Position numbers and translations under genes: made by a program | Source: Antedon mediterranea | Taxonomy: Eukaryota > Animalia > Echinodermata | DNA length: 64,000 nucleotides | NCBI RefSeq assembly: GCF_964355755.1 | Contig: NC_092671.1 | Coordinates: 27,354,070 to 27,418,069 of the forward strand | Reading direction: 5' to 3' | Shown: in pieces, positions 1 to 64,000 of the stretch | How positions within the stretch are numbered: the stretch's first letter is position 1 | Layout: every line of letters begins with the position of its first letter | Notes under the pieces: generated by a model | Told to the model about the DNA's origin: nothing | The model's database searches: none | The model's input: the letters and a program-made list of their open reading frames with translations, nothing else

Positions 1-87
1 AGCCTATGTGTCACTAGCTCGGCATTGCACCAGTGAAAGCAAGTTGGCATATCCATCCGTCCAAAGTCTATCTAAAAATGTTGCTGG
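1..87 (+). CDS. USP37: USP37-like deubiquitinase, internal exon (5' truncated by window)
   Basis: Frame from base 2 reads AYVSLARHCTSESKLAYP..., resembling USP37 YLTLSSHCTE; GTAAGT donor at 88, phase 2. Confidence 0.7.
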
Positions 88-546
88 GTAAGTATAACCT
101 CCCAACTTGGAAAAATTAAATATCAGAGATATGTCCAAACTATAGAGGGTTCTATATATTTGGGAAATAACCCAACCATAGAGGGTGCTATTATTTTACA
201 TAAATTGATTATAAACATCTTGCAGACCAATTAGTATGATTTCTGTTATCTTTTCTTTATCAAGAGTAGTAGAATTTATAAATGTATACAGATATTGGGG
301 TATTTTGTTTTGGGAGAGCTACCGTTATCAGGAGACCTTGTACTATGACATTTCACTTCATTTTGTTTTAATTTGCCGTTCATACACCGATCGATACCTT
401 CCACACAATATCTCAAACATGTTCTACAAGGTCATCACTTTAATCCACAGAAAAAACAGAATAGTATCACTTTGCAGATTTATTTATTTATTTATATTAT
501 TAACTGAAGCAACATTGCATTTCATAAACGTGTGAAAATGAACAAT

Positions 547-1182
547 CCCATAACAAAAAGTCTTAGTAGATATAGCTCTATATCTATTAGCCTTATAAGT
601 TATCGCCTTAATAGATATAGCTCTATTACCTATTAAGGTACCTACTAATAAGTAGATTTTAGGCAGATTTTAGATAGGTCCTAATAGGTTTTACCTCATT
701 AGCATATTTCAAAATCCCCACTAATAGTATTAGATAGATTTTTCACTTTTTTTAATCTGCGAGTAACACAGTTGTATATATCTATCTATTGTCTACTTAC
801 AATAGCTATACCAAGGGCTACCAGCAACCTATTAATAGACATAAACAAACTGATAATAGCCAGTAACTGTTAATAAACTATCTATTTTATACAATAGATA
901 GATATGGACTACCAGATAGCTATTAGAAATCTATGATTATCATATCTATCAACTGTCTACTTATAATAGCTATACTAAGGCTACCAATAGACTGTTAACA
1001 AATAATTAATAGCCAGTAACTATTAATCAACTATCTATTTTATATAGCTGGGAAGTAGTCATTCCATCGTTCACTCATTGAGTTAAAATCCTTAGTAGGC
1101 GAGATAAAAAGGTCTACTTAAAAACTATTAGGGCTACTAAAAATAGAGCTATTTCTACTTACGACTACTTTTTTGCTATGGG
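547..1182. mobile_element. Non-autonomous TIR element (CCC-terminal, EnSpm/CACTA-like MITE)
   Basis: CCCATAACAAAAAGTC..AGTAGATATAGCTCTA vs TAGAGCTATTTCTACT..TTTTTGCTATGGG inverted; 2-bp AT on both flanks. Confidence 0.65.
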
Positions 1183-1344
1183 ATGGTAATTGGCCTTATA
1201 ATACATAAAGGCATCATGTCTCCAGTACTAAAGCCACTTAAAATGGCAAACTTGTTTTTTATTTATAACAAGTCTTCTTAAGTTTCTTTTTGTTCAATAT
1301 CTATATTTCTACTTAATATAATTTTGATTTTATTTTTTCATTAG

Positions 1345-1428
1345 TAGGAAACCAGAAATGATGAGTCCAGGGCCTGCAGAATGTTCAGATAACCTACCTC
1401 GAAAAAGATTAAGTTATGAAACCAATGG
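1345..1428 (+). CDS. USP37: USP37-like exon
   Basis: Polypyrimidine tract + TAGTAG acceptor; open RKPEMMSPGPAECSDNLPRKRLSYETNG; GTAAAG donor; phase 2-2 fits neighbours. Confidence 0.65.
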
Positions 1429-2012
1429 GTAAAGTTTTCATGATAGTAGTTCTTAGGGTATAAATACATAAATATGATACCGGTCAAAGGAATGGAAATG
1501 TGTTTGTCATACCTTTCTAGCCTTATATTTATTTTACATATTATTGTTTATACTTTAATTGCATCTTATATCTTCTTCCTGTCTGCTTTGTTATATGTAG
1601 TTTATGTAAAATTGCTAGGGAATGTCTAAAAAATCATAATTATTGTAGTAGCAATTGAATTCCAAAAATTCTTTACATTCATTTCAAAGAAGCTGTCCTC
1701 TTTAGTTTGTGAATATAATCTTGAACAGAAGCCCTTCTCGAAAAGAAGCTTATATAGAGTCCTAAAAAAGATTTCCATGGACTTCTTTTCAAGGGTTTAC
1801 AGTATATAATTTAATCTTTATTATTCATTGCTGGTTTAATAAAGTGACAAGAAACTAACTGGATTGATCTGTGAGCCACAAACCAGTTCAGAAAGAATAG
1901 GCAAAGACAAAGAAACAGTTAAAAGTGTAAAGCTTGGTTGAGATATCAACATCTCTCTGCTAACAATGTGCTATGTATTTCCATAGTTATTTTTTTCTCT
2001 CTTTTTTCCCAG

Positions 2013-2136
2013 CAGTTTGGACACTAATTCAGGATATAAATTCAAGCGGCAAAGGTTAACCGATAGTTATTCTGATATGGAAGTTATAGATTTAACGAGC
2101 GATAAGGAAAGGAAGGAGAGCAATACCAACGCAAAT
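2013..2136 (+). CDS. USP37: USP37-like exon
   Basis: Strong CCCAGCAG acceptor; SLDTNSGYKFKRQRLTDSYSDMEVIDLTSDKERKESNTNAN; GTAAGC donor; phase 2-0. Confidence 0.7.
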
Positions 2137-2312
2137 GTAAGCAAATGTTTTAGGAGAGATTTCTGCATGAAAGACAAATTTATTATATTAGTAGGAATTT
2201 TCAATTTCCATGTTTAGCTGCAAAAAGACAATTTTTTTTGTTTTGGTATATTAAAAATATTGTATAGCAGATCAAGCAAACATTGCAGTAGCTAGTTTTA
2301 AAACGCTGTTTA

Positions 2313-4483
2313 TCTATTAATACCAGACACCATCTGATTTGATACTTACCAGACTCCACATTCCACATACAATATGCTGACTCAGAGATCAGTATTTCCA
2401 TGTTGCTGGCCTACATCTATTAGTACCAGACACCATCTGATTTGATACTTACCAGACTCCACATTCCACATACAATATGCTGACTCAGGGATCAGTATTT
2501 CCATGTTGCTGGCCTACATCTATTAGTACCAGACACCATCTGATTTGATACTTACCAGACTCCACATTCCACATACAATATGCTGACTCAGAGATCAGTA
2601 TTTCCATGTTGCTGGCCTACATCTATTAGTACCAGACACCATCTGATTTGATACTTACCAGACTCCACATTCCACATACAATATGCTGACTCAGAGATCA
2701 GTATTTCCATGTTGCTGGCCTACCTCTATTAGTACCAGACACCATCTGATTTGATACTTACCAAACTCCACATTCCACATACAATATGCTGACTCAGGGA
2801 TCAGTCTTTCCATGTTGCTGGCCTACATCTATTAGTACCAGACACCATCTCATTTGATACTTACCAGACTCCACATTCCACATACAATATGCTGACTCAG
2901 GGATCAGTATTTCCATGTTGCTGGCCTACATCTATTAGTACCAGACACCATCTGATTTGATACTTACCAGACTCCACATTCCACATACAATATGCTGACT
3001 CAGAGATCAGTATTTCCATGTTGCTGGCCTACCTCTATTAGTACCAGACACCATCTGATTTGATACTTACCAAACTCCACATTCCACATACAATATGCTG
3101 ACTCAGGGATCAGTCTTTCCATGTTGCTGGCCTACATCTATTAGTACCAGACACCATCTCATTTGATACTTACCAGACTCCACATTCCACATACAATATG
3201 CTGACTCAGGGATCAGTATTTCCATGTTGCTGGCCTACATTTATTAGTACCAGACACCATCTGATTTGATACTTACCAGACTCCACATTCCACATACAAT
3301 ATGCTGACTCAGAGATCAGTATTTCCATGTTGCTGGCCTACCTCTATTAGTACCAGACACCATCTGATTTGATACTTACCAAACTCCACATTCCACATAC
3401 AATATGCTGACTCAGGGATCAGTATTTCCATGTTGCTGGCCTACATCTATTAGTACCAGACACCATCTGATTTGATACTTACCAGACTCCACATTCCACA
3501 TACAATATGCTGACTCAGAGATCAGTATTTCCATGTTGCTGGCCTACATCTATTAGTACCAGACACCATCTGATTTGATACTTACCAAACTCCACATTCC
3601 ACATACAATATGCTGACTCAGGGATCAGTCTTTCCATGTTGCTGGCCTACATCTATTAGTACCAGACACCATCTGATTTGATACTTACCAGACTCCACAT
3701 TCCACATACAATATGCTGACTCAGGGATCAGTATTTCCATGTTGCTGGCCTACATCTATTAGTACCAGACACCATCTGATTTGATACTTACCAGACTCCA
3801 CATTCCACATACAATATGCTGACTCAGAGATCAGTATTTCCATGTTGCTGGCCTACCTCTATTAGTACCAGACACCATCTGATTTGATACTTACCAAACT
3901 CCACATTCCACATACAATATGCTGACTCAGGGATCAGTCTTTCCATGTTGCTGGCCTACATCTATTAGTACCAGACACCATCTCATTTGATACTTATCAG
4001 ACTCCACATTCCACATACAATATGCTGACTCAGGGATCAGTCTTTCCATGTTGCTGGCCTACATCTATTAGTACCAGACACCATCTCATTTGATACTTAT
4101 CAGACTCCACATTCCACATACAATATGCTGACTCAGGGATCAGTCTTTCCATGTTGCTGGCCTACATCTATTAGTACCAGACACCATCTGATTTGATACT
4201 TACCAGACTCCACATTCCACATACAATATGCTGACTCAGGGATCAGTCTTTCCATGTTGCTGGCCTACATCTATTAGTACCAGACACCATCTGATTTGAT
4301 ACTTACCAGACTCCACATTCCACATACAATATGCTGACTCAGGGATCAGTCTTTCCATGTTGCTGGCCTACCTCTATTAGTACCAGACACCATCTCATTT
4401 GATACTTACCAAACTCCACATTCCACATACAATATGCTGACTCAGGGATCAGTCTTTCCATGTTGCTGGCCTACATCTATTAG
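2313..4483 (+). repeat. Intronic tandem array, 103-bp unit, 21 copies
   Basis: Unit TCTATTAGTACCAGACACC...GCTGGCCTACA recurs at 2313, 2416, 2519, 2622 ... 4476 with few substitutions. Confidence 0.97.
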
Positions 4484-4519
4484 ATGATGATGAAGTGATG
4501 CCACCATTATGGAAATAAA

Positions 4520-7003
4520 TGTTCATTTTATTGAATCTTTCTTTATTCTGAAATACACTTTCAATACAATGTACTGGTTTCCAAAGTGGTTCAGTTCTTA
4601 ACTACATAAATGTAAACAAAATACAGTATATAAATGGACAAAAGATAATATAAAATTAAACCTAAAATTGTCAAAATCAAACAACAATTAAAGTAAGCAC
4701 ATTTAAAGGTAAAAACAGAAATAATTGAGATTTTTAAACAAGATAAAAGAAGTTTTAATCATTGAGCATTAATTAGATTTAGTTTTGAATTAAAATTAAA
4801 GTTTTGAAATTAGTGATTTGAAAGTTGATACTGTCATATCATAAAGATCATTTTTTATTTTGTTAGGTAGAAAGTTCCATAATTTTGTAGATCTGTAAAT
4901 AAAAGTTCTTTTACCTTGAGTATTATTCCATTTAGGTATTATCAAAGTGTTGTTACTTTGACTTCGTGTACCTTTATTGTGACTCTCTTCAGTAAATATA
5001 AATTGAGTTGATAAATAGGGGGATGCATGTCCATTTAGGCACTTAAAAAATATTAGTAGAATATGTTAATTCCATTTGTCCTTTAGTGTACTCCAACCAA
5101 GTGAGTTTAGGATATCACTAACATGAGTTTTGATATCTACTGATAATAATATTCTACCTAATCTATTTAATAAAATTTGAAAAGAATCTGAAAAGTCTAC
5201 TTTACAATTTGACCAGACACAACTACAATAATCAAATAAAGGAATAACTAGTGCATTGGCTAACATTTTCAGAGTGTTTGATAGAATAAAATATTTAATG
5301 CGTTTGGCAACTTTTGAATATTTAAATATTTAAAAGAATTTACTCTCTCAATAATATGGTTATTAAAAGAAACAGAGATATGTTTAAACTTACTATACAT
5401 GTGAGTAGTACTAAAAACCATAAGCTTTGTCTTTTTAATATTTAATGTTAGTTGGTTATCATTAAACCATTGAGTAACTTGATTAAAATTTACATCTATT
5501 TCATTTTGAAGCCTAAGTGGGTCAGATGAACTACATAAAAGTGTCGTATCATCAGCATACATGACACATTTACATGATATAGAATTAAGAAGTGAGTTAA
5601 CATATACAGTAAAACAAAAAGCAATGGTCCTAATATTGAACCTTGAGGAACTCCGATATTTACATTAAGTGATTCAGATTTAGATGAATTAATACTAACA
5701 ATTTGAGATCTTTGACTAAGATATGATTTAAACCATTTAAGCTCGGTATTATCATAGAGATATTATAGTGAACATAATATCTCTATGGTATTATTTATTC
5801 CAAAACCCCTTAATTTATTAAGCAAGATTTGATGATTTACCGTATCAAAGGCCTTTTTTAGGTCCAGGAATATTGCAGCTGTTGAAATACCTTCATCAAA
5901 ATTATTTAAAATATAGTATGTAACATCTAAGAGAGTGGTTTGGGTAAAATGATTTTTTCTGAAACCTGATTGAGAAGGATATAGAAGGTCATGAGATCTT
6001 AAATAAATGAACAGCACGTTCTATTATTTTTTAGACCAAAGGTAAAATAGAAATTGGATGATAATTACTTGGATCTGATTTACAAATGTAGCAAAGTGAA
6101 TCACATATTATTGGTGCTGCTAATTTTAAAAGTTTATAATTTATATTATCAATTCCGGTGGCTTTATTACTGGAAAATTTGCATATTTTATCAAAAAAAT
6201 AGTCAGATTTATCTACAAGAGTGTAATCTGTTGTCTTATTTACATTAGTATTTAAAAATTTACTTGCTTAAGAATTTCCTATTGACGTAAAATGAATATT
6301 TAATTCATTTGCTGTGTCCTTATCTGTAGTTGTATAATTTTCATTTTTATAAACTCTATTTACAGTTGATTTTGGTTTTGTAATTAGTTTATTTATGGTG
6401 TTCCATAGTTTTTTGGGGTTTTTAGTATTTTCTTTGATGGTGTTTATAGTACAATATTTCTTTTTTAGGTTCCTGTTGAAATTTTTCACTTTGTTTCTTA
6501 TTTGTTTAGCTGTGTCCCAATCTTTAGGATCATTAGTTTTATGAGCCTTTTTATAATAATAATCCCTATCTTTAGTTAATGTTATGTAATCTTTTGTTAC
6601 CCATTCAGGAAGTGAGCCTTTGTGGTTTTCCTTATTAAATAGGTTAAAGTCTGATCACTTATACCAAGACTTGATACTCGTGCTGTTGAAATATCCAAAT
6701 TTGCAACAAATTTTAAATCAATTATAGTTTTACTTGTATTAGTTACCCTAGTAAAATCATGTATTAGTTGGTTTAGATTACTATTTTTGGCCAATTTATT
6801 AATTTTACCTGCATTTTTTTTGTTACTTATATCTAAATTAAAATCACCTAAGTTCACAATATCGTTGTATGTAGAGGTGCATTGTTGAAACATAGTGTCA
6901 TGTTCATTTAAATATTCAGCCTTTGCAGTTGGTGGTCTATAGATATTTCCTAAAAGTAATGGTTTAGAATAGAGAGCTTCAATAGTTTGAATTTTTGAAT
7001 TGA
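4520..7003 (-). mobile_element. Degenerate CR1/L2-group LINE (endonuclease to RT, frameshifted)
   Basis: Fragments GNIYRPP/GDFN (APE endonuclease), QSGFRKNH, FLDLKKAFDTVNH, YADD, PLFDYCSCVW on the minus strand. Confidence 0.9.
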
Positions 7004-7114
7004 ATACCAGACTCCACATTCCACATACAATTTGCTGCCTCTGGTATCAGTATTTCCATGTTGCTGGCCCCCATATTTGGAACACGTTTCCACAGCATAT
7101 TCCATTCTCATTAA

Positions 7115-7296
7115 GGCCAATTTACACAGACGAGTAACGGTAAACAGAAAACCGAATAGCTTAGTCGTACATAAAATCTAGTGTATCTATCCTGTGCGTT
7201 TTTCCGCTCAACAGCCTGTCCGCTCCATGTTTTGTGTAAATGGTATATTTTTAATTGTTTACCACTTACTGTTACCACTCGTCTGTGTAAATTCAC
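7115..7296. mobile_element. Short TIR MITE (Harbinger-like)
   Basis: AATTTACACAGACGAGT...GGTAAAC vs GTTTACC...ACTCGTCTGTGTAAATT inverted. Confidence 0.55.
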
Positions 7297-7812
7297 AAAT
7301 CACTCTTTTTCCTGTTGCATAACTGTTCCATCCTCCTTTTTTTTTGTGTATATTAATATTGGTTATGCAAGTTTATAAAATTTAGTTAGTGTTAGTTATT
7401 TATATTACATAGCCTATGTAAATATGTGAACGTGATTGGTTGAAACTGCATCACAAGACTACTGCTGCGAGGATCGTAAATCATATATTTCCTCGAGTAC
7501 TGATTATCGCCGCTTCAGGAAATATATATTCCCTCGAGCAAAATATTCCCTCGAGCAAAATATTCCCTTGGGGATGTCAAATCTTATATTTTACCTCTAA
7601 GCAGGCAATATCTGTATAGTAATGCACCTTGAAATTACACGGGGCAATATAAATAGTATGAGTATTTATGTAAGAAATTAAGAAAAATCTACTAGCAGTT
7701 TACTAGTGTAAATTTCCAGCCCTAACTCAGTTGTTTTGTTGGACAAAGTTCTATTTTATTGTAAGGTACCACCATCAACTTGCGGTTCTTTTATCTTTTT
7801 CATGCTATACAG

Positions 7813-8338
7813 GATGCAGACTCAAATTGCGAGTCCAAGTCCGTTGAACAAATGAGTGAAGAACAACAATTAGCATTTGCTATGGAGATGAGTCGGAAAG
7901 AAAGTTCTCGAAAAAATAAACAGCGTAGTCGAATGACCGAGGAAGACGAATTAGCCATTGCACTTGAAATGAGCATGCACGAAACCACATTCACGCCTAT
8001 TTCAAGTTCTCAAAGGACCCCTAAGTCATTGACAGCAGAACCAAGTAGAAAACATTTACGCTTTGATGGAAATTCCGTTAATCAAAACAGGGACAGTGGT
8101 ATAGGACTTTCTAACTTAGAGCAGGAAGTTAATGCAAAAGGAGAGAAAACATTACCAAATCATGTTCCTTCAAATGATAGTGGAATATCAATGGAAGGGG
8201 CTGAGCCTTTAGACAGACAAAAAAGTCCAGATTTAAATTACAGAGATTTTGCTGATGCCATTACAAATGAAGACAGATCTCCTCCAAAGCCTAGTAAAGA
8301 ACAAACAACCTTAACAAATGGAACACACAATTATAAAA
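7813..8338 (+). CDS. USP37: USP37-like exon with two ubiquitin-interacting motifs
   Basis: TACAG acceptor, GTAAGT donor; SEEQQLAFAMEMSRKE and TEEDELAIALEMSMHE fit the UIM consensus; phase 0-1. Confidence 0.85.
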
Positions 8339-8770
8339 GTAAGTATATATATTTTTTTATCATCATTTTTGTCAAGTTTAAAGTTCAATTTATTTATCTT
8401 TCAATCAACAAAAACAATGGAATATTTAAATGCAAGAAGGAACAAATAGCAAAATTCCTCATATATTGCTCAAAACATGAAAAATATAGATAAACGAAAA
8501 CTTTTTTTAAATATTTGTTATTAAAGATATTCAGTTTTCCAAAAATAGACCAGAAAAAACAAACATTCAAGTTTTTGGTCATCATTTAGTTGGTCTCTAA
8601 GTGATGGTTAGTGGCGTAAAGGACAGTTGGTCTAATTGTGTGTTAACTTTGATGACAATAATTCCACTGCTTTCTTTGGTGAAAAGAATCCATTACATTT
8701 GTCATTCTCATTAATATTCATAGAAATTCATTTTTTATTTTAAATGTAATATTTTATTATGTTCTACCAG

Positions 8771-8839
8771 ATGATGCACCACAGAATAAAGAAGATGAAG
8801 ACAAAGCCTTGCAGCAAGCTTTAGAACTAAGCCTTCAAG
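8771..8839 (+). CDS. USP37: USP37-like exon with third UIM
   Basis: CCAG acceptor; EDEDKALQQALELSLQ; GT donor; phase 1-1. Confidence 0.8.
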
Positions 8840-9852
8840 GTAGTTTTAAAACGACAATAGTAACGAGAGCAATTAGATTACATACCCCCGACAAGGACTG
8901 ATATATCCAAAATTAAAAATGCTTAAAACACCAGTGCAGGCCAAACAGTTGTCTAAACCTAAAAAAATTGATGGGTCGCGAAATTGTTTCCGATACTGAA
9001 ACTTTTTAGCAATTATACACTGATTTATATGTGAAATGTTTTCAGTTTTGTAGAATCTACAACACTGATTACATTTGACATCTACAGTTTTTCCTTATGT
9101 TGACGTGTTACAAGTCCGTAGCGTACAAACAATTGGGAATCGACAACGGGGCAATGAACGCTTTTGCCGCATAGTTTGTTCTACAGTTTCTTCTAGTTCT
9201 ACAACGCTATTTTTCTGTAGTTTGCAAAAGAGTTTCAAAACTGCAAACTTTGATGTAGGCCTACCGGCGGTGGGAACTTTTACAATGAACATTAGAATAA
9301 TAGAAATAACAATATACTGGCAGAAAAAGTAGGCTACGATCGTTTTGCCAAATGCGAGCACCCCTACATTAGAATGTCATTTCCGGCCAACTAGAGGTAC
9401 CATTTATCATGATTTTTACGTGCGAGAGTACCATTTCCAGCCATCTAGGGGTGTCATTTAACAAAATTTACTTTGCCACAGGCTCCACCATGGGAGGGGG
9501 ATGTCTGTAAGATCAAATACGCAATGTTAGGTCGCGAAAATTCCCAAAACAGGATCATGGTGTCGCGGTCAAAAAAGGTTGTGAAATGCTGGTCTAATGT
9601 GATGTATTATGTTTATTAATAATTATGTAGTTTTCAGTTGGTGATCATACAATTTGGCAATCATCCAACATCCTAAAAGTAGTCCGGAATTGGGATCTTG
9701 GTACGGATTGCCTCCAAAATGTAATGCAGTCTTCCATGACCACATATCTAAAGTCACTTCCAAAATCTCATCTGTTTCAATAATTCTTGTTGGTCTTTTA
9801 GCTATGAGATCAATAAACTGCGCTTTATAAATGTTTTTCTATTTATTTATAG

Positions 9853-9959
9853 AATTTGAGAAAACAAGTACAAATAATGGTTTGCATTTAGACTTGGATT
9901 GTGTGCAGACAATTCAATATACAAAGGAAGAGGAGGAAGAACTAAAAAAGAATTACGAG
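9853..9959 (+). CDS. USP37: USP37-like exon
   Basis: FEKTS...QYTKEEEEELKKNYE resembles USP37 EYTEAEAEELKRNAE; ATAG acceptor, GTAAGG donor; phase 1-0. Confidence 0.85.
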
Positions 9960-10580
9960 GTAAGGAAGAATTATTTGTAAATGTCTCTTAATTTATGCTA
10001 GGTTTCCACTAGCAACGCAACGATGCAAAGTGCCATGTTGTGTAATCATAAGTGCCAACCGACGACGTAAGGTTTGTGCTGTAGAAGCAACAGTGATTTT
10101 ATGCAACAATGTAAGGCAAACACAAGAGAAACATAGTACAGCCTGTAAGTACGCAGAGTCACCAAGGTAAAGATTTACAGTAAAATGTTTTATTTCACTC
10201 AGATGGGGGTGAACACAATTGTTGGTAGGAAATTTTCTTATGTTGCTTCGGTTGTGTCACTAGTGGTTCCACTTCTTAGACATTAAATAACTGTTATCAG
10301 GCTTGTTTCAGTTGCGGGTGGGATCTTTATTTTCTTGGCAGCGGAAATATGACGAGAATGTTCTCAAAATAATGGTTAAATGTAGTCCACTGTGTGCCTT
10401 TTATTTCTGCGCACCATTTGGCTGTCATGGGGTTGCATATTAAAATAACGTTGAATGATTTGACTGCCTGGACATTTTGGGGTGAAGATGACATTTAATT
10501 GACGACCACTAGTTATTTTAAATAATTTTGTAACCAACTAACAGTCGGAACTTCAGCAATGTTTTTATTGGTTGATATAG

Positions 10581-10789
10581 AGCGGCCACATGGCAAACAG
10601 CTACAAGCTTATAAGCATCGTGAGTCATATAGGCGCAACACAGAATGTCGGACATTACATCAGCGATGCTTATGATTTCAAAAAATCTAGTTGGTTTACC
10701 TACAACGATTCACTGGTTTCGCAAATTTCCGCCGAAAGTGTTCAAGAATTGAGAAAGAGGAACGGTTACATTTTTTTCTATATGAACGA
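10581..10789 (+). CDS. USP37: USP37-like exon, catalytic His box
   Basis: SYKLISIVSHIGATQNVGHYISDAYDFKKSSWFTYND...GYIFFYM matches the USP26/29/37 C-terminal box; GTAAGT donor at 10790. Confidence 0.9.
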
Positions 10790-11347
10790 GTAAGTGATTT
10801 TATTTTGTTTTTAGCATATTTTCATTTTATTTAGGGAAATGCATAGTGTCTTTTAAATACCAATGTTGGGGAAAAAGGTTTATTTCTTTCTATTTTTCAT
10901 TGGGTTGTAAATTATAGATTTTATTCATAACGGCTATGAGCGCTCACTGGCAAAACCCAGAGGGCCCTGGATAAAATAAGCAGGCATGCTTAAAACATCC
11001 AAGGCCTCTAGCATTGGAGGGCCACTTAGGGTTCCTATACCAGAGGCCTCGGGGCCTCTGCGTTACGCCACTGATTTTGTTTTGTATTTTATAGTTTCTA
11101 AATAAATCATAAAATTTATTTGCTTAAATATGTAGTTAACCATTTAAAAAAGTAGAACAAGAGTGAAACTTCAAAAGCATAGTTGCAATATTTTAGGACT
11201 GGCATAAAGAAAAACAAACCAACATGCACAGAAAGACACTAGATTAAACTAAATAAAGAATGGTTGTATTGAATGGAGAGAATATTTTCATGCGTTTAAA
11301 AGATGGAGGAAAATTTTCCATCACAACACAACTACTGTTTAAAAGTA

Positions 11348-12189
11348 CCGTATATTTCGGTGTATAAGTTGCACCTGTGTATAAGACGCACCCCCTAACT
11401 GAGAGTAAAATATCGGTATTTTTTATATCGTCGATGTATAAGACGCACCTTATATTTCATCAAAACAATGTTTTTTTTAAATTGTAATCAATATTATTGT
11501 AATAATATATTTTGTTATATCTACAACAGCGTCCTTTATTTAGGTTTTTTCTTACCTAGGCTCGGCCGCGCCCAGCCTCAACAAGTTGTTTCTAACTTGT
11601 TATTCATGAGTTTCGCACCCGCAACATCGAGTGCATGACCGTGTGTGTAACACGCACGTGTGTGGGCTAGCCTCGCTCGATCATTTCGAGAGGGCGCACG
11701 TTTTCACGGACAATCGTATTCGATTAGTATCTATGTATCCGAGAAGTGTGTACGCTAGGTCCATGCTATAATCACCTGGAGAATTTACTAGTCGAATACC
11801 GTACAACATGTGGCCGTCGCCAAAAAGGGCTTGCGCTGGGGGTACGGCGGTCGGCGATCGTGTGTATAACTATAAATAAATACTATTCCAATCGTAAACG
11901 TTTACAAATGAAATTTTATCGGAGCGCCTAAAACAGCTCCATAATAAACAAATCTTTTCATCATATTTAGTATAACATCACGCTAAAATGCCTTGAAAAC
12001 TAGGCAGAAGCAGGTTGCCGTTACGTTAGTACACTGTAGCTAGGCCTAGCCTACTCAGGCCTAGCCAACCAGGTGACGATATGTACACTCTGTGTGGTGA
12101 GGCATTTATGTTCGATGTATAAGACGCACCCTTAATTTAGAGGTCAAATTTGCGTGTCAAAAATGCGACTTGTACACCGAAATATACGG
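11348..12189. mobile_element. Tc1/mariner-pogo type MITE
   Basis: TIR CCGTATATTTCGGTGTATAAG / CTTGTACACCGAAATATACGG, TA flanks, internal TATAAGACGCACC repeats. Confidence 0.85.
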
Positions 12190-13102
12190 TAAACTATTCA
12201 ATTTATCTGTCGCGTCCATAAAATGTAAGCACTCAGATATTATGGCCTTTTTATATGGCGCACTCTACAGGTTTGTTTTTAGTTACACTTATTCATGCCT
12301 GTCATGTCGCCCAACTATCTATAAACAATTTTTACTAAAATCTGTACATTCATATAGTATATATTTAACTGTACACTGTACATTGTTTTGTATATTGCAA
12401 TAATATACAAATAATGAATGTTTATGAGTTGGATGGTTGAGAATGTTTCATAAATTGAAATGTTTACTGCTATTATTACTCTAGTAGCTAGATCAACTTT
12501 CGTATGCACTTTGAGGTCCAGAAAATTTGACTTCAGAAATTGGTTTAGGGTGGTCAAACAATCATTTTTGGCTTTGTTACACATTTTGAAAATGTGGCGA
12601 AAGGTCAAAGGTCAGGGTGAAAGGTTATAAGACCAAACACCAATAGGCCCTTAAATCTCGACAACCACTGGTCACAGCGATGTCATTTTGGTCTCAAATT
12701 GATAAAAAAGTATACATTTATATTCAGTCTAATGGGACATTTTAGTCAAAAATGACCGGAGATGCCATTTCTGATCTTTGACCCACAACCCTGGCATGTA
12801 TGTATCTCCGTAACTACTGGTCGTACACTTGAATTTGGTCTTAAATTGATTGAAATATACATTTTGTTATTTGTTACACATTTTGAAAAATGTTACAAAA
12901 GGTTAAAGGGTCCAGGTCAAGGGTTATATGAACAAATATAAATAGATACTTGTATCTCGGCAACCATTGGTCATAAATGCCATTTATGACCTTTGACTCA
13001 AATACCATGGCATCTTAAATTTGGTATCAAATTGTTCAATTTGGTATCAAATTGTTTGAAATACATATATTTACATTCATTCTAATAGAAAATTTGGGTT
13101 AA

Positions 13103-14212
13103 AATGGACCTGAAATGGATTTTCGATTTTTTTCATTTTAGAATGATGTTTTGGGGGCTATTAAGTGTTGCTAGAATGTATATTGTTACAAAATATAAAT
13201 TGGCCCTTTTGGGGAAAGCCCCATTTGAAAATCAAAAATATTCGCGGGTGACTTCACTTTGCGAATATATTCCTATCCCTCCAATGGACAATTTGCAGCT
13301 TTTTGGCTATAACTCTTGAAATCTATGGAGTATTTTCTAAAAAATGCTTGTGCATTTGCAGAAACGTATTTTTTTAGATAAAGTTATTACCGTATAAACG
13401 GTTATTCATCGAGTAAATGACGATTTAAAATCTTCAAATCAACGGTTTTTTTCTGGCAATACCGAAGTTAGCCTGGCAACGTTGTCCGGGATACAGCGCT
13501 GTGTGCAATGATGCGTATCCATATTTTCCGTTCGTGTATTTTGTATATCGTTTCGTAATTTATACTGCTAAAATGTGTTAATTTCTTTAGTTTTTAGTTT
13601 AGCAGAATTAAATTAGTAATATGAGATGATAATTTATTTGTCACGAATCAGGCAGTTCGAAAACAAATTTTATTCATATTTTACTTTGGTTTGACAATGA
13701 GCGCAGCAAGTTGTTGATATCGCTTTGGTCCTTGAATTGGATGCACATGAAACGGAGCCTCGCTGCCGCATGTGGGTGGGTGGTGGATCGACCTAGTAAA
13801 GGTTTGGGAGGTAGGCCTTCTAAATTCGGGTTTTAGAACAAACAAAGTAAATTTTAGGGACCTATATTTCAACAACATTAGATATTGAATAAATTAGTAT
13901 TAGTGTCAACGCTTCACGTATCTTTTTAGGCCGTCGATCATTCACTGACTATCGGGCGGCATACACGCTCTCGATATTGTCGTCGTGTGTATATATGTGA
14001 CGTCGTGAATATAGAGGCTTCCGACGGCTGTTAAAATAGAATATTGCAATGGCATGAGTAATTTTCGCTAATTTACCAAGGTATCTTAAAATTTCGTTTT
14101 TTCTCAAAATACTATACATTTTGTTTTTATTTTTATAGGTTTGTGTTAATTTGATACATTTAAATAACATGTGTGAATTTCTTGAAAATCAAAAGTCCAT
14201 TTCAGGTCCATT
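13103..14212. mobile_element. Kolobok-like non-autonomous element
   Basis: TTAA|AATGGACCTGAAATGGA ... TCCATTTCAGGTCCATT|TTAA; TTAA TSD with purine-purine start. Confidence 0.75.
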
Positions 14213-14253
14213 TTAATAATGACCAGAAATACTATTAATTACTAATACTATTA

Positions 14254-17000
14254 CTAGATGGTACGCTCGCTTCGCTCACGTACCATCTAGGTTGTGCCCA
14301 CAGATGGTTCTCGAATACATACCGTATATTTCGGTGTATAAGATGCAATTTGACACGCAAATTAGGTGCGTCTTATACACAGGTCACTTCCTCACGCACC
14401 CTAAAAAGCTAGCAGTGTACAGTAGCCTCAATAACTAGCTAGTAGGAGGCCTACCTAGCCTATTAAAAATAGTGTACTACTCTGCAATGTAGGCCTAGCT
14501 AGTTACTCCTGTCTAATCTTGGTTGATCACCACATTGTGGTAACAAGTTTATTGAATTATTAGTTAATGTAAATTGTCATCCTCGACTGTATTAATTAAT
14601 ATTTACAGTACTTGCATGAGATATTCTACCCAGGCCTATAAATACTGTATTGAATACACACCCGCTGTATTCTTGCAGCATCACAGCACAGCACATTTAT
14701 GGAAGAGTCCATTAATTACGGTGGTGTTACATTTTAATTTTACATCTCTATGTCAACAATCACATAATTTTATAATCATGTAGGCAATAGTCGTATGCAA
14801 GCGATATCTAAAAGAGCGTGTTAAGTAGCTTCCCCTAATTTCATAATGTATATGGCCAACAGTGCTGGCCAGGCAAGGAGCACATGGTTAGTGCTCTGCT
14901 CTCCTCATACAGACTACTATAGCTTCTGCTGTAATGCATACATATGGAAATAGGAAAGATTTTCATATACCATACATGATATTCCTGGTTCATTATCAGC
15001 CCAAAAAACTGAACATCATTTGGATTGATTTTATATAAATTTAAATAACATGAAATTAAAATTACTTAAATAGACATAGGCTAGTCCTACCATACAGTGC
15101 ATCGTAACTGAAACAAGCACAAATGTGCGGTACTTGGGGTACAGCAAAAGAAGCTGTAATGACGTCATAAGACCGGATGTAACGTCACATACTTTATAAA
15201 TCGCACTTTTTACTCAATAGTGTCCAGATGGAAAAAGAAGAGGAGAAGATGAACGAGTCCTAGACTCGGGTACCCCGAGTAAAAACTGGCGATTTCAAAT
15301 GTACATACCGCAGGGCAATAACACATGTCGTTTACAGGAACAAATAAATAGACACTCTGATTGTTGTACTCGACTAAAATGATCCTCTGGGAATTACTTC
15401 CGAAAGAGGAACTTGCACAAAAAATGAGACAAATTTGTTTAGTCAAATTTAAACAAACTTAATTTGTGTTTTGTATGTAACATTAGGGTTGAGGGATGGG
15501 GAAGAGGATGGGTGCAAAGAGGAACAATTTTCAAATATATTCTTTATCCATTTAGTAACGAAATAATAATTGTTTTCATGTTTTACAAATAATATACCAC
15601 TAAACACAGTAAAACATTGCGATGTAATACTTTGTTGAAACTGTCACTGTCATAGTCGATTGAAATACAATACAATACAATACATCACTACGACGTTTAT
15701 ATTTTTTTGTAAAGGAGGTATATGTAATCGGTAGCGTGTGTTTGTTTGTTTGTTTGTTTGTTAGCAGGATTACTCAAAAAGTAATTACAATATCTTTACC
15801 AAAATGAATATACAGATAGATATGTGGTTAAGGACCATTCCCTTAAATTTTGGGGCCATGGTCCTAATTCTGGACCACTTTTTGAGTATACTTTTCAGAC
15901 CTGCTAGTGTTAAAAGATAGGACAGAATTTTTCAAAAGCCGGCGAGCAGTCTTAAAGTAACAAGTAAACTGAAATTGCATTTTCTCGAGAACTACTTGTC
16001 CAAAAAACTTCATTTTTGTAAAAGAGGCAAGAGTTATAATTTTTGATTTGTAATTTTAAAACATAATATGATTTAATGTAGATGTTTTTTGATGCGAGTA
16101 GTTTAAAAAACCTATTTCTTTTCAAATTCACTCGTTTGATTTTCGCGTTGCTGTTCTATTGTTAGTCAACTGAAGCTATTGTTAATTGAAAGGCTTGTTA
16201 CAAACCATTACACTAAACTCACATACACATGCTTGTAGTGAAATTAGCCTAAATCACAAACAGCATTAAGACACACACAAATATATATATTTTGTTTTTT
16301 ACTGGAGAAATCTTATGTAGGAGAATTTTACAGTAGGCGGAGGTATGCACTCTCGGAGTGGCTTTCTAGTTACAGTATTAATTATACAAACGTTAAGAAG
16401 CAACTGTCAGTAATAAAGATTATTTGTATATGTTTATATAATGTAAAACAATTTGTGAAAACCACCTCTTTTCAGGGCAAATGATAAATTCGCTTTAATC
16501 GTCAATAATATTAAATTATCTAACTCAACTTAGTTAGTATTATAGGCCTAATGGTATTCAATTGTTTCTTAGAGCCAATTCATACTTAAGTTGGTTCCTA
16601 CCCACCAAAGTTGTTTTGCGTTTAGAGTGTGATCCTTCGTACCGTAGGTCTGTCCTCTACTGGCTTTACAACGCTACTCATGCCAGTGAGGGGGAGGGTG
16701 GTGGTGTGAGTGGTTTAACTGCAATAATACAGTTTTGTACATAATAGACATCCATCACATCCATTGGACAGTGTATACCACGATCGGGAAAACACCCCTA
16801 TTTAGGGCAAATCGTTTAACTTAAATTCGTTTTAATTGTCGATAACTAATTATCTAACTCAATTTAATTAATAAACAGGGATATCAGATGGTTAAAATCA
16901 GTACCGAAACGACCAACCAACTTTATATACCATTGAGTACAATTCTAGAAATAACGCGCTATTTACCGATTTTTTGCCCTTACGTAAATTTATATATATA
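14254..17000 (-). mobile_element. Non-autonomous Helitron (with nested inserts)
   Basis: GC-rich hairpin + CTAG terminus at 14254-14290; homologous in reverse to 50577-51920, including the TATATAAATTTACGTAAGGGC 5' end. Confidence 0.75.
15710..16370 (+). mobile_element. Helentron-associated non-autonomous element (HINE/DINE-like)
   Basis: AAGGAGGT..(GTTT)n microsatellite near 5' end; 3' GGCGGAGGT subterminal repeat, CACTCTCGGAGTG hairpin and CTAGTT. Confidence 0.7.
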
Positions 17001-17524
17001 TTTCAAACAAAAAACATATCTCTACACAACTTATCCTTAGACAGTAATGTTATGCAATAACTGATGCTTTAAATTGTTTCATTATAGGAATTAAAACAAA
17101 TCCTTTACTGTTTGAAATGGTACTTTTGCACATAATAATTCTGGACAATATTGTTGACCCCCCGCGGTCGATCAAACATTTTGATAGAAACGTCGAGCTG
17201 AACTTCGTTTGTTTGTAAATTGTAGATTATGGTAGTCAATGAAATTTGTTGTGATACTCACTAATAAAAGGTACCTCTTTATGCTTTTTTAACAAAATGT
17301 TTCAGTTTTTTTTTTAGAATAAAATTAAAAGTGACACTGAAACGGGCTCAAATAATGGTGCCAGTGTATAATGATATAAAATAATATTATGCAGCCATCA
17401 AGTGCAGTGTCATATGGAATGATGACAATGTATTGGTCTTTATAGTTTTCTCTGATACCTTTTATAACATGATTGTACTTGCACCCAGATAGAAGGAGGT
17501 TTAATCAAGTTATTCTTATTATTA

Positions 17525-18312
17525 CCGTAGTTCTCCGGGTATAATCCCACCCCCCTTGTACGTGAAATTTGCCCGAATTTGGGAGGTGGGACTATACCCG
17601 GGGATTTCCCGGTGCATTAACTGAAAATGACAATATTTCTTCTGGCTACGATTTAGGCTATCTAAAGCTATATTCCGATGTAGGCCTAGACATTAGACTG
17701 CCAGGTCATCTAGGCCTAGGCGGCCTAATTGGTCTATGCCTACTGTATAGATTTTCTCCCAGATTTCTACTTAAAAAATACCCTAAAATGTGATCTAGGC
17801 CTGGCTTCCTAAATAATATCGACATAACTCATACGAGTTCTCCGTCTCTCCCGATTCCCCATGCTCGAGCTCTGTGCAAATCGCATGTTGTTGCATGTGA
17901 CACGAACTACAGTACTGCTCTGGTCGGTATAGAGGGCGGTGTTTTTTTATGGTAATCAAGCATGCAGTAGTGTAAACAAGGCATGCAGAATGTACACGGC
18001 GAGCGAGTGTGCGGGGAATGCATGATGTGCAGAACGCAAAGATCGGGGCGATGATATTAAGGTTGTATTCAACTTTACGATGGCCTATGTTTGATGAGTT
18101 TTAAGTCAGCCGAATTCAGAGAAATTAATCTATTTTTTGGTGAGAATTTCTTTTAAAAAAATCAACGTCGGCCTAGCTAGCTAGGCCTACCTTTGTCCTA
18201 AGGATAAATTATACACTGGGACTTTGCCCGGGGATATGCTTGCGTGTGAAGGTAATCGTAAAGTCGGGGGTGGGATTATACTCGAGGTGGGATTATACCC
18301 GAGGAACTACGG
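17525..18312. mobile_element. pogo/Tc1-type MITE
   Basis: TA|CCGTAGTTCTCCGGGTATAATCCCAC ... GTGGGATTATACCCGAGGAACTACGG|TA. Confidence 0.8.
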
Positions 18313-20646
18313 TATATTAATTGTGTTATATTTCTTATATCTAGGGTGTATTTATTTAATAATACTTGTTACCATATTACACCCAAAAAAAAAGCCTCTA
18401 CCAAATAAACACACCTCCCCCCCTCCCCACCCCCTAAAAACCCTCTGAACAATAAATGCTCGGGGTGTTTATTCGGATAAATACGGTAAGTTACTTCTAG
18501 CATTCTGAAAAGAACTGTTGAGTTTGAAGTTTCTATCAAAATGTTAGTCGTCCTCAGAGGTCAACAATATTTTCTAGCATTATTATCAGCAAAGAACAAT
18601 TACAAACAGTAAGGGATTTGAAACCATTTAAAGCATCAGTTATTGCATAAAATGTGCTGTCAAAGGATAAGTTGTGTAGAGATATGTTTTTTGTTTGAAA
18701 CATTAGTAATTAATAGTATTTTTTGTCATTTCATTTCATTATTTATTTGGTCTATTTGAGTATATACATAACAAAAAAAACCTGAAATTAGGGAGACCAG
18801 GGTCAACCTAAGTGAACTGAATCACTGTAGCTGAGCTGGTTAACCAGATTTTCTATTAGAATCTACGCTCGCGCCAAGGTCACATTTTCGTTCGCCAAAA
18901 TGGCAAAAGGTTTTGAAAAACATTAGCCAAGTTTAAAATCCTTTAGCCCAATTAAAAAAAACCATAACAATTCGCAAAAATGTTTATTAAATAAATAATG
19001 CATGTGTTTGGACGGAAATACGAATAGCGTAACGGATGATGATGAGACTGGCAGCCACCCTCTCGTACCGAGTTAAAAAAAAAACATGTAAAAGATTGCT
19101 GTAAAGCAGAGTGGTATAGCGTTTCATGCCATATGACCAAAAAAACTAGGTCTGTAATTACGGTCTTCTGTCGGCAGTCTTTTTGAGCAACCGATTGTGG
19201 CAATTCATTCTAAATATAGTATCAGAACGTTTTTCTCGGCATCGTTTCTGGATGGACTGGACGTTCGCTATATTATGTTTATTAGTTGGCCTGTTCGTTG
19301 AGGTTCACCTGTGTTGGTTCATGTCTGTACATTTACATCGTGGGAAATTTATATTTATATTCGCCGTTGAGTAGGTAAACACGCACGAAGAAAAAAAATG
19401 CAATTAAAAAATGTTTATTTTTTTGTAATTTACAACTTGGTCGTCCGCCAGTTAAATTTAACACATTAATTTCACACCTTCTTACTTCACTAAGAACATT
19501 GTAGAGTTGTTTATTAAGGTTACAAACTCCCTACGAAGTTCAGAACGTAGCTCATTGAAAGTTGTTTATTGAGGTTACGAAGCCAAACAATGGAACCTAC
19601 GAAGCCAACAACGTAGCCTACGTTCTATCTACGAAGCTACGTCGTAGGTAAAGTTGCAGTACTTTCTTTCTGTACTGTACCTGAACAATCAAGGACACAA
19701 ATTAATATTTCTTTATATATAAAAATAATTATCTCTTTTCGTTGTTGATTCGGTCCTCCTGAAATATATGTACTAGGCCTACTTTTTATATTTCTAATGA
19801 TTCAAATATACCAACAACAAAACATAACCGATTATATGTTTACAAGCGTAGAGAATGAATGTAAATATGTGTATTTCGAACAATTTGATACCAAATTTAA
19901 GTTTCTAGGACCGGTACAGAGATATGAAAATGCCCTGGTATGTGGGTCAAATGTCAGAAATGGCATTTATGATAATTTTTGACTAAAATGCCCATAGACT
20001 GAATATGAATGCATGCCTTCTGAACATTTTGAGACCAAAAAACCAATGGTTGCCGAGATACAAGTACCTATTTATATTTGTTTATACTGTATAACCCTTG
20101 ACTTTGACCTTTTGTAAAAATTTTCAAAATGTGTAACAAATAACAAAATTTATATTTCGAACAATTCAAGACCAAATTCAAGTGTCTACGACCAGTAGTT
20201 ATGGAGATGTATACATGCCCGTGGTTGTGGTCAGAAATGCCATTTTTGACTAAAATTTCCCATTAGACTGAATATAAACATATACCTTCTGATCAATTTG
20301 AGACCAAAATTACCTCACTGTGACAAGTGGTTGTCAAGATTTAAGGACCTATTGGTGTTTGGTCTTATAACCTTTCACCCTGACCTTTTGACCTTTCGCC
20401 ACATTTTCAAAATGTGTAACCAGCCAAAAATGTCTGAAGTCAAACCTCAAAGTGCATACGAAAGTTGATCTAGCTACTAGAGTATATTATTTAATGAGCC
20501 ATTTATCTTTTAACTCAATACTCTCCACCATCCAACAAATACAAAACAGGCCTACCTAGGATACGTCAACAATATATTCCTATTATTAGCCTATTCCTAT
20601 CTAGGGCCTAGATATTATTTAATACTACTTTTCCATTATATTGCAG

Positions 20647-20662
20647 CCAATTCTGTACATGA
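20647..20662 (+). CDS. USP37: Candidate terminal coding exon of the USP37-like gene
   Basis: TTTTCCATTATATTGCAG acceptor in phase 2 gives YMNDQFCT*, followed by AT-rich UTR-like sequence with AATAAA; no homology support. Confidence 0.3.
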
Positions 20663-22397
20663 TGTAGTTCACACACACACTAAAGTCATTGAAGATCAGG
20701 ACTAATCTTCCATCTTGTTTTTATTTAAAGAAAAAATAGATATTAACAACTTGATAATGATATAAAGTTGTTAATATTTAGTATAAGTAAAAGTTATTGA
20801 CTTATCTATTTAAATAGATTTAGTTAGTTTTTTGAAGTTTTAATATACATACTTGCTTTCTAGTTGCACTGTACTAGTTATAAGTTTCTTCCTCAGACGA
20901 GACTTTACATGTCCATTTGGCAATAAATGCCATGTTTTGTAAAACAAGCAACTACTTTTTGCCACTTTTTGTTTTGTTATTTAAAAATGTTTTAACCAGT
21001 GTATATAATAATGTTAATAATACACTGTTACAAATGAATGGTTATAAAAAAATAAAACAAATATTTTATGAAAATATAATTTATTATAAGATTATTAGCA
21101 TCGTTTCGTTCGTTCGTTTTTTATCAAGAAAGCTTAGTACCAAATGAAATATAGTGTCTATATTATTATTGTTCTTTGACGGCTCCAAAAGGTCTAAATT
21201 TTCCCATTAAAGCACTTTCCTGTGAAACAAATAGATAGGCGCAGTATTGGTCTATATGTTTTGATGGTCAACCTCTATTAAGGGGACATGCCTATTGAAT
21301 GGACATTTTGCTGGGTCAAGGTGTTTCTTAATAGGAATTGTTTTGTATTATGTACTGTATGACACTCGCATTATTTTAACAGTAACAGTAAGGTTTTCAT
21401 AATGTTTTTTTTAAATAGTTCATAATTATAACATAACATAATAAAAATACTGCACATATTTTCTTGTCAACAAAGTGCAGGAAAAAAGAAGTTGAAAACT
21501 TACAGGTCATCATTTCCCCCCCCCCCCCCTTGTTTTAAATTATATTGTGTACAATTAAATTCTGGCGTAAGGCAATATACATATAATGAAGTTCAGAAAA
21601 GAAAAAAACAACTTCACTTAAACAACATTAAAAACAATGTTTCTGTTTATACATTCGTTTCAACTCGAGAGATTTAAATTTCTTAAGGCAACATTACACA
21701 AATTCCAGAGTTTAACTCCTACTGATAAAATAAAATGTGATCTTTTTGTAGTTCTTACAACATTCATTCACACTTGCCCGCTTTTTAAAATTGCTATGTA
21801 CACTTACAATGATGAGGTTTATAAACTAGACAAAATATTTATTTTTTTGATAGAAATGATTTTGTCAACTTTGAATAAAGTCAAAGAGAATTCCATTTCA
21901 CCTTCTAAATTGAGAGTTTTACGTATACAGTGTTTCGTATATGTCAACTTTTGATAGTGCTCTTTGTGCAGTACACGAAACATATGAGGGAGAGATAGAG
22001 CCTCGTTTGGATGGGCATTTTTAGATTGTTTTTATGTTTACCATTTGAATATCACTGGCGGGATTAGTGTTTCTTCTCATTCAAATAATACTGTACAATA
22101 ATATAATATACTGCCGTTCCATTACAGTTTTGTTTAAACTTTCACTTTTATACTAATTACTCTATGCAATCATTTTCTCTTAATTTGTTTTAGTTTGTGT
22201 TTGAGTTTTAAACATTTGAAGATAATGGTAAAATCTACTACCATTGATTGAAAATGCATTTTTATGTTTTGTTGGCATTATTTTGGTTTTTGGTATATTT
22301 CAATAAAAATTATACATTAAACACACAAGGGTATTAATGTTTTTCTTTGCTAGTTTTTCTGTAAATGATTTTATTTATCGTTTCTGTTCTTAGTTAG

Positions 22398-22899
22398 TAG
22401 GAACTTTACGAAACACGACCACGAGGAAGCCACAGGATGGTGCTCATGAATAATTTATGCATGAGCTTTAACAAAGTGGACAGAGCTTAGCGTGAAATTC
22501 CGTAACTTTTTGAGGATGATAAAGTTGCCATTTTCCCATTTACGGAGAACGACTAGAAATAATGTATATATAACTATAATGCACAGTTCAAATTACACTT
22601 TGAACTCTAAATAATATTTGGACTTCTAATTTTATTATTTAATGAAATAACATTTTTATTAGGTTAAAATGGCTCTGTTAAAAGCGGCGTTTGAATGCGA
22701 GGCCCCTAGCTAGGAAGGCAAGCCTATGCTGTATCACCAGAGCCAAGCGATTCAGAAGGGCCCGCGACAGGGTAGGAGGAGATACTGCCGGTCGTCTAAT
22801 GACTAATGAAATGGCTATGGCTTTTTATGATTTTACGCTCTAATAAACACAGGATATTGGTCGTCCCTCCCCTAACTGTCATTTTTCGTAAAGTCCCTA
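22398..22899. mobile_element. TIR MITE
   Basis: TAGGAACTTTACGAAA vs TTTCGTAAAGTCCCTA inverted. Confidence 0.6.
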
Positions 22900-23143
22900 T
22901 TACTGGATAGGGAAATGTTTATTGAGATGGTAAATGAGTCATGCAACTATTTGATTTATTGTTTTGGATTTTTTATACATTAAAATTTAGAGTTAGTATA
23001 ATGTAAGCACTATAAAATGAATTATTACTGTATATAATAATATTTAACCTCCAGCCATGCCTCCATTCACAAAAAAGCGACCAGAATGGTTGAATTAAAA
23101 GAAATCTATAATTAAAAAGTAGAGTAGAACTATAAAATGAATA

Positions 23144-23600
23144 CCGTAAATCTTCTAATTGTAACTCTGGGTTATTATTGTTTTTTAGGGCGGGTTACTA
23201 TTAGAAGCGGGGTTACTATTAGAGTAGTGGGTTACTATTAGAGTAGTGGGTTACTATTAGAGTAGTGGGTTACTATTAGAGTAGTGGGTTACTATTACTA
23301 ATCTTAAATTAGGCACCTGAAAATAGTAGCCCACCCCAACTTTTCTGGTTAGCAAATCATAGCAAAATAGTACGAATAAATACATTTGTTTGAACTCTAA
23401 CTTTATTTTATAAACTCAAAAACACTCAATCCTCCCCACTCCTGAGATCAACATGCATTATCTCCTTGTTTTCAAAATACTGCAGTATAGTAAACAACCA
23501 GTCTTCATAAATGCCATTTTGTCAATATTTTTTTTGACTCTATAATATTAACCCCATGGGTTACTATTAGAGTAGTGGGTTATTATTAGAAGAATTACGG
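23144..23600. mobile_element. pogo/Tc1-type MITE with internal 19-bp tandem repeat
   Basis: TA|CCGTAAATCTTCTAAT ... ATTAGAAGAATTACGG|TA; GGGTTACTATTAGAGTAGT repeated several times at 23190-23297. Confidence 0.75.
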
Positions 23601-25073
23601 TATTTAAATTATAAAAAAAAATAGTTTTAGGAAAAAAATATCCTTTAAATAAAAAAACTCTTGTTTGCACGTGGGTATTACCATTACCATTGTATTTGAG
23701 AGATATAGTAGCTTCAATTAAGGAGAACGATCTGAAACTAATTTATTTTCGTTCGTGTAATCTAATAATTGTTAATTTAAATAGATATTCATTTACATGG
23801 AACGGTCGTACTGTAAAAGACCAATATAATTGTATTCATTTTATTTCCGACGCTTCACTTAAAACGGTGGCACTCAAAACTGTTGTGCAGTCAAGTATCA
23901 TTTATTGTCATTTGTGCAGTACTTAAAGTACCTAAAACATGGTACATACAAATCATTAAAATAACTATGTATTTACAAAGACAAGAAAAAAGCAAGAGCG
24001 AAAACACAATCATTAATTAAAATCATTGTTTTTTAGCTTTAAATGTTTCTCTCAAGCAGCTTTCGCAAAAATCCTTGTCTAACACTACCCATGATAATGG
24101 GTAGAAAATGATTGGTTACCTTGATAGTTACAGATAATTTCGTTCGCGTTTGAAATTTGACGCATATAATAACCTTATTGAGTTGGCCTACATAAAATAT
24201 GCAGCCAATTATCATCATGATCTTCTTCAACTTCATTCACTCTTTCTGTGTATTCTGTAATATTTCCAAATATAAGCTTGGTGTTTTTTTTAAAAACGAA
24301 TTTTATAAACAGTTTAAGATATGCATGTATTGAGTGTGTTGAGCATATAGGCCTAAGCAGACGATATAGGGCTACAATAAATGTTTTCTTTGGCGAAGGG
24401 AACGATGGAAGAGGAATTTCACCTTTGAAGAAATAGAAGAATGTAAGTATTTTATCATCTGAAATTAATCCTGTAAATATCTGTGACCGACGTCACCTTG
24501 CAAATGTTAAAAGGCCTAGACCTTTAAGTGAATGTCAACAACCAGACCCAAAGTTTGTGTTTACCAAACATAGCAACTTTTGTGTTTTATGTTTACTACT
24601 GTATTAAAGAAACTCTGTAAATCACCATAATTGTGTTGCAAATGCCAACAAATTGAAAAGAAATCGAGATTTGATCAATTCTGTTGAAGTACTCTAATAC
24701 AGCTTAGAAGATCCCCACATACCTCCGGTAATAATCAAATTCAATGACCAGTTAGTTGTAAAAAGACTACGGTTAGAAGGTGGAGAGGTGATTGTTGGAA
24801 CAAACAAAACCTCAAATACATTATTGTCCTGTACAATACAATTGTACACAACATTTAAATATTTTACTACATTTTTTTAAATGTTCATCCAGTTTTTTGA
24901 CATAGCATGTATCACACATATAAAGTGCAGTATAAAAGTAGGCACAATTATTTATTAAGGCAAACTTAGATTGTATGTATCTCTCAACTCAGCTTAATAA
25001 ATACAAAAATAACAATATTACTGTATACTAACTTATTGGGGAATACATAACAAATATTAATGTTTTTTTACAG

Positions 25074-26780
25074 CCACGAAAAATAGGCTTCATAGCCAAT
25101 CCAACAGTTTCCAGCAGCATTTGTTCTAAAAAAACACTAAACAGAAGTTGCCACAACATACGTGAGTACAGCCAGAGTGTCCGTAAAGACGCTTTCCATG
25201 AGCAGGATATTGCCATGATGAAATCCACACCAAAGATGACCATTGAAGAAACGGGTACTCCAAAAAACATCATGGTGGACAAGGCACTTGCATTGATGAC
25301 GGATTTAAACATCATCTGGAACCAGCTATTAAAGATAAGAAGGTGATGATCATTATTAGTGTCATTTGTGTATTGAACAAACTTAAATATATTGTTCAAT
25401 CAGATGTTCTGTTAATGATGTACAACTCGTTAAATTTGCCTCACCTAATATATGCAATAACTATTTGGGAAGTTGCGGGGGAAATGAAGCTACAGAGAAT
25501 ACATATACCGGTACTTCAAAAACGAGCGATCAGAATTATATACAAATACTCGCTCATGTAGCGTTCACTTTTGTTACTTTTATTTCTATTTGTACTTTTA
25601 TTGCTTTATTTGCTAATTAGATATCTGTATTATAGGGTAATGTGTTTAAGAGCTTCGGCTAATTGCATACCTGTTTTGTATCAAATATGTTTTCCGTTCA
25701 TTATGATTTAGATTAAACTTATAGAAAATATTCTTGTAAAAGACATACTGTATATATATATTCTGTTGATACAAATAAATGGTACGTATAGTACCGCAAA
25801 TAATTAATTAATCTAAAAGCAAAAAAATACAGCAAGAATGTATAAATAATTTTAGTTCTTTGTAAAATCATTGTTGATTGTATATACATATAGGTATATT
25901 CCAGGGATACCGTCAGAAAAGAAAATGATGCAACGACGAGAGCTGTCTTGAGAATGAGATGCTCCTCTTTCATTTCACAAAACATCAAGCCATGATTATG
26001 AAAGAGGTAGCTGTGGTTCCCGATATCAAAGGAATTGTCTTAATCACCTTGATGAGTATCACTTGTGAGTAGAACACTTCATTTTCAGTCGCTAAAAATT
26101 CTTCAATATTGAAATATCTGTTTTAAAAAAAATGTTAAATACAGTATTATTTTCTTTTCAAAGACAAGGTAAGCTTCAAATATTTCACAACAATTAAATA
26201 TGGTTGAAATTCAAAGGGGATCACGGGGGAGAAAGCTTCAAAGCAGAGGTTCAAATTATCAGTGCTGAGGACTCAAACGCTGTCAGAAATGTAATAGTTG
26301 TACTCATGTTTCACGTCAAAGACAGTGTATACAATCTGTAGGGTAACCAAGCACGTGCAAGATCTAGATGGTCAAAAATGGAGGTAAGAAAACACAAAAT
26401 ATAAATGGTGGCAGTAGTTCTTAGTTTAGCACTCCAGTTACTAATTCCTTTGATGTTCCCAAGTAATAACAAAACAATAAAATAATCAACTTTTCTCTTG
26501 TTCAGGGAGTATAAGCTGAGAACTTTCTTTTTTGGCGACTACGATTTCATGACAAAGGTATATGGAATCAATGGACCTAATTGTAAGTACAAATAATAAC
26601 CTTGTAAAAACTAAATATGAAAATGAAATACTCATATTTTTATTATTAAGCTCAAAATGAGCTTCAACGTCTGTTTACAAGTCGCTACTGTTGTGTTTTT
26701 TGTAACAAATCAAGAGAACAACAACAGAAAAAACACCACCCAGCGAAATTAGGTCCCTGAGCTCCTTGGAAATTGATATG
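25074..26780 (+). pseudogene. Spliced RAG1-core/Transib/Chapaev-related transposase pseudogene
   Basis: Exon remnants 25074-25342 (LALMTDLNIIWNQLLKIRR), 25905-26064 (IPSEKKM), ~26165-26383 (IWLKFKGDHGGESFK), 26506-26582 (FFFGDYDFMTKVYGINGPN), 26681- (RYCCVFC); stops, frameshifts and an acceptor reading AA. Confidence 0.65.
25345..25560 (+). mobile_element. LINE RT C-terminal fragment in the pseudogene intron
   Basis: LLMMYNSLNLPHLIYAITIW...LQKRAIRII, typical CR1/L2 ORF2 tail. Confidence 0.7.
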
Positions 26781-27321
26781 GGAAACAGAATTGTCCAAAG
26801 ATGTTTCATACAGTGTTATAAGGGTGGGGAAACAGAATTGTCCAAAGATGTTTCATACAGTGTTATAAGGGTGGGGAAACAGAATTGTCCAAAGATGTTT
26901 CATACAGTGTTATAAGGGTGGGGAAACAGAATTGTCCAAAGATGTTTCATACAGTGTTAGAAGGGTGGGGAAACAGAATTGTCCAAAGATGTTTCATACA
27001 GTGTTATAAGGGTGGGGAAACAGAATTGTCCAAAGATGTTTCATACAGTGTTATAAGGGTGGGGAAACAGAATTGTCCAAAGATGTTTTATACAGTGTTA
27101 TAAGGGTGGGGAAACAGAATTGTCCAAAGATGTTTCATACAGTGTTATAAGGGTGGGGAAACAGAATTGTCCAAAGATGTTTTATACAGTGTTATAAGGG
27201 TGGGGAAACAGAATTGTCCAAAGATGTTTCATACAGTGTTATAAGGGTGGGGAAACAGAATTGTCCAAAGATATTTTATACAGTGTTATAAGGGTGGGGA
27301 AACAGAATTGTCCAAAGATGT
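26780..27321 (+). repeat. 47-bp minisatellite, ~11.5 copies
   Basis: GGGAAACAGAATTGTCCAAAGATGTTTCATACAGTGTTATAAGGGTG with period 47. Confidence 0.95.
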
Positions 27322-27752
27322 AGCATCACCTAGATTACATTAGAGTTGCTATATTTTTGAGTTTATAAATATTTTTCCCAGTTACTTTTGTTCTAGTTTC
27401 AGTTGGTAAAAGATTCCATTCTTTTGTTGCTCTGTATTTGAAGGTTCCTTTTACCTTGAGCATTTTTACAATTTTAGTACAGTCACATATGTATAGAGAA
27501 CTAGCTCCAGCGCGATATTTGTGCCAAAATAAATTTTATTGGCTAACTTTGTTATTCTTGAGTTGCTGAATTAAAAAATGTTAGGTGCCATTTTTTTCAA
27601 CCACTCCTTCAGCCGCCATTTTGTATTTTAAAATGTGCCGACATTCCACACTGAACTTTGTCATTCATGGTATCATCGGAAAGGGAATGTAATACTGATC
27701 ATTTTATCCCATTACATCTATATCAAAAAATGCATAGTTACATAGTTATTTA

Positions 27753-27835
27753 ACACTTTGACTGCCAAACACGAAGATCTTCGTGTTTGGAAACACAACG
27801 CTTGACTGCCAAACACGAAGATCTTCGTGTTTCAC
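27753..27835 (+). mobile_element. Left end of a piggyBac-like MITE (right end not found)
   Basis: TTAA followed by CACTTTGACTGCC and two AAACACGAAGATCTTCGTGTTT palindromes. Confidence 0.45.
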
Positions 27836-29209
27836 GTTTTTTTACGAAATCCGGTAGATAGGTTAATTATTGGTATATACTATAAATATGGACACTATAT
27901 TCGGTCTGGACCGTCAATATTTTACTTTTTGAAAGTAACTAATCTGGTTACGAACGATTGTCAAAATGGTACCTGTCGAAATAACATACACCGTGCATCA
28001 CAGTAGCGCGTACAGCGATGGTTTGGCACATTGTGTATCGGTCGCGCGCTAGCTATGCCGCCGAAGCATTACAAAGGCTTTTACGGATTAGCATGTTTGT
28101 TTGTTATCTCTGAATAAAAAATAATGGATTCATTTTCAATATGAAGTCTTTAATTATATTATTGTATGTATACCCTAATTGTTTTGGTGTTTCACTGTAA
28201 GTGGCCAAGTTTAACGCAACAAACTTGTTTAGAAATGGTATGAACATTATCATCAGTTTACTAGCTAGGCTAGTACGTAGTACTAGGCTAGCCTAGTTGT
28301 AAAACGGCTCCGGACCAACTTTAGGCCTAGTTAACTAGGCCTGGTGTCTTTACTATGTGGATTTTGGCGAAACATTGATGTAAGATTTATGATTTATAAA
28401 ATGTAAAACATTTTTCGATAGTGATATTGTTTTTATAGGCCTATCGGTGCCGTGTAAGTAACTTTTTCGTTGTTTGTTGATCTCACCGGGCGATATTTTC
28501 ATATTGTGATGTCTTGCACAAAATCGCGAATATCTCGACTTTCTTGCGCGAAACTACGAAAAACTCAAAAAGTGGGTTACTTTCATTTTACTATTACGAT
28601 TTACATATTGCGATTTGAAAATCGTTCTTGGTACCATTGTAAAGCTAAAATCTTTATGATTATTTAATTCGAAATTTTGACCCTTGCCACCTAATGTTTG
28701 ATTTTTAGTGACTGGCTCTCCATGAGTGCGCATATTTTTGCACGCGCACTGTGCGTCAAACGTTAATGCGCACTGTTTTTGTCCGATTACTGTTGTATAA
28801 CCTTTCTTTAATAACAAACAGCGTTATACGAGCACGTCAAAAGTGACAAGCTACGCACGTTTAAGTTAACAAAATGGTGAAAATATGCTAAATTTTAAAA
28901 TTAATATATTGTTAGAATGCTCGGGAACACCTATTTTTTATTTCATTTTCTTGAAGTGTATGTATCATATGTATGATTTATTATGAAATTAAGAGAACAC
29001 AAGTTGATTAAGTCATCATTAATGGCATATTAAATTTTTTTTAATTAATTTTGACTATCAAACAAATTATACAATTTTCTTAGGCCGAAATAACAAACTT
29101 AACATTAACTTTCTTCCTTAAGAAGTTCATATATTAAAGTTAAAAGTATATAGTTTGACTGTGCATCATTAAAAAAAAATTTTAAAGACATCATCATAGT
29201 AAAACATAG

Positions 29210-30462
29210 TGTAACCCAGGCTACAAAAGTAGGCCAGTCTAAGAAGATGAAGGGTAACCCAGGCCACAAAAGTGTGCCAGTCCAAGGAAATTGCAACACT
29301 TACACATTCCTACTTCCTTACAAACAAAGAAAGTACTGACCAACATACTTTAAGTATGAGCTAATTATTTTAAGGATAAACTATTAGCTGATCAAACTCC
29401 AAATAAGGAAATAGGGCCACCATCATCTACCATTAGATAATGGTCCAGGAATGTATTTCGGAACAACAGGGTGGGGCCAAGACATATAAAAAAGACTGCA
29501 GAGTTGGGAAAAGTCACAACTCAACTCTAAATCTATTGAGAGCAGTCAGGTCCTCCCTGATACTTTTTGTACGTTCTGAAAGAAGTTGTATTTACACTTA
29601 TTCCTTGCTCAACAAATTCAGGTAAGATAACCAACATAAACTTATTATTTTGTAGCGTAAGTAACATAGCTAAGTCCTTTAGTTGTACTTGTTAACTACA
29701 TATAGGATACTGCTTTTATGTTTATCATTGCTTGTTGTCCAGCAATGAATTTATTATCTTAGATACAACTTGATATATTGTAAATATGTACTATATGTTT
29801 GACCACCTTATATCGCATTGATTGTATGTTTATATGTAAGTTAGAGTGTAGTAATAAGACCCTGTCATTATATACTCACTAGGCTATGATTTATTAGCTA
29901 ATCCTAAATTATCCTTGAATGAAGCCTGTATAGAGAATTCTGTAGTTATAGGAATTAAATACAAAAAGGCTACCATAGTAGACAACTCAACTCTAAATCT
30001 ATTGAGAGCAGTCAGGTCCTCCCTGATACTTTTTGTACGTTCTGAAAGAAGTTGTATTTACACTTATTCCTTGCTCAACAAATTCAGGTTGAGGGAAGAT
30101 TGCCCAAGTTGGATTCTGTGTGTAAAGTCCACAGCCAGACGAGGGAATCGGTGGAGTGTATAAGCATCAAACTTCGAACGGGTTTACCACACCAAAAAGG
30201 GGACAAGCTCGACCACTGCCAGTTGTCAACAAACTTAAGTTTGACTTGTTATCTAAATCTTTAAGCATACTTAATTATAAGTCGCATATTGTATAATTTG
30301 TATTACGATTTAGAATAATAACACATCTACTATAAGCCAACTATTGTGTACTCTTTTATTTATTATCTATGTGTGTCTAGTGCCGCCGCCCCAATCAACT
30401 CGAACCCCGCTCACCTCAACCCTAAGTCGATAATCTTTTGTGTTGTGTGTAGAGCGGTTACA
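29210..30462 (+). mobile_element. Probable solo LTR
   Basis: TGTAACC...GGTTACA termini; TATAAA at 29485; internal 108-bp duplication; no matching TSD. Confidence 0.55.
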
Positions 30463-30542
30463 ATTATAATTCATTGCGGTATGTAATAATCTATCTACAC
30501 CAAAGTGGTTACTGCATAGTAAATACACGGAGGAATCTTTCC

Positions 30543-30607
30543 ATGGCTCGGTGGTCTTTGCTCGTGTCTATAGCATTCAAGGTACCGAGTTTGAGTCTCA
30601 CCTTGGG
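30543..30607 (+). mobile_element. Possible tRNA-derived SINE head (degenerate)
   Basis: A-box-like TGGCTCGGTGG and B-box-like GAGTTTGAGTC at tRNA-like spacing. Confidence 0.3.
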
Positions 30608-33600
30608 AAACGAAACGAAATAAGATTATTTGTTCAATTGTATTTCTTAGTGTATAGATTATACAGATGATTTATAATGAAATCTAGCTAAAAACACAAA
30701 TGTGGTTTATGACATTATATACGCAGAAGGATCTTTGATCGGATTATGATACCGGCTATTGTATTTGCATTAGCAAGATCCTATCATATATTATAAATAA
30801 CTAAAGATTCTGAGAAAATCAATCAATCAATATATCTTAAATCAATCAATTATCTTTATTTAAATTAATCGGTGGCATATGCTCATACTCATAAGAATAC
30901 AACACAAACAACAACCGGATACAATAGGAGCATGCCCAAAAACAATAAAATAATAATAATAATTCAAAACGCATAGATGGCTGAAATCCCGATTCCATCC
31001 CCTACCATTGTGTGGTCGAAGCCGGTCGCACTCTTTAAAAAAAAAAAACCACTGCATTTTTAATAAATATAACTGAGAAATGCAGTAAAAGTAACAAAAT
31101 TAAAATACAAAAATTTATAAAAGGGAATTCAATAACTGAAATTGTTACATACGGTACATATTTATAAGATGTCTGTAGTTGTAGAGTGTTAAAAAATTTC
31201 GTTTTTTCTTTGAATATTGCTGGAAATTGGATATTTGTATAGTTTGATTAATTATTCTATGTGACTTTTAATAATAACAACGGAGTTAGGATTTATATTG
31301 CGATAATCACAAACCATACGTAAAAATCAAAAGGAACTTTGTAAAGGTAAAGGCAGCAGTAGGACACTGACTTTTCTTTATTTCGTGTAAACTTTATTTG
31401 AGGAAAACTAATTGATCTAAATTTTTTTTTTTAATCTTAAGATTTTTTCACTGTATAATTATATCAAATGCAAACATTCTGTTTGCTGCACTTCATCTGA
31501 CGTTCAAAGAGAAATAGAAAGGCATGCCTATTAACATTGGCATTGTGCACAGATGGCTTTATATTGTGTGGTACCCGCTTTGACAAAAATACAAATGATT
31601 TTGAACGCTATGCAAAAAATGATACCCTGACCCGTAGCTACTAAAAATAAAATAAATTCCAAATTAAAAAAAATATCCAACAAAACAAAACAAAGATGTG
31701 ATTTAACAACAGTTTATTTCACCTTTGTTCACGGACTATAATTATTTTGATTTTAAATAATTCGAAAACTTTACATTGAAGTTAAGTGTAATCCAGTACC
31801 GTATTTATTCAGTATTAAGATAATTTATAATATAATATAAAACATATAAATGGTCAATAACAAAGTAGAAAGAAAATCAAACAAGCATTTGAATGAAGAG
31901 AGACTAGGCCTACCTTTTTCATTGTACATTTAAAAACAATTTATTTACATAATTGGAAAATTATGACGATAAACAAAGGAAAATAGAATAGATATTAGTA
32001 AAACTGTATTCATAATAAAAAATTCTATCCAACGATACCAAACAGTACAGTATTTTGGTGAAATTGCATTTTGACCTTTAGTGTGGAACGTCGGTCACTT
32101 TGAAATACAAAATGGCGGCTGAAGGAGTGGTAAAAAAAAATGGCACCTAACATTTTTGGATTCTCAAGAATTCAAAGTTAGCTAAAAAATCTATTTTGGC
32201 ACAAATATCGAGCTGGAAGACATAATGACCCGTACTACTTGGTGTTAATAATGTTTTACAACTTTGGCTACGGGTGCATTTGGGGTGGAGGGAGTCATTA
32301 AACTTAAACATTGAGGATAAATATGATGGTGAATGGCCATTAATGCATTTGAAAGTTGTAAATAGTAGATGTTCCCTCCATCTTTCATTTAGTTTAACCC
32401 AATTAAGTGTTTTAAAAATATAATTTGGTGTATATATATCTGCGGATAACAGAACTACCTAAGAAATACCTAATCTATTTAATAATATTTGAAGTGTATT
32501 TAAAGTTTGATTTGTACAATTAGTCCATACAGCACTACAATAGTCAAACAATGGCATTACAAGAGAATTTGCCAGCATAATAGTTGTATGAGATGGCAAG
32601 TAGTATTTCACACGCCGTATTACCCCTATTTGTTTAGAAACTTTTGATGATACACTATTTATTTGATCCTTCCATGTCAATTTAGTATCAAATATAACAC
32701 CTACTTAAATGATTCCACTCTTTCAATGTTAGTTCCATTATCATCAAGTGAAATATTTTTGAAGTTTTTTAATAAGTGACTAGTACCATACCATAAGTTT
32801 AGTTTTTTTAACATTCAAAGTCAATCTGTTGTTATCTAACCATTTTGATATTTTACAAAAATTTGAGTTTAGATTGTTTTGCAGAGTTATGGGATTTGAG
32901 GATCTACATAATAGAGTGGTATCATCAGCGTACATAACACATTTACAATCAACAGCATCAGGAAGAGAATTTACATATATAATAAATAACAAAGGACCTA
33001 AAATAGAGCCCTGTGGAATTCCAATGTCAATTTCTCTTAAATCAGAAATTAAACTATTTACATATACAACTTGTGATCTATAACTTAGATATGAATTAAA
33101 CTAATTTAACCATCATTACATGTACCAATTTCTTTAAGTTTAGCAATAAGTATCAAAAGCTTTTTTTTAATCTAAAAATATTGCAGCAGTTACATTACCA
33201 TCATTATAATTATTTAGAATATAGTCAGATACATCTAAAAGTGTTGTATTTGTGGAATGTTTCTTTCTAGAACCAGATTGTGATGGGTTTAAAATATTAT
33301 TATTTGTTAAAAACTAAACATATCAGATTTGTCACCTTCTTTAAAAATATGTGTAACCTTTGCAATTTTCCAATCAGATGGAAAAGTTGACGTGAACAAA
33401 GTACAATTACATATATATGTGAGAGTCTCACATACAACAGGAGCAGCTAACTTTAATAATTTACAATTTATACCATCAAGACCAACACTTCACATTTCGT
33501 TGGATATTTTTAAGAAAATTTATGATACTTCGCTCGCTCCCCCTCTAGGAAGTGTAGACGATGGTTCTCGGAATGATAATGTTCTCCTTATACATTTTCT

Positions 33601-34938
33601 GTCGGTTACCATTATTGAAAATGCTTGACATTCGTAAAACTAAACTACTTTGTTTCACAGTGTTTTAGATGATTAATAACATTTTAAAGTATAGTTTTTA
33701 TTGTTTGGTAGGGCCCTTTGGAGGTCATTTGAGGGAGGTGCTTATTCGAGGGATATATGTTAAATTTTTTAGTTCTAATAATATGGTAACATTTATAATC
33801 AAATGAAATTCTCTCATAGATATGAAAAGTGGTAAAAAAGAATAACAAATGCTTGGTAAATTGCAGATAACAGTGCGGTGAATTCTACTACAAATAGTAT
33901 AATTGTGTTATTATAAATATGTGGATGGACGTTTATTAGATAGTTGGGTTGTGGGGAGGGGGGGGGGTTATTATTTAAAGTGATGTTTTATTGGAGAGGC
34001 GTTTATTCAAATGAATACCATCCTAATAATTATTAATACATTATTTAATTTAATCATCTTTTGAAACTAACTGCCGTGACAGAGTGGGCCCAAGAAAGAA
34101 GACATTACGGCTTGCAACATGGGCAGACATCTCGGTCCTAACGGGACACAGGAAGATAGCCTACAGTTATTCCTGCAAGCTTACTCAATAAAACTCAGCT
34201 ATCGGGATTTCACTCGAAAAATGTCTTATCAAATCTCCCTATGTAATTTTATAATACTATTCCCCACAATATATTCTGATTCTTTATGGCGTATATTTAA
34301 TTTGATCTTTATTAATTTGCAGTATAATTCCTATTATTTAACTACTGTACCTTCACACACGTGTGGTATGTTTTAAAATAAACAAAAAACTGAAATGGCT
34401 ATGATTAATGGCCAATTTTTTTTTCATCTTCCAAAGGGACACTGTATTGATTGATGGAAAGTGCCTGTTTCCAGTCACCTTTAGGGTCAAATCTATTATT
34501 TTAACTGCTCCCTTGTGTATAAAAGAGAGAAAATATTTGAAACTAAGGTGAACTTATCTTAAACCCGGAAATTACTTTGACCGGGAAGAATTGAAATTGA
34601 GAGGAAAATCCAATGTTGAAATCATAAATGTTGTTAAAAAACTCTTTATAATATCTTCCTAAGATATAAATATGGAACAATAGCGTCGGCGTGCACACTA
34701 ATGTTATCAAATCTACGTTTCGCGGTACATCTCGGATAGATAAGGTAGGTATCCAAGGCGGAGATTTGTACCGAAGTTTTTGCATTGTGCTCGCCTATGT
34801 CAGAATTAACCATAATTTATATATAGATGCTCGAGAGCCAGTGGCATGAGCTAGATGTCACCTTGTTCCTGGAAAGAAAACAGATGACCGATGCTGTTGA
34901 TGAGAATGAATCAAGGTTTGATAGATTGGTCAAGCAAT

Positions 34939-36060
34939 TGTTACGGGTGCAGAGACAGCATATAAGAGTAAGACGGCCAGACAAAAACTAAATATCAGAA
35001 AACCATTCATTGGCGTTATTACACATAAAGCTCAATGCCAGCCATGAGCGAACAAACAGCGAACAATAGCACGCTGTGCATTAAATCCATATGTAATCAC
35101 AGGAGGACCATGCAATATGCTAATTAGCCATGTCACACCCTACCTCTTAAAAAAAGTTTTAAACAGGCTGTAACAGCATGTCTAACAAATTATATTTACT
35201 TAAATGTTAAAAACTTTTCTACTTTAATATTTAAAAATATTCAACAATCGTCATGGTAAACAACAAAAATTATAACAGCTTCTTTATTATATTTCCCTGT
35301 GCACCTAGAGAGAGTATCAGTGATCACGTTTTCTACCCCTTTTACATGCTTAATTTTTAAGTCTCTGAAAAACAAGCATCAGGGCTAAGGCTTCTTCTCT
35401 TAACACCTAAATGAAAGATTGTGATCGTGGGCCAATTGCAAAACACTATTTCTATAATAGCTTGGATTTACAATCTGGTAAATGACTGTCCAATCCTTAT
35501 CGGTGGGAGCCTCAAGTAAGCACCCTTTACGCATAAAAATATCGGATTGGAAAGAGAAACCAACGGGCGTACCAGAAATGTCATAATCACTTGGGGCCTT
35601 TTCAGCTAAATGCTAAATTTCGGTATCTTCATGTTGAGCGTGTATACAAGTTTTTTGGTCTAAAGGCAAGCTAGGAAATGTATTTGAAACAGTCTTTGAC
35701 TGCAATTTAGTGTCCAAAAAGGTACAAGATAAATATTTGTGCTTTCTACAGATTTATTTGTGACAATTAGGCTGTGCTAGCGTGACCTTACTTCCCGCTA
35801 AATCCCAACAGGCAAATAGGGTACTACCCCTGCCTCAACTAGTCCTGTAACTAACTCGGAATGCAATTTAACCCAGTGGAGTGTTAACAATAACATTAAA
35901 CCCCATAAACGTTGCGTCATACAGGGGAGAAAGGTACCTTGAAATAACAGACTTTGCCAAGCCCCAGTATCTTGTAACATCTGAATGGGTTTAGAACCAA
36001 TCCAATCTGCCGAAACAATACCTCTACTAGTAAAGTGGTCATACAGTTTGATAGGATTGG
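34939..36060 (-). mobile_element. Internally deleted Gypsy (Gmr1-like) retrotransposon with 3' LTR 34939-35137
   Basis: Protease PIQMLQDTGAWQSLL; pre-integrase DIFMRK..DWTVIYQIV; RNase H tail IKHVKGVENVITDTLSR; PPT AAGAGGTAGGG then TG...CA ~200-bp LTR. Confidence 0.75.
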
Positions 36061-36503
36061 ATGGTAAAGCCACTACGGCATTAGGCAAATCATTATTTTT
36101 CAATTTAAGTTTAAAACATTCCGAAATAAACAAAACAGAAAGAAAGAGTGTATAATCTTCAAATTTTCCCAAAATTTGCGGGCTTTCCCAATTTTTAATG
36201 GTGATCCCCCCGCCTTCCCGAAATTGGTTATTTTTCCCCCCGAAATTCTGGATGATTTAAATTTAAAGTAACCCACTGTATATTTTTTAAATGAAACAAC
36301 ATTTTCCCAAAACAGACATGTTATTTCACAATTGACACTGCTGGCACTGTTTATAAACAGTATTTAAACAAAAGTGTTTCTTAGGCCTTTGTTTCACAAA
36401 TTAACAGCCATCTATCAACTGCAAAGCCAAGCCTTTGTCACGCCAATGTCATGTGATATTGTATTATTGTATTGATGTGTCACATGCAACAATGTTTCAA
36501 TAA

Positions 36504-37287
36504 AGCCCCTTTCTCACAGAGCTGTGTGCCAGGAATATTGCGGGAATATACCATTACCATGCCGGTATGGTTTTCTGTGAGAACGGGTCGTCTTGGCATC
36601 ATGCCGGCATCGACATGACCTGCTTTAGACCTAGTAATATTCTAGGGATATTCCCCGCAATGCCAGACGGGCATTCTGTTAGAACATTCCGGGGTTATAT
36701 TTAATTCCCCGTCGAGGCTTTGACACCTTGCGCGGTCAAGTGTATGCGGCGATTCAATTCAATTAACAATAATAATGTCGAACTGGAGGGATAATGAGAT
36801 AAGAGAGCTGCTTAAATAAGGGGACAAGAAGAAATTTGTAGCATAACCTATAAGCCTAGGCCATAGCTCTTTGTTGGTGCCTGACCCTTCGTCGCCTTGT
36901 AAATTTTACAGCCTTCTAAGGTGTTTTACAGATTGCCGATGACGGCTAATTAATTTCTGCTGTACCTGTATAATATATGCACATTATACTGTACATAGCA
37001 TGTATTGCATAAATATGCTATAAAGGAAGATAATAATCTGTAACTTAAAATTCGCCGCCATATATCGCTAGACAAAAATAATAACAATAAAGGACGCCCT
37101 CAATAATTATTTTGTCAGACTTTTTATTGGCCGAATATTCCCGACTCCTTTCTCACAGAAAGCCGGTATATACCGGTTATATTTCTGGCATGATAGTCCA
37201 ATGAGAATGGGTATATGCCGGTAACGATACCGGCACGACGCCAGCATAATACCGGTATATTGCAAGCACATCTGTGAGAAAGGGGCT
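36504..37287. mobile_element. Harbinger/PIF deletion derivative
   Basis: TIR AGCCCCTTTCTCACAGA / TCTGTGAGAAAGGGGCT; Myb/SANT-like start MSNWRDNEIRELL at ~36775. Confidence 0.75.
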
Positions 37288-37930
37288 ATAGAGTCGAGCG
37301 GTGTCTACCCACAAGGTAAAAAAGAATGGACTGTACCATTGTTACAGTTGTTGGTGTATGACAATGTTTTGATATCTTAGTTTTCTAGATCTAGAAAACT
37401 AAGGTTTTTTTTAATAGTGGTTGTACCATTATATTAGTGACTTTTTATTGGTTAGAATTATTATATTACCACAAAGGGGGGTTTATTTCTATGATGTGAT
37501 GAGATTTTCAGTAAACAAGAGTGGATCGTGGTCGTCCTCTATACTTTTGTTGCTTACAGTTTTCAATATAATAATTTATTGCTTTATTGGCTGGGACTTC
37601 CTTTTGCAATCTGAGGATGTGTCCAAATAGCCGCCATCTCGATTCCAAAATGTCCAATGAGATTTGTCTTGCCTTACTCGTATCGTATAATTTGATGTTT
37701 TGTATTTTATGTGGATAGCGGATTCCTATAATTTTTCTAAGATGCCTCCGATGAAATGTATCAAGTTTTCCAAGATTTGCTACAAATGTGACTGCCCAAA
37801 TTTGGCTGTCATGAGAGTTAATTTCACTCTTAAGTTTTGATCTGACTAATATATCCTGAAGGTTGGGAGGTCTGTAAAATGCAATAATGTGTGGTTAGAC
37901 TGTAGAATGGGCATATGTTTCTCAATAATA

Positions 37931-38684
37931 GGGCGCGTTTATACAACACGCTATTACACGCATATTCTACACGCCTACGAAAAGTGTGTTGTATAACAAC
38001 AAAGAGATTCCGTGTAATGAGATTTTAATTGCAAAAAAGGCTACTTGGCTGAATCCTAAAATTTGGTGGATTCCCGGTCGCCGTTACCGTGTTGGAAGTG
38101 TCCTCAGGGTATATTTTGACCTCTCGTTAAAACAGGTCGTAATATCAATCATTGCTAACAAGATTGGGCCCATTTATTGCTGCTTCGCTGCCAGCAATCA
38201 TCCTCCTACCACGTCTTACGCCTAGCCTAGTGGGGCCAACTCGTAGTGGTAGTAGGCCTCTATCGTTTCCCACTCCAAACAGAATTAAAAAAATAACATC
38301 GCAAAAATGGCATCTTCTTCCATAGTGTATAGATGAAACAATGAAACCCTTAAAATAACTTTTATTAATTTAAATGAACCGAGAACAAAATAAACAACAA
38401 TGCAAACGTGAACGAATACAATATAATGAAAATGGTAAAAACCGCGCGAATACATCGGACAGCGTGGAGGCGACGATGATTGTTGACAACTCAGCCAATT
38501 CAAGCGCGATCAACGATTTGACCTTTTATCCTAGCATGCACTGCGTGTTGATGAAACTTCCGGTATAACACGGTATCGTGATTTCTAGTATAACAGCAAA
38601 CGTTAAGGTGGGTTGACCTCGGTCCGAACAACACGCTAAAAATTAAAGCCGTGTTCAAATTTAGGGTGTTGTATAAACACGACC
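37931..38684. mobile_element. TIR MITE
   Basis: GGGCGCGTTTATACAACAC vs GTGTTGTATAAACACGACC inverted. Confidence 0.65.
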
Positions 38685-38704
38685 ATAGAGTGTAATGGAG
38701 GCAA

Positions 38705-38830
38705 CCTAGGATGATAGGTTGTGACCAATGGCACTCTGCTCGAATTTGGCTGACGTAGTTTGTACATCTGACATAGGAATATCTTTTGCTTTCTTTATAG
38801 CAATTTCGATGTATTCCTTCTTGATATTTC
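38705..38830 (-). mobile_element. Penelope-like element fragment
   Basis: IEIAIKKAKDIP followed (after frameshift) by RVPLVTTYHP, a motif of the Penelope RT-to-GIY-YIG linker. Confidence 0.5.
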
Positions 38831-39143
38831 TGTTATTCAATTTGCTCCAATTTACAAAATCTGATATCAATTTACGGTAGTCATATTCATTATCATGCTT
38901 ATCACCTAAAATATATCCTGCGATAACAGTATCGTCTGCATATTTAATCACAGAACATGACTCATTTGGTGACCTAAAGTCAGAAGTGAAAAGGGAATAC
39001 AACACAGGTGATATTACACAGCCTTGAGGTACTCCTACATTTGTTATCCTGCTGTCAGAGATGTGCCCATTTGCTATTACAAACTGAGGTCTACATTTCA
39101 GGAAATCGGACAGCCACCTGATGATATTGTGGTTTATCTCCAT
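38831..39143 (-). mobile_element. Rex1/Babar-type LINE RT fragment
   Basis: IIRWLSDFLKCRPQFV, GVPQGCVISPVLYSLFTSD, IKYADD. Confidence 0.8.
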
Positions 39144-39855
39144 GGCCCTGTTTCTGCTGCCAAGAAAATACTGTATTTTATACGGTATTTTTTGAATACC
39201 GTATATATACCGTATTTGTTTGGCAGCAGAAACTGCGCTCATAAAAAAATACCGTATTTTGTATACCGTATTTTCCCCACAAAATTTGTTGATAAAATAC
39301 GGTATTTACAAATTTATACCGTATTTTCTGTACCCTTTTCTGCTGCCAATAAAAAATACCGTATTTTTTTTACCTGTGACATGAGGTCAACATCGTGTTT
39401 TTATTTTCTGTCGCTGTCAGCGGTTTTACACACGTGTATAGATATATTCGGCGAAAATGTGGAGCGAAGACGTCACAGTATTTACTATATAAATCTGTGT
39501 GGGAAAGGGGTGAGGAAGCTAAAAATGTCCGGCCAACTAAAAGGTAATAAAAGGGACAACCACATTTATAAAGACATTTCTAAACAAATAAAGCAGCAGG
39601 AGTATGGAATAGTCTCCAAAGCAAGTAAATTCAAAGCTCTCAACATCTCTATCACTAGGGCTAGGCTGTTGAAAGTGAGACGTAAAAATTCCTTTATTGC
39701 GATTTTTAATTATCGACCAAATAAATGAATGGCAATTTGGGTATTAAAGGATGAAATTTAACACGACCACCCAAGAAGTATTGTTAGCAGAAACGGGGTA
39801 TAAAAAATACCGTATTTTATACCGTATTTTGAGCAGTTGCAGCAGAAACAGACCC
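39144..39855. mobile_element. TIR MITE with subterminal AAATACCGTATTT repeats (Harbinger-like)
   Basis: GGCCCTGTTTCTGCTGC vs GCAGCAGAAACAGACCC inverted. Confidence 0.7.
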
Positions 39856-40735
39856 TAATTAATTAATTTTGATGACGTTATCACGTTTAAAAACTTGAAG
39901 AACGTGAGTCGTGTAATTTCACCTACACCATACAGTTTAATATCTTACAGCTCATCAGAATTAAACGTGCCCTTGAAAATTTTAACTTATTAAGAAAGCT
40001 GATGAAATGTAGATATGAATTCATAAAAAAATTAAGCCGGTCGGATGTTGTGATGTTATCATATGGCCAGTTGAAGTTAAAAAGTAGTTTTTAAATTTCT
40101 TTAGTCAAAGTTATACAAATTTCAAAGAGCGCGCATTGCGCTTCTACGTGTCAAATTCTCTTCCAATTCTTATATTTATTTGCTTAATTCATTATCTTTC
40201 GAAATTGTCATCTTCGAGTTTATTTTGATATATCCATCATACCAAAAAATTATAACATGATGTGTGTCCCGTAATTTCACCTATGCTACACTGTATATAG
40301 ATATACAGTATATACTGTATATTGTATATGGCATATAATAGGCACAACTCAACACTATAAGCATATAATAGGATGGAATGTATCATCATTTTCCGATCGT
40401 ATGATAACGTACGTGCATGTTTAAAACAAATTATTTTCAGTAATTTATTAATTAATTTCAGTAAAATGATAAAAATGATCACCTATAATTCGTCAAAGTG
40501 ACGAATTAAATTCTAGTTTCTTTTTGTAATTCTTTAACCTTTAGTTCATTAAATGACTTTTGGTTTATAATCTATGAACAATCATTAAAATTCATAAAAT
40601 TGCGCATAAGTCACATTGCGCAACTCTGACATTAAAAAATAGGAGGTGCACAAGTTCACGTAAATGTTGTTCTGTTTACACGTTTTAGAGACACGCGACG
40701 CACAAAAATGACAGAAGGAAAGAAGCATAATACAG

Positions 40736-41217
40736 GAAAAGATGATGAAACAGGACAGTTACAAGGAGTTATCCGCTACTAAGCGGATAACTAATAATAC
40801 AGAAAAAAAGATGATTTCATACAGTTACAAAGAGTTATCCGCTGAATGTGGATAACTAATGATTTCATACAGTTACAAGGAGTTATCCGCTGAATGCGAA
40901 TAACTAAAAAAAAAGATGATGAAACAGGACAGTTACAAGGAGTTATCCGCTACTAAGCGGATAACTAACTAGACGTGAAACCCGTCACTTTGACGAGTTA
41001 GTTATCCGCTCGACAAACGCCACGTGCACATCATGAATTTTGCACACAGAAAAAGATTATTATGACCTGAACTGAAGAATATGATGTGATGTTAGTGCTG
41101 AATGCTGTATATTTTGTGTCGTATAGTATACACAGTATAATCTGTATAAATATCACAAACAGTGTAAAATATCTGAAAACTAAAAAAGTAACAGGACGAT
41201 TACAAGGAGTTATCCAC
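40736..41217 (-). mobile_element. Cluster of Helentron-like (HINE) termini
   Basis: Four tandem ACAAGGAGTTATCCGC-loop-GCGGATAACT hairpins (40760-40966), one opposite end (AACTAG..CCCGTCACTTTGACGAG..AGTTATCCGC, 40967-41009) and a fifth head cut at 41217. Confidence 0.65.
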
Positions 41218-44200
41218 GGGTATTGCTAAACTGCGCAAACACTGCGCAAACAACAAAAAAAGCTGCGCAAACCTCCTTCAAACCAATTAATATTTATTAG
41301 AACACAACTAGAACTATATAGGGAGACAATTTATGAGAAAAAAAATTTGAAATCCCTTTAAGTTTGCCTTTTTTGGTGTGAAAAACTTCAATTTTTGGGA
41401 AAATTACTGATTTCACAGCGCAAACAACAAAAAAAGCTGCGCAAACCTCCTTCAAACCAATTAATATTTATTAGAACACAACTAGAACTATATAGGGAGA
41501 CAATTTATGAGAAAAAAAATTTGAAATTCCTTTAAGTTTGCCTTTTTTTTTGGTGAAAAACTTCAATTTTTGGGAAAATTACTGATTTCACAGCGCAAAC
41601 AACAAAAAAAGCTGCGCAAACCTCCTTCAAACCAATTAATATTTATTAGAACACAACTAGAACTATATAGGGAGACAATTTATGAGAAAAAACATTTGAA
41701 ATTCCTTTAAGTTTGCCTTTTTTTGTGTGAAAAACTTCAATTTTTTGGAAAATTACTGATTTCACAGCGCAAAGAACAAAAAAAGCTGCGCAAACCTCCT
41801 TCAAAACAATTAATATTGATAGAACACAACTAGAACTATATAGGGAGACAATTTATGAGAAAAAAAAATTTGAAATTCCTTTAAGTTTGCCTTTTTTGGT
41901 GAAAAACTTCAATTTTTGGGAAAATTACTGATTTCACAGCGCAAACAACAACAAAAAGCTGCGCAAACCTCCTTTAAATCAATTAATATTGATTAAAACA
42001 CAACTAGACCTATATAGGGAGACAATTTATGGGGAAACAAATTTGAAATTCCTTTAAGTTTGCCCTTTTTTTGGGTGAAAAACTTAAATTTTTGGGAAAA
42101 TTACTGATTTCACAGCGCAAAAAAAAAAAAAGCTGCGCAAACCTTCTTTAAATCAATTAATATTGATTAAAACACAACTAGACCTATATAGGGAGACAAT
42201 TTATGGGGAAAAGAATTTGAAATTCCTTTAAGTTTGCCTTTTTTTGTGCGAAAAACTTCAATTTTTGGGAAAATTACTGATTTCACAGCGCAAAGAACAA
42301 AAAAAGCTGCGCAAACCTCCTTCAAAACAATTAATATTGATAGAACACAACTAGAACTATATAGGGAGACAATTTATGAGAAAAAAATTTGAAATTCCTT
42401 TAAGTTTGCCTTTTTTTGGGTGAAAAACTTCAATTTTTGGAAAAATTACTGATTTCACAGCGCAAACAACAACAAAAAGCTGCGCAAACCTCCTTTAAAT
42501 CAATTAATATTGATTAAAACACAACTAGACCTATATAGGGAGACAATTTATGGGGAAACAAATTTGAAATTCCTTTAAGTTTGCCTTTTTTTTGGGTGAA
42601 AAACTTCAATTTTTGGGAAAATTACTGATTTCACAGCGGAAAAAAAAAAAGCTGCGCAAACCTTCTTTAAATCAATTAATATTGATTAAAACACAACTAG
42701 ACCTATATAGGGAGACAATTTATGGGGAAAAAAATTGGAAATTCCTTTAAGTTTGCCTTTTTTTTTGTGAAAAACTTCAATTTTTGGGAAAATTACTGAT
42801 TTCACAGCACAAATAACAAAAAAAGCTGCGCAAACCTCCTTCAAAACAATTAATATTGATAGAACACAACTAGAACTATATAGGGAGACAATTTATGAGA
42901 AAAAAAATTTGAAATTCCTTTAAGTTTGCCTTTTTTTGGGTGAAAAACTTCAATTTTTGGGAAAATTACTGATTTCACAGCGCAAACAACAACAAAAAGC
43001 TGCGCAAACCTCCTTTAAATCAATTAATATTGATTAAAACACAACTAGAACTATATAGGGAGACAATTTATGAGAAAAAAAATTTGAAATTCCTTTAAGT
43101 TTGCCTTTTTTTGGGTGAAAAACTTCAATTTTTGGGAAAATTACTGATTTCACAGCGCAAACAACAACAAAAAGCTGCGCAAACCTCCTTTAAATCAATT
43201 AATATTGATTAAAACACAACTAGACCTATATAGGGAGACAATTTATGGGGAAAAAAATTTGAAATTCCTTTAAGTTTGCCCTTTTTTGGGTGAAAAACTT
43301 CAATTTTTGGGAAAATTACTGATTTCACAGCGCAAACAACAACAAAAAGCTGTGCAAACCTCCTTCAAACCAATTAATATTGATTAAAACACAACTAGAC
43401 CTATATAGGGAGACAATTTATGAGAAAAAAAAATTGAAATTCCTTTAAGTTTGCCTTTTTTTTGGTGAAAAACTTCAATTTTTGGGAAAATTACTGATTT
43501 CACAGCGCAAACAACAAAAAAAGCTGGGCAAACCTCCTTCAAACCAATTAATATTTATTAGAACACAACTAGAACTATATAGGGAGACAATTTATGAGAA
43601 AAAAAATTTGAAATTCCTTTAAGTTTGCCTTTTTTTGTGTGAAAAACTTCAATTTTTGGGAAAATTACTGATTTCACAGCGCAAAGAACAAAAAAAGCTG
43701 CGCAAACCTCCTTCAAAACAATTAATATTGATAGAACACAACTAAAACTATATAGGGAGACAATTTATGAGAAAAGAAATTTGAAATTCCTTTAAGTTTG
43801 CCTTTTTTTGGTGAAAAACTTCAATTTTTGGGAAAATTATTGATTTCACAGCGCAAACAACAACAAAAAACTGCGCAAACCTCCTTTAAATCAATTAATA
43901 TTGATTAAAACACAACTAGACCTATATAGGGAGACAATTTATGGGGAAACAAATTTGAAATTCCTTTAAGTTTGCCTTTTTTTTGGGTGAAAAACTTAAA
44001 TTTTTGGGAAAATTACTGATTTCACAGCGCAAAAAAACAAAAAGCTGCGCAAACCTTCTTTAAATCAATTAATATTGATTAAAACACAACTAGACCTATA
44101 TAGGGAGACAATTTATGGGAAAAAGAATTTGAAATTCCTTTAAGTTTGCCTTTTTTTGTGCGAAAAACTTCAATTTTTGGGAAAATTACTGATTTCACAG

Positions 44201-44867
44201 CGCAAACAACAAAAAAAGCTGCGCAAACCTCCTTCAAACCAATTAATATTGATTAAAACACAACTAGACCTATATAGGGAGACAATTTATGGGGAAAAAA
44301 ATTTGAAATTCCTTTAAGTTTGCCCTTTTTTTGGTGAAAAACTTCAATTTTTGGGAAAATTACTGATTTCACAGCACAAACAACAACAAAAAGCTGCGTA
44401 AACCTCCTTCAAAACAATTAATATTGATTAGATAACAACTAGAACTATATAGGGAGACAATTTATGGGAAAACAAATTTGAAATTCCTTTAAGTTTGCCT
44501 TTTTTTTGGGAAAATTAAAGATTTCACAGATTTAAAGGCCTGCGCATACCCCCAAAAAAGCTGCGCAAACCTCCTTCAAATCAATTAATATTGATTAGAT
44601 AACAACTAGAACAATATAGGGAGACAATTTAGAAAAACATTTTGAAATTGCTGTAAGTTTGCCTTTTTTTTTTAAATTAAAAAATTTAAATTACAGATTT
44701 CACAGATGTCAAGGTTTGCGCACACTGCGCAAACACCAAAATAAGCTGCGCAAAAGAACACAACTAGAACTATATAGGAAGACAATTTATGAAAAAACAA
44801 TATTGAAATTCCTGTAAGTTTGTCTTTGTTTGGGTAAAACAATTTTTGGGAAAATTACAGATTTCAC
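41218..44867 (+). repeat. Left TIR arm: ~174-bp tandem unit, ~21 copies
   Basis: TTTCACAGCG recurs at 41411, 41586, 41760...; innermost units (44520-44867) diverged. Confidence 0.95.
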
Positions 44868-45011
44868 AACGGAAACTTTAAAAAAACAGAAACAAGAAAA
44901 AATTTTTTTTTCAAATATAACTTTTTTTAATGAAATGTTTCGCAATTATTTACCTTCAAAGTTTTTTTATAACATTCTACTGTATTTTCAAATCAACATA
45001 AAGCTTTACAT

Positions 45012-47300
45012 TTACAATGCTCTTTTTTCTTTTTTTCTGGTTTTGTTAGCCCTTTTTGAAGTATTTTGTCCCTTTTTTTTGCCACTAGTATATGGAGGAT
45101 TAGTTGTGGACAACTGTCCATTTGTGGAGGTAGTAACATTTTCCTTTTTAATTTTCGGTACGAATTGAGAAAACTTATAAAAGTGTGCATTTCTTTCTTC
45201 TTCAGTCATCGAGCTCCACATTAATTGATCGAGTTCAAATTTCTTAAAATCATTTGATAGTTTGTATCCTCCCATATTTACAAAAGACATTTTAACGTCT
45301 TTATATTGACCCGTAACCATTTTTTCCAACATAAGAACTAAATCCGGCAGTTTCTTTTGCTTCCAGTCTGCAAAGGCTTTAATTGAATGATTCATTGATT
45401 CATTGTTGTTATTTGTCCAACTGCCTATTAATTTCTTGTGCCAAAGCTTTTCCTTTAATTTCGGAATCATCTTATTCGTGTAATCCAGTGCATCTGGTAC
45501 AACATTACCAACAAATTCTCGTAGTAAATTTTCTGTTATTGCAAAAGATTCTTCTAAATTTGTGTTGAGCAATTGTATTACTTTTTTATGTATAGAGGTT
45601 CTTACATTTCTTGCATATTTTCAAGCATGTGTTTTCTGCATAAGACATGTTTACAATGGAAAGTGTCCACAAATGCTTTGTGCATAGCCAATTCGTCATC
45701 TGTTCCTACTATCAAATTACTAAAATCTTTAACGCCAATACTTATCAAATTATACTTAAGAAAATAGTAAAATTCCGCAAAGGCTAATTGGTCGCTCTTA
45801 TGGTGAAGTAACATAGGGCCAAAAAAAACTGGATGTTCATTGTCCATTTTAGTGACAGATAGGTTTTTATAGACCATAAGCGTAAGATAGGTTTTGCCTA
45901 AATTGAAGGTTTTGTCAATGCCCAAAACAGTTTTTCCAGAGCAACAAAACCGTTTAATGTCATTAAGTTGTTCTTTTGCGAAAAGCACAAATGCAGGTGC
46001 TTGGCCTTTGATGAATACCGTTTTTTGTAGAAAATCATTTTCTGTCAACATGTTGAGAACTTCTAATACTTCATCAGCGTAATTTTGAGTGTATGGTTTA
46101 CAACGACAACATTTGCTGTTCCTTTTATCGTTTTGTTTTAAGTTATAAATTTGCTTTCTATTCCGTAGTTCATCTTGAGTGTCTCTATATGTTTCGGATG
46201 GAGTTTTAAAGTGGCATTGATTCCTTACTTTATTAAGAATTTCAGGGTCTGTCCTTACATATGATTGATTGTATTTAGAGTTCCCGTGTGGTGCAGTTAC
46301 GTTTAACACTCCTCTGTATTCGTGAACAGCTACATATTTTCCATTTATTGTGTCATCAATGTAAGTAATTTTCCGTTCGTAATTGGTGGCACGTTTCTTA
46401 GAATAATAGCGATGGACATTAATAGTTCTAGCATCACCTTCCACAACTAACTCGGTGTACTTTTGAATTTTACCCTTTTTCTTGGTTTTTTTGTAAAATC
46501 TCCCATCATCTATCTTGTCAACAAATATTAAAGTATTGCTATTATTTACCAAATATGTATGTTTCACCTTTGAATTCCGTTGCCAGGCACCACAATCATC
46601 GTTAAACACATTGTTTCCATTCGTTTGCATTTTTCTTAAAACAACACAATAAGCATTATTCTTGACACCTTTAGGCACAGATTGTAATGGAATTGAGGAA
46701 TTCATTTCCTCCCAAATGTTTTCAATATTTAAAAATACACCATTTTGTAGTTCTTTTAAATCACCTTTGATGTTAACTGTACTTCTGTTACTATCATCAC
46801 TGGTAACATCTTGATGACTCTCCTTGTAGCTTTCACCATTGTCGTCGCTATCATTGTTAGTGTCTATACCGCTGTTGCACGTTTCATCATTTGCGAAATT
46901 GGAAGTATCATTGTCGTCGTTATCTTCTCTTGTAACATTTGTTTCATTGTTAGTGTCTATATCGCTGTTGCACGTTTCATCATTTGCGAAATCAGAAGTA
47001 CCATTGTCGTCGTTATCTTCTCTCGTAACATTTGTTTCATTGTTAGTGTCTATATCGCTGTTGCACGTTTCATCATTTGCGAAATCAGAAGTATCATTGT
47101 CGTCGCTATCTTCTGTTGTTTCATTCATTTCATTGTTAGTGTCCAAATCGCTGTTTAATGTTCCACCATTTGCGAAATCAGAAGTATCATTGTCAACATC
47201 ACTTGTGAGAGCATCCACGTCGACTTGCATTATATTTGGTTCATTGTCAGTTTCCATATCTTCATTCTCCGTTTTAATAACACAATCAGCATTCCAAAAA
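45012..47300 (-). pseudogene. MULE-family DDE transposase exon, frame-broken at ~45575-45605
   Basis: TVLGIDKTFNLG (D1), PVFFGPMLLH, IVGTDDE (D2), LCRKH (CxxH), WTNNNNESMNH (E); TGCTTTAACAG acceptor at 47301 extends the ORF upstream of the first ATG. Confidence 0.85.
46840..47195 (-). repeat. In-frame 87-bp (29-aa) acidic repeat, ~4 copies
   Basis: DNDTSDFANDETCNSDIDTNNETNVTRED repeated in ORF 45602..47257. Confidence 0.9.
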
Positions 47301-47887
47301 ACTGTTAAAGCAAAACAAATGTAAAATAAGATACAGTATTTAAACTACAAAACTGTAAAATTAATTTTATGAACAGTTTGTGGCAATTTGCTGAATTTAT
47401 GATTCATTTTTTGTTTAGAGACATTCTGCAAGCTGTGGGCCGCGGCCAAGAAACATTTTTTTAAGAGCCATGAGGTGACTTTGAATTTAAAAATTAAAAA
47501 AATTAAATAAAGAAGACAATAATGGGCAATACTCCTGTCACATGTTTGACATTCACAAAAACAATTTTAGCCACCGTAAAGTGCCTTTATTTAAAAGGAA
47601 TACAGTATGTGTTGGGACCTTCGGGCTAAGCTTAATTTCTTGTGGTCAAATATAAACATTAAAAACTAAACAAACATTACATGAGGGTCACTTCTTATAT
47701 TGAGGCGCTATAAAGATTGAAATATAATGTATAAATAAAAATGACCAACGTTAATTAGAATCCAATAATAGTTTTAAAACACAGCTCAATGCCAAAGGAA
47801 AACAGATTTAATTAATAATTAGTGCATTGCCCGCAATGATTTTGTTGACAACCACATCACACTGAATTTTGCCTGTCTGTCTGTAAC

Positions 47888-49894
47888 TAGGTATCCCAAT
47901 GAAAGCGCACCGAGGGGTATCACTTTTGAAATATTGACGAAATTCGAAAAAGTAGTATGACTTTGATGTTAAATAAATCGTATTCAGTCTTAATTAATAC
48001 TTACAAAATTTATATTGTTTGAAAGTACTTGTTTTAATCTATGTATAAGTGTGTTTATAATTAAAATTAATGAATTAGTTGCCGAGAAAATGCGATTTTA
48101 AAACGGTTCTAAAATCCCGTCGAGCCGATTTCCGCGCGTTGAAAACCTCATCGGAAAATCCCCATCAGTTTTCAAAACACGATCGCACGATTACCATTGG
48201 AGCTAGCGGATTAATTTTTGTTGTATGTTATCAGGCTTTAAATAAGCTTTAATTTGATACGAAAATCGTCTTCTATAAATAGGTTTTTCGTAACGAAAAG
48301 TCATTTTTTGTGACAAAAATCCAATTTTGATTCACCGTTTATGGAAAAATATTATGGATTTTGGTATTAAATTATAGCTAAATCTACATTGAAATCGATA
48401 AAACATAGTTTACAAACGTATTGTGCATGGTAATTGAGCGAACTACATTTTAAAATGGTGCATGAGGCGTAAATCCCGTTCAAAATTTTAAAGATCCAAC
48501 CATTATAATCCGGTGAATATTGTAGTGAGTAAAATATTGTACTCTAAAATACGCGCGTGTTTGTTGTGGCGTTTTCCGTTAAATACATTAATGCACCCTA
48601 TCAGCGAATGGTACGTTCCATATTTTGAACACGTTGTTTAGTTTTCCTCGCTCGAGTTCGACCGGCTCGACGCGAGATGTGTGACAGCAGCGATGTCGGA
48701 GATTGACATGTCCTTTTCCGTCGTAGAATATCTGGTTTTACACATTAATTTAACAACTTAAAATTGATGTAATGTGCGGAAGATTTATTATGCAAGTATA
48801 CAATGCAAATGCGTTAGGTTAAAATGAAATTTATTAAGCTAATTTACCAACGTTACATTTGACTCTGTATACGGCGGCCGAAAGTCATTAACTGCGACCG
48901 AAATACTTTAACGGAGCGACTACTGATCGCGAGTAAGCCTTGACTTGGCCTAAACTTTAGCTCCGTATTTCAATTTAATAACGTAATAATACGAAAAGAA
49001 AACAATTTTTATAATGTTATATATACTATTCAGGTAAACAATTAATTGTTTTAATTAACATTGATTATTTTAAATGAGTTTATTTTGACCCATATTGTGC
49101 GTTTGCCTTAAAAGAGCATATCTTACTTAGCAGCCCGGCTTAGATTTGGTGACATAATCATATGGGCCTAAAATCTTGTTTTACGTATTCAAAAGTTATA
49201 TATAATAGTATTTATGATTGAAATTATAAATATAAAGTATATTAAAATATTCTAATAATTATACTTACCGAAAAATAGTGTAAAAGAAAAGAAACAGTAC
49301 ACACCGTTTTTAACATACTTTTTCATTTTTTCTTTTTATAATTTTAAATTTCACCATTACAAAATTTTTTTTTTTTCATATACACATCTAAAATATATTT
49401 ATTAATGAAATATACACTACATTCTAACAAGTACAAAAAAAATTAAATGAATTAGTACAGTAGTTCAAAAGTTACAGATCATTGAAAAATAGCAGTTTTT
49501 TCATTTTTTAGGGAATTCCAGCAAAAATGGGCGTTAAATGCTTTCCTACCACTTTGCGGACCAATAATTTAAAAAATAGGTTTCGTTGAGGCTCCAAAAA
49601 AAATAGAGTTGTACAACTCTGTGATATCTATAGGTTTAACAAAATTCAAAACTTTTAACTAATTATTGTAAAAGTTATAACCTTTTAAAAATGCTTCCAA
49701 TTTCAACTGCAAAAAACACCATTTTTAGGCAAAAAATCGTATATTTTTTTACCACTTTAAATAACCATAACTTTAGAACGGGTAATCGGATTTCAATCAT
49801 TTAAATCGCAAAATGCTAATTACATTAAGTTCTTTATGGTTAACTGAAAGAAAATGTAAAAAAATTAATCTGAATTTTTTCATTGGGATACCTA
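47888..49894. mobile_element. 2.0-kb non-coding TIR element with 7-bp TSD interrupting the OTU exon
   Basis: TAGGTATCCCAATGAAA / TTTCATTGGGATACCTA TIR; CTGTAAC at 47881-47887 and 49895-49901. Confidence 0.85.
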
Positions 49895-50342
49895 CTGTAA
49901 CACCTCTTCCAACTATCTTTTTTGTGCAAATTCTGCTGTAAGAATCCTTCTCTGACAATGGTGGTCTAACACATGTAAATGAAATCCTTAAAGCAGCACT
50001 AACAGCATACATTTCAAGCATTGACGCCCATTGTCCTAGTTGTGCCACATGCATGCCTATGTTCTCACTGTGGGTAATTATTGGCCATAAACTTTGTAGA
50101 GCTGGTAGCATGAAACGCGGGTCTGTTGTGTTATACAGAGGTGAATGTTCCATAATTTCTAAGACAGTTATAAGTCTCACATAAGGATGGTGTTCTTCAG
50201 AACCAAACATTCCCAGTGAAACAGCTCGAAAGAAACAATTTCCATCGCCTTGTGTGCACATAGGATTTGAATCTTCACCAGTTAGTTGAAACATGAGTTT
50301 CCGTGCCTGCACATCTATGGATAACTCTTGAACAGGAGCAAT
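49895..50342 (-). pseudogene. OTU-like (vertnin-type) cysteine-protease exon of the MULE gene; continues below 47888
   Basis: CTTACTAG acceptor; TQGDGNCFFRAVSLGMFGSEEHHPYVR, GQWASMLEMYAVSAAL; removing the insertion restores GRGVTDRQAKFSVMW. Confidence 0.8.
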
Positions 50343-50576
50343 CTAGTAAGATGTAAAGTTTAAAGTTACTAACATAAACATTTATTATTCACTGGGTGGC
50401 CAGCATGACCAGACACCTATGCCAAATTTTACGATCAAAATGGATTTACAGTACATGTACATTATTATATTATAGGTGCATTCCACAGTACTGTAATTGA
50501 CATAATTAAAAAATAGGCATACTTCAGAATTTATTTCATGTCAAAGATTGAAAATGCAAATGTTATGCCGTAATCA

Positions 50577-51920
50577 TCTATATATAAATTTACGTAAGGG
50601 CAAAATTCGGTAAATCGCGCCTTACTTCTAGAATTTTTACTCGATGGTATGTAAAGTTGGTTCGTACTTTCGGTACTGATTTTAACCACCTGATGTAACC
50701 CTATTTACTAATTAAATTAAGTTAGATAATTAGTTATTGACGATTAAAACGAATTTAGGTTCAACGATTTGTCCCAAATAGGGGTGTTTCCCGATCGTGG
50801 TATACACTGTCTAATGGATGTCCATCTTGAAAAATACCTGCCACAAAAATGCGAGGAGGCTTCGCATTTTCCTATCTCCTCCTACGATAATTGTTTTTAA
50901 TAGCTGAAAACCGGTTGAACAGCTAGAGTACAGCATCATAATGTTGAAGACAGGCCGATTTTCTTTAAAAAATACTATTTTGATAGATTTAATATACGAT
51001 TATACAAATGTATTGATTTGCGGTGAATGGAACATCCCCATCTCTCAGTCTGCCAGAGTTTGGTTTAACACAAGTAGGTAAATTTATGAGCCCTTGGTTT
51101 AACACATACGGTAGGTAAATATATGGGCCCTTTGAGAATAAACTTGCAATACTTTGACAATACTGTAAATACCTATTAACTATTTTTGGTCCTCATTTGA
51201 ATCGAACATTTCTTACTGTGAATGTTCGTACTGTTAGATGTAATATAAAAATATATACAAATAAACTTTATTACTGAGATTGTGGTTAGGCTCTACTGTT
51301 AGATATATAAACACATTATTATATACAAATAAACTTTATACTGACAGTTCCCTGTCGACGTTTGTATTAATTATTAATTAATAATTACCAATAATATAAA
51401 CGTCGTAGTGGTGTATTACTCCATGGTGTATCGTGACATGTACTTTAATATTTCAATCAATTATGACAGTGACAGTTTTAACAAAGTATTAAATCGCAAA
51501 TGTTTTACTGTATTTAGAGGTATATTATTTATAGGCCTATAAAACATGAACAAAATATTTCGTTACTGAGTGGATAAAGAATATATTTAAAAATTGTTCC
51601 TCTTTGTACCTATCCGCTTTCCCATCCCTCAAACCTAATGTTACATACAAAACACAAATTGGGTTTCTTTAAATGAGTCCAAATCAACAATTTGGACTCA
51701 TTTTGTGATAAGTTTCTCCTTCGGAAGTAATTCTCAGGGTGCTAATTTTAGTTGACTACATAAATCATCGTGTCTATTTATTCGTTTCTGTAAACGACAA
51801 TGTATTATATAATAGTACATTTGAAATCGCCAGTTTTGTTACGCTGAAATTGCTGTGTATTCGAGAACCATCTGTGGGCACGACCTAGATGGTACGCAGC
51901 GAAGTGAGCGTACCATCTAG
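50577..51920 (+). mobile_element. Non-autonomous Helitron in an intron of the MULE gene
   Basis: A|TC 5' start; 3' CTAGATGGTACGC..GCGTACCATCTAG hairpin ending in CTAG; second copy at 14254-17000. Confidence 0.8.
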
Positions 51921-52701
51921 GAGACATAATTACATTTAAATATTGCCTATATTTGTTTATTAGTAAATTATATATGTTTATTAGATGTACTTTTTATGAT
52001 TTGTGATGGTTTTAGAAAATGTCCTCTAAATATATCATAATTCCTGTCCTAAATCTTAATTGTACTGCAGTAAATTTTTTTAGTTTCCATCAGTAAAATC
52101 CAATTTCATATCCTTGAGTTTACTATGCTATATTTCGAAAATATACATTTACAATTATAATAATAACTTCATAATACAACGTTACGGTTTTGACCGGCAT
52201 TACATAATGCCCAAGGGCATTACACGTGAAAAAAAAAAGAGTTTTACTTAAATTGTAAAGGGAAACGTAATATAGGATTATTACACATCATTTTAGTTTT
52301 TACAATACAAAGATTAAAATTTTAGGAGTAGATCCAATTTTGCCCTTTTTTAATTCCCACTAAAAAAAGATGTATTTAAATAGTCATTTGAATGAAATAT
52401 GATAATATTATTTATTATTTTGTTATCTGTTGTTACTAGAGACAAATTTAATTTTAATGTGTCAGTCACATTTAAATATTTTCATACCTACTCAAACTTC
52501 AATATAAGCAATAATTAAAGTTTCATTGATCAGATATAGCAAATTAAACTTTAAAAGTGTAAAGTCTGTGGTTAAAAAATACTGTGATTATATCAACATT
52601 TAAAATACTGTATTAATACATATGCTGAATTGCCCATATTCAAATCTGATACTATAGAAAACAATTCTTTTAACAAAAAAGCATTAGAAAAGCCTACATA
52701 C

Positions 52702-52897
52702 CTTAGGCAAGTAATCCTTATTCTTCTGTAGTAATGTCCTTTCAGATTGCCAAATTGTCTCTCCATTTCGGATTTGCCTTAAAGCGGATAAGCTGTCATA
52801 AAGTCCGTCAACAATGTATGGGTTTTCGATCTTTCTCCTTTTCCGAAATTGAGGTCCACGTCCCTTCTTGAACCGCTTGGTTCTAAACACTGACCAA
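52702..52897 (-). CDS. Predicted exon 2 of the MULE-internal gene (basic, NLS-like)
   Basis: TCATATAG acceptor, AAG|GTATGT donor; open WSVFRTKRFKKGRGPQFRKRRKIENP...YLPK; phase 0 matches the OTU exon. Confidence 0.6.
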
Positions 52898-53247
52898 CTA
52901 TATGAATACACAACATTTATGTCAATTAATGCTTGTTAGTTTATAAATGACAAACTTAACAATTTATACTAAATATTAATAAAAGTACTAAATAAAGTAC
53001 ATACTGTACTGTAATACTTTTTTATCTACGTTTTTTATGTTTAATTGTACGTTCGCAGTAATACTGTAGGTCTTAAATCCCTAGACCTTCTTTAAAGTAC
53101 AGTATATATATTTATACTGTCCTATACTTACTTACTATTATTACACACATTAGTGTACGTGTTATACCAAAACAGCAATATCATATATATAATTACATAT
53201 TTTAGCTAGCAATATAATTGGAAAAAAAGTAGTAGAAGATAATTTAC

Positions 53248-53261
53248 CTTTCATGATCCAT
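53248..53261 (-). CDS. Predicted first coding micro-exon (MDHE) of the MULE-internal gene
   Basis: GACATGGATCATGAAAG|GTAAAT; phase 2 matches the exon at 52897. Confidence 0.45.
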
Positions 53262-53277
53262 GTCTATAACTGGCAAC

Positions 53278-53682
53278 AGTTATCAGAAGTTAAAACAGCA
53301 GCAAAAAATAAGTTTTATGAGGAACGTCAGCAGTAGTTGTATTCAAAATAATCGTAAGCGATGTTTAACAGTTGAGAAAGTTATCAGAAGTTAAAACAGC
53401 AGCAAAAAATAAGTTTTATCAGGAACGTCAGCAGTAGTTGTATTCAAAATAATCGTAAGCGATGTTTAACAGTTGAGAAAGTTATCAGAAGTTAAAACAG
53501 CAGCAAAAAATAAGTTTTATCAGGAACGTCAGCAGTAGTTGTATTCAAAATAATCGTAAGCGATGTTTAACAGTTGAGAAAGTTATCAGAAGTTAAAACA
53601 GCAGCAAAAAAATAAGTTTTATCAGGAACGTCAGCAGTAGTTGTATTCAAAATAATCATAAGCGATGTTTAACAGTTGAGAA
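53278..53682. repeat. 101-bp tandem repeat, 4 copies
   Basis: AGTTATCAGAAGTTAAAACAGC at 53278, 53379, 53480, 53581. Confidence 0.95.
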
Positions 53683-53923
53683 ATCAAAATGAAATGGGGC
53701 AGATACAGCTTGTTTTACTTAGTTATACTCATTATAGGTTTTGATGCATTGTTTATGGAATAATTGTTTTTTTTACTGTAGGTGTCTGAACACCTTTCAT
53801 TGTTTTAAATAATAAGGCCATGTACATGTATTGTACGCCCTTCAAAAAGCTAACCTTAATTCAAAGGATAGCACAACTAATAATTTAAATTCATCACTTT
53901 CAATAATCAAACCTAAATGAATA

Positions 53924-56900
53924 AATTTCAAATTTTTTTTTCTCATAAATTGTCTCCCTATATAGTTCTAGTTGTGTTCTATCAATATTAATTGTTTTGA
54001 AGGAGGTTTGCGCAGCTTTTTTTGTTCTTTGCGCTGTGAAATCAGTAATTTTCCCAAAAATTGAAGTTTTTCACCCAAAAAAAGGCAAACTTAAAGGAAT
54101 TTCAAATTTGTTTTCCCATAACTTGTCTCCCTATATCTAGTTGTGTTTTAATCAATATTAATTGATTTAAAAAAGGTTTGCGCAGCTTTTTTTTTTTTTG
54201 GGCTGTGAAATCTGTAATTTTCCCCAAAAATTGAAGTTTTTCACCAAAAAAAAAGGGCAAACTTAAAGGAATTTCAAATTTGTTTCCCCATAAATTTTCT
54301 CCCTATATAGGTCTAGTTGTGTTTTAATCAAAATTAATTGATTTAAAGGAGGTTTGGGCAGCTTTTTTTGTTGTTTGCGCTGTGAAATCAGTAATTTTCC
54401 CAAAAATTGAAGTTTTTCACCCAAAAAAAAGGCAAACTTAAAGGAATTTCAAATTTGTTTCCCCATAAATTGTCTCCCTATAGGTCTAGTTGTGTTTTAA
54501 TCAATATTAATTGATTTAAAGGAGGTTTGCGCAGCTTTTTGTTGTTGTTTGCGCTGTGAAATCAGTAATTTTCCCAAAAATTGAAGTTTTTCACCCAAAA
54601 AAAGGCAAACTTAAAGGAATTTCAAATTTTTTTTCTCATAAATTGTCTCCCTATATAGTTCTAGTTGTGTTCTATCAATATTAATTGTTTTGAAAGAGGT
54701 TTGCGCAGCTTTTTGTTGTTTGCGCTGTGAAATCAGTAATTTTCCCAAAAATTGAAGTTTTTCACCCAAAAAAAGGCAAACTTAAAGGAATTTCAAATTT
54801 TTTTTCTCATAAATTGTCTCCCTATATAGTTCTAGTTGTGTTCTATCAATATTAATTGTTTTGAAGGAGGTTTGCGCAGCTTTTTTTGTTCTTTGCGCTG
54901 TGAAATCAGTAATTTTCCCAAAAATTGAAGTTTTTCACCCAAAAAAAGGCAAATTTAAAGGAATTTCAAATTTGTTTTCCCATAACTTGTCTCCCTATAT
55001 AGGTCTAGTTGTGTTTTAATCAATATTAATTGATTTAAAAAAGGTTTGCGCAGCTTTTTTTTTTTTTGCGGTGTGAAATCAGTAATTTTCCCAAAAATTG
55101 AAGTTTTTCACCTAAAAAAAAGGCAAACTTAAAGGAATTTCAAATTTGTTTCCCCATAAATTGTCTCCCTATATAGGTCTAGTTGTGTTTTAATCAATAT
55201 TAATTGATTTAAAGGAGGTTTGCGCAGCCTTTTGTTGTTGTTTGCGCTGTGAAATCAGTAATTTTCCCAAAAATTGAAGTTTTTCACCCAAAAAAAAGGC
55301 AAACTTGAAGGAATTTCAAATTTGTTTCCCCATAAATTGTCTCCCTATATAGGTCTCGTTGTGTTTTAATCAATATTAATTGATTTAAAGGAGGTTTGCG
55401 CAGCCTTTTGTTGTTGTTTGCGCTGTGAAATCAGTAATTTTCCCAAAAATTGAAGTATTTCACCCAAAAAAAGGCAAACTTAAAGGAATTTCAAATTTGT
55501 TTTCCCATAACTTGTCTCCCTATATAGGTCTAGTTGTGTTTTAATCAATATTAATTGATTTAAAAAAGGTTTGGGCAGCTTTTGTTGTTTGCGCTGTGAA
55601 ATCAGTAATTTTCCCAAAAATTGAAGTTTTTCACCCAAAAAAAGGCAAACTTAAAGGAATTTCAAATTTTTTTTCTCATAAATTGTCTCCCTATATAGTT
55701 CTAGTTGTGTTCTATCAATATTAATTGTTTTGAAGGAGGTTTGCGCAGCTTTTTTTGTTCTTTGCGCTGTGAAATCAGTAATTTTCCCAAAAATTGAAGT
55801 TTTTCACCCAAAAAAAGGCAAACTTAAAGGAATTTCAAATTTTTTTTCCCATAACTTGTCTCCCTATATAGGTCTAGTTGTGTTTTAATCAATATTAATT
55901 GATTTAAAGGAGGTTTGCGCAGCCTTTTGTTGTTGTTTGCGCTGTGAAATCAGTAATTTTCCCAAAAATTGAAGTTTTTCACCCAAAAAAAAGGCAAACT
56001 TAAAGGAATTTCAAATTTGTTTCCCCATAAATTGTCTCCCTATATAGGTCTAGTTGTGTTTTAATCAATATTAATTGATTTAAAGGAGGTTTGCGCAGCT
56101 TTTTTTGTTCTTTGCGTTGTGAAATCAGTAATTTTCCCAAAAATTAAAGTTTTTCACCCAAAAAAAGGCAAACTTAAAGGATTTTCAAATTTTTTTTCTC
56201 ATAAATTGTCTCCCTATATAGTTCTAGTTGTGTTCTATCAATATTAATTGTTTTGAAGGAGGTTTGCGCAGCTTTTTTTGTTCTTTGCGCTGTGAAATCA
56301 GTAATTTTCCCAAAAATTGAAGTTTTTCACCCAAAAAAAGGCAAACTTAAAGGAATTTCAAATTTTTTTTCCCATAACTTGTCTCCCTATATAGGTCTAG
56401 TTGTGTTTTAATCAATATTAATTGATTTAAAGGAGGTTTGCGCAGCCTTTTGTTGTTGTTTGCGCTGTGAAATCAGTAATTTTCCCAAAAATTGAAGTTT
56501 TTCACCCAAAAAAAAGGCAAACTTGAAGGAATTTCAAATTTGTTTCCCCATAAATTGTCTCCCTATATAGGTCTAGTTGTGTTTTAATCAATATTAATTG
56601 ATTTAAAGGAGGTTTGCGCAGCCTTTTGTTGTTGTTTGCGCTGTGAAATCAGTAATTTTCCCAAAAATTGAAGTTTTTCACCCAAAAAAAGGCAAACTTA
56701 AAGGAATTTCAAATTTTTTTTCTCATAAATTGTCTCCCTATATAGTTCTAGTTGTGTTTTAATCAATATTAATTGATTTAAAAAAGGTTTGCGCAGCTTT
56801 TTTTGTTCTTTGCGCTGTGAAATCAGTAATTTTCCCAAAAATTGAAGTTTTTCACCCAAAAAAAGGCAAACTTAAAGGAATTTCAAATTTGTTTTCCCAT

Positions 56901-59108
56901 AACTTGTCTCCCTATATAGGTCTAGTTGTGTTTTAATCAATATTAATTGATTTAAAAAAGGTTTGCGCAGCTTTTTTTTTTTTTGCGCTGTGAAATCAGT
57001 AATTTTCCCAAAAATTGAAGTTTTTCACCCAAAAAAAGGCAAACTTAAAGGAATTTCAAATTTGTTTTCCCATAACTTGTCTCCCTATATAGGTCTAGTT
57101 GTGTTTTAATCAATATTAATTGATTTAAAAAAGGTTTGCGCAGCTTTTTTTTTTTTTTGCGCTGTGAAATCAGTAATTTTCCCAAAAATTGAAGTTTTTC
57201 ACCCAAAAAAAAGGCAAACTTAAAGGAATTTCAAATTTGTTTCCCCATAAATTGTCTCCCTATATAGGTCTAGTTGTGTTTTAATCAATATTAATTGATT
57301 TAAAGGAGGTTTGCGCAGCCTTTTGTTGTTGTTTGCGCTTTGAAATCAGTAATTTTCCCAAAAATTGAAGTTTTTCACCCAAAAAAAGGCAAACTTAAAG
57401 GAATTTAAAATTTTTTTTCTCATAAATTGTCTCCCTATATAGTTCTAGTTGTGTTCTATCAATATTAATTGTTTTGAAGGAGGTTTGCGCAGCTTTTTTT
57501 GTTCTTTGCGCTGTGAAATCAGTAATTTTCCCAAAAATTGAAGTTTTTCACCCAAAAAAAGGCAAACTTAAAGGAATTTCAAATTTTTTTTCTCATAAAT
57601 TGTCTCCCTATATAGTTTTAGTTGTGTTCTATCAATATTAATTGTTTTGAAGGAGGTTTGCGCAGCTTTTTTTGTTCTTTGCGCTGTGAAATCAGTAATT
57701 TTCCCAAAAATTGAAGTTTTTCACCCAAAAAAAGGCAAACTTAAAGGAATTTCAAATTTGTTTTCCAATAACTTGTCTCCCTATATAGGTCTAGTTGTGT
57801 TTTAATCAATATTAATTGATTTAAAAAAGGTTTGCGCAGCTTTTTTTGTTCTTTGCGCTGTGAAATCAGTAATTTTCCCAAAAATTGAAGTTTTTCACCC
57901 AAAAAAAGGCAAACTTAAAGGAATTTCAAATTTGTTTTCCCATAACTTGTCTCCCTATATAGGTCTAGTTGTGTTTTAATCAATATTAATTGATTTAAAA
58001 AAGGTTTGCGCAGCTTTTTTTTTTTTTTGCGCTGTGAAATCAGTAATTTTCCCAAAAATTGAAGTTTTTCACCCAAAAAAAAGGCAAACTTAAAGGAATT
58101 TCAAATTTGTTTCCCCATAAATTGTCTCCCTATATAGGTCTAGTTGTGTTTTAATCAATATTAATTGATTTAAAGGAGGTTTGCGCAGCCTTTTGTTGTT
58201 GTTTGCGCTGTGAAATCAGTAATTTTCCCAAAAATTGAAGTTTTTCACCCAAAAAAAGGCAAACTTAAAGGAATTTCAAATTTTTTTTCTCATATATTGT
58301 CTCCCTATATAGTTCTAGTTGTGTTCTATCAATATTAATTGTTTTGAAAGAGGTTTGCGCAGCTTTTTGTTGTTGTTTGCGCTGTGAAATCAGTAATTTT
58401 CCCAAAAATTGAAGTTTTTCACCCAAAAAAAGGCAAACTTAAAGGAATTTCAAATTTTTTTTCTCATAAATTGTCTCCCTATATAGGTCTAGTTGTGTTT
58501 TAATCAATATTAATTGATTTAAAAAAGGTTTGCGCAGCTTTTTTTTTTTTTTGCGCTGTGAAATCAGTAATTTTCCCAAAAATTGAAGTTTTTCACCCAA
58601 AAAAAAGGCAAACTTAAAGGAATTTCAAATTTGTTTCCCCATAAATTGTCTCCCTATATAGGTCTAGTTGTGTTTTAATCAATATTAATTGATTTAAAGG
58701 AGTTTTGCGCAGCCTTTTGTTGTTGTTTGCGCTGTGAAATCAGTAATTTTCCCAAAAATTGAAGTTTTTCACCCAAAAAAAAGGCAAACTTAAAGGAATT
58801 TCAAATTTGTTTCCCCATAAATTGTCTCCCTATATAGGTCTAGTTGTGTTTTAATCAATATTAATTGATTTAAAGGAGGTTTGCGCAGCCTTTTGTTGTT
58901 GTTTGCGCTGTGAAATCAGTAATTTTCCCAAAAATTGAAGTTTTTCACCCAAAAAAAGGCAAACTTAAAGGAATTTCAAATTTTTTTTCTCATAAATTGT
59001 CTCCCTATATAGTTCTAGTTGTGTTCTAATCAATAATAATTGTTTTGAAGGAGGTTTGCGCAGCTTTTTTTGTTGTTTGCGCAGTGTTTGCGCAGTTTAG
59101 CAATACCC
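53924..59108 (-). repeat. Right TIR arm: ~174-bp tandem unit, ~30 copies, inverted relative to the left arm
   Basis: Units are reverse complements of the 41218-44867 unit (GCGCTGTGAAATCAGTAATTTTCCC...). Confidence 0.95.
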
Positions 59109-59178
59109 GTTATCCACTGATAATACATTAAAAAAAAAAATGATGATCCCATACAATAACAAGGAGTTATCCGCCAAG

Positions 59179-59637
59179 CATTAGTGTACAGCCCCATTAG
59201 AGAATGTGTTTTTGAAAAACTTCGGGTAAATGTCACTTAACCTCCTACTGTGACATGTGTTTATATAAGGGGCCGTTTACGAACAGCAAGTATCCGGATA
59301 ACTTGTCATCTTTTGATAACTAGAAGTCTGTAAACGGTAGGGAGAATTTTGATTTAGCCTTGTCAGGAGAGACCTCTGGCGTATCCAGATACTTTAAATG
59401 TTCATAAACACAACCTAAGTCCAACTTTGATAGGCAGGTCGTTAAGCCTTCTGCTAGTTTTTGCCTGACCATTGACCTTGCATACTGAAGAATGTACCTT
59501 GTCCTAATCAATCAATTACAAGAGAGCTAATAAAATCACAGGGGTATAATAGGATTCAGGTCATTAATCACCTGCTTAGTTTATTTATCTGATAAGGATT
59601 TTGACCAAAAAGTTCTAATGGGGATGTACACCTAATG
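59179..59637. mobile_element. MITE with CA..TG termini and 2-bp TSD (EnSpm-like)
   Basis: AG|CATTAGTGTACAGCCCCATTAGA ... TCTAATGGGGATGTACACCTAATG|AG. Confidence 0.7.
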
Positions 59638-59689
59638 AGTGTGGATAACTAAGCGGATAACTAAAAAAAATGATGATCCCATACAATAA

Positions 59690-60640
59690 GGATCTTGGCT
59701 TTATTAACATATTGGAGCTTATCAGTTCCCAAGTGTATGTCAACGTGTGAAGGTTGGGTAGAACTGAAACACGCCTTAAGGGCTTGACATTTTTTGGGGT
59801 TAAGCACTAAACAATTGTTGTTACACCAGCGGAAAAAAAAATTAAGATCATCTTGTAAAAAAAACCAGGCAATGAGAGTCAGTTTTTTGCAGGTGTCTAA
59901 CTCTATCTGCATTAAATTTTACTTTAGCTTTAAAGATTTCCCTCTTGACTTTGTTTCTGCAAGCTTTCCAATGGGTTAAGTTATTGGATTTCAACGCTTT
60001 TTGGCGTTCAGAAATAGAATTTCTGATATTTTGTGTTAGCCAAGGTTTATCAGTATTGTGCGTTTTAATATTTTTTAACGGGAAAAACTTATTAATAGCA
60101 GTGATCAGTTTGTAATAGAAAGCATCAACTTTACTCTGTGTAGAAATGCAGCTATAAATATCATTCCAATTCTGAGATACAATCCAGGTGCCAAATGATC
60201 TTATTCTGGTATCATATAAGGGACGAACACTTATAGATTTGACAACATTTTTGATAGCTTGAACTTTAGGTTTCCATAAAATACAGATGTGGTCACTAAA
60301 ACCAATAGGAGACATCGCTTCCGGGGTATGGTATTTAGTTTCAAAATTAGTCAAGATGAGGTCTAATGTAGCAAGTTCACGGGTTGGAAAATTAACAATT
60401 TGTTTTAAACAGTTATTACGTAAAATGTAGTTAATGTTCATTCTGTTGAAATCGCCCATAATGCAAAAACCAGTCTCAGTGATCTAGAACGAATAAGGTC
60501 AATCGTTTCACAAATATGCCGCTCAAGAAGAAGTTGATATGGGGAGTCTGTTGTGTACTTGAACACCTTGCTGCATATGCTACAATGCCAATTAACATTG
60601 ATATGTCTCTTGTCGATCTTAGTATTGTATTGGTAGCCAT
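59690..60640 (-). mobile_element. Deleted LINE remnant (endonuclease + RT tail)
   Basis: GDFN, FPTR..TLDLILTN, GFSDH, DKPWLT; then LQDDLN..WC..N.LVLNPKKC. Confidence 0.8.
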
Positions 60641-60692
60641 CACTATCAAATAAACATAGCCTGTCAAAGAAATTAAACTAATTACATAGGCC

Positions 60693-63142
60693 TGTTAGAT
60701 TATGAGTAGCCATAATCTCGACTTGGAAGCTGGTAACCTCCAGGTATCTATGTGCTGACTGTAATTCTGAACTATGTCAACTTCTCTATGGTTTCTAGAA
60801 ACGGTTGGTCCCTCGGGCTTTGGACACCAAATAATATCATCATGGTTACTACAGTATTAGGAGCATCGGTTTGGGTTGCTTTAGTGCACTTCTTAGCATT
60901 TATGGATTTAACCACCCTATGTCTAAGGACTTTTTCACTCTCTGGGTAATATACCAAATAGGCGGGGCTTCCCTTGTCGTACCCTACAAATATCCCTTTC
61001 TTACATCGATCCTCTAATTTTGTTTTATTCTCTTTATAGGCATAGCATTCGCTTCCAAAATTCAATCATATTAGCTACATTAGGGACTTTGCCTGTCAAA
61101 CTAAAATACGGCGTTTGTTTAGTTTTGTTATTGTAGCACCTATTTCTGATATGCGCTGCACACATAACAGCATACGGCCATATTGTTTTCGGTAACTTGG
61201 AATGCGTTAACAAGCATCTGCCCATCTCGAATAGGGTGCGCCATTGGCGCTCGGCAGTGCCATTTTGATGCGGCGAGTAAGGTGCTGAGGTTTGATGTCT
61301 TATTTTATTTTTAGTCAGGAGTGACTTAAACTCCCTCGATACAAATTCAGATCCATTGTCTGATCTGAGGGTTTTAATATTCCCAAAGGGAGCAGAATCG
61401 GCTAGAAATTTTTCCATTGCCTTAATGGCGTCACTTTTTGCCTTTAGGAAATATACAAACGCTGCGCCCGTAAAGTCATCGGTAAAGCACATTGCATACC
61501 TAAACCCTTTAGATGAAGTTTGTTGGATTGGGCCAGCTAAGTCACTGTGTACTAGATCTAATGGTGCCAATGCGCGGGCATCAGCCTGCCTATTCCTAGT
61601 TTTTACCATCTTTCCTAACATACAAACTTCACAATTTATGTTAGTACTCACGTCTCCTTCGATTTTCATCCCTCCTACAACATTTTGTAATTTTATAATA
61701 TCATCTTTGTTACAATGGCCAAGAATATTGTGCCATTCATGTATTTCACGTGCAACACTTATTACAGTACTATTGTTAACATTACAAATGTTCATGTAAT
61801 ATAGTTGACCTTCCATTGTGATGTTGAATCTGGTTCCATCCCTATGAAACAATTCCGCTGTTGTTGGCTTGAAATTCACCGTTGCCCCATTTTTGGTTGC
61901 AGATCGTACCGATAATATATCCTGTGTGTAGGATGGTACACACAATGCATTCCGTAAAATTGTTTCGCAGATTCTACCTTGATCATCAATGAGATAAATC
62001 TTTGCATCTCCTCGTTTCGTTGCAATGTTAGTATATTTCTTGCCATCTGCCAATTCCATTGTATGTGCTTCCGGTTTGAAGCCTCTTTCAAACTTGATGA
62101 ACTTTGATTCATCTATAATAATGACGCACCTGTATCCACTAACAGTCCATGCTTATTAATATCGGTGATGGTTGGTTCATTCATTTTGAATGCGAACGTG
62201 TGGTTCTCATCATCACTTGTATCATTTGTCGATTTTGCATAATCGTTCTTCCTTCTACATTCACGCGTATTGTGTGTTGACGTTTTACATGTTAGTTTGT
62301 TGCTTTATGTCCAGGCTTTTTACATTCGTAGCAGATTAGTTGTTTAATTGGATGAGTTTTCATGATGGAGTCGTTAACGTTGGTACTCACCATTTTGCTG
62401 GTCTTTAAATTCTCTTCATAATTTTTGAGAGAGGTCTTAAATTCTGATAATGTTGGCTGATTTTCTTTTTGTGTTATCACTGTGTTTAGCGTATCATACT
62501 CTTCTGGTAGTCCTTTCAGTACCATTGACATTAGCAGTGAGTCACTGAGAACTTCCCCTGCTGTTTTTAACGACACTCCAATCGTTTCTGCTCGAATTAC
62601 ATAATCGGTGGTAGTCTCAATTGCTTTCATCTTTAAAGAACATAATTGTGAGTACATTGTTATTACTCTCGGTTTTCCTCTACCTAGGTAATGTTCACGA
62701 AGGATCGTTAGCTCTTTACGCCCATCATCTTTAGCATCACGAATAATCAGTGATAGCGACCTTTCATCTAGACATTGAACAAGCTCCGCAAAAGCATTTG
62801 CATTCTTGTTTGCATCAGGAGAATTTTCATCTCCTGGATTTATTACACCATGCAACTTCTGTAGACGCATATATCCTAAAAACTTAACTTCCCAGAGTTC
62901 ATACTGGGACTCATCGCCGTTGAATAATATTCTTCTGGGCCCATAACCTGTTAGATTATGAGTAGCCATAATCTCGACTTGGAAGCAAACAACAACGGAT
63001 AAAAATAAGATATAACTCAACAGTGTTACATGAGAACTTGAACTACAGTTTATTCAGAACTTGTATTATAATATATGTACAGTACAATTAAATGTGATTG
63101 GTCAGTTAATAATCAGAAAAGAGGTGGGCATTCCACCTATCA
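60693..63142 (-). mobile_element. Ty1/copia retrotransposon lacking RT/RNase H; 5' LTR ~62949-63142, 3' LTR remnant 60693-60730
   Basis: Gag with CYECKKPGH knuckle; protease LLVDTGA; WHNILGH..CEVC; integrase HSDLAGP/LRSDNGSEF/QNGTAER; GKGIFVGY-like GIFVGYD motif; PBS GGTTATGGGCCCAG; 38-bp LTR end duplicated. Confidence 0.9.
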
Positions 63143-63390
63143 TAGTACATTAAATGATTATCGTCCTGTTGCTCTAACCCAAATTATTACAAAGTGCTTT
63201 GAGAGGCTATTTAAAGATGTATTGATTAAAGAAACGTTGCCTTTTGTTGATAATAATCAGTTTGCATACTGTAGTAGAGGTGTCGACGATGCAATAACTA
63301 CCCTCTTGCAATGCATCCAATCTATGAAACTTTGGACAAACCTAGGCAATATGTAAGGACGTTATTTTTAGATTTTTCTACGGCTTTCAA
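63143..63390 (+). mobile_element. Rex1/Babar-type LINE RT N-terminal fragment
   Basis: LNDYRPVALTQIITKCFERL, QFAY, GVDDAI, YVRTLFLDFSTAFN. Confidence 0.8.
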
Positions 63391-63739
63391 TAGAGAGAAA
63401 TGGCGAACCGCGATGACGTCACTCAAATTTCACCGAGTGGGTATAGATTGTAAACAAACCATTTCGCCACATGTTTTTGTATGGGAAATTCCGATGGGTT
63501 GAGTTAAAAAAGTAGGTAGAAAAGAACGTTTAAAACACACATAATAGCAGTATCTTTTTTTTTTTGCAACCCCTTAACAATTTTAATGTTATATGGGCAA
63601 ATCTTAACATATTTTATTTTAATTTGGATTGAATTAAGACGCGTTTTTGTTATATACTGTACCCAGCTCTAGGCCCTAGATAGTTGGCCTGTATATGCTG
63701 TAGTACCTCGAGTACTCGAGCCTAGCACGGATTATCGGT

Positions 63740-63830
63740 TATAATAATAATAATAATAATAATCATAATAATAATAATAATAATAATATTGGAAATTCGT
63801 TATTGCATACTGTACTACTACTACTACTAC
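63740..63830 (+). repeat. (AAT)n and (ACT)n microsatellites
   Basis: Directly visible runs at 63740-63787 and 63813-63830. Confidence 0.9.
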
Positions 63831-64000
63831 TTTAGCTAGGGTGCTGCTACTTTAGCTAGGGTGCTGCTAAGCCTCTCCTAGCTAGGTAGTAAGACTAAAA
63901 TAGAGCATCTCTAGTAGATGTAGGCCTAGCATTAGTTTCAGCTTGACAACTGCCATTTTGTTATGTGGCTAGTGATGCTTCCTTCCTGCAGGGGGCTATC

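What the first reader, a model, noticed from the sequence alone, without database searches (positions are those of the whole stretch)
41209..59117. 17.9-kb Mutator foldback element whose TIRs are multi-kilobase inverted satellite arrays
Seen: a perfect 9-bp duplication (GTTATCCAC) flanks exact terminal inverted repeats starting GGGTATTGCTAAAC. Each terminus runs into tandem ~174-bp units (about 3.6 kb left, 5.2 kb right) in opposite orientation, enclosing 9 kb with a D-D-CxxH-E transposase. Known: 9-bp TSDs, G-starting TIRs and this motif order are Mutator/MULE hallmarks, and foldback-type MULEs with repetitive TIRs (e.g. Phantom) are described. Inference: about half of this element is satellite, so it could be a mobile vehicle that seeds paired satellite arrays, and routine annotation would split it into two unrelated satellites. 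Whether this family is already catalogued cannot be judged here.
Basis: partly seen in the sequence, partly recalled or inferred. Interest (0 to 1): 0.88.

Follow-up and report, generated by a model that had tools for sequence, protein, structure and literature searches.

The report
Satellite-armed Mutator foldback transposon, broken copy
A 17.9-kb DNA transposon whose two ends are inverted arrays of a 174-bp repeat around a broken transposase gene; it likely moved by cut-and-paste with enzyme from another copy, and this satellite-armed design is already described in insects.

Summary
Observation confirmed. A 9-bp duplication flanks a 17,891-bp element with 65 identical terminal bases; arms of 21 and 30 units of 174 bp in opposite orientation make up 49.6% of it. 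Removing it restores a unit of a host repeat seen 300 bp upstream. The same terminus joins other flanks in public runs of two organisms. The arms share variants but are not mirror images and have grown separately. The idea of Mutator-type foldbacks carrying satellite arrays is published (Tribolium Rehavkus: 164-bp units, up to 50 per arm, termini over 11 kb; Drosophila Tetris). What may be new is the family and the pairing of kilobase arms with an OTU-bearing MULE transposase rather than a Rehavkus/NOF one. Whether it moved with arms this long is not shown. New member of a known kind; interest 0.35.

The parts
41209..41217 (+). left target-site duplication, 9 bp
41218..41282 (+). left terminus, 65 bp identical to the right terminus; three GCGCAAA motifs at offsets 16, 27, 48
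41262..44900 (+). left arm: 21 units of about 174 bp, two GCGCAAA motifs per unit, inner three units degenerate
45012..45620 (-). transposase C-terminal piece with the catalytic E (45401-45399); out of frame with the upstream piece
45602..47300 (-). transposase main exon: acidic 93-bp repeat linker, WRKY/GCM-like sheet domain, helix-turn-helix, RNase H-like core with D (45916), D (45700), CxxH (45640-45629); frameshift near 45610, about 56 bp short of homologues
   Evidence: splice acceptor near 47300 is inferred from sequence
46851..47194 (.). 93-bp coding tandem repeat, 3.7 copies, in the acidic linker
47819..47880 (-). end of the OTU domain after the nested element; in-frame stop at 47821-47819 directly after the predicted catalytic His
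47881..49901 (.). nested non-coding DNA element 47888-49894 (17-bp perfect TIRs) with its 7-bp target duplication (47881-47887, 49895-49901), inserted in the OTU exon
49895..50342 (-). predicted exon 3: OTU-like cysteine protease domain (catalytic Cys at 50237)
   Evidence: Pfam OTU E 1.4e-6, 29.3 bits over cut-off 23.3
50343..52701 (-). predicted intron 2 (GT..AG, 2,359 bp) holding fragments of a repeat also found at 14254-17001
52702..52897 (-). predicted exon 2, 196 bp, basic peptide
   Evidence: GT..AG, frame continuous, no stops; not confirmed by RNA
53248..53261 (-). predicted exon 1 with ATG, 14 bp
   Evidence: not confirmed by RNA
53278..53683 (.). 101-bp minisatellite, 4 copies, 99% matches, between right arm and ATG
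53920..59064 (-). right arm: 30 units of about 174 bp in opposite orientation; innermost unit cut off abruptly
59044..59108 (-). right terminus, 65 bp
59109..59117 (+). right target-site duplication, 9 bp

Best explanation
This is a foldback-type Mutator-like DNA transposon with a 9-bp target duplication, satellite-like inverted arms and a broken OTU-MULE transposase gene, which likely inserted by cut-and-paste and would now need transposase from another copy to move. Shown: boundaries, duplication, interrupted host-repeat unit, arm structure, transposase family, three lesions, and termini at other sites. Inferred: the transposase's WRKY/GCM-like sheet and helix-turn-helix bind the terminal 65 bp and the GCGCAAA motifs; the 174-bp unit arose by duplicating a subterminal segment holding two such motifs, so extra units add binding sites as in Muta1; unequal exchange or slippage then lengthened each arm on its own after an earlier phase in which both arms shared one pool of variants. 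Whether the copy jumped with arms already kilobases long (I put this at about 0.55) or grew them in place is open. The OTU domain is predicted to be a deubiquitinase-like accessory of the transposase in intact relatives; its role is untested.
For: TSD, 65-bp identical ends, inverted arms. Empty-site join matches a paralogous host-repeat unit, score 89 vs shuffle maximum 58 of 1,000. Of 9 listed runs, 4 were laid on 41165-41290: in X6 (organism B) 2 contigs begin the match exactly at 41218 with other letters before it, one with 1,890 other bases; the printed consensus of those letters matches neither flank of this window, so at least one is another site; in X5 (organism A, another study) a 319-base contig matches 41218-41251 exactly and runs on for 285 unlisted bases. 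Family: 1,906 proteins at E<=0.001, best 40-49% identity; named homologues from Ciona and Branchiostoma (3 of 10 looked up carry a species name); Pfam at E<=0.01 on 47 proteins (window protein plus 46 long ones of 152 homologues): MULE 39, OTU 27, Transposase_mut 16, PHD 6. A profile of those 46 finds the three window pieces in profile order at E 2e-30, 5e-112, 1e-43. Model pLDDT 91; best Foldseek hit Hermes (E 6e-4), ISCth4 E 6e-3. Lesions: second D to E is 99.7 codons here against median 118.5, range 114-126, in the 42 of 152 homologues where all motifs matched; nested element and stop. Arms: 13 minor alleles shared by both arms, 5 arm-private; nearest neighbour in the same arm for 38 of 47 units; all 8 identical pairs within one arm. 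Precedent for binding to subterminal repeats: PMC5499845 (passages).
Against: No second full-length copy with paired ends, its own TSD and measured arms was seen; no genome is held and short-read contigs cannot span the arms. No listed contig shows a true empty allele or spans this window's own junction (29 loose-end rows and 536 pieces were not shown). The window protein itself has no Pfam hit. The binding-motif step is weak: the GCGCAAA columns are not significantly more conserved than random blocks (p 0.33), and 93 copies in the arms against 0 elsewhere is one repeated observation. The N-terminal fold matches (SSR4 Z 7.9, rmsd 3.7, 103 aligned; WOPR 6.4; GCM 6.1; WRKY 5.8; NAC 5.7) are all under Z 8. 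Exons are predicted from splice signals only.
Confidence: 0.82

Rival explanations
1. Same element, but the kilobase arms are a post-insertion growth: the family moves with short arms (a few units), and this dead copy's arms expanded in place into an incipient satellite. It would then be a source of satellite, not a vehicle for long arrays.
For: The transposase is dead; recent identical unit pairs are all within an arm and 5 alleles are arm-private; arms are unequal and not mirror images (0.946 vs 0.947 for random pairs, p 0.63). PMC4079207 (Discussion) proposes that large arrays disrupt Tetris transposition.
Against: TSD and terminal 65 bp are still perfect while units differ by about 5.5% and three to four unit subtypes occur in both arms, which suggests the variant pool is older than this insertion. 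Tribolium Rehavkus-like elements are reported with termini over 11 kb on all chromosomes.
Confidence: 0.35
2. It is a member of the Rehavkus / FB-NOF group of foldback elements.
For: 9-bp TSD, long TIRs with subterminal tandem repeats of similar size (164 bp in Rehavkus-1_TC), PHD fingers in some homologues (6 of 47), a minisatellite next to one arm.
Against: Homologues hit canonical Pfam MULE and carry OTU; the NOF-FB cluster in the Atlas carries Peptidase_C48 (45%) and PHD (34%) with no MULE listed and ranks 22nd at 0.77 for homologue P0011, below MULE clusters (all scores under 0.9, a lead only). No PHD was found in this copy.
Confidence: 0.1
3. Two pieces of a pre-existing satellite brought into opposite orientation by an inversion or a misassembly, with an unrelated transposase relic between them.
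For: Arm lengths come from one assembly and were not checked with long reads; the right arm ends abruptly on the inside.
Against: Both arrays end in the same unique 45-bp cap, followed by a perfect 9-bp duplication inside an interrupted repeat unit; the cap is joined to other flanks elsewhere; unit order and private alleles differ between arms, so one is not a copy of the other.
Confidence: 0.03

Closest known systems
Rehavkus foldback elements of Tribolium (Rehavkus-1_TC, -3_TC and like elements; bioRxiv 10.1101/2024.12.02.626372 = PMC12581902, passages seen; PMC10218199, passages seen)
   Same: Long inverted termini made of satellite-sized monomers (164 bp), unequal numbers per arm, up to 50 monomers, termini over 11 kb; proposed as source and vehicle of satellite DNA, with an 80.5-kb derived array.
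   Different: Transposase here is an OTU-bearing canonical MULE; Rehavkus is treated as the outgroup to MULEs, with a PHD finger (PMC6446971). No free array derived from the 174-bp unit is shown here.
Tetris of Drosophila virilis (PMC4079207, abstract and first part of Discussion seen)
   Same: Foldback TIR with a terminal cap, then tandem units (220 bp) that share sequence with the cap; 8-10-bp TSDs.
   Different: Tetris copies have no ORF and no known transposase; here the transposase gene is inside. Long TIR-220 arrays were read as disrupting the element; here both long arms and the TSD are intact.
MuDR-6_HM group (group 14) and mollusc MULE groups of Dupeyron et al. 2019 (PMC6446971, Table 1 and supplement row seen)
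   Same: Invertebrate MULE with an Ovarian Tumour (OTU) motif.
Phantom / Muta1 / Tm1 (PMC5499845 and PMC3169594, passages seen; Marquez and Pritham 2010 not held)
   Same: MULE DDE transposase inside foldback TIRs, 8-9-bp TSD, GGG-starting terminus (Muta1), variable repeat number per end.
   Different: Repeats are 12-15 bp and TIRs about 145 bp (Muta1); the transposase has an N-terminal FLYWCH finger, not seen among the listed families here; this protein has OTU instead.

Membership tests
Mutator/MULE superfamily | 8-11-bp target-site duplication | tested here: met
   9 bp exactly, inside an interrupted repeat unit
Mutator/MULE superfamily | terminal inverted repeats, G/C-rich first bases | tested here: met
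   65 bp identical, starting GGG; G/C start noted in PMC13359780
Mutator/MULE superfamily | DDE transposase of MULE/IS256 type with His after strand 5 and helical insert before E | tested here: met
   D477, D549, CxxH, E; Pfam MULE in 39 of 47 scanned, though not in the window protein itself; fold hits Hermes and ISCth4; description in PMC1702500
Mutator/MULE superfamily | WRKY-GCM1-type N-terminal DNA-binding domain | tested here: inconclusive
   sheet domain matches SSR4, WOPR, GCM, WRKY, NAC at Z 5.7-7.9, all under 8; Pfam CG-1 in 2 of 47 at best E 0.047
Autonomous MULE | intact transposase reading frame | tested here: not met
   nested element, stop at 47821, frameshifting deletion of about 56 bp
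Foldback (structural class) | long TIRs built of tandem repeats, unequal between ends | tested here: met
   21 and 30 units of 174 bp
Foldback (structural class) | copies at several sites | tested here: met
   terminus joined to other flanks in X6, probably X5; paired ends and TSDs of those copies not seen
Rehavkus / FB-NOF | PHD finger in the transposase | tested here: inconclusive
   none found in this copy; present in 6 of 47 scanned proteins
Rehavkus / FB-NOF | DDE core in the Rehavkus clade outside canonical MULEs | not testable with these tools
   no Rehavkus or NOF sequence available; indirect lead against
Phantom | N-terminal FLYWCH finger plus MULE domain | tested here: inconclusive
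   FLYWCH absent from the 9 families at E<=0.01 and from the 25 shown of 54 at E<=5; PMC6446971 lists Phantom as none, FLYWCH or SWIM, so absence does not exclude it
MuDR-6_HM group (OTU-bearing) | OTU motif with the MULE transposase | tested here: met
MuDR-6_HM group (OTU-bearing) | phylogenetic grouping with MuDR-6_HM | not testable with these tools

The most novel reading that the evidence does not exclude
An independent origin of satellite-armed foldback elements in a widespread but little-described OTU(+PHD)-MULE clade of invertebrates: copies move in trans with multi-kilobase arms, the 174-bp unit is an amplified pair of transposase-binding sites read by a CG-1/GCM-like domain, and most of this 'satellite' in at least two related organisms lives in paired transposon arms.
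Probability: 0.35. Interest if true: 0.55.

Novelty: new member of a known kind. Interest (0 to 1): 0.35.

Why it matters
It is a clean example, with boundaries, target duplication and cognate transposase gene all in one locus, of how nucleosome-sized satellite units arise inside transposon ends; Tetris lacks the gene and most satellite-TE links lack the TSD. If young copies share long arms, it makes testable how long a foldback arm can be and still transpose, and whether arm variants turn over faster than the element moves. It also shows that TIR lengths in MULE surveys (14-500 bp in PMC6446971; up to about 1.2-1.5 kb in PMC13359780) miss this class. The principle itself is published, so the gain is breadth, not a new mechanism.

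Tried and rejected
Whole-genome search for other copies: no genome held. Empty allele in reads: the flank is a high-copy repeat that breaks contigs, none listed spans the site; no verdict. Copy number and share of units inside arms from summed contig depth: not a copy number by the tool's own note, not used. Expression: no RNA holder listed. TA duplication for the nested element: rejected for a 7-bp duplication. Higher-order trimer in the arms: lag 3 left p 0.05, lag 5 right p 0.02 among 14 tests, not accepted. Mirror symmetry of arms: rejected (p 0.63). Extra conservation of GCGCAAA: p 0.33. Vertnin link (recalled): paper passages gave only an IS3-type HTH remark, dropped. Search for longer homologues with alignment A2 looked only at 2,516-5,000-residue proteins and found none; uninformative. 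PDB sequence search with P0011 gave only weak OTU hits. Earlier findings of this scan: none by place or by words. Paper searches with no result: Mutator+Phantom+OTU+transposase+TIR, MULE+OTU domain+PHD+transposon+deubiquitin, foldback+Ciona+three more terms; one search gave one unrelated paper. These cover only the held library; Repbase, Dfam, Marquez and Pritham 2010, Yuan and Wessler 2011 and Feschotte and Pritham 2007 were not readable, and the Tribolium supplements were seen as legends only.
Full report
Observation. GTTATCCAC stands at 41209-41217 and 59109-59117 and the match extends no further on either side; the 17,891 bases between begin and end with 65 identical bases in inverted orientation. 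Period-174 arrays lie at 41240-44670 and 53924-59086; splitting on an anchor gives 21 left and 30 right units, together 49.6% of the element. The site lies in a host repeat that is high-copy in the four runs laid. Joining the flanks with one copy of the 9-mer gives a unit that aligns to a paralogous unit about 300 bp upstream, score 89 against a mean of 46 and maximum of 58 in 1,000 shuffles of the right flank. The duplication is therefore a real target-site duplication.

Other copies. No genome is held. Nine public runs hold the transposase region: four of one sample at 0.92-0.95 of words (possibly the window's source), one of a second study of organism A at 0.40, and four of organism B at 0.09-0.30. 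Four of the nine were laid on 41165-41290. In X6 two contigs match from exactly 41218 with other letters before; one carries 1,890 other bases. The printed consensus of those letters matches neither flank here, so at least one is a different insertion. In X5 a 319-base contig matches 41218-41251 without a difference and continues for 285 bases whose letters were not listed. The tables were cut (29 loose-end rows and 536 pieces not shown), and no listed contig shows an empty allele or pairs two ends. The family has moved; arm lengths of other copies are unknown.

Cargo. On the minus strand, splice signals predict a 14-bp and a 196-bp exon and an exon from 50342, in one frame without stops for 219 codons and with GT..AG introns; no RNA confirms this. 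The third exon is an OTU-like protease domain (Pfam E 1.4e-6). It is interrupted by a 2,007-bp element at 47888-49894 with 17-bp perfect TIRs and a 7-bp duplication; reading across it continues in frame to the family's conserved Met-Trp motif, and a stop follows the predicted catalytic His. The main exon holds an acidic linker, then the transposase. The window protein has no Pfam hit, but 1,906 library proteins match at E<=0.001, and of 47 scanned (itself plus 46 long homologues of 152) 39 hit MULE, 27 OTU and 6 PHD. Three of ten homologues looked up are named, from Ciona and Branchiostoma. A model of residues upstream of the frameshift (95-row alignment, pLDDT 91) has a sheet domain like SSR4/WOPR/GCM/WRKY/NAC (Z 5.7-7.9, below the level that excludes a common arrangement), a helix-turn-helix and an RNase H-like core nearest Hermes and ISCth4. 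The distance from the second Asp to the Glu is 99.7 codons against 114-126 in the 42 of 152 homologues where all motifs matched, so about 56 bp are deleted and the frame is broken. This copy is non-autonomous. Whether the lesions came before or after this insertion was not tested.

Arms. Mean unit identity is 0.947 within the left arm, 0.945 within the right and 0.942 between them. On 18 left and 29 right core units (3 degenerate left units and 1 truncated right unit left out), 13 minor alleles are shared by both arms and 5 are private, 38 of 47 units have their nearest neighbour in the same arm, all 8 identical pairs are within an arm, and units at mirror positions are no more alike than random pairs (p 0.63). 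I read this as one ancestral pool of variants followed by separate growth by unequal exchange or slippage. The left arm fades inward; the right stops inside a well-kept unit, which suggests an internal deletion (inference). The cap has three GCGCAAA motifs and each unit two; they are candidates for binding sites, but they are not significantly more conserved than random blocks (p 0.33).

Mechanism. Cut-and-paste by a MULE DDE transposase with a 9-bp staggered target cut follows from family knowledge and the TSD. In Muta1 more subterminal repeats strengthen binding and raise excision (PMC5499845, passages), which is the model for why a motif-bearing unit would be amplified; it is untested here and Muta1 repeats are 12 bp. 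The main open point is whether the element moved with long arms (about 0.55) or grew them in place.

Comparison. Tribolium Rehavkus elements carry satellite monomers in inverted termini, 164 bp in one family, up to 50 monomers in another, termini over 11 kb in a third, and an 80.5-kb array from an orthologous repeat (passages). Tetris has 220-bp units derived from its cap. The transposase differs: it is an OTU-bearing MULE, and the NOF-FB cluster (C48 protease, PHD) ranked 22nd for a homologue in the Atlas (lead only). The one OTU-bearing animal MULE group in Dupeyron 2019 is listed without TIRs. I could not place the family on a tree with curated elements or check Repbase and Dfam, and four paper searches for this pairing found nothing relevant in the held library. 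The host is an animal by inference from introns and homologues; it was not identified.

Verdict. Real, well-bounded, broken foldback MULE; new family of a known kind unless already curated. Interest 0.35.

Noticed in passing
window 47888-49894: Nested non-coding DNA element with 17-bp perfect TIRs and an unusual 7-bp target duplication; superfamily not established.
   Followed up: partly
window 39850-41217 and 59118-59180: High-copy host repeat with short hairpin-forming units (GTTATCCGC..GCGGATAAC), present in all four runs laid, in two organisms; possibly Helitron-related (recalled resemblance, untested).
   Followed up: partly
window 59184-59631: About 450-bp segment bounded by an 18-bp inverted repeat (94%), inserted in the same host repeat just right of the element; MITE-like.
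   Followed up: no
window 50576-51920 and 14254-17001: Fragments in the predicted second intron match, inverted, a repeat region elsewhere in the window at 78-94%.
   Followed up: no
window 61034-63053: Gag-like and integrase-like open frames of a Copia-type LTR retrotransposon on the minus strand (assignment from motifs, recalled, not searched).
   Followed up: no
window 38706-39305 and 59848-60483: Remnants resembling non-LTR retrotransposon reverse transcriptase/endonuclease regions (recalled resemblance).
   Followed up: no
window 2312-4483 and 26780-27321: Homogeneous tandem arrays of 103 bp x 21 (97% matches) and 47 bp x 11.5 (98%); a 65-bp piece of the first recurs at 7005-7069.
   Followed up: no
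window 7765-8493: Open frame with two ubiquitin-interacting-motif-like peptides, likely an exon of a host gene (recalled motif).
   Followed up: no
homologues P0004-P0155: A large PHD-OTU-sheet-HTH-MULE protein family (1,906 hits) whose sheet domain has no clear Pfam family; weak CG-1 hits in 2 of 47 (best E 0.047) hint at a link to CAMTA DNA-binding domains.
   Followed up: partly

What the first reader, a model, noticed from the sequence alone, without database searches (positions are those of the whole stretch)
45012..53261. Spliced OTU-protease + MULE transposase gene inside the foldback element
Seen: phase-compatible minus-strand exons 53261-53248 (MDHE), 52897-52702 (basic) and 50342-49895 (GDGNCFFRAVS, GQWASMLE). 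The transposase ORF has its own strong acceptor at 47301, 43 nt upstream of its first ATG. Known: GDGNC is the catalytic Cys loop of OTU deubiquitinases, and some transposons carry ubiquitin/SUMO proteases (Ulp1 in MULEs, OTU in Helentrons). Inference: the ancestral element made one NLS-OTU-acidic linker-DDE fusion protein, perhaps countering ubiquitin-dependent silencing or turnover, with resemblance to vertnin-like OTU domains. The phase-2 donor linking OTU to transposase and the catalytic His motif could not be identified in this copy.
Basis: partly seen in the sequence, partly recalled or inferred. Interest (0 to 1): 0.8.

Follow-up and report, generated by a model that had tools for sequence, protein, structure and literature searches.

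The report
Broken foldback transposon with OTU-transposase fusion
This is a broken copy of an 18-kb animal jumping gene whose cutting enzyme was likely made as one protein with a domain predicted to remove ubiquitin tags; intact relatives carry the same fusion and such a pairing is already catalogued, but what the extra domain does is untested.

Summary
Real, but a new member of a known kind. 41218-59108 is a foldback MULE with a 9-bp target duplication and inverted 174-bp arrays. The OTU exon passes Pfam's cut-off. Removing a nested 2,007-bp insert continues its frame. Fusion is the family norm: 41 of 44 transposase relatives with 200+ residues upstream carry this OTU, three loci (two sequences plus a duplicate pair) encode OTU Cys, His and DDE region in one stop-free frame, and OTU and transposase divergences correlate. 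This copy is broken by the insert and a 31-bp frameshift, and has no PHD finger. Corrections: the last acceptor needs a phase-1 donor, not phase 2; a candidate His mini-exon lies at 47630-47585 (p about 0.03, post hoc, needs two GC donors). No junction reads were obtained. An OTU-bearing MULE (MuDR-6_HM) is already tabulated (PMC6446971), and this scan noted the architecture before in two other genomes. Deubiquitinase activity is inferred.

The parts
41218..59108 (.). Whole foldback MULE element, 17,891 bp, both ends GGGTATTGCTAAAC
41209..41217 (+). 9-bp target-site duplication, left copy (GTTATCCAC)
59109..59117 (+). 9-bp target-site duplication, right copy
41218..44900 (+). Left arm: terminus plus 174-bp array (19.8 units, 41240-44670) and degenerate inner units; 30 GCGCAAAC motifs
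53924..59108 (-). Right arm: inverted 174-bp array (29.7 units) plus terminus; 43 GCGCAAAC motifs
53278..53683 (.). Four 101-bp tandem copies (99% alike) just upstream of exon 1; role unknown
53248..53261 (-). Putative exon 1 (ATG, 14 nt); splice signals only, no homology support
52702..52897 (-). Exon 2: basic NLS-like stretch where relatives have a PHD finger, then the conserved pre-OTU helix
50343..52701 (.). Intron 2, holding dispersed repeats also found at 14254-17001 of the window
49895..50342 (-). Exon 3, first part: OTU core, GDGNC loop, Cys codon 50237-50235
47888..49894 (.). Nested 2,007-bp element, perfect 17-bp inverted ends, flanked by a 7-bp direct repeat; interrupts the OTU exon; superfamily unassigned
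47831..47887 (-). Exon 3, second part: conserved xMW strand (47860-47852); in-frame stop at 47821-47819 if unspliced; only a weak GC donor at 47830
47585..47630 (-). Candidate mini-exon with the catalytic His strand (KVPTHTVFLLN, His codon 47609-47607), ending AAG|GC in phase 1; about even odds
46750..47301 (-). Start of last exon: acidic linker (31% Asp+Glu) with 93-bp repeats at 46851-47194
45012..46749 (-). MULE transposase core: D 45916, D 45700, CxxH 45640-45629, E 45401; frameshift at 45618/45615 (31 bp fewer than other copies)

Best explanation
This is a broken copy of a foldback Mutator-like transposon whose spliced gene likely made one protein, a basic head, OTU protease, acidic linker and DDE transposase, and the OTU domain likely worked as a tethered deubiquitinase protecting the transposition complex from ubiquitin-dependent removal. 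Shown: element ends, 9-bp duplication, OTU and transposase homology, the two lesions, and the fusion in relatives. From established MULE biology: the transposase binds the terminal and subterminal repeats, cuts the element out and inserts it with a 9-bp duplication. Inferred: the splice path in this copy (about 85% fused in the parent element; about 50% through the 47630-47585 mini-exon), enzyme activity in intact members (about 80%, from conserved Asp/Cys/His), and its substrates (the transposase and proteins at its binding sites; untested). This copy cannot make active transposase and would move only with enzyme from another copy.
For: Ends and TSD. OTU above Pfam cut-off. A homologue's OTU model (pLDDT 86) best matches OTUD3, OTUD1, OTUD5 and A20. 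Of the best 150 hits to the transposase alone, 44 have 200+ residues upstream; 41 of these match a local OTU profile (37 of 40 without the four used to build it; 29 of 29 with 300+ residues), and 29 of 44 hit Pfam OTU at E<=0.01. Cys and His are present in 36 of 36 homologues that I chose for a near-full OTU match. L001, L002/L004 (same sequence) and L009 hold Cys loop, His strand and DDE region in one stop-free DNA frame. OTU and transposase identities correlate, rho 0.42, 0 of 2000 permutations. With the candidate His exon the model is stop-free for 812 codons, Cys-to-His 138 residues against 128-146 in homologues. Contigs of three runs have 33 letters where the window has 2 at 45615-45618; read by hand this keeps the frame.
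Against: No read or contig was laid on the OTU exons or the OTU-transposase junction. No strong GT donor follows the xMW strand. The His exon needs two weak GC donors and an AAG acceptor; whole-path scores are not clearly above null (147.6 bits for the path using acceptor 47301, reached by 9 of 40 nulls; best path 150.4, reached by 1 of 40). 9 of 19 DNA loci with 1.2 kb or more upstream show no OTU, among them L005 with an intact 713-residue frame. For the window alone, OTU and transposase identities to homologues do not correlate significantly (rho 0.19, p 0.26), and P0001 sits in different clades in the two trees. No activity data.
Confidence: 0.72

Rival explanations
1. Same fusion, but the OTU mainly edits chromatin or repair signalling (histone or K63 ubiquitin) at the donor or target site, guided in relatives by the PHD finger.
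For: 17 of 36 fused homologues have a PHD-like head. PMC2836005 (passages) proposes a DNA-repair role for OTU and Ulp1 domains of transposases.
Against: This element has no PHD in 50343-53930 (best E 0.79) yet keeps the OTU Cys loop. No substrate data.
Confidence: 0.13
2. In this lineage the OTU exons end at the stop at 47821-47819 and the transposase is made separately from ATG 47257, so the OTU is a His-less relic or a second product.
For: In-frame stop and no strong donor after the xMW strand. The last exon has its own ATG. Three other His relics added under 1 bit. L005 has a long transposase frame without nearby OTU.
Against: Strong acceptor at 47302 needs an upstream exon. The candidate His strand is the top of 244 positions in the interval and ends in the matching phase. 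The nearest fused relative is the same in both trees.
Confidence: 0.1
3. The OTU is a captured host gene fragment, Pack-MULE style, unrelated to transposition.
For: MULEs capture genes (PMC6431247, passages). The gene has introns.
Against: Its closest relatives are OTUs of MULE, FLYWCH-MULE and Helitron proteins, and the pairing holds across lancelets, tunicates and a brachiopod.
Confidence: 0.03

Closest known systems
MuDR-6_HM (Hydra), MULE group 14 of Dupeyron et al. 2019 (PMC6446971; passages, section 6 part 1 and supplement rows seen)
   Same: A MULE with one ORF and 'Ovarian Tumour Gene' listed as its extra motif.
   Different: Listed as 5,227 bp without TIRs; this element is 17.9 kb with 3.7 and 5.2 kb foldback arms and a spliced gene. 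Same clade not tested: the paper's FASTA supplements could not be read.
Foldback MULEs: Muta1 (PMC5499845), Tm1/Phantom (PMC3169594), Rehavkus (PMC12581902, PMC6446971); passages only
   Same: 9-bp TSD, arms of tandem subterminal repeats, DDE with CxxH; Muta1 also begins GGG.
   Different: No OTU in the passages seen; Phantom has FLYWCH, absent from this clade's Pfam rows; arms here are kilobases of 174-bp units.
Ginger1 transposases with OTU or Ulp1, and Helentron OTU/VTD (PMC2836005, PMC6431247, PMC9741609; passages)
   Same: A ubiquitin or SUMO protease domain fused to a transposition enzyme; this OTU family also occurs in Helitron proteins.
   Different: Other transposase superfamilies; in Ginger1 the domain is C-terminal. 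Helitron VTDs were assayed, transposon OTUs were stated to be untested (2022).
Vertnin (VRTN), inactive OTU homologue in humans (PMC10318531; passages)
   Same: OTU-like fold; 5 of 107 family hits carry an automatic 'Vertnin' label.
   Different: Vertnin lacks catalytic sites; this family keeps Cys and His. No vertebrate VRTN was retrieved, so descent was not tested.

Membership tests
Mutator/MULE superfamily | About 9-bp target-site duplication | tested here: met
   GTTATCCAC on both sides; the flank is itself a repeat rich in similar words, but the match is exact at both ends
Mutator/MULE superfamily | Long terminal inverted repeats | tested here: met
Mutator/MULE superfamily | DDE transposase with CxxH, MULE profile | tested here: met
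   No direct Pfam hit; homologues hit PF10551; D, D, CxxH, E aligned at 473 bits
Autonomous MULE | Intact transposase frame | tested here: not met
   Frameshift at 45618/45615 before the catalytic Glu; insert in exon 3
Foldback-type element | Arms built of tandem subterminal repeats | tested here: met
   19.8 and 29.7 inverted 174-bp units
OTU deubiquitinase | OTU profile and fold | tested here: met
   Pfam above cut-off for the window exon; fold tested on homologue P0005 only
OTU deubiquitinase | Catalytic Cys loop (D-G-x-C) | tested here: met
   50249-50235
OTU deubiquitinase | Catalytic His strand | tested here: inconclusive
   Candidate at 47621-47589, 147 of 5000 nulls as good; 36 of 36 chosen homologues have it
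OTU deubiquitinase | Cleaves ubiquitin conjugates | not testable with these tools
   Needs an assay
MuDR-6_HM group (group 14) | Clusters with MuDR-6_HM in the transposase tree | not testable with these tools
   Sequence files unreadable
Rehavkus | PHD finger in the transposase | tested here: not met
   No PHD in this copy; sequence kinship with Rehavkus not tested
Phantom MULE | N-terminal FLYWCH finger | tested here: not met
   None in the window's frames or in the 40 long transposase relatives scanned
Vertnin-like OTU subfamily | Closer to VRTN than to other OTUs | tested here: inconclusive
   Only automatic labels on rotifer and fungal hits

The most novel reading that the evidence does not exclude
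A large, barely described MULE clade of marine invertebrates depends on a catalytically intact OTU deubiquitinase fused to its transposase, has kept it since these phyla split, trades the module with FLYWCH-MULEs and Helitrons, uses it as a counter-defence against a host ubiquitin system that destroys transposases, and is the mobile source of vertebrate vertnin.
Probability: 0.25. Interest if true: 0.7.

Novelty: new member of a known kind. Interest (0 to 1): 0.33.

Why it matters
The copy itself is dead and the OTU-MULE pairing is already listed, so the finding is not a surprise to a transposon specialist. What it adds is scale and a test system: 1,864 clusters match the transposase, nearly all long members among the best 150 carry an OTU, and intact single-frame members (L001, L009, P0003) could be assayed. 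Whether transposon OTUs are active, and on what, was stated as untested in PMC9741609 (2022); a positive result would point to a ubiquitin-level arms race between hosts and DNA transposons.

Tried and rejected
No genome is held, so no consensus of copies. No RNA holder listed; X5 is only guessed to be RNA. Only 44930-47440 was laid: no run covers 47114-47440, so the junction is untested; X5's 109-nt skip has no GT-AG ends in any register and was rejected as an intron. Three His relics (start of the 47301 exon, read-through of the 47821 stop, frameshifted 47813-47795) added under 1 bit (one candidate was mis-framed in each call and read correctly in the other). A TA duplication for the insert was rejected: it leaves the 7-bp direct repeat unexplained and scores 141.1 against 142.7 bits. 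No PHD exon in the introns. Viral contigs: 0 of 45 pattern matches were relatives. No TIR with TSD found around 7 related loci. The Atlas gave only generic OTU clusters for a homologue. Paper searches for vertnin+OTU+transpos and MULE+transposase+OTU+deubiquitin+transposable element gave 0 papers; searches listed no paper devoted to this clade; PMC13359780 has 0 occurrences of OTU in its main text; PMC2927773 is not held. Repbase reports and most subscription journals are not searched. The scans left out one short stretch of the interval.
Full report
Element. The gene lies inside a 17,891-bp element, 41218-59108, with identical ends and an exact 9-bp duplication. Its arms are inverted arrays of a 174-bp unit, 19.8 copies left and 29.7 right, with 30 and 43 oriented GCGCAAAC motifs and none elsewhere in the ranges counted. 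It sits in another repeat. No genome is held.

Observation. Exon 3 hits Pfam OTU above its cut-off and, weakly, solved OTUD7B and OTUD1 (E about 0.01). Against a profile of 36 homologous OTU regions, exon 3 scores 117.8 bits, exons 1+2 add 10 (0 of 1000 shuffles), and the top 8 of 799 alternative upstream stretches are all exon 2's own frame. A 2,007-bp element with perfect 17-bp inverted ends and a 7-bp direct repeat interrupts exon 3; past it the frame continues into the conserved xMW strand, adding 14 bits (1 of 1000 shuffles), then meets a stop at 47821. The last acceptor ends at 47302, so it needs a phase-1 donor.

The missing His. Three simple relics gave no gain. Enumerating 182 stop-free splice paths pointed to 47630-47585. 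A matrix of the His strand ranks KVPTHTVFLLN first of 244 positions in the interval (10.1 bits, next -0.2); 4 of 63,967 positions in the window and 147 of 5000 simulated intervals reach that score, which is at the bottom of the homologues' leave-one-out range, 9.8-35.1. The nearest fused relative reads FKPNHFVPLLN there. The piece ends AAG|GC in phase 1, and the model is then stop-free for 812 codons with Cys-to-His 138 residues (homologues 128-146). Against it: two weak GC donors, an AAG acceptor, a post hoc choice, and whole-path scores that 9 of 40 nulls reach. I put it at even odds.

Transposase. The window's frames have no Pfam hit but align over about 600 positions to a profile of relatives, with D, D, CxxH and E in place; relatives hit PF10551. 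The frame breaks at 45618/45615, where contigs of runs X5, X6 and X8 carry 33 letters instead of 2. The element occurs in two organisms by the run labels, and loose ends show deletion derivatives that join short transposase pieces straight to arm sequence.

Family. A search with the transposase alone found 1,864 clusters at E<=0.001. Of the best 150, 96 have under 100 residues upstream and say nothing; 1 of 10 with 100-200, 12 of 15 with 200-300 and 29 of 29 with more than 300 match the OTU profile (four of these helped build it). Pfam confirms 29 of the 44 long ones. In 36 homologues chosen for a near-full OTU match, Cys and His are invariant at 28% mean identity; partial matches were left out. 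Named hosts are Branchiostoma, Ciona, Styela and Lingula. Of 56 DNA loci, 19 have 1.2 kb or more upstream, 10 of these hold the OTU and 9 do not; L001, L002/L004 and L009 encode Cys loop, His strand and DDE region in one frame. OTU and transposase identities correlate (rho 0.42, 0 of 2000 permutations; kin share history, so this shows co-inheritance only); the window pairs with the Ciona protein P0014 in both unrooted trees, while P0001 changes place. The same OTU family occurs with FLYWCH-MULE and Helitron domains. 17 of 36 homologues have a PHD-like head; this copy has a Cys-free basic stretch there. A model of the P0005 OTU matches OTUD3, OTUD1, OTUD5 and A20.

Mechanism. From Muta1 work (PMC5499845, passages), MULE transposase binds the ends, more subterminal repeats raise binding and excision, and cutting goes through flanking hairpins; I infer the same here. 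The OTU, tied to that protein by a long acidic linker, most likely removes ubiquitin from the transposase and its neighbours so that the complex is not degraded or stripped off DNA. PMC9741609 (passages) proposes such a role for Helitron DUBs and says transposon OTUs are untested; PMC2836005 (passages) proposes a repair role. Neither is tested here. This copy is non-autonomous.

Novelty. PMC6446971 Table 1 lists MuDR-6_HM as a one-ORF MULE with an ovarian-tumour motif, seen before I consulted earlier scan notes, two of which report PHD-OTU-MULE proteins in other genomes. My ten paper searches found no study of the clade, but Repbase reports and the paper's FASTA supplements were out of reach and may already cover it. 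Verdict: new member of a known kind, interest 0.33.

Noticed in passing
run X1 record 5, window 46211-46427; runs X6 and X8 at 46375: Deletion derivatives in which a short transposase piece is joined directly to arm sequence; in X1 the 217-nt piece has depth 729 against 282 for the window-identical contig.
   Followed up: partly
40700-41217 and 59109-59700: The element inserted into a repeat rich in GTTATCC(G/A)C words, with a 48-bp tandem at 40811-40907; not identified.
   Followed up: partly
47888-49894: Nested 2-kb element with TAGG...CCTA ends and a 7-bp duplication, single copy in the window, no ORF of 80 codons of its own; a hAT-type or P-type assignment is recalled, not tested.
   Followed up: partly
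P0009, P0203, P0006: The same OTU family is fused to FLYWCH-MULE transposases and to C2H2 zinc-finger proteins, suggesting module exchange between elements.
   Followed up: partly
L014:9506-11336; L021/L022: L014 is a 1.8-kb relative with GGG...CCC inverted ends and no OTU; L021/L022 have a gap of about 575 bp inside the transposase, probably an intron.
   Followed up: no
61034-63053 (-): Copia-like gag and integrase frames, broken.
   Followed up: no
2312-4483 and 26780-27321: Tandem arrays of 103 bp (21 copies) and 47 bp (11.5 copies); several decayed LINE reverse-transcriptase pieces lie at 4796-7046, 32147-33100, 38500-39305 and 59661-60483 (read by eye).
   Followed up: no
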